41,820 nucleotides of DNA from Deltaproteobacteria bacterium (lineage in GTDB: Bacteria > Desulfobacterota > Desulfobacteria > Desulfobacterales > SURF-7): NCBI GenBank assembly GCA_019307665.1, contig JAFDJC010000002.1:1-41820 (forward strand), in the 5' to 3' direction. Numbering within the stretch: the first letter of the stretch is position 1; each line of letters begins with the position of its first letter. Position numbers and translations under genes: made by a program. The notes beneath the pieces were generated by a model that ran no database searches, was not told where the DNA came from, and saw only the letters and a program-made list of their open reading frames with translations. Positions 1-41,820 of this stretch are shown piece after piece.

Positions 1-1786
1 CTGAACTGAAAGCCATCATGCCGTCAAGCTTGCCAAGCGTTATCGCAATCCAGTCCTTGGCCGTACATGTCGTAGTCACATTAGGATCGTGAAGCCCTTC
101 CTTGACATTGACTGCCCCGTCAGCAACACATACTGTCCACTCGCCTCCGCCTGTACCGGTGATTACATACCCATAGTTGGCCGTTACTCCGGCTACACCG
201 TCGGGATTCACACGCGACTCCATTGTTCCGAATATGTCGGCCACTGTTACTTCAGGGCCTTTCTTTGTAGGTGCGCCTTTTAATCCCCATTCCCGGAGTG
301 TCTTTTTAAGCACTTTCCCCATCGGGCTTCGTGGAAAATCCTCTTCAATAAGTTCAACGTATTTCGGCACCTTGAAGTTTGCCAGACTCTTCTTACAGAA
401 TTCTATGACTTCTTCTTCTGTCAGAGAATCGTCTTCTGCGACAATAAAAGACTTTATCTCTTCTCCCATTGTCTTATCTTTGATGCCCACAGTGGCTGCT
501 TCCGCTATTTTTGGGTGGGTAGCCAGGAAGTTGTCTATCTCTTTGGGGTAGACGTTTTCACCACCACGGATAATCATGTCTTTTTTCCTATCAACAATGA
601 AGATGTATCCATCTTCATCCTTGATTCCGACATCGCCGGTGTGAAGATATCCGTCAACAATAGTCTTGGCTGTTTCTTCAGGCATATTGTAATAGCCCTG
701 CATGACATTGTCGCCCTTTATCACTATCTCGCCTGATTCGTTATGAGGCATTTCATTTCCATCCTCATCAACGATCTTTATTTCCTGCCCGGGAAGAGCA
801 ATCCCGATGGAACCGATTTTCCGGACTCCTTCCCTTGGATTGATTGTGCTCACACATGTCCCCTCGGTCAGGCCGTAGCCTTCTATAATCGGAATGCCGA
901 AGGTATCCTGGAAACTTTTCATGGTCTCTTCTGTAAGAGGAGCTGCTCCGCAAATGCCGAATTTCAGGGAGCTAAGGTCAAATTTCTGTCTTCCCGGGTC
1001 GGTGAGAAGAATTTGATAGACAGCTGGAACAGCCGACCAGAAATTCACTTTAAATTCATCGACCACTTCCCAGAATTCGCTTGCACTGAAGGATTTTCTT
1101 AATACGATCTGCTGCCCTTTTTCCAGGCTTGATGTGCATGTAAGCATGGCATTTACATGGAAAAGAGGCAAAAAGCATAAGAAAGTCTCATTTTCAGCAG
1201 AATTTAATGCCCTGTTAATTCCATTGCTGTCAGCGATAATGTTTTTGTGTGAAAGAAGCACACCTTTGGGATTTCCGGTGGTTCCGGAAGTATAGAATAT
1301 ATAGGCTGTATCCTCTTCATCACATTCGCACTTTGTTGGTGTTTTGTCCCCGTCCTTGAGCAGATTAGAATAGGATATATTCTCCGGAGCCGGATTTTCA
1401 CCGATTTCGATCACGATCTCCAGATCCGGACATTTTGAGCGAATGTCATTCAGTATCGGCAGATACTGGTCTTGTATAATCAAACCGCGGCCTTTGGAAT
1501 CGTTTAACAGGTATTCCACTTCAGGCGCTTTCCACCAACCATTGATCGGACCCGCAACAGCACCTATTAAATGAATTGCAAAATAGGCGATAAGTGTCTC
1601 GGGACTGTTCTGTACAAAGACATGAATAAAATCCCCTTTCTTGAAGCCTTGTTTTTTAAGACCATTTGCAAGGATATGCACACGATCCATCAGTTCCCCG
1701 TACGTAATCGTCTCACCATAAAACTGAATATACGGTTCATTTTTGAATTTCTTTATGGCATCATTGTAGTAATTGCCAAGGTTCAT
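1..1786 (-). CDS. AMP-dependent acyl-CoA synthetase/ligase fused to a C-terminal SCP2 lipid-binding domain (3' end runs off the left window edge)
   Basis: Absent from the ORF track because there is no stop in the window. Reverse-strand translation from ATG 1786..1784 (GGGAGG about 6 nt upstream) stays open to position 1. It reads MNLGNYYNDAIKKF...YTSGTTGNPKGVLLSH (AMP-binding loop)...GYGLTE...TGD...DRKKDMIIRGGENVYPKEID, then GGGEWTVCVADGAVNVKEG...TAKDWIAITLGKLDGMMAF (SCP2-like). The plus-strand ORFs 89..1879 are antisense shadows. Confidence 0.9.
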   Translation of the reverse strand, partial: MNLGNYYNDAIKKFKNEPYIQFYGETITYGELMDRVHILANGLKKQGFKKGDFIHVFVQNSPETLIAYFAIHLIGAVAGPINGWWKAPEVEYLLNDSKGRGLIIQDQYLPILNDIRSKCPDLEIVIEIGENPAPENISYSNLLKDGDKTPTKCECDEEDTAYIFYTSGTTGNPKGVLLSHKNIIADSNGINRALNSAENETFLCFLPLFHVNAMLTCTSSLEKGQQIVLRKSFSASEFWEVVDEFKVNFWSAVPAVYQILLTDPGRQKFDLSSLKFGICGAAPLTEETMKSFQDTFGIPIIEGYGLTEGTCVSTINPREGVRKIGSIGIALPGQEIKIVDEDGNEMPHNESGEIVIKGDNVMQGYYNMPEETAKTIVDGYLHTGDVGIKDEDGYIFIVDRKKDMIIRGGENVYPKEIDNFLATHPKIAEAATVGIKDKTMGEEIKSFIVAEDDSLTEEEVIEFCKKSLANFKVPKYVELIEEDFPRSPMGKVLKKTLREWGLKGAPTKKGPEVTVADIFGTMESRVNPDGVAGVTANYGYVITGTGGGEWTVCVADGAVNVKEGLHDPNVTTTCTAKDWIAITLGKLDGMMAFSS

Positions 1787-1856
1787 GATAGCCTCCCACG
1801 ATATATTTTTAATAAAATGTTAACTATTGCTTATATGTTCATACCTGACTCACACT

Positions 1857-3038
1857 CTACCAAGGTGTCTCCCGTGTAAGGAGAAACAGAACCGACCACA
1901 TGGTTCCCCCGAACCCTGATGCCATTGCCTGATTTACAGTCTTTGGAACCTGATGATCTCCTGCGCAGCCCATAATCTGCAGCGCAGCTTCGGCAACTCT
2001 TATCATTGCCGTCGCACCGATGGGATTGGAAGCGATAACGCCTCCCGAGGGATTTATTGGAAAAGATCCGTCTATCGCTATTTCGTCATTTTCGATCATC
2101 TTCAGATGCTCATCACCCTCAAAGAGAAGAAATTCGCGAAGCCAGTCAAGACCCCACCAGCTTGAAGGGTCGTACATCTCAAACATGTCAATCTCTTTTC
2201 TGGGATCTTTAATGCCGTTTCTTGCAAAAAGCTTTTCCGCAGCATGACGGTGACTTGTTTTATAAGGCTCATTTCCAAAAATACAAAACATTTCTTCCCT
2301 GTGAACTGTTATATGATCCTTTATCCATGCCGGCTGTTTGCAAAGATTTTTTGCTTTTTCTTCAGAAGCAAAGATCATCACGCATGCCCCGTCACTCTGT
2401 GAACACATATGTATCATTCTGAGTTCCCCGACCAGAGCAGGTGAGCTTTCCGCAAGCTCGTCTCCCTGATCAAACTGGAGGTCAAAACGGCGGTGGGCTT
2501 TTTTGTTCTTCATCGCATGCTTGTCCATCTGTATGCGGTATTTCATGGATGCTTTCTTTGCCCGCTCCTCGCCAAATTCCTCTATAACGTCAGCAGCGGT
2601 CATGCCCGTTAGAGCACCTGTCTGAAGCTGTCTGGCCCATAGTGGATCAGCCATATTTGTAATTCCACCTGTTGTATGGCCTTCCTGGAGTTTTTCAAAA
2701 CCTATCGCCAGGACAATATCGTGCAGCCCTGAAGCGACAAGGCTATCTGCCGCACACACCAGTGTCGCACCGGTTGTCCCTCCGGTTGTAACCCTCAGGG
2801 TTTCTTTTCCAAAAGAGCCTGATCCTAATGTATGCCACAAATCCGGCTGATGAATCATTTCGAAAAGCTCCATGTTGCCGTGTACAACACAATCGACATC
2901 ATCCATTGTTATTCCTGCATGTTCCAGCGCCTCGACAACAGCTTCGTGAATCATCTCCGGCTGATTAACTTCCTCTCTGTGGCTTGAGTACACGGACTGT
3001 CCTACGCCTATTACTCCTACATTTCTATTTTTCTTCAT
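1857..3038 (-). CDS. thiolase-fold protein, SCP-x/Ltp-like (paralog A), non-canonical active-site motifs
   Basis: 393 aa ORF. Thiolase-like layout: VGVIGVGQS..., ...VTTGGTTGATLVCAADSLVASGLHDIVLAIGFEKL..., INPSGGVIASNPIGATAM, ASGFGGT. The Cys of the C-x-S-G site and the His of G-H-P appear replaced (GG-TTG and S-N-P). Confidence 0.85.
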   Translation of the reverse strand: MKKNRNVGVIGVGQSVYSSHREEVNQPEMIHEAVVEALEHAGITMDDVDCVVHGNMELFEMIHQPDLWHTLGSGSFGKETLRVTTGGTTGATLVCAADSLVASGLHDIVLAIGFEKLQEGHTTGGITNMADPLWARQLQTGALTGMTAADVIEEFGEERAKKASMKYRIQMDKHAMKNKKAHRRFDLQFDQGDELAESSPALVGELRMIHMCSQSDGACVMIFASEEKAKNLCKQPAWIKDHITVHREEMFCIFGNEPYKTSHRHAAEKLFARNGIKDPRKEIDMFEMYDPSSWWGLDWLREFLLFEGDEHLKMIENDEIAIDGSFPINPSGGVIASNPIGATAMIRVAEAALQIMGCAGDHQVPKTVNQAMASGFGGTMWSVLFLLTRETPW

Positions 3039-3049
3039 TCTATCGCCTC

Positions 3050-4198
3050 CTAGTCCCTTTCCAGTGTAATCACAGAGTGAAACTGTCCTGCCGGTCCCAT
3101 CACACCATGGGCCAACGCGGTTTTAGCATCTTTTATCTGCCTGTCACCGGCTTCTCCCTTGAGTTGGATTGCAGCTTCGGCTGCACGTACCAGACCACCC
3201 AAAATCATGGGATTGCCGGCAAGCATGCCTCCTGACGGATTTACGCGGTTTTTTGCCGGTCCATCAGCATCAATCCACTCGCCGCCCTTTCCATCATCAC
3301 AGATACCGAGGCCTTCAATCCACATCGGCTGCTGAAAAGCATATTGATCAGAGATTTCTACTATATCAAACGCTTTTCGAGGATTCTTAATTCCGGCACG
3401 TTTGTACGCACGTTCGGCTGCTTTCTTTAAAGCAAAGTTTGAAGCAAGGTCCCTGTCTCCAAGAAAAAAGCTGTCCATGCAGTTTCCCACTCCGGTAATC
3501 CAGACAGGATTATCAGTAAACTCCTTGACACGTTCTTCAGCAGCCAGAATCATGCCGACAGCCCCGTCTGAAACCGGATAGGCATGCAGTCTGCGAATCG
3601 GATCAGCGAGCATCTCTGAAGACATCACTTCTTCTTTTGTGACTTTGATCGCTTCCGGTGTAAATGGATTTTTCGATCCATTCTCTCTTGCCCTCACTAC
3701 GATATCTGCGAGCTGTGCGTCAGTGATCCCTGATTTTGAAGCATATGCCTGTGCCTGGAGTCCTGCTGCTGCACAAAAATCAAGGCCAACCGGTCTTGTG
3801 AAAAAAGGATCGTAAGCCAGGTGTGTTACCATGTTACGGCTTTTGGCCTGTGACTCCTTGCAGTGCCCGAGCACCAGAACCACGTCGCAGTGGCCGGACT
3901 GAATCGCTGCAAGCCCGTAGTACAAGGCCTGAATTCCCTCCTGCGCGACCTTTTCCTCGCACCTCATATGGGCGCCAAGGACATCGGTCATGCCGTTGTC
4001 TGAGATAGTACGGGCATCGTATATGTCGTCTGAAACACTTATGCTCATATTGATCCCCTTGTCTTCAGAAAAACCGACTCCTGTCTGATCCTGAAGAGAC
4101 TCAAGAACTTCCAGGGCCATGCCCTGAAACCTCTCATACCACTTGTCGTGTTCATAAACTGTCTGCGCTGCCGCGCAAATCCCGACTTTTCTTGCCAT
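3050..4198 (-). CDS. thiolase-fold protein, SCP-x/Ltp-like (paralog B), non-canonical active-site motifs
   Basis: 382 aa ORF lying 11 nt upstream of paralog A. Motifs VGICAAAQT..., IQSGHCDVVLVLGHCKE, VNPSGGMLAGNPMILGG (G-N-P where thiolases carry G-H-P), ALAHGVMGPAG. Confidence 0.85.
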   Translation of the reverse strand: MARKVGICAAAQTVYEHDKWYERFQGMALEVLESLQDQTGVGFSEDKGINMSISVSDDIYDARTISDNGMTDVLGAHMRCEEKVAQEGIQALYYGLAAIQSGHCDVVLVLGHCKESQAKSRNMVTHLAYDPFFTRPVGLDFCAAAGLQAQAYASKSGITDAQLADIVVRARENGSKNPFTPEAIKVTKEEVMSSEMLADPIRRLHAYPVSDGAVGMILAAEERVKEFTDNPVWITGVGNCMDSFFLGDRDLASNFALKKAAERAYKRAGIKNPRKAFDIVEISDQYAFQQPMWIEGLGICDDGKGGEWIDADGPAKNRVNPSGGMLAGNPMILGGLVRAAEAAIQLKGEAGDRQIKDAKTALAHGVMGPAGQFHSVITLERD

Positions 4199-4254
4199 TT
4201 CCGTTACCCTCCTTGCTTATTATTCGAGGTTTACCATTTTTAATATCTTACCAT

Positions 4255-4803
4255 TTATATATAACAATTCCAGAAATCTCCGTTTTTGATCGCTTTAATA
4301 ATCTTATCCTTTTCTCTCATGCAATCCATCTCTATCCATGCCCGACCGCACCCGATCCTTGTATGAGAGTCATCTGTCGCCACCTTTGGATATAAAATTT
4401 CAGGGATCTCAAATTCACTGGTACGAAATCCCTTTGATGTCACTTCCACTGCATCAATTGGCATCTTCCCCGCAACCGAACTAATTCTTTCAATCGCCTT
4501 ATCCATGGGAACGTCCAGCTCTGAAGGATGATTGAAGATATGCAAAGTCTCTTTGTCACCGTCGATCCGGTTCACATGAACATACCCTTTCTCAAAAACC
4601 GTCAGTTCTACTCCAGTAAAAACAATCATGCCTGTCTTGATATCCTTAACCGGTGCATAACAGTCCGGTCGCAACAGATAGTCGTGATCGGTCAGGGCAA
4701 TAAAATCAAACCCTAAACTCTCATACACCATCACCACCTCATCTATGGAAAGATCACCGTCAGAGCATGTGGTGTGGATATGCAATCCACCTTTCAGGTG
4801 CAT
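4255..4803 (-). CDS. PHP-domain metal-dependent phosphoesterase
   Basis: 182 aa. N-terminus GLHIHTTCSDGDLSIDEVV...FDFIALTDHDY is the PHP His/Asp metal-binding pattern. Its start overlaps the tetR stop by 10 nt. Confidence 0.8.
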   Translation of the reverse strand: MHLKGGLHIHTTCSDGDLSIDEVVMVYESLGFDFIALTDHDYLLRPDCYAPVKDIKTGMIVFTGVELTVFEKGYVHVNRIDGDKETLHIFNHPSELDVPMDKAIERISSVAGKMPIDAVEVTSKGFRTSEFEIPEILYPKVATDDSHTRIGCGRAWIEMDCMREKDKIIKAIKNGDFWNCYI

Positions 4804-5471
4804 GTTTCCCCGTTAAACATATTGTTGATCCCACCAATGATAAAGTCGACTGCATCCCTGCCTATTATTTTCATGTCCTCAGAACTTTCCCGCCAAAACA
4901 AATATTTATATGCAACACGCTCATAAATTCCCATGATACTTACAGCGACAACCTCTGCTGAAAACCCTGATTTAAAACTGTGGCCGAGATTTTCGCTAAC
5001 CCTCACCAGGGCATTGAGAACATCACCGGTCAGCTTGTCAAATATTTCCCGTCGTCGTTCTTCAACAACAGGACTCTTTCCCACCGATTCCCTGAAAATA
5101 ATCGCCACCTTTTCAGGATACTGTGTACAGAACTCTTCAAAAAACATTTGCCCGGCATTTTTGAAGCCATCAAGCGACTCTCCTGTTTTTTTAAATTCGC
5201 TCCCGAGAATCTTTCTTAACCTGAAACCTATTTCTTCAAGGAGTTGGATAAGAAGATCTTCTTTATTCTTGAAATAAAAATAGACGGCTCCGACAGATAC
5301 TTCGGCAGCATCAGCAATCATTTCCATGCTCGCCTTTTGATAGCCCTCTTTTGCAAATAATTCCTCCGCAGCACTTAAAATGGTCTGATAGCGCTGTTCA
5401 CGCTCACGTTGCCTTCGCTGGGCCGACTTGGAAAGTGTTTTCTCGTTGTCTGTTTTATTTTTTTCCGTCAT
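4794..5471 (-). CDS. TetR/AcrR-family transcriptional regulator
   Basis: 225 aa. The HTH region ILSAAEELFAKEGYQKASMEMIADAAEVSVGAVYFYFKNKEDLL is the classical TetR_N signature. Confidence 0.9.
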   Translation of the reverse strand: MTEKNKTDNEKTLSKSAQRRQREREQRYQTILSAAEELFAKEGYQKASMEMIADAAEVSVGAVYFYFKNKEDLLIQLLEEIGFRLRKILGSEFKKTGESLDGFKNAGQMFFEEFCTQYPEKVAIIFRESVGKSPVVEERRREIFDKLTGDVLNALVRVSENLGHSFKSGFSAEVVAVSIMGIYERVAYKYLFWRESSEDMKIIGRDAVDFIIGGINNMFNGETCT

Positions 5472-5486
5472 TTTCCATCCTGTCTG

Positions 5487-6611
5487 TTAACGAATCCCCA
5501 TTGCAGCATCCCCTATTTTAACACGGGAGATTTCAGTTGAGGTTCCTGCAATCTGAAGATATTTTGAACATCTAAATGCCCGCTCAGCCGCATTCCCGGT
5601 CTGATAGCCGGAACCTGCCAGAATTTGAAGCGCTGAGCTCGCCACCTGTTCCGCGGATTCGGTCAAAAAGACTTTTGAACTGAGTGTGAAAGAGTCAGCA
5701 TCTTTTGGATTGTCAGCAGCGTTCCAGGCTGCCCGGTATGCAAAAAGCTGTGAAGTTTGAAACAGAGTCAGCATCTCAGCCAGTTTAAAACCAACTTCCT
5801 GATAGGCTATCACCGGCTTGCCGCCGCTTTTATGTGACTTTGCATAATCCCTTGCAGCTTCGTATGCTGATTTCATCAACCCGAGGCTTGCACCGAGAAG
5901 GACTTGGTTTTCCCACATCTTTATCTTTGATAAAATATCGACCTTGTCAAAAGGGCCTATGACATTAGCTGCATCGATACTGCAGCCTTCAAGACGAATT
6001 CCGGAAACAGCAGCTCCGTCATACCCGACCATGGACATTTTCTCTTCCACAACAAGTCCTTTTGTCCCCTTCTCTACCATAAAGACCACGGGTTTGCCGT
6101 CCATCATCCCTGCAACAGCTATCCAGTCTGCCAAAGGCGCATTAACGACATACTGCTTGGCACCGTTTACGATAACCTTATCCCTGTCTGCCCTGCCTTC
6201 TGTCTTTAACGGCTCATTCTCAACATTCATGGAATCTTCCGAAACCGCAACAGCACCTAAAATCTTTCCTTCAAGAAGAGGTGTCAGGAGATTCCCCTTG
6301 AGCCTGTCATCACACAATTCAGCAACAATTTTTCCAAAAACACGCGTACTCATCTCAACAGACAGAAGCACAGACGGCGAAAACGCGCCTACAACTTCCA
6401 TTGCTCCCATGAGTGTCAACAAACCATTATACTCTTTTTCTTCTTGTATGGCCAGGTTCAGGTACGGCGTCTTTGCAAGCCGATCAATAACTGCCCGTAT
6501 ATTTTCTTCAGGACCTCCGGCTTCCAGGTTTTTTTCTTCTGAAAGCTTTTGCATAATATTTTGTATATCGATAAAAAAGGCAAGTTCCTTTTCGCTGAAA
6601 TCGTAATTCAT
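5487..6611 (-). CDS. acyl-CoA dehydrogenase-family protein (divergent second subunit or paralog)
   Basis: 374 aa with ACAD-like architecture. The C-terminus reads YLQIAGTSTEISRVKIG in place of the canonical IYEGT-EIQ. It lies directly downstream of the ACAD at 6640..7782. Confidence 0.8.
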   Translation of the reverse strand: MNYDFSEKELAFFIDIQNIMQKLSEEKNLEAGGPEENIRAVIDRLAKTPYLNLAIQEEKEYNGLLTLMGAMEVVGAFSPSVLLSVEMSTRVFGKIVAELCDDRLKGNLLTPLLEGKILGAVAVSEDSMNVENEPLKTEGRADRDKVIVNGAKQYVVNAPLADWIAVAGMMDGKPVVFMVEKGTKGLVVEEKMSMVGYDGAAVSGIRLEGCSIDAANVIGPFDKVDILSKIKMWENQVLLGASLGLMKSAYEAARDYAKSHKSGGKPVIAYQEVGFKLAEMLTLFQTSQLFAYRAAWNAADNPKDADSFTLSSKVFLTESAEQVASSALQILAGSGYQTGNAAERAFRCSKYLQIAGTSTEISRVKIGDAAMGIR

Positions 6612-6639
6612 TTTGCTTCTCCTTTAATTTTTGCTACAG

Positions 6640-7782
6640 CTACATCAGCTTTGAAATGATCATTTTCTGAATATCGGAAGTTCCGCCTCCGATGGGAGCA
6701 AGGCGGCTGTCACGCATAATTCTTTCCATATCATATTCATGGCAGTATCCGTACCCGCCGTGAAGAACCATGGCATCATTTGCAGGAGCCATGCTCCAGT
6801 CACCCACAAATAGCTTTGCAACTGCGGCTTCAAGATGGTTCAGAGGACGGCCCTGGTCCTTGCAGTACGCTATCCTATATACAAGAGAGCGTGCCGCCTC
6901 TCCAAATATCCGTATATCAGCCAGCTTGTGCTTAATGGCCTGAAATTTCCCTATGGGTCTCCCGAACTGTTCTCTTTTCTTTGCGTAGTCTGCGCACCTT
7001 TTTAGCATGAAAGTGGAAGCTCCTACAAACGGGGCCAGCAATGCACTTCTGTCCCATTCCACTGTCTGCATCGACATGTTAAAACCTTCCCCTTCTTTTC
7101 CGAGAAGATTTTCAGCCGGAATCTCACAGTTGTCGAGAAAAAGCTCGGAAGTCTGGGAAGTGCAGACACCCATCTTTATCAGGTTTGGTCCTGATTTGAA
7201 ACCTTTGGTCCCTTTCTCAACGATAAAAGCTGAAATACCGGCATGATGCTTTTCAGGATCTGTTTTAGCATAAATTACCGATACATCAGCTATGGGGCCA
7301 TTGGTAATAAATATCTTGCTACCGTTTAAGATATATTTGTCGCCCTTCTTTTCAGCGGTAGCCTTAAGTGAAGCCACATCAGACCCTGCATCGGGTTCCG
7401 TAAGCCCCATGCACCCTATCCACTCTCCACTTGCCAGTTTTGGAATGTATTTTTTACGCTGTTCATCTGTTCCGTGTGAAAAGATCGTGTCAGCGCATAA
7501 AAAAGTATGAGCTCCGTAAGCGAGTGTAAGGCCTCCGTCTACGCCTGCTTCACCGAGTGCCTCACCTGCCATAACAGTAGTAATGACATCAGCATCACTA
7601 CCGCCCAGCTCTTCCGGAAAGTGAAGCCCCAGAATGCCGAACTCACCCAATTTTCTGAACGATTCAAAATCGAATTGTTTTTTAAGGTCATGTTCCTGAA
7701 CCCTGGGCACAATCTCTTTTTTTGCAAAATTGATGACTTCCTTCTTGAACATCAACTGCTCTTTTGTAAATGCAAAATCCAT
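6640..7782 (-). CDS. acyl-CoA dehydrogenase
   Basis: 380 aa. Motifs GCMGLTEPDAGSD, KIFITNG, GEGFNMSMQTVEWDRS, MRDSRLAPIGGGTSDIQKMIISK (IVD-like E-I-G-A-G-T-S type C-terminus). AGGAG sits 7-8 nt upstream of the ATG. Confidence 0.9.
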   Translation of the reverse strand: MDFAFTKEQLMFKKEVINFAKKEIVPRVQEHDLKKQFDFESFRKLGEFGILGLHFPEELGGSDADVITTVMAGEALGEAGVDGGLTLAYGAHTFLCADTIFSHGTDEQRKKYIPKLASGEWIGCMGLTEPDAGSDVASLKATAEKKGDKYILNGSKIFITNGPIADVSVIYAKTDPEKHHAGISAFIVEKGTKGFKSGPNLIKMGVCTSQTSELFLDNCEIPAENLLGKEGEGFNMSMQTVEWDRSALLAPFVGASTFMLKRCADYAKKREQFGRPIGKFQAIKHKLADIRIFGEAARSLVYRIAYCKDQGRPLNHLEAAVAKLFVGDWSMAPANDAMVLHGGYGYCHEYDMERIMRDSRLAPIGGGTSDIQKMIISKLM

Positions 7783-7889
7783 TAGCCTCTCCTGTTCTAA
7801 TTCTAATTTTGGTCTGTTTCTTTTTCCTTCTAGTACATAAAACTCGAATATGTTTTATAATTTTATTCATTAACAAAATCTGATTCGGA

Positions 7890-7918
7890 TTTATAATCTC
7901 ATTCATATTAAAAGTCAA
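7890..7918 (-). promoter_or_regulatory. sigma70-like promoter for the acd operon (TTGACT-17 nt-TATAAA), with a 7-bp inverted repeat in the leader
   Basis: The minus strand reads CTTGACT (7918..7913), a 17-nt spacer, then TATAAA (7895..7890). Downstream at 7837..7858 is ATAAAAC-N8-GTTTTAT, a candidate operator for the operon-encoded TetR. Confidence 0.5.
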
Positions 7919-7933
7919 GTTTTTTATGAGCGC

Positions 7934-8126
7934 AAATTTGATGATTTCGTGAAAAGTCCCGACCCCGTCACTCCGGCGAAGGCCGTAGCCCAGAAGCTAT
8001 TGAAATGACTGGATAGCGCTAACGGTTGCGCCTCTCAGCTTGAAACCCGGCACTACGTGTCCGGCCTTCGCCGAATGACAATAAATGGATTTTTTGATTT
8101 TTTACAAGATTATCAAGTTTGAATTT
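7934..8126. repeat. long imperfect palindromic intergenic element (REP/MITE-like), copy 1
   Basis: Inner arms are gtcactccggcgaaggccg (7967..7985) and cggccttcgccgaatgac (8062..8079), sharing a 12-bp perfect core. Outer arms are tgatgatttcgtgaaaa and its approximate reverse complement within ttttttacaagattatcaag (13/17). A related half-copy lies at 29474..29576. Confidence 0.6.
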
Positions 8127-8236
8127 GACACAGAACATGCATTATTTTGAACTTAAAGAATTAAAGAATGATCTGACCGCCGGTCTATTTAAATAATATC
8201 TGGTACTTATCCCCAAAAACCGGGCAGTTGAATTTG

Positions 8237-8860
8237 TTAATATTTGCTTTTGTTTTTTAGGTCTGTATATATGGAATCAAAGTCGTTTTGGTTTTGTTTT
8301 ATTTCGACAATCAGTTTTTTTAAATCAGGAAGGGAAGCTTTCCCATCTCTGTAATTTAAAAGGTGATTGTAAAAACTGCCTGCTTTATAGAATGTTCTAT
8401 TTTTCGCATTAAGGACCGGTTTTATTGTATCGTTATAATTTGAATCAACGGGTAGGGTTAATTTGTCACTACAGTTTTTTGCTGTTGCGGCAAAACGCGA
8501 ACAGAAAAATATGAATTTATCAGAGCCTGCCAACTGATTGTAGTTTTTTGCATTTGCAAACTGTTCCAGCTTTTTAAAATAGAAGAGAAATTTTCCATAG
8601 TCACTGCTCTCATTCACTGCTTTTATTTTTGAATCAAGGAACGAAAATTCTGATATTTTTTGCGTTTGGGACGCAATTCTTCCGCCTGAAGAAGTCCCTG
8701 ATTCTGCTGCTATGTCGGATGGCTGTTTCTGGTCATCAGCGCCGGAATTGCCTTTTACACTGCTTAGGGATTCATCGCTAAGCGTGTCCATAGCTGTGTA
8801 TACCGGGACGGGAAAAAGCATTGTTACAGCCGCTGTCAGAATGATTAAAAATAACTTCAT
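8237..8860 (-). CDS. secreted protein of unknown function
   Basis: 207 aa with signal peptide MKLFLIILTAAVTMLFPVPVYTA. A Ser/Gly/Asp-rich linker precedes a Lys/Asn/Phe-rich body with no motif I recognise. The coding sequence is AT-rich. Confidence 0.6.
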   Translation of the reverse strand: MKLFLIILTAAVTMLFPVPVYTAMDTLSDESLSSVKGNSGADDQKQPSDIAAESGTSSGGRIASQTQKISEFSFLDSKIKAVNESSDYGKFLFYFKKLEQFANAKNYNQLAGSDKFIFFCSRFAATAKNCSDKLTLPVDSNYNDTIKPVLNAKNRTFYKAGSFYNHLLNYRDGKASLPDLKKLIVEIKQNQNDFDSIYTDLKNKSKY

Positions 8861-8864
8861 TTTT

Positions 8865-9074
8865 TTACATTAACTTTGATAACTGAACTGATGAGCTAAC
8901 CGAAAACTCCGATGGATTACTAGTAGCCTGCTCGGTTATGTCATGCTTCCACACTGTCTTTAAGCATTCTCTCTGGTCAATACCTGAACGCCTTTCAGGT
9001 ATATACAAGGAATATGAAAAAATTCTTCTTTCAACTCCGCACCGTCTCTCTTTTGAATAATTTGTCATCAACAC
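8865..9074 (-). CDS. small Arg-rich protein of unknown function
   Basis: 69 aa ending 4 nt upstream of the next gene. It carries tandem motifs ERRCGVERR and ERRSGIDQR. Support is positional only, with no domain match. Confidence 0.4.
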   Translation of the reverse strand: MLMTNYSKERRCGVERRIFSYSLYIPERRSGIDQRECLKTVWKHDITEQATSNPSEFSVSSSVQLSKLM

Positions 9075-9244
9075 TGAAGGCTCCTGTTGCTATATATGTT
9101 TACAAGTATCCAAGAAACATTACGTCCAACGCAGAACTATGTGTTTTCTATTATTACCAATTCAAGCTTCTTAAATTTTTTGAGTTTTGTTTCACAAACA
9201 CTTTACTTGAATCTTATGTCAGCTATCAAATCATCGCACCGTAA

Positions 9245-9523
9245 TTACCTATATATGAAAAAACAGATGAATAGACAATATGGAATGATCATGGGTAAAA
9301 TATGGAATAAAGACCCATATTGTTTTATGTTAACAAGGTAGGTTTTGAGGTTAATTTTTCTGTTTTTTATTCCAAGCTTCTTGCGAATACTGTCACGATA
9401 AGTATCAATTGTACTTGTAGCAACTCCTAATAACTTAGCCATTTCTTTAGTGGTTTTTCCGTTTTTTACAAAATTAGCAACCTGAAATTCTACGGGTGTA
9501 AACTTTAAAAATATTGAGTTCAA
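9245..9523 (-). CDS. LuxR/GerE-type HTH domain protein, probably a stand-alone fragment
   Basis: FTPVEFQVANFVKNGKTTKEMAKLLGVATSTIDTYRDSIRKKLGIKNRKINLKTYL matches the LuxR_C HTH pattern. The ORF begins at a TTG right at the domain boundary, so there is no sensor or receiver domain, and it ends in a hydrophobic tail. Confidence 0.6.
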   Translation of the reverse strand: MNSIFLKFTPVEFQVANFVKNGKTTKEMAKLLGVATSTIDTYRDSIRKKLGIKNRKINLKTYLVNIKQYGSLFHILPMIIPYCLFICFFIYR

Positions 9524-9618
9524 TTTGCGGGAAAACGGAGAGGTAATGACGTTTCTCCGAATACTCCTCTTTTTGCAATTTCATCCCACACTTCTTCTGA
9601 AATTCTTATTGTTCTCAT
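9520..9618 (-). CDS. 32-aa ORF with strong SD, overlapping the LuxR ORF start
   Basis: GGAGGGAGCT-ATG at 9618. It encodes MRTIRISEEVWDEIAKRGVFGETSLPLRFPAN, and its TGA overlaps the TTG of the next ORF (aaTTGA). It is below the ORF-track length cutoff and may be a leader peptide or a gene remnant. Confidence 0.3.
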   Translation of the reverse strand: MRTIRISEEVWDEIAKRGVFGETSLPLRFPAN

Positions 9619-9913
9619 AGCTCCCTCCTTTTATGGTTGTTGAAGGATATATTAATCACATTATAACAAGGTGTTAAGTAATGTTTTTTATTAAGTTTCC
9701 AAATATATAAAATGTTTATTATTCTTGCATATTTATCCAATTTACATTAATTATCTATTTTAACTTCCTTCTATTCATGGGATTTTATGAATAGTAATAT
9801 CAAGCGATTTCACTGGATAGCATGAAAGCCCCTGCGACCAGTGAACCTTAACGTTCGCTTCCACTCAAACAATGCTCAATGAATACCACTATGAGCTAAG
9901 GAGGGATAAAATA

Positions 9914-10120
9914 ATGAAAGAATTTAGCGTAATAATTGAAAAAGATGAGGATGGTTATTTTGTTGCTTCTGTACCGACACTCCGGGGATGTCATACTCAG
10001 GCAAAATCTCTTGATACATTAATTAAGAGAATTAAAGAGGCTATTGAACTTTGTCTTGAAGTGGAAAAACCGACATCCAGTGAATTTATTGGTATCCAAA
10101 AAGTGGCGGTAAACTTATGA
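9914..10120 (+). CDS. hicB: HicB-family antitoxin
   Basis: MKEFSVIIEKDEDGYFVASVPTLRGCHTQAKSLDTLIKRIKEAIELCLE is the UPF0150/HicB N-terminal fold signature. AAGGAGGG lies upstream of ATG 9914, so the track start at 9872 is probably too early. An ATGA overlap joins it to hicA. Confidence 0.85.
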   Translation: MKEFSVIIEKDEDGYFVASVPTLRGCHTQAKSLDTLIKRIKEAIELCLEVEKPTSSEFIGIQKVAVNL

Positions 10121-10341
10121 CTACGTTCCCCTCAATAACCGGTAGTCGATTAATTCGTGCTCTGCGTAAACTGGGATTCGAAGTAATACGAATAAAAGGC
10201 AGCCATCATTTCATGTTGCATCAAGACGGTCGATGTACCGTTGTTCCTCTGCATAGAGGAGAGAGTATAGGTCGTGGGCTTCTTGCTCAAATTTTACGAG
10301 ACTGTGATATCACAAAAAAAGAATTACAGAAAAAGCTTTAA
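10117..10341 (+). CDS. hicA: HicA-family mRNA interferase toxin
   Basis: 74 aa. LIRALRKLGFEVIRIKGSHHFMLHQDGRCTVVPLHRGESIGRGLLAQILRD is the YcfA/HicA pattern, including the catalytic-region G-S-H. Confidence 0.9.
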   Translation: MTTFPSITGSRLIRALRKLGFEVIRIKGSHHFMLHQDGRCTVVPLHRGESIGRGLLAQILRDCDITKKELQKKL

Positions 10342-10486
10342 GTGAACATTGACTGCACCTGACGCCAAAAGCCGAGCCGTTTGGGAAGTTTTTACAGGAG
10401 TTTCAGAGATAAACACCCATCCACAGTTCAACTATTTGATTTTCAAACAGTTTCTTGCCATTTTGTGCTTGACATGTAAGACCCTA

Positions 10487-10735
10487 CTATATATGGTGGG
10501 GTAGCCATTCAGCTTTTTTTATTATATCACGGTCTTCAAACGAATCGTAATTCAGATACACCGATTTTTGAATTGTTTTCGCGATTTCCCTGGATAAAAA
10601 TGTTTTCCCTACCTGCCTTGGACCGATTATAAAGACCATTTTTTTTGAAAGATCTTTAATGATAAGTTTTTGCTGAGCACGCCTCATACGGACTATTATG
10701 CATAGCTTTGCAAAATAATCAAGACTTTTCCGCAA
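10487..10735 (-). pseudogene. N-terminal fragment of a COG1373-type AAA+ ATPase
   Basis: The sequence stops after VFIIGPRQVGKTFLSREIAKTI...YLNYDSFEDRDIIK, roughly 80 aa. Intact family members as I recall them are several-fold longer. No continuation exists in any frame. Confidence 0.65.
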
Positions 10736-10810
10736 ACCATTGCGAAAAAGTCATAAAAATAGCCTCCTTGGCCAAAACACTTTGCTTTTTTCCAGGGCAT
10801 TTTTAACTTC

Positions 10811-10838
10811 TCAAGTTATGCCAAAATTCTGCCGATAA
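10811..10838 (+). promoter_or_regulatory. sigma28 (FliA)-type promoter relic
   Basis: TCAAGTTA-12 nt-GCCGATAA compares with the consensus TAAAGTTT-N11-GCCGATAA, and the -10 element is a perfect match. It lies about 87 nt upstream of the fliD remnant. Confidence 0.5.
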
Positions 10839-10924
10839 TATATTAAATCTATATGTAAATCCTTTTTTGCGGTAATATAATGACACTATTCTTTTCACAT
10901 TCTTTTCAAAGGGGAGATTCCAGC

Positions 10925-11202
10925 ATGACGTCACTCGGCAGTATTACCAGCCTTGGTGTCGGATCGGGCTTTGACCTTCAGCAAATGCTTGAGGATTTCA
11001 GAAAAGTCGATGAGTCCCCCATCAATTCGATGTCTTAAACCTTTCCCTTGAATCTAATTTTATTGAAAGAAGCGTTTCCGTATCAGATGAGGATGTAGCC
11101 ACAGCGACCGCTCTTGCCGGAGCACTCAAGCACATCCGTCTCGTAGAAGATGGAATCAAAGAAAACGATGTCCCACAAAAAGGGGCGAAAACACAGCATT
11201 AA
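10925..11202 (+). pseudogene. fliD: collapsed flagellar filament cap gene remnant
   Basis: ATG 10925 opens MTSLGSITSLGVGSGFDLQQMLEDFRKVDESPINSMS followed by a stop, which matches the FliD N-terminal signature. A second frame at about 11070..11202 gives SVSVSDEDVATATALAGA..., a typical internal FliD segment. About 280 bp in total remains of the gene. Confidence 0.6.
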
Positions 11203-11283
11203 TTGACAATTCTTATTTCCCGCCTTATATTTCTTCGTCAACTGTCAAAAAGCCAAAAAAAGCTAAAAATAAGGATTCGACAA

Positions 11284-12480
11284 ATGCTTACAGAAAAACA
11301 GCTTCAAAAATATGCGGACGTACTTTTATGGGGTCTTAAAACCGCAAGGACAGGAAAAGAAAAGAAAAACGACATTATATTGATTCGATACAGCCTGCCC
11401 GCCATTCGGCTTGCTGAAATCCTGCAAAAAAAAATCCTTGAAACAGGACGAAACCCTGTGCTCCGCTCAGGAATGACACCTGTGATGGAAAAACAGTTTT
11501 ACAAAATCTCGAATACCCCCCAGCTCGTATTTCAGCCACCCGGCGAAAAAGATCTGTATCGGAATATTAACGGCAGCATATTCCTGCATGCACCTGAATC
11601 CATAACACATTTAAGCGATGTTGATCCGGCAAGGATAGGAAGGACAGCAGTGGCAAGAAAAAATCTCAAAGAGATACTCGATAAAAGGGAGTCCTTTGGA
11701 GATTTTGGATGGACCCTCTGCGTTTTTCCTACCAGTGAACTTGCCCGCCATGCCGGACTCACACTTGAAGACTACTCAAAGCAAATCGCAAGGGCTTGCT
11801 TTATTGACAGAAAAGATCCCGTCTCCCTCTGGCAGGATGTGTATAAAAAAGCCACATATATCAAAAAAAGACTTAACAACATCAAAATAAACAAATTTCA
11901 CATCGAATCTGAGAACATTGATCTGGAAATAACCCCTGGTGAAAAGAGGCGCTGGATAGGTATATCCGGGCACAATATTCCAAGTTTTGAGCTTTTTATG
12001 TCACCGGACTGGCGCGGCACCAACGGAATCTATTATGCTGACCAACCGTCTTACAGAACCGGCAATTATGTGAAAGGCGTAAGGCTGGAATTTAAAAACG
12101 GAACAGTGGTCAATGCCAAAGCCGAGGAAGGGGAAGCCTTTTTAAAAAAGCAGCTTTTAATGGACAAAGGTGCCTCCCGACTCGGAGAATTTTCTTTAAC
12201 CGATAAAAATTTTTCCAAAATAAACCGATTCATGGCAAACACTCTTTTTGATGAAAACTATGGCGGGAAATACGGAAACTGCCATGTTGCACTCGGTTCA
12301 TCTTATGCAGACACATATGACGGCAACCAGCGAACACTTACAAAGGAACGTAAGGAAAAACTCGGATTTAACGATTCTGCACTTCACTGGGACATCGTCA
12401 ACACAGAAAAAAAAAGGGTAACAGCGCATCTCGCATCCGGTATTACAATGGTGATTTACGAAAACGGCAAGTTTGTATAA
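11284..12480 (+). CDS. M29-family aminopeptidase (AmpS/PepS-like)
   Basis: MLTEKQLQKYADVLLWGLKTAR...LIRYSLPAIRLAEIL...GNCHVALGSSY...ALHWDIV has the layout of the thermophilic metalloprotease family. The ATG at 11284 has AAGGA upstream and is preferred over the TTG at 11203. Confidence 0.8.
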   Translation: MLTEKQLQKYADVLLWGLKTARTGKEKKNDIILIRYSLPAIRLAEILQKKILETGRNPVLRSGMTPVMEKQFYKISNTPQLVFQPPGEKDLYRNINGSIFLHAPESITHLSDVDPARIGRTAVARKNLKEILDKRESFGDFGWTLCVFPTSELARHAGLTLEDYSKQIARACFIDRKDPVSLWQDVYKKATYIKKRLNNIKINKFHIESENIDLEITPGEKRRWIGISGHNIPSFELFMSPDWRGTNGIYYADQPSYRTGNYVKGVRLEFKNGTVVNAKAEEGEAFLKKQLLMDKGASRLGEFSLTDKNFSKINRFMANTLFDENYGGKYGNCHVALGSSYADTYDGNQRTLTKERKEKLGFNDSALHWDIVNTEKKRVTAHLASGITMVIYENGKFV

Positions 12481-12495
12481 TGAAGGAGACAGGTG

Positions 12496-13530
12496 CTATT
12501 TAATTCTCATAACCTCACTGCTTGGATTCTTTGCTCTGTATTCTTCAAGCAAAGTGAGTGTGCTTTCTAGAAATTCCCTTGAATAAAGAACTCCAATAAG
12601 AGATTCTCGTGCCTTTTTTGCTGCGTCAAGAATAAATTTTCTGGTTTCATCGCTTTTGTCTGCGTGTACTATGGTAATCCCTGCTTTTTTCAGGATCTCA
12701 ATTGACCTGTCATTCTGATCTCTTTCTAACTTTACAACATTTTTATAATGATCGCCCATGATCTCCTTTATTTTTCTTCTGCTCTCAGGGGATATTCTGT
12801 CCCATTTTTTTTTGGTTACGATCAGGGCTCCGATTGCATTCATGCTTGGATATTCATCCATATATTTAAACCTTGTATACCAGCGGAACGCCACTGCACC
12901 GAATGGTGTTGAACTGGCGGTATCAATCATTCGTGTTGAAAGGGATGTAAGAACATCTGTTAGAGGAAGGGGAACCGGTGCAATATCAAGGGCATCAAAC
13001 ATTGCCTGGCCAAGCCTGTCTCCCTCCCACATCCACCACTTCTGGCTCCTGGCAACCTCGATCGAAGTGATGGGAATCTTTGAAAAATTGTAGACAAAAC
13101 CGACTTCTCCCCAAGCAATAACTTCATACCCCTTCTCCCTGAACAGCCTGTTCATTGTGTCTTCAAGTTTCGACCTGATATAGGTTACTTCTCCGTAGTT
13201 TTTAAAAAGATACGGGAGTTCGGTGACCCTTACTTCGGGTACTATTTTTCCCAGGCCATGACCGGTAAAACCACCTCCGTGAAGCTGCCCGAACCTGATC
13301 TTTCGCAACACATCGCTCTCATCTCCCTGGATGCCTCCATAGTAAGTCTTGAAATATACCTCGTTGTTTGTCTCCGCCAACACACGGTCCTTGAACCTTT
13401 CAAACATACTGGTTTCGCCCCTGGGCGCTAATGTTGCGATTTTAATTGTTATTTTCGCTTCTTTCTGGAATGCACTCGTTAATGCAGGAATCAAGAGAAA
13501 GATGATAATTGCCAAAATGATTTTTTTCAT
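12496..13530 (-). CDS. TRAP-transporter DctP-type substrate-binding protein (orphan; no DctQ/M nearby)
   Basis: 344 aa with a signal peptide. ITIKIATLAPRGETS...YYGGIQGDESDVLRKIRFGQLHGGGFTGHGLGKIVPEVRVTELPYLF is DctP-like. Confidence 0.8.
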   Translation of the reverse strand: MKKIILAIIIFLLIPALTSAFQKEAKITIKIATLAPRGETSMFERFKDRVLAETNNEVYFKTYYGGIQGDESDVLRKIRFGQLHGGGFTGHGLGKIVPEVRVTELPYLFKNYGEVTYIRSKLEDTMNRLFREKGYEVIAWGEVGFVYNFSKIPITSIEVARSQKWWMWEGDRLGQAMFDALDIAPVPLPLTDVLTSLSTRMIDTASSTPFGAVAFRWYTRFKYMDEYPSMNAIGALIVTKKKWDRISPESRRKIKEIMGDHYKNVVKLERDQNDRSIEILKKAGITIVHADKSDETRKFILDAAKKARESLIGVLYSREFLESTLTLLEEYRAKNPSSEVMRIK

Positions 13531-13567
13531 ATCACACCCATTAATAGATAATAATTATAAACCCTGA

Positions 13568-15148
13568 TTATATGCTCTGGGTACCAGACCTTACATCAGA
13601 TGTATCCGGCGGCACCCATCGCAATCCGCCCTTAAACCCAAATGCCCTGTAAATATAAAATGTTCTGGCAGGCTCTTTTTTATCTGAATAAAACGGATCC
13701 CTAAAAACATTAACCTCAACCGGAGGTTCCACCCTGTCAAAAACCTGGTTTAATGTTTTTTGGTGATCATCAGAATGACTTGTGATACCGATGGCATCAA
13801 ACCCGATATAGTCTTCATCTTTGCACCAGTAATCATATACATTCGGACGGCTCCACCTGTTTATGGAAACCGTGTCCGGCTGTCCGGGAGTGTAAAATGC
13901 AAGCTCGCTTGCGATCTGGTAACGCTTTCCGAACAAAAAAGTCTTTTCAGGATTCGGCATCTGTTTCATCATGCCATCAACTTTTTGACCGATCATTTTC
14001 CATCCCGTCACTTCCCGTGCAACCCGGTCAAGCTTTTTGGAAATTGGCAAGATCGGCACTGCAACATGTAAAAGGAGTATGGCGGTAAGGATGTAGGATG
14101 TCCCGATGGCCCACGGCCAGGCCTTTCGGTATAGCACAGGAACATTGTCATCACTGCCGCCGCTGCCTTTACCTGCATAAAGTGCTGCTGCAAGAACAAA
14201 CGCCGTCAGATAGCAGGCTCCAGGCCAGTTTCCGTAAACCCTTTTGTGAAGGCTTAACACGGCAAAACCGGCAAACATGACAAACGAACAAAGGAACATA
14301 TAGAGATAAATCGGATTTTTTCGAATATTTCGAACCGCATAATAACAGGCATAAAGGACAAGAACAAAAACAATGGGTGACAGAAGCCCTACCTGTGATG
14401 CCAGGTAGTCGCCCAGGTATTTTAAGTGGAGTTCAAAACCTGTATTGGCACCGCCGATGTGCGCCACGTGTCGGACTGAATTCCACCCGTTTTCCGCGTT
14501 CCAATAAATTACCGGCAAAAACATTAAAAACCCGAGCATAAGGCCTGCATAAGGCCTGATCCGAAGAAGCCTGTCCCTGTATTCCGGCAAAACAAGACCA
14601 AAAAGGTACGCGCCCGGCAAAAAAATCACCATGGTAAACTTGGCAAGCATCCCAAACCCGAACCAGAAACCTCCGAGAAGCCACTCATTCCATGTGTCGT
14701 TTTCATACGCCTTTGCCACGTGAAATGCCGCGCCTGCCCATCCTGCAGACTGAAGCGCATCTGTTGTGGCAAGAAGTCCTCCGACATTTAATTCCAGGAT
14801 GCCCTGGGTAAGAAGTGCCGTATGAAAAGCAGCCCTTGCGCCAAACCATCGTCTCGCCATTGCAACCATATAGATAGAAGCAATCCCCATTGACAAAACA
14901 GACGGAAGACGCACCGCCCTTTCATTCTGGCCGAAAAGTTCCGTTGAAAGCCGTATTGCCCATCCGATTAAAGGCGAATTGTCGTGATATCCCCACGCAA
15001 GATGTCGGCTCCATTGCCAGTAATTGGTCTCATCCGGCACCAGGAGAAAAAGGCCTGAGTAAAAAATCCTGAAAAACATCAAACCGATGACGATGAGCCA
15101 GGCAGCATTGATGTAGTTTTTTTCTTTGCTTTGCATCATTAATTCCAA
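13568..15148 (-). CDS. GT-C fold glycosyltransferase (ArnT/PMT_2, GT39/83-like) number 1
   Basis: 526 aa polytopic membrane protein. Its first-loop motif is VPDETNYWQWSRHLAWGYHDNSPLIGW, matching the D-E...Y-x-D-H/N-P-P pattern of ArnT-like enzymes. Confidence 0.85.
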   Translation of the reverse strand: MELMMQSKEKNYINAAWLIVIGLMFFRIFYSGLFLLVPDETNYWQWSRHLAWGYHDNSPLIGWAIRLSTELFGQNERAVRLPSVLSMGIASIYMVAMARRWFGARAAFHTALLTQGILELNVGGLLATTDALQSAGWAGAAFHVAKAYENDTWNEWLLGGFWFGFGMLAKFTMVIFLPGAYLFGLVLPEYRDRLLRIRPYAGLMLGFLMFLPVIYWNAENGWNSVRHVAHIGGANTGFELHLKYLGDYLASQVGLLSPIVFVLVLYACYYAVRNIRKNPIYLYMFLCSFVMFAGFAVLSLHKRVYGNWPGACYLTAFVLAAALYAGKGSGGSDDNVPVLYRKAWPWAIGTSYILTAILLLHVAVPILPISKKLDRVAREVTGWKMIGQKVDGMMKQMPNPEKTFLFGKRYQIASELAFYTPGQPDTVSINRWSRPNVYDYWCKDEDYIGFDAIGITSHSDDHQKTLNQVFDRVEPPVEVNVFRDPFYSDKKEPARTFYIYRAFGFKGGLRWVPPDTSDVRSGTQSI

Positions 15149-15334
15149 TTTATATCAGTGCAGTTAAAATATCAAGGAGCATTGAAGCCAGAACTTTTCC
15201 CAAAAACATAGCTAAGGCATTGGCAAACGTATTAAATTCAGGTGTTGAGTCGGATTAGCAAGTGGAAAAGCCATTTTTTGATAAATTTTTGGGAAATTTT
15301 CAAAATATTTTTGTAAAACGATAAAATGGATGAT

Positions 15335-15380
15335 GGGTGGTGCCGGCAACTCGTTGCCGGCATCCGAAGGACAAGAAGCC
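15335..15380. repeat. 46-nt hairpin-containing repeat, copy A
   Basis: GGGTGGTGCCGGCAACTCGTTGCCGGCATCCGAAGGACAAGAAGCC. The stem is tgccggcaa/ttgccggca with loop CTCG. An inverted copy lies at 17139..17185. Confidence 0.55.
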
Positions 15381-15878
15381 ATCTAAATAAAATGTCTCTG
15401 CCGATATTCCCTTTCTCTACTTAAAACCTGCCGGTTTTTGGTTTGGTTTTTTGTTGTTTTGAAAATGATATCACCATTATTTATTTAATTACAATTGGTT
15501 ATATCGGAAAAATATCCCAAGGTCTTGGCCTCTCTAAAACCATGACATAGACAAATCATATCCCCAAAATGACTTTTAGTTATTTCTTTTTGATATCGCA
15601 GATTCTTTTTTATATGCAGTGCATAAAATAATCATTTTATCTAAATTTCATAATTAATGGGTTTTTGTCGTTTAATACTTTAATTAGGGGGTAAAAGATG
15701 TTTTTGAACAATGTTCGGATTTTTTTGTTTCCAGCCATTTCTTCTAACATCCATAAATTATAGAAAATATAAATTTGTTGAATTATCCATCACATTTGTT
15801 ATCGTGGTCGAAAATCGCGGTATTTTAATCAATTCGAGAAATTCTATTTAATAATATAGTTCGGCAAGGAGGATTGTT

Positions 15879-16838
15879 ATGAGATCGGCAAACCAAAGGA
15901 AAGTGGCCATAGTCGGTGCAGGAGCTGTGGGTTCGACGTTTGCCTACGCCCTCGCACAAAGCGGCTTGGCCGACCAGATTGTACTCATCGACCAGAACAG
16001 GGATCTCGCCCAAGGTCAGGTGCTGGACCTTGCCCATGGACAGCCATTCTTTCCTGCCGTATCCATTCGAAAGGGCAGCGCTTCCGATTACGGTGATGCC
16101 CAGCTGATTGTAATCACAGCTGGGACCGCCCAGCGACCAGGCGAGACGCGCCTTCAGCTTCTCCTGAGAAACGCTACGATCATGCAAAGCATAGTTGACG
16201 ATGTCGCCAAGCAGAACCCAAACGGCGTGATACTCATCGTCAGCAATCCTGTGGATGTGATGACTAACGTTGCCATCCAGAGCGCTGGTGACGCAAGAGG
16301 CCGAGTGTTCGGGTCAGGCACGGTTCTGGACAGCGCCCGTCTCCGGTATTTCCTGAGTGAGTGTTGTGGAGTCGACGTACACAACGTGCATGCATATATC
16401 TTGGGCGAGCATGGCGATTCGGAGTTCGCGGCTTGGTCAATGACGCATATAGCGGGTATGCCGATCGATGAATTCTGTCAGATCTGCGGGCGGTGCCCCG
16501 ATTGGACTGCTGAGCGCAACACGATTGAGCAGAAAGTGCAGAATTCTGCCTACCACATCATTGACTACAAGGGGACCACCTGTTTCGCGGTTGGCCTCGC
16601 CCTAGTTCGCATTGCAGGTGCGATTCTGCGTGGGGAGAGAAGTGTTCTCACCGTGTCGACCAAGCTGGATGGCGAGTTCGGACTTCAGGATGTTTGCCTC
16701 AGTGTACCGTGCATCGTGTCCGCAGGAGGTGTTGAGAGGGTTCTCGAGAGCCAACTGCCGGACAATGAAATAGCGGCTCTCCGGGCTTCCGCCTCGGTGC
16801 TCAAGGAGGCAATTGCGCAACTCGATGTGGAAGTCTGA
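15879..16838 (+). CDS. ldh: NAD-dependent L-lactate dehydrogenase
   Basis: 319 aa. Motifs KVAIVGAGAVGSTFAYAL, ITAGTAQRPGETRLQLL (Gln at the substrate-specificity position, as in LDH rather than MDH), VSNPVD, ILGEHGDSEFAAWS. AAGGAGG lies 6 nt upstream. The coding sequence is markedly GC-richer than its flanks. Confidence 0.92.
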   Translation: MRSANQRKVAIVGAGAVGSTFAYALAQSGLADQIVLIDQNRDLAQGQVLDLAHGQPFFPAVSIRKGSASDYGDAQLIVITAGTAQRPGETRLQLLLRNATIMQSIVDDVAKQNPNGVILIVSNPVDVMTNVAIQSAGDARGRVFGSGTVLDSARLRYFLSECCGVDVHNVHAYILGEHGDSEFAAWSMTHIAGMPIDEFCQICGRCPDWTAERNTIEQKVQNSAYHIIDYKGTTCFAVGLALVRIAGAILRGERSVLTVSTKLDGEFGLQDVCLSVPCIVSAGGVERVLESQLPDNEIAALRASASVLKEAIAQLDVEV

Positions 16839-17138
16839 GAAGAGATCCGGTGCCGAACAAAGCCATAGAGGCGACACCCTAAAGGGCGCGCCTCATGGCA
16901 TGCGTTCAAGTGATCTCCTCTGGAAGTATGAAATTTCGAAAGCAAGTAATTCTGAGATCGGCAAATCAAACATAAGCAAAAAGTGACTCTCCGAAAATTA
17001 CATATTTATCGTTGATCGCACTAAACCCTTAACTGGTAACTTCCTTTGACGATCAATAAGGCGGGATTAACAGCTATGATATAAAATGCCATATTTTTTT
17101 GGTTCATCAATCTTCCATTTTTGCTATAAGTGAACAAA

Positions 17139-17185
17139 GGTTTCTTGTGCTGTCGCACCCGGACAACGAGTTGTCCGGGCCACCC
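17139..17185. repeat. hairpin-containing repeat, copy B (inverted relative to copy A)
   Basis: Its reverse complement reads GGGTGGCCCGGACAACTCGTTGTCCGGGTGCGACAGCACAAGAAACC. The stem is cccggacaa/ttgtccggg with the same CTCG loop. Stem differences from copy A are compensatory. Confidence 0.55.
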
Positions 17186-17313
17186 AAACGTGTGCTATCC
17201 GTTTCTTTTTTAAACGAAAAAAAATTGGGGAAAGTTCAGTCATTGAAACAGGATCATTGAAAAAACGTGCCAAACCATATACAAGAAAACAAGCAATATA
17301 AGAAACAGTAGCC

Positions 17314-18807
17314 ATGGAAAAACATTATAAAAAAATATTCATTACAATAATTGCCGTAAAGCTGCTTCTTGCCTGGCTGTTTCCCATTACATCCGATGAA
17401 GCCTACTTCTACACATGGACCAAACAGTTGGACGTCAACTTTTATGATCACCCCCCCATGACCGGCTGGGCTGTCTGGCTTTTTTCTTCTTTTGGGGATC
17501 ACATTTTCTTTTTAAGGTTCTTCACCGTTCTTTGTGGAGTGGTGGTGGCCGCCGGTATCTTTTTTATCATAAAAGAACTTTTTAAAGATCATGAAAAGGC
17601 CGCCATTGTATCACTCTCATTTCTTGTTGCTCCCCTGCATATGCTGTTTTTTCCCATCAGCACTGACTCGCCGCTGTTTGTTTTTGTTTTTCTTTCGGGC
17701 GCTGCCTTTTATTATGGCGTCAACCGTAAAACACCCGGCCTCGTCTTCTTGTCCGGTATTTTTCTGGGCCTTGCTGTCCTCAGTAAATACTTTGCAGGCC
17801 TTCTGCTCATCGCCTTTTTTACCTGTATTTTTATAAAAAAGGAACGCCGGCCCGTAAAAAACAGCCTCCTGCTTCTTGCCGGATCTGTTCCCTTTGTGCT
17901 GTTGCATCTTTACTGGAATTACATGAGCTGTTGGACCAACATCATGTTCAATGTGATCAACAGAAATAAAAACATCTCTTATGACTTTTCAGGACTGCTT
18001 GTTTTCCCGGCATGCCAGATCTATCTTGCGACACCATGGCTTCTTTATTTTCTTTTTAAAAATTTCAGGCATGTTTTGGAAAAGATCAAACAAGACAACA
18101 ACCTGTTTATCTATTTTTATCTTATACCCATCATGATACTGTTCCTTGTATCATTTTACAATACAGGTCTACACTGGGTGCTTGCCTTTTATCCTTTCCT
18201 GTTTTTACTTACGGCATATCTTAAAAAAGAAATTCTGAAAAAAATTGTTAAATATTCTCTGGTATTCAGCCTTGTCCACCTGGCATTGATCTTTATTGTC
18301 CTTTTGCTCCCGATTGAGACGTTCAAAAACCACCAATACTATCATGATTTTGTTCTCTGCATGCATGGTGACGAGGTATATGAAAAACTGACAGATCAAT
18401 TCGGATCTGATTATATCCTTGCAACAAACGGTTATTACACTTCAGGAGCGCTTGCCTATTTCAGCAAAAAAAGATGTATTGTGTTTCTTGACAACTCAAA
18501 ATACGGGCGGCACGATGACAAGCTGACGGATTTTAAAAGGCTTGACGGAAAAGACATTCTGGTATTTGCCACCCTTGAATTAAAAGCCGACTACACCCCG
18601 TTTTTTAAACAAATCAAGAAAGAAAAGCTGACTGTAAGACAGAACGATTTCAATATACTAATTGGCAAAGGGTTTAACTACAGTGCATACAAAGAACTTT
18701 TCCTGAAAAAAATTCTTCAAGACCGGTATGATATTCCTGATTTTCTGCCTGTGGGCGACTGTTATTTTTATAACCTCTATTTTCCTGAAAAAAATTGCCC
18801 GAATTAA
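17314..18807 (+). CDS. GT-C fold glycosyltransferase (ArnT/PMT_2-like) number 2
   Basis: 497 aa polytopic protein. ITSDEAYFYTWTKQLDVNFYDHPPMTGW is the classical ArnT/PMT first-loop motif. Confidence 0.85.
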   Translation: MEKHYKKIFITIIAVKLLLAWLFPITSDEAYFYTWTKQLDVNFYDHPPMTGWAVWLFSSFGDHIFFLRFFTVLCGVVVAAGIFFIIKELFKDHEKAAIVSLSFLVAPLHMLFFPISTDSPLFVFVFLSGAAFYYGVNRKTPGLVFLSGIFLGLAVLSKYFAGLLLIAFFTCIFIKKERRPVKNSLLLLAGSVPFVLLHLYWNYMSCWTNIMFNVINRNKNISYDFSGLLVFPACQIYLATPWLLYFLFKNFRHVLEKIKQDNNLFIYFYLIPIMILFLVSFYNTGLHWVLAFYPFLFLLTAYLKKEILKKIVKYSLVFSLVHLALIFIVLLLPIETFKNHQYYHDFVLCMHGDEVYEKLTDQFGSDYILATNGYYTSGALAYFSKKRCIVFLDNSKYGRHDDKLTDFKRLDGKDILVFATLELKADYTPFFKQIKKEKLTVRQNDFNILIGKGFNYSAYKELFLKKILQDRYDIPDFLPVGDCYFYNLYFPEKNCPN

Positions 18808-18944
18808 GACCAGACTATGATCAGATTAGAATCGGGTTAGAAGTTTGACCGATTCCGGCAGCTTATTGCCTTTAGTGATCTTATTTGCTATGGTACCCGG
18901 AACGATTTAATATGTTTAGGCATTTAGCACTTTAAAATTAAAAT

Positions 18945-19820
18945 ATGATGAAATTTAAATCCTTCATTCATTTGGCCAGACCTCACCAGTACATGAAAAA
19001 CGGGTTTGTCTGGCTGCCGCTCTTTTTTGCAGGCCAGGTGCATAACCTTAACTCTGTTTTGCATACTTTTTATGCATTTATTGCATTCTGCCTGGCGGCA
19101 AGCAGCATCTATATTATTAATGACATCAAAGATGCCGAAGAGGACAAACTGCACCCGCTTAAAAAATTCAGGCCGATTGCATCAGGCGAGTTAAACCGTT
19201 TTGAAGCCGGCTGTTTCTTTATCATCCTTCTTTTTTCGACCGGTATGCTGTCCTTTTCTTTTCTGCCGAATTCATTTCTTTATATTGTGGGCGGATATAT
19301 TATTCTTAACCTTGCCTATTCGGGGTTTTTGAAACATATAGCGATTATCGATGTGGTATGCATCGCAATGGGATTTGTTCTGAGGGTCAGGGCGGGCGGT
19401 ATAGCCGGAGATGTGGCCATAAGTCCCTGGATTATGATTATGACATTTCTTCTTGCCATGTTTCTCGCTCTTGCCAAAAGAAGAGACGACCTGCTTCTTT
19501 CCGACAATGGAATCGGTTCAAGAAAATCCCTGGATGGATACAATCTTGAATTTGTTTCCGCCAGCATGATTGTCATGGCGTCTGTCATCATCGTTTCATA
19601 TATTCTTTATTCTGTTTCGCCCGAGGTGATTGAAAAACATGGAACCGCAAACCTTTATCTGGCCTCTTTCTGGGTTATTGTGGGGCTTTTAAGATACATG
19701 CAGATTACCTTTGTCGAGAAACAAAGCGGGTCTCCGACCATGATTCTTTTAAAGGACTATATGCTGCAGGCCATAGTGATTCTATGGCTTTTAAGCATCT
19801 ATCTTCTGATTTACCATTAG
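18945..19820 (+). CDS. UbiA-family polyprenyl-phosphate phosphoribosyltransferase (Rv3806c/DPPR synthase-like)
   Basis: 291 aa with about 8 TM segments. It carries the Asp-rich motif and flank IINDIKDAEEDKLHPLKKFRPIASGEL and a second motif ALAKRRDDLLL. Confidence 0.8.
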   Translation: MMKFKSFIHLARPHQYMKNGFVWLPLFFAGQVHNLNSVLHTFYAFIAFCLAASSIYIINDIKDAEEDKLHPLKKFRPIASGELNRFEAGCFFIILLFSTGMLSFSFLPNSFLYIVGGYIILNLAYSGFLKHIAIIDVVCIAMGFVLRVRAGGIAGDVAISPWIMIMTFLLAMFLALAKRRDDLLLSDNGIGSRKSLDGYNLEFVSASMIVMASVIIVSYILYSVSPEVIEKHGTANLYLASFWVIVGLLRYMQITFVEKQSGSPTMILLKDYMLQAIVILWLLSIYLLIYH

Positions 19821-19897
19821 TACCTTAGAAATTATTTTCTGCACATTTTTCGCAGAAAACAATTTCGTCAAGGTACTTATCCAGCTCGGCTGGGTTA
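19816..19897 (+). repeat. intercistronic structured repeat, long copy
   Basis: ATTAGTACCTTAGAAATTAT, then a 45-nt insert with hairpin TTTCTGC..GCAGAAA, then CCAGCTCGGCTGGGTTA. It starts at the stop codon of the upstream gene. A short copy lies at 27242..27278. Confidence 0.6.
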
Positions 19898-19906
19898 GGT
19901 ACTTTT

Positions 19907-21205
19907 ATGGAACTGACAAGCTGGGGACGACATCCACGGATCGCAGCATCCTCTTCATCATTTGAAACAGAGGGTGAACTCCTTCGTACGCTTGAAAAAG
20001 GCGGCGACATTATTGCCCGCGGACTGGGAAGAAGCTACGGTGACAGTGCCCTTAACAGCAATGTCATTTCAACTGCAAGATTTAACAAAATACTCGCCTT
20101 TGATCCGTCAAACGGCCTTGTTGTATGTGAAAGCGGCGTAACCCTGGCAGAACTTATAGAAATATTTCTTAAAAGGGGCTGGTTTTTATCGATAACTCCC
20201 GGCACGCGGTTGATAACTGTCGGCGGCGCCATAGCAAGCGATGTTCACGGAAAAAATCACCATACTGCCGGATGTTTCAGTGAATGTGTCGAGTGGTTCG
20301 AACTTATGCTCCCGGATAAAAGCATTGTCCGGTGCAGCAGGGAGGAAAACAGGGAACTGTTTCTAGCAACCTGCGGCGGTATGGGACTTACCGGAATTAT
20401 CCTGACTGCCGCCATCAGGCTGAAACGGGTCAACAGCGCGTATATCCGTGAAACCGTTATCAGGTGTAACAATCTTTCTGAAATTTTCCATCTTTTTGAC
20501 GTGTATCAGGCTACGACATATTCGGTGGCCTGGATAGACTGTGCAGCATCGGGAAAACGCCTCGGAAGATCTGTTTTAATGGCAGGTGAACATGCCGAGG
20601 CAGGAAAACTGAACATACCGCTTCCGCGCACCCTGTCCGTGCCGTTTGATTTGCCGAGCTTTTGCCTGAACAAATATTCTGTTTCCATTTTTAACCGGCT
20701 CTACTTCAACACCAGCCCGTCACATATTAAAGACAGGCTTGTCCTTCTGGAACCATTTTTCTATCCACTTGATAAAATCGGCAACTGGAACCGTATATAC
20801 GGCAAGAAAGGTTTTACACAATATCAACCGGTCATTCCCAGGGAAAGCGCCTATGAAGCGCTTAAGGAGATACTCAACAGAATAGCAAAACAGGGACTCG
20901 GTTCTTTTCTTGCTGTCCTCAAACTGTTCGGGCCTGAAAATGAAAACTTCATCTCCTTTCCCATGGGCGGATACACACTGGCGCTTGATTTTAAAATAGA
21001 ACCAAGGCTGTTTCCTTTTCTGGACGAGCTTGACAGAATCGTCATCGATTTCGGCGGACGTGTCTATCTCACAAAAGATGTCAGAATGTCAAAAGAGGTG
21101 TTCAGAAAAGGTTACCCGGGGTGGGAACAGTTCGCGGAAATAAGGGAAAAATACAAAATGAAGGGTAAATTCGAATCTCTTCAGTCAAAAAGGCTTGAGG
21201 TGTAA
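19907..21205 (+). CDS. FAD-dependent oxidase, DprE1-like (polyprenyl-P-ribose 2'-oxidase)
   Basis: 432 aa. SWGRHPRI...ARGLGRSYGDSALN...ITVGGAIASDVHGKNHH matches the FAD_binding_4 plus ALO-type layout typical of DprE1 homologs. Confidence 0.8.
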   Translation: MELTSWGRHPRIAASSSSFETEGELLRTLEKGGDIIARGLGRSYGDSALNSNVISTARFNKILAFDPSNGLVVCESGVTLAELIEIFLKRGWFLSITPGTRLITVGGAIASDVHGKNHHTAGCFSECVEWFELMLPDKSIVRCSREENRELFLATCGGMGLTGIILTAAIRLKRVNSAYIRETVIRCNNLSEIFHLFDVYQATTYSVAWIDCAASGKRLGRSVLMAGEHAEAGKLNIPLPRTLSVPFDLPSFCLNKYSVSIFNRLYFNTSPSHIKDRLVLLEPFFYPLDKIGNWNRIYGKKGFTQYQPVIPRESAYEALKEILNRIAKQGLGSFLAVLKLFGPENENFISFPMGGYTLALDFKIEPRLFPFLDELDRIVIDFGGRVYLTKDVRMSKEVFRKGYPGWEQFAEIREKYKMKGKFESLQSKRLEV

Positions 21206-21207
21206 AT

Positions 21208-21939
21208 ATGAATCTTTTGGTTTTAGGTGCAAATTCTGATGTGGCACATGCGGTTTCGAAAAAGTTTGCGAAAGAAGAAAAAGTAAACCTTTATCTTGCT
21301 TCGCGCAACATGGAAGTTCTTGAGAAAAAAGCACAAGACCTTCAAACAAGATTTGGTGTTAACGCAAAAGTATTATTTTTTGATGCAGAAGACGGGCAAT
21401 CTCGAAAAGATTTTTATGAATCACTCGACCCCCGGCCTGATGGAGTCATACTTGCTTTCGGATATCTCGGTGATCAGGAAAAGGCGCAGGACAGTTTTGA
21501 AGAAGCGGAAAAAATTATTAACACAAACTTTACACATGCTGTTGCCATTCTTGAAGTCATTGCAAAAGATTTCGAAAAAAGGGGTCATGGTTTCATAGTT
21601 GGTATAAGTTCCGTCGCAGGAGAACGTGGCCGTAAAAGCAATTATTTCTATGGCGCCGCCAAAGGCGCCCTGTCGATTTATCTAAGCGGGCTCAGAAACA
21701 GGCTGTCAGGGCGTGGAATAAACGTTATCACCATTCTGCCTGGTTTTATCGATACAAAAATGACTGAGGGCATGGATTTACCGGGCGCCCTCACCGCATC
21801 ACCGGATGAAGTTGCTGAAGACATCTATGTCGCCTTCAAAAAAAATAAGAGCATCGTCTATACTAAATGGTTCTGGAAGTGGGTAATGGCGATTATAAAA
21901 TCGATTCCTGAACCGATTTTCAAACGCATGAGTCTGTAA
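21208..21939 (+). CDS. short-chain dehydrogenase, DprE2-like (2'-keto reductase)
   Basis: 243 aa beginning 3 nt after the DprE1-like stop. It has an atypical SDR N-terminus LVLGANSDVAHAVSKKF, as in DprE2-type proteins, plus YGAAK and ILPGFIDTKM. Confidence 0.75.
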   Translation: MNLLVLGANSDVAHAVSKKFAKEEKVNLYLASRNMEVLEKKAQDLQTRFGVNAKVLFFDAEDGQSRKDFYESLDPRPDGVILAFGYLGDQEKAQDSFEEAEKIINTNFTHAVAILEVIAKDFEKRGHGFIVGISSVAGERGRKSNYFYGAAKGALSIYLSGLRNRLSGRGINVITILPGFIDTKMTEGMDLPGALTASPDEVAEDIYVAFKKNKSIVYTKWFWKWVMAIIKSIPEPIFKRMSL

Positions 21940-21971
21940 CATTTGCTCTGTAGCATTTGTATAGGTCAGGC

Positions 21972-22943
21972 ATGACGCATTTTGAACCGGCTTATATTAA
22001 AACATATGAGACAGGCAGCCTGAATAAAAAGATAGAAAAAGCATATCAGGCTTTAAAAAACTGTAGGCTCTGCCCGCGAAAATGCGGGGTTGACAGGACA
22101 GCAGGAAAAACCGGCATATGCCTGACCGGGGAAAAAGCGGTTGTATGCAGTTTTAACGCTCATTTTGGTGAAGAATCTCCATTGGTGGGCACTAACGGTT
22201 CGGGAACGATTTTCTTTACGTACTGCAACCTGATGTGCAATTTCTGTCAAAATTATGAAATCAGCCATGGCGGTGAAGGCGAACCCGTAGTCCCGGAACA
22301 GATTGCACGCATGATGCTTATCCTGCAAAAACAAGGTTGTCACAATATTAACTTTGTCAGCCCAAGCCATGTTGTTCCCCAGATTCTTGCGGCTGTCGGC
22401 GTGGCGATAGAGAACGGCCTGTCAGTTCCGCTTGTCTATAACACCAGCGCATATGACAAGGTCGAGACACTGAAATTGCTGGAAGGCGTGGTGGATATCT
22501 ACATGCCTGATTTCAAATTTCAGGATCCTGAAATTGCCGAAAGCACGTGTAAAGCAAAAGACTACCCTGAATATGCACAAAATGCCCTGGTTGAAATGCA
22601 CCGCCAGGTCGGCGACCTGATAACTGATCCGCTAATGGATGAGTCCGGAATCGCTCAAAGGGGCCTTATCATCAGACACCTTGTTCTCCCGAACCGGCTC
22701 GCCGGAACACGGGAAGCAATGACATTCATTGCCGAAAAAGTTTCCATAGACAGTTATGTAAATATCATGCCCCAGTATCGACCATGCGGCCTCGCACATG
22801 AAACAAAGGGGATGAACCGGGCAATCACGGAAGAAGAATTTGAAACAGCTGTCAGGGAAGCATCGTCAGCCGGTATCCATAGATTTGACAACAGGGAATT
22901 CCGGGGACAGTATATCTATTTCGACAGGAAGTGCCTCGAATAA
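21972..22943 (+). CDS. radical SAM protein, PflX/COG1313-like (activase-related)
   Basis: CRLCPRKCGVDR...GICL (N-terminal Cys cluster), then FFTYCNLMCNFCQNYEIS (CX3CX2C). ATG 21972 is preferred over the non-ATG track start at 21957. Confidence 0.85.
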   Translation: MTHFEPAYIKTYETGSLNKKIEKAYQALKNCRLCPRKCGVDRTAGKTGICLTGEKAVVCSFNAHFGEESPLVGTNGSGTIFFTYCNLMCNFCQNYEISHGGEGEPVVPEQIARMMLILQKQGCHNINFVSPSHVVPQILAAVGVAIENGLSVPLVYNTSAYDKVETLKLLEGVVDIYMPDFKFQDPEIAESTCKAKDYPEYAQNALVEMHRQVGDLITDPLMDESGIAQRGLIIRHLVLPNRLAGTREAMTFIAEKVSIDSYVNIMPQYRPCGLAHETKGMNRAITEEEFETAVREASSAGIHRFDNREFRGQYIYFDRKCLE

Positions 22944-22997
22944 AACAAAAGCAGTGGTGAAATAGATATACTGTCCCCGGAAAACTGTCCCCGGAAA
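22899..22997. repeat. 24-bp perfect inverted repeat enclosing the radical SAM stop codon, plus a 14-nt tandem duplication
   Basis: Left arm ttccggggacagtatatctatttc (22899..22922, inside the CDS). Right arm gaaatagatatactgtccccggaa (22959..22982). The 36-nt loop holds TAA 22941..22943. actgtccccggaaa occurs twice in tandem (22970..22997). Confidence 0.7.
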
Positions 22998-23058
22998 ACA
23001 TTATATTTTGGCGAAATTTTGGATTGCTATGAAACTGAGTAACTGACGGGAGAAGGCC

Positions 23059-23382
23059 TTGGATTTTTTATATCAGCCACCGTTAAACCTTTACCTCACC
23101 GCAGCATTATCAGTAATCTCGATAATCTCAATCGTATTATGCGTCCAGAGATTTAGAACGGCATATCATGACCCGGAAGAATACTCATGCGCTACCTGGT
23201 TTATAAAAGGCATACGCAGTTTGCTAATCTCCTTAACAGCAGGAGCATGGGCTGCCGGTTTATTTTGGAACCAGCGCTGGCTTTTCATAATAGGTCTGGT
23301 CATTATTTGCCAAGAACTTTGGGAAGGGGCTATTTTGAGTTCCCTTTTACGAAAGGGCATAAAAATAGATAAGGGTGAGTAA
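23059..23382 (+). CDS. small integral membrane protein (3 predicted TM)
   Basis: 107 aa with a TTG start preceded by GGGAGAAGG. Three hydrophobic stretches are visible, with no recognisable family. Confidence 0.45.
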   Translation: MDFLYQPPLNLYLTAALSVISIISIVLCVQRFRTAYHDPEEYSCATWFIKGIRSLLISLTAGAWAAGLFWNQRWLFIIGLVIICQELWEGAILSSLLRKGIKIDKGE

Positions 23383-23389
23383 GTCTTGC

Positions 23390-23947
23390 CTATTCCTTAG
23401 CAATCTTCTTCCACAGTTCAGCAGTTTCTTTTTGTGCTTCAGTGATTTGAGCTGACGTCATTTTAGATTCGATAATAGAGATATTATGTTTTGCTTTTTC
23501 GTCCCCCTGTGCGGATGCCAGGCTAAACCAAATATACGCTTTTTTATAATTATTTTGTATGCCTTTACCATTTGCATACATGTTACCTAAGGTATACTGA
23601 GCCTCGGCAAGTCCTTGTTTAGCAGCCTTTATATACCATTTAACAGCTTTAGCATAGTTTTGTGGTACTCCTTCACCATTTTCATACATGATGCCTAAGT
23701 TATACTGGGCAAAACGACCTCCATGTCCAGCAGCTTTTGTAAACCATTTAAAAGCCTCAGCATAGTTTTGTGGCACGCTGTCGCCTTTGCGATACATAAA
23801 GCCTACGACGGATTGAGCCTTCACATCTCCCTGTTTAGCTTTTTCTAAAAGCCCTTCTAAATCTATGCCTTCAGAAAAAGCAGCACCGGTAAAAACTAAA
23901 ATACAAGAAAACAATAACACCAAGTGTAAAAATGATTTTTTAATCAT
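23390..23947 (-). CDS. secreted Sel1-repeat (SLR) protein
   Basis: 185 aa with a signal peptide and four tandem units of the type AQ-x-LG-x-MY-x-NG-x-GVPQNY-x-KA-x-KWY-x-KAA. Confidence 0.9.
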   Translation of the reverse strand: MIKKSFLHLVLLFSCILVFTGAAFSEGIDLEGLLEKAKQGDVKAQSVVGFMYRKGDSVPQNYAEAFKWFTKAAGHGGRFAQYNLGIMYENGEGVPQNYAKAVKWYIKAAKQGLAEAQYTLGNMYANGKGIQNNYKKAYIWFSLASAQGDEKAKHNISIIESKMTSAQITEAQKETAELWKKIAKE

Positions 23948-24258
23948 AACTTCTCCACTGTCTGTCTATTTGTAGTGAATTTAATTTGAAAGTTCTTGTA
24001 ATAAAAGCATATATCAGTCAGGGCAGATATCGCAAGGAGTTTTTTTGAGATTCCCGCCACGTAATTCCAGGCGTACAAGCAAAGTGTATAAGAGGCGGGA
24101 TTAAGGTTTCCAGTTGTTTATTCCCTTTTTTCCTGTTTCTGCTATTACAATTAACTGACACATCGTTACCAAGCAATAAAATAATGAGTGGCGGTGTCGC
24201 GATTGATATGATAAAAGAAATTAAACACGAAATATTATTGAAAGTTAAATGAGGGATC

Positions 24259-24594
24259 ATGACAATTAGAAAATTTGCTTTATTGCTGGTTTTTCTGTCG
24301 CTGCTGTTTGGGTGCTCTACATATCCTCATCGAGCTTTGCTAAAAACGATTAAGCCTGGAATAACCAGAGCGCAGCTGGGTGATAAACTGGGTGATCCTG
24401 AAAAAACAAAAGCCATTGGACGGCATTATTGGGTGAAGTATTATCTTGCCGATGATGCTGCGGTTTGCACAGCACACTATTTTATTTTTAATAGTGAGAG
24501 CAGGCTAGTTAAGTGGGAAGAAGATAAAAAAGACGAAATAGTAGATAAAAATGATGTTCTTATGCATATTTTCAAACCCTTTTTCATTCCCTGA
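24259..24594 (+). CDS. small lipoprotein (BamE/SmpA-like size class)
   Basis: 111 aa with signal plus lipobox LLVFLSLLFGC. GAGGGA lies upstream of the ATG. Confidence 0.65.
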   Translation: MTIRKFALLLVFLSLLFGCSTYPHRALLKTIKPGITRAQLGDKLGDPEKTKAIGRHYWVKYYLADDAAVCTAHYFIFNSESRLVKWEEDKKDEIVDKNDVLMHIFKPFFIP

Positions 24595-24601
24595 AACCTT
24601 C

Positions 24602-25000
24602 TTATTCAAAATAATCTAAATACGCTTCGGGTATTTGTGTTTTATCCACCTGGAAAAGTTCGATCAATACGTCGTCAGGAGCCGGAACCATAATATACTT
24701 CCAAAATCCCAGGTCCGTAATTTCCTTTTGAAGAGAAACGCCTTTAGATTTCATTTGATCTACCACTTTGTCTATGTCATCAGTCTGGATTCCAAAATGA
24801 TGTATGCTCCCTCTCCCGGGATTTTTAGGTGCCTGGTCATAGAAGTGGATCCTTCCGGTCCCGACTCTCATGAACACGTTTCGCGCACCTGCCAGCTCCG
24901 CATCAAGCACGATCCTTCCGTAAAAAAATTCTTTGTAAAACCTGATACTCTCATCAATATCCGACGCAAAAATATGAACGTGATGCATATGACTGTTCAT
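24602..25000 (-). CDS. VOC/glyoxalase-family protein
   Basis: 132 aa. HHVHIFASDIDESIRFYKEFF...GSIHHFGIQTDDID...VLIELFQ is the paired beta-alpha-beta-beta-beta metal-site pattern. Confidence 0.85.
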   Translation of the reverse strand: MNSHMHHVHIFASDIDESIRFYKEFFYGRIVLDAELAGARNVFMRVGTGRIHFYDQAPKNPGRGSIHHFGIQTDDIDKVVDQMKSKGVSLQKEITDLGFWKYIMVPAPDDVLIELFQVDKTQIPEAYLDYFE

Positions 25001-25029
25001 GATGTTTCCTTTAGCTTTACTTCAATGAT

Positions 25030-25080
25030 TTCAGATGTTTTCGATATTATCATGGCTGTCGCTCATCACTGCAACAATCA
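25030..25080 (-). pseudogene. 16-codon N-terminal relic resembling an MJ0936/YfcE-type metallophosphoesterase
   Basis: AAAGGAG-N6-ATG, then MIVAVMSDSHDNIENI followed by a stop. The D-x-H motif I context resembles the family N-terminus. It sits immediately upstream of the VOC gene. Confidence 0.35.
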
Positions 25081-25282
25081 TGGTTTACTCCTTTTTTACT
25101 ATATTTAGATAAAAATGTAATACCTGTCAATGTTGCGGTGTCCCCTGATTCAAATTCTCTTGATATATTCTCATAATTATGGGAATCTCTTTTTTTCGGA
25201 TCAAAAAATTGTTGCGGAACTTTGCAATGAAACAAAATTTTATTTTGATATTAATAATAGTTGAGGCAAAGGAGGTCTGTCC

Positions 25283-25894
25283 ATGAAAAAAGTTTTTCCG
25301 GCTGCGATAACCGGCTTAATGATGATCTGGATTGTTTTTGCGGGATGCGCTTCTGTAAGGGTTGACAGGGTTGAAACAGATAAAATAATAGATCTCAGCG
25401 GCAAATGGAACGATACGGACTCAAGGCTTGTTTCCGAAGAGATGATAAAAGATGTTTTAAACAGGCCCTGGCACAAAAAGTTTGTAAGCAAACATAGCGG
25501 AAACCTTCCGACTGTAATCGTGGGAACTGTGCGTAATCGAAGTCACGAACACATCAATGTAAACACCTTTGTAAAAGATCTTGAAAGGGCCTTGATCAAT
25601 TCTGGTGAAGTAAGTTTTGTTGCAGACCGGATCCAGAGGGAAGAGCTAAGGGAAGAACTGAAGCAGCAATCTACTCACTCTTCGGAAGATACGGCAAAAG
25701 CGCCTGGCGAGGAAATCGGTGCGGATTTTATGCTGAAGGGAGAAATAAACACCATAAGGGACAAGCTTGAGGGTGAAGAAGTGATGTTTTATCAAATCAA
25801 CCTGGAGCTTATTGATATTGAAACTCACCGGATGGTCTGGATCGGTGAAAAGAAGATAAAAAAATTCATCGAACGGGATAGTTTCGGAATATAA
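25283..25894 (+). CDS. LpoB/COG3417-like lipoprotein (penicillin-binding-protein activator / FlgO-like family)
   Basis: 203 aa with lipobox IVFAGC. DLSGKWNDTDSRLVSEEMI...PTVIVGTVRNRSHEHINVNTF...LINSGEVSFVA...GADFMLKGEINTI...YQINLELIDIETHRMVW matches the family pattern. Confidence 0.8.
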   Translation: MKKVFPAAITGLMMIWIVFAGCASVRVDRVETDKIIDLSGKWNDTDSRLVSEEMIKDVLNRPWHKKFVSKHSGNLPTVIVGTVRNRSHEHINVNTFVKDLERALINSGEVSFVADRIQREELREELKQQSTHSSEDTAKAPGEEIGADFMLKGEINTIRDKLEGEEVMFYQINLELIDIETHRMVWIGEKKIKKFIERDSFGI

Positions 25895-25935
25895 TCTTGC
25901 CGGAACATTTGAACTTATTAAAAACATTAAGCTGT

Positions 25936-27246
25936 ATGATTAAAAAGCTCATTATTATAGCTGTTGCCTTTTTCCTCTGCTCCTGTTCCATGCAGCAGCA
26001 TTATTCAAAGATAGATACAATAATTAAGTCCGGCGAGTGTGATCGCGCTGTTGATTTAATGGCTGAGAGCAAAAGCAGCTATGGAAATAATGCCAGGCTC
26101 ATTTTTCTCATGGATTCTGCTATGGTTCATCTGGAATGTGGCAATTACGACCAGGCAAACAAATTTTTCCATGAAGCTGAAGCGCTTGGAGAAAAGCTGT
26201 GGACAGAAAGCTTGAGCCGACATGCAATATCATTTGTTTCCAATGATCTTGTTCTTCCATATGCCGGAGAAGATTTTGAAAGAGCGCTCATTAACCTTTT
26301 TTCCGCTTTATGCTATCTCAGGGTAGGTGAATACGATGAAGCTCTTGTAGAGTGCAGAAGGCTTGACACCTTGCTTTCCGGGTACAACACGGAATACAAT
26401 GACAAAAATATATACAAGGAAGATGCTTTTGGAAGATATATAAGCGGCCTAATTCATGAAGCAGCAGGAGAGCTGGATGATGCGTATATAGATTATTATA
26501 ATGCTTTCATGGTTTACTCAAAAGATTACACAACTTCATATAATACCAGCCCTCCTTCTTTTCTTGCGGAAGATCTGCTAAGAACAGCTGATAAGGTTGA
26601 CAGATTTGATGAGGCGAAACGCCTTGTACCGAACTATTTGACTAAAAAATATCGGCCTGAGGCCTTACCAAAAAATACCGGCAAGGTTGTTTTAATTCAT
26701 CTAAACGGTAAATCACCTGTAAAAAAAGAAAATAAAATTGTTGTGCCCACCCCTTCCGGCCCCATCGGAATTGCATTCCCGAAATATGTTGTAAATACTC
26801 CCGAATGCAGGAGCAGCCGACTTATACTGAAATCAGGGTCGAAAACCTTTAAAGTGAATTCAGAAATTGCGCAGAATATTAATAGCATAGCTGTAAAAAG
26901 CCTGGATGACCGCAAAGTAAGGGTGATCGCAAAAACAATCGCCAGGGCCGTGGCAAAACAGCTGGCCATAAAAACGATAAGTGCAGCGGCTACTGACAAG
27001 CACGACAAAAGCAACAGGCGTCTTGTTGAGTTTTTTTTAAATACAGCCAACACGCTTCTGCTTGAAAGAGCTGATACCAGAACATGGCGAACGCTCCCCG
27101 GAGAAATTTATATCTGTCGCATTTTTGTACCGGAAGGAGATTATACCGCGTATATAAAAAAGTGTGGCGGAACACCGGCAAAAATAGAACAGGTTCGTAT
27201 TAAAGCAGGTGAAACTAGATTTCTGCTGTTCAATTCAATTTATTAG
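25936..27246 (+). CDS. large lipoprotein with N-terminal TPR-like region (COG3014-like, function unknown)
   Basis: Signal plus lipobox MIKKLIIIAVAFFLCSC from ATG 25936; the track start at 25897 is a TTG. The N-terminal half is helical and repeat-like (GNYDQANKFFHEAEALGE...GEYDEALVECRRLD). Confidence 0.75.
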   Translation: MIKKLIIIAVAFFLCSCSMQQHYSKIDTIIKSGECDRAVDLMAESKSSYGNNARLIFLMDSAMVHLECGNYDQANKFFHEAEALGEKLWTESLSRHAISFVSNDLVLPYAGEDFERALINLFSALCYLRVGEYDEALVECRRLDTLLSGYNTEYNDKNIYKEDAFGRYISGLIHEAAGELDDAYIDYYNAFMVYSKDYTTSYNTSPPSFLAEDLLRTADKVDRFDEAKRLVPNYLTKKYRPEALPKNTGKVVLIHLNGKSPVKKENKIVVPTPSGPIGIAFPKYVVNTPECRSSRLILKSGSKTFKVNSEIAQNINSIAVKSLDDRKVRVIAKTIARAVAKQLAIKTISAAATDKHDKSNRRLVEFFLNTANTLLLERADTRTWRTLPGEIYICRIFVPEGDYTAYIKKCGGTPAKIEQVRIKAGETRFLLFNSIY

Positions 27247-27278
27247 TACCTTAGAAATTATCCGGCTCGGCTGGGTTA
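27242..27278 (+). repeat. intercistronic structured repeat, short copy
   Basis: ATTAGTACCTTAGAAATTAT-CCGGCTCGGCTGGGTTA. This matches 19816..19897 apart from one substitution and the absence of the 45-nt insert. It also starts at the upstream gene's TAG. Confidence 0.6.
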
Positions 27279-27304
27279 AGTTGGTTTTTTCCAAAGGAGA
27301 TAAC

Positions 27305-28303
27305 ATGGTCGAAAGGTGTCTGTTGTTTATTATGGTTTTTTTCGTTTCCCTATTTTGCACAATAGGTTGCGCAACCTCGGATTCTGATGTTGCTGAACCC
27401 AAAAAAACTATTGATTTTTCCTCTGAACGCTATCTCACCGCAACCGGAATTGGTCAAACTGATGCGGAAGCCAGAAGAATGGCAAAGGCTGAAATGTCTG
27501 CAATCTTTGAATCAAAAATTGAAAGCCAAATAGATTCCAGTGTCAAATTGATTACCGATTTGGAAGAAAACGAAGATGTAAAGAAAAAGACAGAAGCAAA
27601 TATTAAAATAAAATCAAGCGTTCAACTGCAGGGAGTAGAAATAAAACAAAACTGGTATGATGAAAAAAGCCGTTTGTACTATGCTAAGGCTGTACTCGAT
27701 AAATACATGGCTCGTGAACAGTGGAGTGACAGATTAACTAATCTGGAAAGTGATGTTGATGCTAAATTTGAACGTCTCGCAAAAACAAAAAGCCTTCTTC
27801 TTAGACTTGAGTCTTTAAAAAGACTTTATAACCTTATGATTGAAAAAGAAACAATAATAAACAGGTTAAGGGTTATAGGGTTTCCTGCTATAAGTTTGCC
27901 TGAATACAATGCTGGTTCCACAATGGAAATGGTAATGGATATCAAGACAAAAATGCTGATTCATATTGATGTTAACGGGCATCAGGCCAAGGAAGTTGTT
28001 GGAAAAATCTCGGAAAGCCTTACCGAAAAAGGATATAAACTAACACCCTCCAAACAAAATGCAGATGTTCTGATCACAGGTACTGTAAAAACCGAACCGG
28101 TCATACTCGATAATGCCGAATGGGAATTCTCAAGGGCAACCGTCTCAATAACTGTCAGTGACCAGCCATCCAACAGTGAAGTGATAAAAATCAATAAAAA
28201 TGTTCGAAAAGGGCATATAAACTATTCCGAAGCTTCAAGGAAAGCGGCTATTTCTGCCGCCCAAAAGGTTTCTGAAGAAATTGTTGAATATTTCGGAATT
28301 TAA
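27305..28303 (+). CDS. LPP20/FlgP-family lipoprotein with C-terminal extension
   Basis: AAGGAG-N5-ATG at 27305 with lipobox LFCTIGC. YLTATGIGQTDAEARRMAKAEMSAIFESKIESQIDSSV...VQLQGVEIKQNWYDEKSRLYYAKAVL is the LPP20 pattern. Confidence 0.7.
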   Translation: MVERCLLFIMVFFVSLFCTIGCATSDSDVAEPKKTIDFSSERYLTATGIGQTDAEARRMAKAEMSAIFESKIESQIDSSVKLITDLEENEDVKKKTEANIKIKSSVQLQGVEIKQNWYDEKSRLYYAKAVLDKYMAREQWSDRLTNLESDVDAKFERLAKTKSLLLRLESLKRLYNLMIEKETIINRLRVIGFPAISLPEYNAGSTMEMVMDIKTKMLIHIDVNGHQAKEVVGKISESLTEKGYKLTPSKQNADVLITGTVKTEPVILDNAEWEFSRATVSITVSDQPSNSEVIKINKNVRKGHINYSEASRKAAISAAQKVSEEIVEYFGI

Positions 28304-28325
28304 CAATATGGCTTTAAGTCGTATT

Positions 28326-28356
28326 AAAAAGGCAGGGATATCGTCCCTGCCTTTTT
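28326..28356. terminator. bidirectional intrinsic terminator
   Basis: AAAAA-GGCAGGGA-tatcg-TCCCTGCC-TTTTT lies between the convergent LPP20-like gene and hsp20. Confidence 0.8.
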
Positions 28357-28374
28357 AATGATTTTACTATTGGC

Positions 28375-28818
28375 TTAGCTTTTTACTTCTATCTTCTTTG
28401 GTGCAACCGCTTCTGTTTTCGGAAGAGTTATCTTCAGCACGCCGTCTTTATAGTTTGCCTCAATTTTATTATTTTCAATTTCTGATGGCAGCCTGAATGA
28501 TCTGGTGAATGATCCGTAGCAGCTTTCTCGCCTGTGAAAATTTTCACTCTTTTCATCATTTTCTAATTTTTTTTCACCTTTGATTGTCAAAAGGCCTTCT
28601 GACAAAGTAATATCAATGTCTTTTTTGTCAATGCCCGGTACTTCAGCCCTTACCAAAAACTCTTTTTCATTTTCTGCAACGTCAATGTTCGGCTCCCATT
28701 GTGTATTTTTACTATAAAGTTGAGGAGCCGCAAAACCATCAAGAACACTGTCAAAAAAATTTAATTCAGGCAGATCAAAAAGTCTGTTTGTTCTAAATGT
28801 AGGCAGTAAAGTTCTCAT
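28375..28818 (-). CDS. small heat-shock protein, Hsp20/alpha-crystallin family
   Basis: 147 aa. VDVAENEKEFLVRAEVPGIDKKDIDITLSEGLLTIKGEKK...GSFTRSFRLPSEIE...ANYKDGVLKITLPK. Confidence 0.92.
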   Translation of the reverse strand: MRTLLPTFRTNRLFDLPELNFFDSVLDGFAAPQLYSKNTQWEPNIDVAENEKEFLVRAEVPGIDKKDIDITLSEGLLTIKGEKKLENDEKSENFHRRESCYGSFTRSFRLPSEIENNKIEANYKDGVLKITLPKTEAVAPKKIEVKS

Positions 28819-28909
28819 GATTCTCCCTCCTTATCTATCTGTTTTACTTAAGCTTTTATTGTTAAGTTTACTTTTTTTCTTTACTTTAAATTAATCATTT
28901 CCTGCTACT

Positions 28910-28969
28910 AGTCAAGCATGTGCAGCAAAAAAAATCAGAAAAGTTTTTTTGCTGCACATTTACTTGACT
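28910..28969. promoter_or_regulatory. 60-nt near-perfect palindrome upstream of hsp20
   Basis: agtcaag-c-atgtgcagcaaaaaaa ... tttttttgctgcacat-tta-cttgact. On the hsp20 strand the distal arm supplies a TTGACT hexamer. Confidence 0.45.
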
Positions 28970-29078
28970 TGATTATAAATGCCCTTATATTAATAAATTG
29001 TTTACCGCTGGGTATGAACTGGAGGGACATCAAACATCTTACCGATCATAAATAAAACCAATACTGAAGCCAATGTGC

Positions 29079-29390
29079 TTAGTGACCGGGGTTTTTGCTT
29101 ATTTTCTTCCAGGCTTCCATGACTTTTTCTCTGACTGCCTCCTCGTCAATAAAACTTTCACTTTTTGAATACCTGGAAAGACTGGTTATCTGTATGTATC
29201 TCGGAGGAAGAGAATTCATGGCAAGCGCAAAAACATCCTCAATGCATAACGAACAACGACACAATGACACATCGCTTTTTAGCGCTTCTCTTATCATTTT
29301 AAGCACAAGGTACTCATTGAAGTTGATCACATCCCGCAAAGAACATCCTTCTATTTCATAGTCCATCTCATCTCTGTTCAATACCTGCAT
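29079..29390 (-). CDS. ComFB-family protein
   Basis: NFNEYLVLKMIREAL...VSLCRCSLCIEDVFALAMNSLPPRYIQ matches the ComFB C-x-C-x2-C plus LN-x-LPP-x-Y signature. ATG 29390 is preferred because the longer track ORF adds a junk-like N-terminus. Confidence 0.7.
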   Translation of the reverse strand: MQVLNRDEMDYEIEGCSLRDVINFNEYLVLKMIREALKSDVSLCRCSLCIEDVFALAMNSLPPRYIQITSLSRYSKSESFIDEEAVREKVMEAWKKISKNPGH

Positions 29391-29473
29391 GATACTATTC
29401 CTGTTCAGCTTGTTAATAGTGACAATCTCGTAAAAAATCAATTTGGGATGGCAAAGTAAACAGTTTAAGATCA

Positions 29474-29576
29474 AGGCGTCGCAAATCCCGAGGAATGAGG
29501 CGTACTTATCGTACGCCGCAGTGACGAGGGATGCAGCGCAACGCAGATATTGGACTTTTTACAAAGCCATCAATAG
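29474..29576. repeat. palindromic intergenic element, half-copy related to 7934..8126
   Basis: The reverse strand contains cgtcactgcggcg (copy 1 has cgtcactccggcg). There is an internal hairpin ggcgtac-ttatc-gtacgcc and a terminal ggactttttacaaagccatc arm resembling tttttacaagattatc in copy 1. It abuts the KamA-like stop codon. Confidence 0.5.
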
Positions 29577-31435
29577 TAATACCAAATGGATTTATAGTCT
29601 GACATTTCCTCTCCGTCGGCTTTAAGCCTTTTCAAATAATCGTAAATGGACACATCTGTATAAAGGTAAGTATCTACCAGTGACAGTTTTTTCTCCCATG
29701 GGTGGAACTCGTATATACGTCTGCCATCGGGAAGGATTGAAATAACATCATGATGCTGTGAGGCGTCAAGGTAATTTTTCCCCAGTCCCGGCACATTGAA
29801 AACAACAGCGTCAGTCCTGACCGTTCCAGGCATGAGACGTGCTTCCTCTTTCTGTTCCTGAAGCAGTCTTGAAATCGGAACCTGATAGTCTTTTGTCTCT
29901 TCTTTACCTTTTGTGTTGAATGTATAGTAGGGGATGACACCTATGAGCCTCAAGTGCTGGCGAAGAGAGACCGCTTCAAATTTTTTTGAGTTAAAATATG
30001 TGTATACGAGCTGATTATACACTTCCATACCATACCTTCGAAATTTTTGAACTGCTTCCATTGCTTGTGGTGTAATCTCATAAGGATGCTCAAAGTGGGT
30101 AATGATGACCATTTCTCTTTTTCCCGGGATATGGAAACGGTTTACAGCCTTGACAATGGTGTCCGTAATTCTTTGTGGCAGGGTGACGGGCGTTCTTGTT
30201 CCGATCCGTATCCTTTTGATGTTGGGATTCTTTGCAACCTGCGAAAGAATGTATTCAAGTCTTTTGTTGGAAAGCAGCATCGGATCTCCGCCGGTAATAA
30301 GCACCTCATTGATTTCAGGGGTGTTTTCGATCCATTCAATTGCTTTATCAAGCTTGTCCCTGACAAGGACGGCTGAACGAGAGTACGTATCTTCTATCTC
30401 CCAGTTTCTCTGGCAGTATACACATATTTGGGGACAGGTTAATATCGGTTTCAGAATAACAATGTTTGGATAGCGACGGGTGACGCCATCGATTGGAGAC
30501 GTATCATGCTCCAGCATAAAATCCATGAATGACTCGGGCTCATCCTTTTGCTCTTTAAGTTTTTTAACATAGTGCATGCTGGGTATGACCTGCGCCCGTA
30601 TTGCCGCGTCAGTTTTGCCGTTGGCAGTATTGTCCATCAGAGAAAGGTAATATGGCGTGATACCGAATGCGATTTTGTATTCCGAGGCAAGCTTGACTGC
30701 TGCATATTCTTCATCAGTAATCTCAACAAGCTTGCTTAGGGTTTCCGCATCTCGAATTACATTGCCGGCATGCCATTTCCATTTTTCCCACTCCAGATCA
30801 GTCGCCTTAAAGTACTTCATGATTCTGGCTTTATTTAGACTTCTCCTTTGAATCGCGTTATCGTCTAAGCCGCATGGGTAACGATCGATCTTTTTCTTTG
30901 CCTTTCTGGCCATTCTTGACAGATCCGAAGACCTGTACCTTGCGGCTTTGCGCCCTTTATATTTTAAAAAAGCCGGTATGCTTTCCTGATACACTTCAGT
31001 TGTTCCTGTTACACCCTTAACAAGGTGATCTATTTCAGCAAAAAAACCCGGCAAAGGAGTTTCAAGACTCTCCGGATCATCAGAGTGCAGGAGGTCGTTC
31101 ATATATTTCAGCAAGCTATGCCCTGTAAGTTTTTCGTTTCTTATGGAGCAGAGATTTTTCCAGACCCTGACCACATCATGCATCAGTACCCATTCAAGGG
31201 ATGGAATGTCCGGGTTGTCTTCAAACAACGTCACAAGCGTATTGCTAATGAATTGTCTGATTCTGTTTCTCTTTTTTTCTAAAGTTGCGCCGGAAATAAA
31301 GATTTCCTTAAGTTCAGGCGCGTGGGATAGAATATTAATAAGTTTTTCTCTCTGTTTTTTAATATGCATTTTCATCCATTGTGTTTTATTGGGTTTATAA
31401 AATTCCATTATGCCGAAATATTTAAAATATATCAA
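29570..31435 (-). CDS. KamA-family (lysine 2,3-aminomutase-like) radical SAM protein with an N-terminal extension of about 210 aa
   Basis: 621 aa. The canonical KamA core begins near DLEWEKWKWHAGNVI...FGITPYYLSLMD...RAQVIPS...DTSPIDGVTRRYPNIVILKPILTCPQICVYCQRNW (CX3CX2C)...ITGGDPMLL...NQLVY...VIPYYTF. The start is uncertain: TTG 31435 or ATG 31408. Confidence 0.85.
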   Translation of the reverse strand: MIYFKYFGIMEFYKPNKTQWMKMHIKKQREKLINILSHAPELKEIFISGATLEKKRNRIRQFISNTLVTLFEDNPDIPSLEWVLMHDVVRVWKNLCSIRNEKLTGHSLLKYMNDLLHSDDPESLETPLPGFFAEIDHLVKGVTGTTEVYQESIPAFLKYKGRKAARYRSSDLSRMARKAKKKIDRYPCGLDDNAIQRRSLNKARIMKYFKATDLEWEKWKWHAGNVIRDAETLSKLVEITDEEYAAVKLASEYKIAFGITPYYLSLMDNTANGKTDAAIRAQVIPSMHYVKKLKEQKDEPESFMDFMLEHDTSPIDGVTRRYPNIVILKPILTCPQICVYCQRNWEIEDTYSRSAVLVRDKLDKAIEWIENTPEINEVLITGGDPMLLSNKRLEYILSQVAKNPNIKRIRIGTRTPVTLPQRITDTIVKAVNRFHIPGKREMVIITHFEHPYEITPQAMEAVQKFRRYGMEVYNQLVYTYFNSKKFEAVSLRQHLRLIGVIPYYTFNTKGKEETKDYQVPISRLLQEQKEEARLMPGTVRTDAVVFNVPGLGKNYLDASQHHDVISILPDGRRIYEFHPWEKKLSLVDTYLYTDVSIYDYLKRLKADGEEMSDYKSIWYYY

Positions 31436-31488
31436 GGTAAGATATTTTTAAACAAATTCAGATCGTTGTGCAAATCTCGTTTATCTCC

Positions 31489-31506
31489 AAATATCTCGAG
31501 ATATTT
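31489..31506. promoter_or_regulatory. perfect 18-bp palindrome in the divergent intergenic region
   Basis: AAATATCTCGAGATATTT is its own reverse complement. It lies 54 nt from the KamA-like TTG start codon (31435..31433). Confidence 0.45.
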
Positions 31507-31528
31507 CTTGATAAATTTATTATCTGTG

Positions 31529-31568
31529 GTATCAATCTCTTGACACTAAGGATTGATACGATTATTAA
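31529..31568 (+). promoter_or_regulatory. sigma70-like promoter (TTGACA-17 nt-TATTAA) overlapped by the inverted repeat GTATCAATC-N13-GATTGATAC
   Basis: TTGACA is at 31540..31545 and TATTAA at 31563..31568, 43 nt upstream of ATG 31611. The 9-bp repeat arms are at 31529..31537 and 31551..31559. Confidence 0.5.
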
Positions 31569-31610
31569 TCGCAAATAATAAACATTATAAAAGCGGGATA
31601 TTGACCGATT

Positions 31611-34600
31611 ATGTTACACTCAACCGGCAAAAGAGAGGCTGAGCGAAGATCGGCGACGGTGATGTTTGCAGATATTGTGGGGTTTACAACCATGTCTGAA
31701 AAAATGGACCCGGAAGACCTGACAAGCCTCATGAACTCATGTTTTTCAATGATGGAAAATGTGATCGATGGATTTGGCGGTGTTGTGGACAAATTTATCG
31801 GAGACTGTGTAATGGCACTCTTCGGGGTTCCATTTGCCGCAGAAAACGCAGCTCAAAGAGCGGTTAATACCGCTATCGAGTTAAAGCGACGCCTGGTGCG
31901 ATTTAACAATGAACAGGACCTGATTGTTCCCCTCGATATTCATATCGGCATAAATACAGGGGTGGTTGTGGCCGGTGGTGTCGGTGGCAGCAAAAAACGC
32001 GATTATACAGTAATGGGAGAAACGGTAAATATTGCTTCCCGACTTGAGTCAGCATCAGTAGCAGGACAGGTACTTGTTGGACCTGACACATACTCCTCAA
32101 CCCGGCATCTTTTTCGCTTCAAAGAACTCAAAGATCTGCACATTAAAGGCAAGAAGGAAATTGTTCGGATTTACGAACTTTTATCTGCACAAAAAAGCAT
32201 CTACCGGAAAGCATCCTGCCGGCAGCGTTCAATCTCTTCCCAGGTTGTTGGACGTGACAGCGAAATCGCTTTTATAGAAAACGGGCTAAAAAGCCTTTTT
32301 GCCGGCAAGGGTGGTATCATTAATCTGATCGGTGAAGCGGGCTCAGGAAAAACCAGAATTGTTCTAGAACTAAAAAACAAAACAATTATGGAAAACTTTC
32401 AGCTTCTGGAAGGGAGTGCTGTGTCCATCGGTAAAAATCTTAGGTATCACCTGTTTATAGATCTTTTACGCCATTTGCTTGGAATAACTGAAGAAGAGAC
32501 CGAAAGCGCTTCTTTAGGCAAGCTTAGAAAATTACTTGGGCCTCTATTGGCCAAAGATGCAGAAGAGGTGGTGACATTTGCGGCACTTGTAATGGGCATA
32601 AAAGTACCGGAACAACTTACCGAAAGGCTAAACGGAATCGAAGGAGAAGCCATTGAAATACTGATTAAAAAAAACATTCGGCACCTGTTGGCCAAACTTT
32701 CCAAAAAACGCCCTCTTGTTGTGTTGCTGGAAGATATTCATTGGGCTGATAAAAGCTCGACCGATCTTCTTGAATCGCTTTTGGATCTTGCGGCAACTAA
32801 AAAAATTTTTTTTATCAATGTATTTCGTCCCCTCTATTCTGAATTTTGCGACAAGTTAATAAAAAAAGGAAGGGATCTGTGGCCGACTTTGTGCAGTGAT
32901 ATAACCCTTCAACCGCTTTCCAAAAAAGCGTGCAAAATTCTTATCAGCAATCTGTTAGACACAGACCGACTGCTCAGTCATGTCCAAGAAAAAATTCTTA
33001 GCGCCGGAAGTGGAAATCCATTTTTTATTGAAGAAATACTCAGATCATTTATTGATTGCGGCGTAATTGTTAGAAAAAACGAATCATTTCAGTTAGCCGG
33101 CGGAGTCAACAATGTGACAATACCTCAGAAAGTAAGTGATGTGCTCATGGAACGGATAGACCGGCTGGACAGTCCCACAAGAGATGTTATCAGGGTTGCA
33201 TCAGTCATTGGAAAAAACTTTTTTTACAGTATTATCAGGGAGGTAATCGACAGCGACAAAGATGTTAAAAAGAGCCTGGAGAAACTAAAAGCGTCTCAGT
33301 TTATCACGAAACATTTAAAAAAAGAGGGCGTTGAATACGGCTTCAGCCATGAACTTGCAAGAGAGGCCGCCTACAAGTCAATACTGCGCCAAACCAAAAG
33401 GGCGATTCATCTTAAAACAGCTAAAGCAATAGAAACTGTTTTTGCTGAAAGGTTAAGTGAATTTTACGGTATGCTTTCTTATCATTATGGAAAGGCCGGA
33501 AATCCTGAGAATGCAGAGGCATATATGCTGAAAGCTGGTGAAGAAGCTTTAAGAACAGGCGCATCAAATGAAGCATTATACTATTACAGAAAGGCGCTCA
33601 ATATCTACCTAGTTAAATATGGGAATGCTGCTGATCCTGAAAAAAGGGCAACTCTTGAAAAAAACATTGCCTTTAGCCTTTACAGCAAAGGGCAACATGC
33701 CGAAGCAGCGGAATACTACAGGGCTCTCCTTAAATACCATGGTCTAACATTGATTGAAAATAAGGCGATCTTCATTGTCGGTTTTCTTTTCTGTTTTTTC
33801 GAATTTGTTTTAAATCTGTACCTGCCGTTTATTAAAAAAAGAAAATCTGCCTCGCCAAAAGATATTGAGTTAATAGATCTTTATTATCAAATGCTTATTT
33901 CCCTTTCGAGTTTTGATCCAAAAAAATTTTTCATGGAAGCGTTTTATTTTTCAAGATTACTTTCAAAATATGATCTTGCAACATTTAAGGGCGGGGCCGG
34001 AATGTTTGCAAGCATAGGCATGGCCCTGTCATGGTCTGCTGTGTCATTTACGCTCAGCAAGAAGATACTCGAATTTGTCATGGGGAGTGTTAGAAAGGAT
34101 GATGCGCGGTCTCTGTTATACTTTGAGGCTGCTGATTTAATGCGCTGCTATTATACAGGCGCCTGGAAAAAAGGGTATGACAAACACCTGGTGGAGCGTG
34201 GGTTAAACATAGGAGAAATAATGCACATTGCAGTATATATATCATTTCACGGCCGCATTATGATCGAGCAGGGACATTACGAGATGGCAAAAAAATTGGT
34301 TTTAAAACTTGCTTATGTCGGAAATGCTTATTCCCATGACTTTGCGCGAGCTTTGAAATATTACCTGAACACTATACTTTTACTCAAATACCGCAAGCTC
34401 CATGCTGCCCTTATTGAAGCGCAAGAGGGTATCGTTTTTATGTTAAAAAAAGACTTTAAGCAGCTTGTTGTTGTCCAGTATTCCTGCAAGGCGAAAATAC
34501 ATACACTTTTAAAGAACAGTCGGGCTGCAAAAAGGTCAATTGATGAGGCTGGATTGATTAAATCGAATGTTAGGCTGCTTCCCCCATATTTGGGCAATTA

Positions 34601-35048
34601 TTTTCTTGGAAAATCCTGCTGTGAATTATCATTGCTGGAAGAAATGATTACAACAGGGAAAAAAACAAAAGAGCTCGGAAAAATGACACGTGTTTCATTA
34701 AGAAATATGATGAAAAGGGCCGGGTCTATGGCTTGTGACAGAACCGAAGCCTTTCGCTTAATGGGTTGTTATTACGGGTTGATCGGAAGAAATAAGAAAT
34801 CCTTGAAGTGGCTGCAAAAAAGCGTGCAGGAGGGAAAAACATTGGGCGCAAGACCCGAACTGGCACGCGCTTACATGCATTTAGGCTTATATTTATTAAA
34901 AAGCCCGATAAAAAAGTTCCAAGATAACGACACTTTGGTTAAAAAATATTTAGGAAAAGCTCAATGCTTATTAAGGGAAATGAATCTTGAATGGGATATG
35001 GCTGAACTAAAGAAAAGGGAGATATTGTTAAAAAACAGGAGCGCTTAG
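31611..35048 (+). CDS. class III adenylate/guanylate cyclase fused to a STAND (AAA_16) NTPase and TPR-like C-terminal region
   Basis: 1145 aa. Cyclase core: ATVMFADIVGFTTMSE...FGGVVDKFIGDCVMALFG...IHIGINTGVVVAGGVG...YTVMGETVNIASRLES. Then Walker A LIGEAGSGKTR and Walker B LVVLLEDIHWAD, followed by a helical repeat region. Confidence 0.9.
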   Translation: MLHSTGKREAERRSATVMFADIVGFTTMSEKMDPEDLTSLMNSCFSMMENVIDGFGGVVDKFIGDCVMALFGVPFAAENAAQRAVNTAIELKRRLVRFNNEQDLIVPLDIHIGINTGVVVAGGVGGSKKRDYTVMGETVNIASRLESASVAGQVLVGPDTYSSTRHLFRFKELKDLHIKGKKEIVRIYELLSAQKSIYRKASCRQRSISSQVVGRDSEIAFIENGLKSLFAGKGGIINLIGEAGSGKTRIVLELKNKTIMENFQLLEGSAVSIGKNLRYHLFIDLLRHLLGITEEETESASLGKLRKLLGPLLAKDAEEVVTFAALVMGIKVPEQLTERLNGIEGEAIEILIKKNIRHLLAKLSKKRPLVVLLEDIHWADKSSTDLLESLLDLAATKKIFFINVFRPLYSEFCDKLIKKGRDLWPTLCSDITLQPLSKKACKILISNLLDTDRLLSHVQEKILSAGSGNPFFIEEILRSFIDCGVIVRKNESFQLAGGVNNVTIPQKVSDVLMERIDRLDSPTRDVIRVASVIGKNFFYSIIREVIDSDKDVKKSLEKLKASQFITKHLKKEGVEYGFSHELAREAAYKSILRQTKRAIHLKTAKAIETVFAERLSEFYGMLSYHYGKAGNPENAEAYMLKAGEEALRTGASNEALYYYRKALNIYLVKYGNAADPEKRATLEKNIAFSLYSKGQHAEAAEYYRALLKYHGLTLIENKAIFIVGFLFCFFEFVLNLYLPFIKKRKSASPKDIELIDLYYQMLISLSSFDPKKFFMEAFYFSRLLSKYDLATFKGGAGMFASIGMALSWSAVSFTLSKKILEFVMGSVRKDDARSLLYFEAADLMRCYYTGAWKKGYDKHLVERGLNIGEIMHIAVYISFHGRIMIEQGHYEMAKKLVLKLAYVGNAYSHDFARALKYYLNTILLLKYRKLHAALIEAQEGIVFMLKKDFKQLVVVQYSCKAKIHTLLKNSRAAKRSIDEAGLIKSNVRLLPPYLGNYFLGKSCCELSLLEEMITTGKKTKELGKMTRVSLRNMMKRAGSMACDRTEAFRLMGCYYGLIGRNKKSLKWLQKSVQEGKTLGARPELARAYMHLGLYLLKSPIKKFQDNDTLVKKYLGKAQCLLREMNLEWDMAELKKREILLKNRSA

Positions 35049-35156
35049 GTAAAGTTATCACTGAATCGGACTGACCGCCTTTTTCCTTCTGTTTGTTTGC
35101 TAATATAGTCTTAATTCGCTTAAACAAGTTGCACTCTCTTTAAGGGTGTTCCTTTT

Positions 35157-35588
35157 TTATGCGTCTGTTTCTGTTTTATCGACAGGAACCGGAATCTTTA
35201 AAACTTCAATGCCCTCTTCTTTTAACATCTTTTCTTCTTTGTCAGTGCTTACTCCTCTTATGTTTCTCGGTTCGGAAACACCGTAATGGATCTTTAATGC
35301 TTCCCGGGTAAAATCCGCACCTACATTATCAAAGTTATTTTCTATAAAATCATATACTTTTCTGCTAAGTTCTTTTAGCTCCAGCATATTATCCGTTCCT
35401 GCCGAACAGACTGAGTTCCCGGATGACTTCACCATGCTAAAACTGGAAAGGATTTTCACTACATTTTTATCGTTGCAAACAGGGCACACAACCAGACCCT
35501 TTTTTTTCTGGTCCTTAAATGCGTCGTCGTTTTTAAACCATCCTTCAAAAACATGTTCATTTTTACATTGTAGGTCAAATGCTATCAT
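35157..35588 (-). CDS. DUF1178-family zinc-ribbon protein
   Basis: MIAFDLQCKNEHVFEGWFKNDDAFKDQKKKGLVVCPVCND is the family N-terminal signature. Confidence 0.75.
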   Translation of the reverse strand: MIAFDLQCKNEHVFEGWFKNDDAFKDQKKKGLVVCPVCNDKNVVKILSSFSMVKSSGNSVCSAGTDNMLELKELSRKVYDFIENNFDNVGADFTREALKIHYGVSEPRNIRGVSTDKEEKMLKEEGIEVLKIPVPVDKTETDA

Positions 35589-35796
35589 CTAAAACAATCC
35601 TTACCAAAAAAATGCTAATTGTGCGCTAATAAAAACGTTTTTTGTTCTTATAGCAATACCACATTATCCATTTATAAAAAAGATTTTCTTTAAGATCAAA
35701 TGCCCTTAACACAACAATCTATATTTTTCATTGAAAATTTAACCCGTTTGTGACAAATGCTATTAATATTATTATTTTAAATGGAGCGCTATACTG

Positions 35797-36438
35797 ATGA
35801 AGAAAACCTATTGTTACGCATTGTTGTTTTTCTTTTTTCTGGTTTCAACGGCCAATGCTGAAACCATGTATGTCAGTAATATTATCAAGATAACCCTCAG
35901 GACAGGGCCGGGCACAGATCACAGGGTAGTCAAAATGCTTGAGTCCGGACAGAAAGTTGAAGTGCTTTACCAGGAAGAGGATTGGTCTCAAGTGCGCTTG
36001 CTGGACGGTAAAGACGGGTGGCTTTTAACCCGATTTATCTCTCCTGAAAAACCGAGCGGCATGCTTCTGAAAAGCCTGACAGGCGAACACAACGTGTTAC
36101 TTAAAGAAACAAACTCTGTTCGTGAAGAAAATTCAAAGTTAAAAAAAGAAAATAACCGCCTTTCTGTTGAGTTTGAAAGCACCAAAAAAAACCTGGACAA
36201 AATTACTGACGAATACAATGCACTGAAAAAAGAATCAGCCGATTTTCTTGGCCTTAAATCAAAGTATCAAAAAGTGAAAACAAACCTTACGCAGCAGACT
36301 GAAAAAGCAATTGATATGGAAAAACAGCTGATCCAAAATAACATTAAATTTTTTCTCCTCGGTTCAGGTGTTCTGCTGATAGGTTTTGTTATCGGGTTTA
36401 GCACAAAAAGGCAGCGCAGGCGATCATCGCTATTATAG
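35797..36438 (+). CDS. SH3-domain membrane-anchored protein (YgiM-like architecture)
   Basis: Signal peptide, then an SH3b-like segment (YVSNIIKITLRTGPGTDHRVVKMLESGQKVEVL...DWSQVRL.DGKDGWL), a coiled coil, a C-terminal TM segment and an RRRSS tail. Confidence 0.75.
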   Translation: MKKTYCYALLFFFFLVSTANAETMYVSNIIKITLRTGPGTDHRVVKMLESGQKVEVLYQEEDWSQVRLLDGKDGWLLTRFISPEKPSGMLLKSLTGEHNVLLKETNSVREENSKLKKENNRLSVEFESTKKNLDKITDEYNALKKESADFLGLKSKYQKVKTNLTQQTEKAIDMEKQLIQNNIKFFLLGSGVLLIGFVIGFSTKRQRRRSSLL

Positions 36439-36473
36439 TGAGCTTTTTCTCCACATTAAAAAGGCATTAAAGT

Positions 36474-38114
36474 ATGGAACTTGTCTCAGATTTTCTTGTC
36501 ATCGGAAGCGGTATTGCCGGCCTTTCTTTTGCTCTTAAAACAGCAAATTTCGGCACTGTTACAATTGTAACAAAAAAAGAGGCTGCTGACAGCAACACAA
36601 ACCATGCTCAGGGGGGTATTGCCTCTGTTTTCAGCGACCAGGATTCTTTTGATCTTCATATTAAGGACACTCTCGAAGCAGGTGACGGCATCTGCAACCG
36701 AGAAGTTGTCGAGACCGTTGTAAAAGATGGTCCGGTCAGAATTAAAGAACTAATCAAGCTTGGAGTTGAATTTAATAAAAAGAGTTGTTCATCAACATCA
36801 AAGGATGTTGAAATGGGCCTCGATCTGAGCCAGGAAGGCGGACACTCAAGAAAACGTATTGTTCACTCTCAAGATATGACCGGAAAAGAGGTGGAAAAAA
36901 CACTTCTTGGTCTTGCGAGAAGCCATAACAATATCCGGATACTTGAAAATCATATTGCCATCGACCTTATTACCCGTTCAACTCGAATTAAAAGAGGTGC
37001 GGTGACCGCCACCCATGAGGATTATTGCTGCGGGGCATACGTGCTTGACACCAAGGCCGGTAGAGTTAAAACATTTTGTTCTAAGATAACTCTTCTGTCC
37101 AGCGGCGGCGCCGGCAAAGTCTACCTGTATACAAGCAACCCGGACATTGCTACAGGAGACGGAATAGCGATGGGATACAGGGCGGGAACATCTGTCGCAA
37201 ATCTCGAATTTGTTCAGTTTCATCCAACATGCCTTTATCATCCTGATGCTAAAAATTTTTTAATCTCCGAAGCTGTCAGGGGGGAAGGGGGTTGCCTGAT
37301 AGATTTTACAGGAAAACCCTTCATGGAAAAATACAGTGATCAAAAAGACCTGGCTTGCAGAGACATCGTTGCCCGTGCAATAGATACGGAGCTTAAAAAA
37401 AGCGGACAGGACTCCGTATTTCTGGATATTTCTCACAAGCCGTCGGGCTTTATTAAAAACCGTTTTCCCAACCTTTACAAAAACTGTAACAAGTTTGGAT
37501 TTGATATGACAAAGGACCCTTTGCCGGTCGTTCCTGCCGCCCATTACATGTGTGGCGGCATCGCCACAGATATGCTGGGCAGAACAGACATTAATTGCCT
37601 TTTTGCGGTGGGAGAAACAGCCTGCACAGGACTCCATGGGGCTAATCGTCTGGCAAGCAATTCCCTTCTTGAGGCGCTTGTTTATGCCCATAAGGCTGCT
37701 CAACAGGCGGTCAAAGATCTCCAGGAATCAGATTTTCCCAAGCCGGCTCTTCCGGCATGGGACGAGGTCGACACAACCAATAGCGACGAGCAGATTGTTG
37801 TCACACAAAACTGGGATGAAATCAGACGGTTTATGTGGAATTACGTCGGCATCGTCAGATCCGACAAAAGGCTTGCCAGGGCAAAAAACAGAATCGAACT
37901 CATTGCCGGTGAAATCAAGGAGTATTACTGGCACTTCAAAGTCACTGCAGACCTTATTGAGCTCCGCAATCTGGCAACCGTCGCTGAACTCATAATCGAA
38001 TGTGCCCTGCACAGGAAGGAGAGCCGGGGACTCCATTACAATATTGAGTATCCGGAAAGAAACGATGACAGGTGGAATAAAGATACGGTTATCAGGAGAC
38101 CGTTTGTTGGATAA
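36474..38114 (+). CDS. nadB: L-aspartate oxidase
   Basis: 546 aa. Motifs DFLVIGSGIAGLSFAL, TNHAQGGIA, EFVQFHPT, GGIATD, ACTGLHGANRLASNSLLE, ESRGLHY. Confidence 0.93.
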   Translation: MELVSDFLVIGSGIAGLSFALKTANFGTVTIVTKKEAADSNTNHAQGGIASVFSDQDSFDLHIKDTLEAGDGICNREVVETVVKDGPVRIKELIKLGVEFNKKSCSSTSKDVEMGLDLSQEGGHSRKRIVHSQDMTGKEVEKTLLGLARSHNNIRILENHIAIDLITRSTRIKRGAVTATHEDYCCGAYVLDTKAGRVKTFCSKITLLSSGGAGKVYLYTSNPDIATGDGIAMGYRAGTSVANLEFVQFHPTCLYHPDAKNFLISEAVRGEGGCLIDFTGKPFMEKYSDQKDLACRDIVARAIDTELKKSGQDSVFLDISHKPSGFIKNRFPNLYKNCNKFGFDMTKDPLPVVPAAHYMCGGIATDMLGRTDINCLFAVGETACTGLHGANRLASNSLLEALVYAHKAAQQAVKDLQESDFPKPALPAWDEVDTTNSDEQIVVTQNWDEIRRFMWNYVGIVRSDKRLARAKNRIELIAGEIKEYYWHFKVTADLIELRNLATVAELIIECALHRKESRGLHYNIEYPERNDDRWNKDTVIRRPFVG

Positions 38115-39390
38115 AACGCTTTTTGGTTTTGATTTACATAGAAAACAACTCGTTATATTTTTTTTGACAGCCTGTTGCTGTTGGGTGATATCAGGATGTG
38201 CTTTGCTTGGTTTAAAGCCACCAAGAGTAGATGGCTCGGCTCTCACCAAGGTCTCACCTTTTCAAGATCCTGAATTTTCAGATGATATGGGTTTTGACGG
38301 GTTGCAAGACTCTGCCTTGCAAAGTATTGCGTATCTTAACAAAATTCCACATGACACTGTTTTCTGGTTCGGTTCCGACGCTGTTACCGCTTATCACATG
38401 AAAAAATCGCTTGAACACTTCCTGGCATTCATAGAAAAAAATCCAACTGTTTCTGATTTAAACAATTTTATTAAAACAGATTATATTGTCTATGTTTCAA
38501 AAGGCGGCGAAGATTCCGGAGATGTCCTGTTTACAGGATATTATGAACCCGAGCTGCAAGGGAGCCTTCAAAAAACCGAGGAATACAGATATCCTGTCTA
38601 TTCTTTACCTGATGATATTGCTTTTGTGGAGCTGTCCCTTTTTGGCCCGGAATTTGAGGGGCGGCAAAGGATAGTCGGTAGATATACGGACAACCAAAAA
38701 GTTGTTCCGTATTATGAAAGGGGTGAAATCTCAAAGAACAGCCTTGGCGGGCATTCTGTCCCTATTGCATGGGTAAAGGACAGGGTCGACCTCTTTTTTC
38801 TCGAAATTCAGGGGTCAGGGAAAATATGTCTTAACAGCGGCGGGTGCCTCAATGTTCATTATCATGCCTCAAATGGACAGCCTTACAGCAGCATCGGCGC
38901 TCTTTTAATAAACCAGCAAAAAATCCCCCGGGAAGAAATGTCCATGCAAAGAATCCGTGAACACCTTAAAAACCACCCCCTAGAAACAGATGAGATACTG
39001 AACCACAATAAAAGCGTCATTTTTTTCAGGATTGAAGAAGATGGGCCCTATGGCTGTCTTAGTGTTAAGCTGACGCCTGGGAGATCCATAGCTCTTCAAA
39101 AAAGAATTTTTCCAGCAGCGAGCCTCGCTTTTATTGAGACTTCAAAGCCGCTTGTTGATGGCGAGGGCAATATAATATCGTGGAAAAATTTCAGCAGATT
39201 TGTGTTGAACCAGGACACGGGAGGTGCCATCCGGGGACCGGGGCGAGCCGATATCTTCTGGGGAAACGGGCCTTATGCTGAAATCGCAGCGGGACACATG
39301 CAACATTATGGGCGGCTCTATTTCCTTGTTTTAAAAGAAGGTCGTTTCAAAAACGAATTGCTTGACAGTTCCCGGCAAAATACGTACTAA
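38065..39390 (+). CDS. mltA: membrane-bound lytic murein transglycosylase A
   Basis: Lipobox WVISGC, then GYYEPELQGS, VPYYERGEI, DLFFLEIQGSGKI, SIGALL, FVLNQDTGGAIRGPGRADIFWG (MltA plus 3D domain). The start is uncertain: ATG 38065, or TTG 38104/38107 overlapping the nadB stop. Confidence 0.85.
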   Translation: MTGGIKIRLSGDRLLDKTLFGFDLHRKQLVIFFLTACCCWVISGCALLGLKPPRVDGSALTKVSPFQDPEFSDDMGFDGLQDSALQSIAYLNKIPHDTVFWFGSDAVTAYHMKKSLEHFLAFIEKNPTVSDLNNFIKTDYIVYVSKGGEDSGDVLFTGYYEPELQGSLQKTEEYRYPVYSLPDDIAFVELSLFGPEFEGRQRIVGRYTDNQKVVPYYERGEISKNSLGGHSVPIAWVKDRVDLFFLEIQGSGKICLNSGGCLNVHYHASNGQPYSSIGALLINQQKIPREEMSMQRIREHLKNHPLETDEILNHNKSVIFFRIEEDGPYGCLSVKLTPGRSIALQKRIFPAASLAFIETSKPLVDGEGNIISWKNFSRFVLNQDTGGAIRGPGRADIFWGNGPYAEIAAGHMQHYGRLYFLVLKEGRFKNELLDSSRQNTY

Positions 39391-39438
39391 TATCGACTCT
39401 GACTTAACAAACTGTTAAATTCCTACAAGGAGAAACCT

Positions 39439-39813
39439 ATGTTCGGCATCGGAATGCCGGAAATGTTATTAATTCTGGCGATAGCACTGATTGTTATCGG
39501 ACCTAAAAAGCTCCCGGATCTTGCCAAATACCTTGGCCGTGCCATAGGTGAGTTTAAAAAAGCCGCAAGTGACTTTAAGGAATCGATCGATATTGATAAC
39601 AATATCAGCGATGTAAAAAATCAACTTGAAGATGTTAAAGACAATATTCGAAGTGCAACCGAATTAAAATCAGATTTAAAATCAGAGCTGCTGGAGAGTA
39701 AAGACGACAATTCCGCTGACAACATAACACCGGAGCAGAAAGACTCAAATCAAAATGATGATGTTGAAACCCAAGGGATTAAAAACGATAAGGGATTAAA
39801 AAATGGAGAATGA
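39439..39813 (+). CDS. tatA: twin-arginine translocase TatA/E (TatB-length) protein
   Basis: [42 protein letters not shown], followed by an acidic amphipathic tail. AAGGAGA lies upstream. Confidence 0.85.
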
Positions 39814-40561
39814 AGATAAAATCCCTTTTACCGCACACCTGGATGAACTTAGAACACGATTAATACGCTGTTTTATCGCTGTTGGGGTCGGGTTTGTCGC
39901 CTCCTATGCCTTTAAGGAAAAACTGTTTGAAATTCTTATAAAACCCTTAACTTCTGTTATGAATCCAGGAGATAAAATTATCTTTACGGGTCTTCCGGAA
40001 GCTTTTTTTACATACCTCAAAGTTGCTTTTCTTTCAGGTTTAATGCTGTCTGTTCCGGTTATTCTCTATGAGTTCTGGATGTTTGTAGCTCCGGGTCTTT
40101 ATAAAAAAGAACGAAAGATGCTGATTCCCATCATTATTCTTTCATCAGTTTTCTTTTTGGGAGGCTCTCTTTTCGGATATTTTATTGTCTTTCCCTTTGG
40201 CTTCCGTTTTTTTCTCAGCTTTACAACAGATACAATTCAGGCTCTCCCATCCATGAAAGAATATTTAGGGTTTTCCTCAAAGCTTCTTCTGGCATTCGGC
40301 ATTGTATTTGAGCTTCCGCTTGTAATAACATTTCTTGCAAGGCTCGGCATTGTAACTGTTGAATTTTTAAAAGCAAATCGAAAATACGCGATCCTTATAT
40401 TTTTTGCAGGCGCTGCAATTTTGACCCCTCCTGATGTAATAACCCAGACCATGATGGCTGTGCCGCTCATGCTGCTTTATGAAATCAGTATTGTCGGTGC
40501 CCGCATCTTCGGCAAAAAAAAACCGGCCCCGGATCCTGCCGAAGCTGATAATGAAGCCTGA
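39803..40561 (+). CDS. tatC: twin-arginine translocase subunit TatC
   Basis: 252 aa with 6 TM segments. [14 protein letters not shown]...[14 protein letters not shown]...PGLYKKERK...TPPDVITQ. It overlaps the tatA stop by 11 nt. Confidence 0.92.
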
Positions 40562-40592
40562 TCTTTTTAAGGAAGCAAAATAACAGTGGTTT

Positions 40593-41459
40593 TCATTTCT
40601 TTGATTCAGTCTCCGGATTACTATGGATATAACCTTTTCTACCCTTAAATTCGTTGACAGAAGTGCCGACGCCAAGCATGAGGGCGATTCTGCCTAATAC
40701 GGCGTCCGGTAACAGTCCTCTTAAGATCATCCCTAAATAGAGTGACCTGGGACGAACCACCAGGTGGTGGTTTTTCTTCAGCCCGGCTTCAACCAGACCT
40801 TTGGCTATCACATCGTGATTCTTTACAGGCGGCGCAATCAGCCGGCCCACTGCATTCACTTTAAACCCCTCAAACATGCCGGTGACAATGTTTCCCGGGT
40901 GGACGGAGGTGAATTTCACACCATTTTTACCGGCGGCCATGACTTCCAGCCGCATCACATCGGTCATCCCCCAGACAGCCCATTTCGACGTGGTGTAAGC
41001 AGCCAGGCCGGGCGCGCTTGCGATGGCCACACCGGAAGACACATTCACGATATGGCCCGAGTTTCGCGCCAACATGTCCGGTAAAAATTCATGGATGGCG
41101 TAAAACAGGGCGTTCACGTTTACGTCAATCTGTTTTATCGCATCCTCGACGGGCCGCTCCCAAAACATGCCATGTCTCACATAGCCGGCATTATTGATCA
41201 GGATATCAACTTGTCCCATGTCTTTTTTTGCCTGGTCCGCCAGTTCATGGACACTCTCTTTGTCTGAAACATCGCACAGGCAGGGAAAGACATTTCCACC
41301 CTTCCCTTTTAGTTCTTTTTCAGCCTTATCCAGGTCTTTTTGGCTGAGATCCCAGATTGTGACGTCACATCCTTCACGAACCAGACGCCTGCATGTGGCC
41401 AGCCCTATTCCCATGGCGCCGCCGGTAACAATAACTTTTTTTCCAAGTAGTTCCGTCAT
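40593..41459 (-). CDS. short-chain dehydrogenase/reductase
   Basis: GKKVIVTGGAMGIGLATCRRL...NNAG...YTTSKWAV...SVHPGNIVT. ATG 41459 has AGGGGA upstream and is preferred over the track start at 41477. Confidence 0.88.
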   Translation of the reverse strand: MTELLGKKVIVTGGAMGIGLATCRRLVREGCDVTIWDLSQKDLDKAEKELKGKGGNVFPCLCDVSDKESVHELADQAKKDMGQVDILINNAGYVRHGMFWERPVEDAIKQIDVNVNALFYAIHEFLPDMLARNSGHIVNVSSGVAIASAPGLAAYTTSKWAVWGMTDVMRLEVMAAGKNGVKFTSVHPGNIVTGMFEGFKVNAVGRLIAPPVKNHDVIAKGLVEAGLKKNHHLVVRPRSLYLGMILRGLLPDAVLGRIALMLGVGTSVNEFKGRKGYIHSNPETESKK

Positions 41460-41504
41460 GAGTTGATCCCCTTTCATACACTGGCTATGAATCTATTTTC
41501 AGGA

Positions 41505-41820
41505 TTAACTGGATACCGGCTTAAAGTAGCTTAAAAACTCAAAAGGGTCAGGCTTACTGCCGACTATATCTATCTCACCCGCCGCAAATGATACCAGGAG
41601 GTTACGCACTATTCCCACAATTTCTTTCCATACCAGGGAATCAATGGTTACGGTAATATCCGGATCTTTTTGCAACCAGGGGTGAATTTCCGCCACGCCG
41701 TTTCTTAGATAAACGCTATACGCCTCTTTGGTATCCGGAAAATTAAAATTCACCTTTTTTTGAATGCTCATCGTTTTTTCCGCACCAAGATTAACCGCCA
41801 TTGAAGTAAATATGCTTTCT
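41505..41820 (-). CDS. C-terminal SCP2-like domain of an alkyl/aryl-sulfatase-type (MBL-fold) protein; 5' part lies beyond the right edge
   Basis: The frame stays open upstream of the listed Met to position 41820. KKVNFNFPDTKEAYSVYLRNGVAEIH...DPDITVTIDSLVWKEIV...FAAGEIDIVGSKPDPFEFLSYF resembles the Alkyl_sulf_C region. Confidence 0.65.
   Translation of the reverse strand, partial: ESIFTSMAVNLGAEKTMSIQKKVNFNFPDTKEAYSVYLRNGVAEIHPWLQKDPDITVTIDSLVWKEIVGIVRNLLVSFAAGEIDIVGSKPDPFEFLSYFKPVSS

Follow-up and report, generated by a model that had tools for sequence, protein, structure and literature searches.

A predicted polyprenyl-phosphate D-arabinofuranose donor operon with ArnT-like GT-C glycosyltransferases in a Desulfobacterales genome

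Results

Overview of the cluster

Sequence comparison indicates that an operon in the 41.8-kb stretch of DNA analysed here (the window), which comes from an uncultured member of the Desulfobacterales, very probably makes a polyprenyl-phosphate β-D-arabinofuranose (Araf) donor. Our combined reading, which we hold to be moderately likely, is that this lipid-linked Araf is made by the operon and used in the periplasm on LPS. Since pathways of this type had been described beyond the mycobacteria, the cluster adds an example to a known kind of system; what may be new is its context. In the literature searched, no description was found of the ArnT-like fold of the first transferase (GTC1), of lptF-lptG after the cassette or of GTC1 homologs among lipid A/core genes. 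The genes considered are the following:

13568–15148, minus strand: GTC2, a second GT-C, closer to ArnT than its divergent partner GTC1 (526 aa)
17314–18807, plus strand: GTC1, ArnT-like GT-C glycosyltransferase, proposed polyprenyl-P-Araf-dependent transferase (497 aa)
18945–19820, plus strand: predicted polyprenyl-phosphate 5-phosphoribosyltransferase of the Rv3806c/PPPRS type, UbiA superfamily (291 aa)
19907–21205, plus strand: DprE1-like protein, predicted FAD-dependent polyprenyl-P-ribose 2'-oxidase (432 aa)
21208–21939, plus strand: DprE2-like SDR, predicted polyprenyl-P-2'-keto-pentofuranose reductase (243 aa)
21957–22943, plus strand: radical SAM gene, 17 nt past DprE2

The initial annotation had described four same-strand genes at 17314–21939 in this order and a divergent second GT-C gene at 13568–15148. 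Open reading frames were found at exactly these coordinates, the latter on the minus strand. Pfam assigned PMT_2 to both GT-Cs and UbiA, FAD_binding_4 (plus ALO), adh_short and Radical_SAM to the remaining proteins. The spacer between the DprE1 stop and the DprE2 start comprises 2 nt.

Predicted enzymes of donor synthesis

Profile and structure comparisons support the prediction that the product of 18945–19820 is a Rv3806c-type polyprenyl-phosphate phosphoribosyltransferase. It scored above the cutoff of NF008978 (210.3 bits, cutoff 207) and just under that of NF008977 (230.6 bits, cutoff 234), both of which are NCBIfam models for decaprenyl-phosphate phosphoribosyltransferase (DPPR synthase), and reached 31 bits on the paralogous CyoE/CtaB model and 22–23 bits on UbiA models. 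Its sole PDB relatives were Rv3806c structures (8j8j, E = 3.6e-34, 30% identity), in agreement with the earlier assignment to the Rv3806c type rather than to the quinone or heme type. The signature motif quoted for that assignment, NDIKDAEEDKLHPLKKFRPIASGEL, is present and aligns with NDVRDVEADREHPTKRFRPIAAG in Rv3806c. The protein carries the NDxxDxxxD loop, and its residues K18, Y56, N59, D63 and Y125 are identical in the alignment to the Rv3806c PRPP contacts K28, Y70, N73, D77 and Y138 (PMC10994848), with N122 at the position of Rv3806c Q135. The PRPP-contact positions were invariant in 21 homologs.

The DprE1 homolog was matched over its full length by the NCBIfam DprE1 model (412 bits, E = 4e-123) at a score below the equivalog cutoff of 500; this model was presumably built mainly on actinobacterial sequences. 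DprE1 structures in the PDB were matched at E = 1.5e-82 (residues 3–431) and the next FAD family at 7e-9, which places the oxidase with DprE1, as previously proposed, and not with another FAD clade. Identity to M. smegmatis DprE1 is 40%. Residues H114, K116, Q305, Q307 and K390 align with H132, K134, Q334, Q336 and K418 of M. tuberculosis DprE1, which we take from the DprE1 structures to have catalytic or binding roles. Unlike the mycobacterial enzymes, the homolog carries an alanine (Ala359) at the position of M. smegmatis Cys394 and M. tuberculosis Cys387; the latter is the covalent benzothiazinone target and is dispensable for catalysis.

The DprE2 homolog scored above the cutoff of the unnamed SDR model PRK07102 (330 bits, cutoff 267) and below the equivalog cutoff of the NCBIfam DprE2 model (191.6 bits, cutoff 250). 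The DprE2 structure 21gq_C was matched at E = 4.4e-28 (29% identity), compared with 9e-14 for the next SDR, so that its affiliation with DprE2 rather than an unrelated SDR clade was likewise upheld. The SDR triad S135/Y148/K152 aligns with that of DprE2.

Distribution and gene order

A peptide-pattern search of GTDB species genomes identified 458 relatives of the cassette, the 80 best loci of which, mostly from Desulfobacterota, were compared. UbiA was followed by DprE1 (with or without DprE2) in 50 of these 80 loci. Cultured carriers of the cluster include Desulfosudis oleivorans and Desulfocicer vacuolatum. The six-gene order is intact in L001 and L002, whose UbiA homologs are ~82% identical to that of the window, and in L091, a near-identical strain contig. 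This arrangement of genes is far beyond chance. The suggestion that such systems are rare outside the Corynebacteriales, with few precedents, was not borne out, because the cassette is common across Desulfobacterota and Kelly, Duong, Nothof, Lowary and Whitfield (PNAS 2024, PMC11127046) have already described three-component pentofuranose glycosylation systems as widespread.

The proposed three-enzyme route from PRPP to polyprenyl-P-D-arabinofuranose is thus backed by specific best matches, conserved catalytic and binding residues and synteny. A reading in which the DprE1 and DprE2 homologs yield no arabinose, with ribofuranose or another pentose being transferred or a different lipid-linked substrate being used, draws on the scores under both equivalog cutoffs (412 vs. 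500 and 191.6 vs. 250), on the donor promiscuity of GT-Cs found by Kelly et al. and on locus L044 (GTC1-UbiA-LptFG), which has no DprE genes, so that the GT-C is apparently able to work with a ribo donor. We nevertheless regard it as highly improbable, since the catalytic residues are kept in both homologs, their genes are translationally coupled and syntenic with UbiA in the loci counted above, and the Araf-containing glycans surveyed by Kelly et al. were accompanied by DprE1/E2 homologs. The validated P. aeruginosa DprE1 shares just 33% identity with the M. tuberculosis enzyme (bioRxiv 10.1101/2020.04.19.049825).

The initial annotation had noted that no PAP2 phosphatase was visible, and tblastn of the entire 41.8-kb window indeed detected no homolog of PAP2, nor of HAD, GtrA or LptF/G. 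A 107-aa membrane ORF at 23059–23382 was assigned to no Pfam family. Of the 73 related loci with sufficient space for such a gene, 14 carry a separate HAD gene immediately upstream of UbiA. GtrA occurs in L003, L026, L035, L083 and others, and in L086 an LPG_synthase_TM gene follows the cassette. The phosphatase is missing from the window through a local loss; in close relatives it is a HAD protein, not PAP2. In P. aeruginosa, PPPRS, DprE1 and DprE2 form the minimal set, and loss of the phosphatase or the GtrA-like protein merely reduces glycosylation (bioRxiv 10.1101/2020.04.19.049825), which makes the lack of both in the window compatible with function.

GT-C transferases and the candidate acceptor

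The first gene had been taken for an ArnT/PMT-like GT-C, and this description fits both its Pfam family and its predicted fold. PMT_2 was matched with 76.7 bits by GTC1 and 124 bits by GTC2, the two proteins being 21% identical to each other. For the AlphaFold model of GTC1 (pLDDT 90, pTM 0.88), the top PDB fold match was ArnT (5ezm), aligned over the full length with E = 3.7e-6 and TM scores of 0.61/0.57. This fold is accompanied by an acidic motif, D28-E29, right after TM1 (helix 5–22), which together with Y44-D45-H46-P47-P48 is invariant in 45 homologs. ArnT was also the sole PDB sequence match of the GTC1 family profile and, as 5ezm, of GTC2 (E = 0.008), a similarity that is marginal in both cases (E = 0.006–0.008); GTC2 additionally matched the NCBIfam ArnT model at E = 3e-4. 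An identity of GTC1 as an Emb/Aft-type arabinofuranosyltransferase was not supported, as its model gave partial matches to AftB (E = 0.022) and Emb (E of at least 0.18) that ranked under ArnT, PglB, OST and Pmt, and its sequence matched none of EmbA/B/C, AftA, AftB and AftD.

Homologs of GTC1 adjoin the UbiA/DprE cassette in Desulfobacterales, Arcobacter (L083) and Gallionellaceae (L086, L087), and the divergent GTC2/GTC1 pair is kept in L001, L002, L011, L013, L014, L019, L030 and L089. Since other homologs, ~50% identical to GTC1, have a small GT2 gene (polyprenyl-P-hexose synthase-like) as their neighbour and no UbiA gene near (L088, L090), the donor specificity of the family is not fixed.

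No LPS genes adjoin the cluster in the window, and no Arn genes (ArnA/B/C/D) are present. Among 40 related loci with enough downstream sequence, 11 (about a quarter) have lptF-lptG right after DprE2, and the order GTC2/GTC1-HAD-UbiA-DprE1-DprE2-LptF-LptG is complete in L011, L013, L014, L019 and L030. GTC1 homologs elsewhere are surrounded by genes for an MsbA-like ABC protein, two PAP2 proteins, Lip_A_acyltrans and two heptosyltransferases (L088), for LptF, LptG, Kdo transferase and LpxK (L089) or for PAP2 (L090), and in L086 a heptosyltransferase (Glyco_transf_9) gene lies ~1 kb upstream of GTC1-DprE1-DprE2-HAD-UbiA. These neighbourhoods and the ArnT-like fold point to LPS, at lipid A (phosphate) or the inner core, as the Araf acceptor, an assignment to which we give an even chance; enzymes that act on other acceptors can likewise have ArnT-like folds. 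Lipid A whose phosphates bear D-arabinofuranose has been reported to occur naturally (review PMC5713287).

The same donor pathway could instead serve the post-polymerisation decoration of an O-antigen, capsule or exopolysaccharide with pentofuranose side chains, which is the best-documented use of PPPRS and GT-C (with DprE1/E2) in Gram-negatives (Kelly et al., PMC11127046) and would also fit the linkage to lptFG if the O-antigen were on LPS. This is unlikely in our view, because neither the window nor the surroundings of the L030 cassette contain O-antigen/EPS assembly genes (Wzx/Wzy/Wzm/Wzt or initiating transferases), both GT-Cs are of the PMT_2/ArnT-like kind, and GTC1 homologs are surrounded by lipid A/core genes, not O-antigen genes. 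Moreover, the cassette is conserved through the whole order, whereas serotype genes would be patchy.

We consider it distinctly unlikely that the GT-Cs use the donor to O-glycosylate a protein such as a pilin, flagellin or S-layer protein, as TfpW or the PMT/GT39 enzymes of Actinobacteria do. Precisely PPPRS, DprE1 and DprE2 act with a GT-C in the P. aeruginosa precedent, many GTC1 homologs carry the NCBI name 'glycosyltransferase family 39 protein', and fliD and fliS lie ~5 kb upstream in the relative L001. On the other hand, no pilin or S-layer gene adjoins the cluster, fliD and fliS are reduced to degraded remnants in the window while the arabinofuranose cluster there is intact, and GTC1 is devoid of the TPR domain described for TfpW. 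Its model aligned with yeast Pmt over only ~250 columns (TM 0.31–0.34), compared with its full-length match to ArnT.

Relation to known systems

The mycobacterial and corynebacterial DPA pathway (Rv3806c UbiA, Rv3807c, DprE1 Rv3790, DprE2 Rv3791, Rv3789, Emb/Aft) has three core enzymes homologous to those of the window (30%, 40% and 29% identity). The PRPP-contact and catalytic residues and the adjacency of DprE1 and DprE2 are common to both, and here, too, the product is proposed to be used by GT-Cs. Unlike the DPA pathway, the window is devoid of a PAP2 phosphatase and a GtrA-like Rv3789 homolog, and its GT-Cs are ArnT-like, not Emb/Aft-like. In a Gram-negative anaerobe such as this host, the presumable carrier would be C55 instead of C50, and arabinogalactan and LAM would be absent.

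With the systems of Kelly et al., the cluster shares the logic of a PPPRS acting on PRPP, an optional epimerase (DprE1/E2 for Araf) and periplasmic transfer by a GT-C. PPPRS and GT-C are encoded together in the window, which contains neither a locus flippase (MATE or GtrA/SMR-like) nor a 5-phosphatase (HAD or PAP2). The prototype, Citrobacter youngae O1/O2 ORF15-ORF14-ORF12 (GT136), has a PPPRS fused to a HAD phosphatase domain and a MATE flippase, whereas the window has neither fusion nor flippase and its relatives have a separate HAD or GtrA. The GT-Cs of the window belong to PMT_2 and resemble ArnT. The context of the cluster points to lipid A/core, as opposed to the O-antigen side chains of the Kelly systems. 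The supplement text of that study yielded no example from Desulfobacterota.

Group IV pilin arabinosylation in P. aeruginosa (PsPA7_6245–6251 and TfpW) likewise employs homologs of Rv3806c, DprE1 and DprE2 in a Gram-negative bacterium. TfpW, a GT-C of 646 aa that includes a TPR domain, is encoded beside pilA; the GT-Cs of the window, by contrast, have ~500 aa, are ArnT-like and adjoin the donor genes, with no pilin gene near. ArnT itself (GT83), the lipid A 4-amino-4-deoxy-L-arabinose transferase, is the best structural match of GTC1, whose homologs have lipid A-type neighbours (lipid A phosphatase-like PAP2, LpxL, LpxK, WaaA and Lpt genes). In contrast to Und-P-L-Ara4N, the donor of ArnT, the donor proposed here is a neutral D-pentofuranose derived from PRPP.

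Proposed pathway

What we infer in the following scheme is the identity of the lipid carrier and of the sugar product, the sequence of reactions and, most of all, the acceptor. At the cytoplasmic face, the UbiA-family enzyme would move 5-phosphoribose from PRPP onto a lipid phosphate, most likely undecaprenyl phosphate. The 5-phosphate would then be taken off by a phosphatase encoded elsewhere, the copy in the cluster having been lost in this lineage. The DprE1-like flavoenzyme, presumably re-oxidised by menaquinone in this anaerobe, would convert the C2'-OH of the ribose to a 2'-keto sugar, which the translationally coupled DprE2-like SDR would reduce to the arabino configuration. After transport of the lipid-linked sugar by a flippase, GTC1, and probably also GTC2, would transfer Araf to the envelope acceptor. 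An LPS acceptor would be modified prior to Lpt export.

The radical SAM gene

The radical SAM gene had been described as PflX-like and as part of the same operon. Separated from DprE2 by 17 nt and co-oriented with it, it is probably co-transcribed; as a member of the system, however, it is lineage-specific and not conserved, adjoining DprE2 only in the window, L001, L002 and L091 among ~90 loci. The translation contains the motif C90-x3-C94-x2-C97, and searches of profile libraries returned only Radical_SAM and weak matches to the AmmeMemoRadiSam radical SAM enzyme and NrdG, none of which corroborates the PflX-like label; no relative was found in the PDB. The gene is probably a lineage-specific neighbour outside the system.

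A function of its product in the pathway, e.g. as an oxygen-independent helper or in an extra sugar-modifying step, appears very unlikely. Its close spacing is retained in the relatives with 82% identical UbiA, and Desulfovibrionales have, in place of DprE1, another kind of radical SAM domain (B12-binding type) joined to a DprE2-like SDR in one protein, so radical SAM chemistry has been recruited to the pathway elsewhere. Against membership stand its confinement to the four loci named above and the failure of phmmer to match the protein to the Desulfovibrionales fusion ORFs at E ≤ 1e-5; because DprE1 is present and looks intact, no replacement by a radical SAM enzyme is needed. In other Desulfobacterales, the position after DprE2 is occupied by lptF-lptG.

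Organisation of the gene cluster

The gene coordinates proposed in the initial annotation were reproduced exactly in the ORF list, and the NDIKDAEEDKLHPLKKFRPIASGEL motif quoted there was found in the UbiA homolog. The genes under study are as follows (Pfam families in brackets).

13568-15148, minus strand: GTC2, ArnT-like membrane GT-C glycosyltransferase (PMT_2)
17314-18807, plus strand: GTC1, ArnT-like membrane GT-C glycosyltransferase (PMT_2)
18945-19820, plus strand: UbiA homolog (UbiA)
19907-21205, plus strand: FAD enzyme, DprE1 homolog (FAD_binding_4, plus ALO)
21208-21939, plus strand: SDR, DprE2 homolog, 2 nt past the DprE1 stop (adh_short)
21957-22943, plus strand: radical SAM gene, 17 nt past the SDR gene (Radical_SAM)

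The other genes of the window (G+C ~42%) are ordinary chromosomal ones, encoding acyl-CoA dehydrogenases, thiolases, DctP, LDH, LpoB, MltA and TatC. Rfam and tRNA scans of the whole window gave no match, and a promoter/terminator scan of positions 15100-23500 returned counts not above those of shuffles and no usable operon boundaries. Among named relatives, Desulfobacterales MAGs come nearest, and the JGI metagenomes contained a near-identical strain contig as well as relatives with ~82% identical UbiA proteins. Related loci from other genomes and metagenomes are designated L001-L091. In the near-identical strain (L091, JGI 3300033143), the DprE2 gene was called as two separate fragments, 64 and 188 aa long (7026-7740), owing to either a strain frameshift or an assembly error.

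Assignment of the donor-pathway enzymes

On two NCBIfam models of decaprenyl-phosphate phosphoribosyltransferases, the UbiA homolog reached 230.6 and 210.3 bits, the latter above that model's cutoff of 207, compared with 31 bits for heme o synthase and 22-23 bits for the NCBIfam UbiA models; a function as quinone or heme prenyltransferase was ruled out by these profile scores. Its sole PDB relatives were two structures of Rv3806c (E 3.6e-34, 30% identity). PRPP and Mg are contacted by K28, Y70, N73, D77 and Y138 in the cryo-EM study of Rv3806c (PMC10994848). Identical residues were found at the aligned positions of the UbiA homolog (K18, Y56, N59, D63 and Y125), while N122 stands in place of Q135; these positions were all invariant in 21 homologs.

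The FAD oxidase aligned with DprE1 structures over its whole length (E 1.5e-82; it is 40% identical to M. smegmatis DprE1), with the next FAD family following at E 7e-9. Residues H114, K116, Q305, Q307 and K390 align to H132, K134, Q334, Q336 and K418 of the M. tuberculosis enzyme, K390 being the catalytic lysine and the FAD-site His and Lys likewise conserved. At residue 359, Ala takes the place of M. tuberculosis Cys387, to which benzothiazinones attach covalently, and the enzyme could serve for comparison as a DprE1 that naturally lacks this cysteine. For the SDR, the closest solved relative was DprE2 (E 4.4e-28; next SDR 9e-14), with which the triad Ser135/Tyr148/Lys152 could be aligned. 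Both proteins scored below the NCBIfam equivalog cutoffs (412 versus 500 bits for the DprE1 homolog, 191.6 versus 250 for the DprE2 homolog) and thus lie outside strict equivalog membership, which we read as distance from the actinobacterial training sequences. Profile scores, PDB matches and aligned residues support the functions initially predicted for the three proteins, i.e. a polyprenyl-phosphate phosphoribosyltransferase (PPPRS), DprE1 and DprE2. The cluster offers a source of Gram-negative orthologs of these enzymes for glycoengineering.

Distribution of the cassette

A search with the UbiA homolog retrieved thousands of relatives from a set of 5.8 billion proteins, some of which, in Desulfobacterota MAGs, are already named decaprenyl-phosphate phosphoribosyltransferase. 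With two peptide patterns, 458 confirmed relatives were obtained in GTDB species genomes. Synteny was counted in the 80 best related loci, which come mainly from Desulfobacterales, Desulfovibrionales, Syntrophobacterales and Desulfobaccales, with few from Nitrospirota, Campylobacterota, Gammaproteobacteria, Bacteroidota or Bacillota. UbiA was followed by DprE1 (with or without DprE2) in 50 of the 80 loci, by another partner in 15 and by neither in 13, two loci being too short to judge; the three-gene route is therefore a conserved, widespread module and no oddity of the window.

The initial annotation had treated the pathway as remarkable outside the Corynebacteriales, a premise outdated by worked examples. 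Experiments by Kelly et al. (PNAS 2024) showed that pentofuranoses are attached to O antigens in the periplasm by a PPPRS together with a flippase and a GT-C, and the D-arabinofuranose (Araf)-containing glycans that these authors surveyed were accompanied by DprE1/E2 homologs (PMC11127046). The minimal requirement of the P. aeruginosa pilin system was PPPRS, DprE1 and DprE2 (bioRxiv 10.1101/2020.04.19.049825). The system of the window is a further example of this already described, widespread pathway; a literature search turned up no description of this cassette, whether for Desulfobacterota or for lipid A.

Phosphatase and flippase genes

Homologs of HAD (a phosphatase family), GtrA (flippase-like), LptF and LptG were not found in the window by tblastn with the proteins of its relatives, so that a phosphatase, flippase or lptFG pair hidden there was rejected, and the 137-nt spacer between GTC1 and UbiA held no HAD remnant. 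A small membrane ORF (23059-23382) was discarded as a flippase candidate, having no Pfam match and not being conserved in L001/L002. Among the related loci with room for it, 14 of 73 carried a separate HAD gene directly upstream of UbiA and overlapping it. GtrA was located between UbiA and DprE1 in L003, L026, L035 and L083, and an LPG_synthase_TM gene downstream of UbiA in a Gallionellaceae locus. The HAD gene has been lost from the cluster in the window lineage (window, L001, L002 and L091), and the phosphatase step would thus either depend on a gene at another genomic location or not be needed. Glycosylation in P. aeruginosa is only lowered when the phosphatase or the GtrA-like protein is lost (bioRxiv 10.1101/2020.04.19.049825), and by analogy with this dispensability the gap in the window may be tolerable.

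GT-C transferases and the candidate acceptor

GTC1 and GTC2 share only 21% identity. A GTC1 model built from an alignment of 45 homologs (pLDDT 90, pTM 0.88) gave as best PDB match a full-length alignment with ArnT, which transfers L-Ara4N to lipid A (E 3.7e-6, TM 0.61), followed by PglB, OST and Pmt; ArnT was also the sole PDB sequence match of GTC2. Mycobacterial AftB and Emb matched the GTC1 model weakly (E 0.02 to 3), and an assignment of the GT-Cs as Emb/Aft-type arabinosyltransferases was ruled out by the fold search together with the sequence search. Invariant in the GTC1 homologs (n=45) were D28-E29, right after TM1, and YDHPP (44-48), which aligns to the YFEKPP segment of ArnT.

In the Desulfobacterales loci L011, L013, L014, L019 and L030, the gene order is GTC2 (minus strand), GTC1, HAD, UbiA, DprE1, DprE2, LptF, LptG, and the LPS export genes lptF-lptG directly follow DprE2 in 11 of the 40 loci with enough sequence. 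Cultured bacteria that carry this module include Desulfosudis oleivorans, Desulfocicer vacuolatum DSM 3385 and Desulfosarcina alkanivorans PL12, and Sulfurirhabdus autotrophica has its betaproteobacterial form. GTC1 homologs with 49-52% identity occur in L088, L089 and L090. The first lies in a block that also encodes an MsbA-like ABC transporter, a lipid A acyltransferase, two heptosyltransferases and two PAP2 phosphatases, and the third adjoins a PAP2 gene. L089 (8345-21668 of a 503-kb contig) carries GTC2 (minus strand), GTC1, GT2-like fragments, DprE1, DprE2, LptF, LptG, a Kdo transferase and LpxK, with no UbiA gene within 10 kb, so that the cassette is separable from its PPPRS. A 38%-identical homolog comes first in a Gallionellaceae cluster (GTC1-DprE1-DprE2-HAD-UbiA) with a heptosyltransferase gene ~1 kb upstream, and a 36%-identical one follows UbiA-GtrA-DprE1-DprE2 in an Arcobacter MAG. 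Since its homologs lie beside the Araf cassette across phyla, GTC1 is the GT-C that travels with it, and its wider neighbourhoods are LPS-centred.

D-Araf-substituted lipid A was reportedly described decades ago in the phototrophic betaproteobacterium Rhodospirillum tenue (Rhodocyclus tenuis). Lipid A phosphates bearing D-Araf have been reported as a natural variant (PMC5713287), and the LPS of Rhodocyclus tenuis strains consistently contains arabinose (PMC8954225). A paper on the LPS composition of Desulfovibrio desulfuricans gives no arabinose and calls an earlier ribose report questionable. In a protein search with the Gallionellaceae GTC1 homolog P0227, the best 120 matches were all Gallionellaceae-like (at least 61% identity), with no Rhodocyclus among the matches listed. 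The ArnT-like fold, the LPS-centred neighbourhoods and the reported D-Araf on lipid A point to LPS (lipid A or inner core) as the most likely acceptor, a reading we regard as roughly evenly balanced, with the caveats that no LPS gene lies beside the cluster in the window, that lpt linkage is seen in only about one quarter of the loci, and that the small GT2 beside some GTC1 homologs suggests other donors. The more specific proposal, that GTC1 (with GTC2) adds D-Araf to a lipid A phosphate or the innermost core and that GTC2/GTC1-HAD-UbiA-DprE1-DprE2-LptFG is the genetic basis of D-Araf-substituted lipid A, is possible but doubtful; such lipid A would then belong to the normal envelope of many sulfate-reducing Desulfobacterales and of the Gallionellaceae.

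The observation itself is confirmed, and the acceptor hypothesis, which combines ArnT-like transferases with an LPS-centred context, is specific, testable and apparently new to the literature. If correct, capping of lipid A or core with neutral D-Araf would be a common, unstudied means by which environmental anaerobes hide or substitute anionic phosphates, which would affect the charge of the outer membrane, the binding of metals and the resistance to cationic peptides. The hypothesis would also link the old chemical finding of D-Araf on lipid A to genes and extend the acceptors of PRPP-derived pentofuranoses beyond arabinogalactan/LAM, pilins, Nod factors and O-antigen side chains. If the acceptor is not LPS, the locus simply adds to the examples of a pathway known to be widespread.

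Two further arrangements were observed. A recurrent block of PAP2, PMT_2 (a third GT-C type), a small GT2 and the GTC1 homolog, in part followed by PAP2, is present in L088 (4694-10698) and L090 (6709-11539); it resembles lipid A remodelling loci in which phosphatases are combined with ArnT-like transferases and a polyprenyl-P-sugar synthase. A Desulfobacteraceae MAG (L044, 4736-9862) carries GTC1-UbiA-LptF-LptG without DprE1/DprE2, possibly the same LPS-linked module in a ribofuranose form.

Radical SAM genes

The radical SAM protein of the window contains the canonical C90-x3-C94-x2-C97 motif; it had no PDB relative and weak NCBIfam matches. Its gene had been placed in the same operon, and it does lie directly downstream on the same strand and is probably co-transcribed with the cluster. 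Among ~90 loci compared, however, it adjoined DprE2 only in the window lineage (window, L001, L002 and L091), lptFG taking this position in other Desulfobacterales. It was therefore rejected as a conserved member of the system.

At 15 Desulfovibrionales loci, one ORF of ~775 aa follows UbiA in place of DprE1 and DprE2; it combines B12-binding, radical SAM and DprE2-like SDR domains, with no DprE1 homolog at these loci.

L045, 10771-13098: fusion ORF arrangement, Solidesulfovibrio sp. DCME
Fusion ORF also in L038, L041, L046, L049, L052, L054, L055, L058, L062, L063, L065, L066, L070 and L076

In these strictly anaerobic Desulfovibrionales, the B12-binding radical SAM domain may replace the flavoenzyme DprE1 as the partner that modifies the sugar alongside the fused DprE2, or introduce a different modification. 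A description of this fusion was not found in a literature search.

Local rearrangements

Compared with L001, a ~2.2-kb block (~15187-17358) with an L-lactate dehydrogenase gene (15879-16838) is inserted between the divergent GT-C genes, which are separated by 42 nt in L001/L002 (called-gene coordinates); the insertion is common to the near-identical strain L091. Upstream of the M29 peptidase gene, the window retains short remnants of fliD (10970-11097) and fliS (11128-11214), at a place where fliD-fliS is intact in L001/L002. The region ~8900-11200 has 35% G+C and contains small ORFs ahead of these remnants, with the following look-alikes.

9245-9523: LuxR-type HTH
9872-10341: HicB/HicA-type pair
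10487-10735: truncated ATPase

This arrangement suggests that an insertion disrupted the flagellar cap genes of the window.
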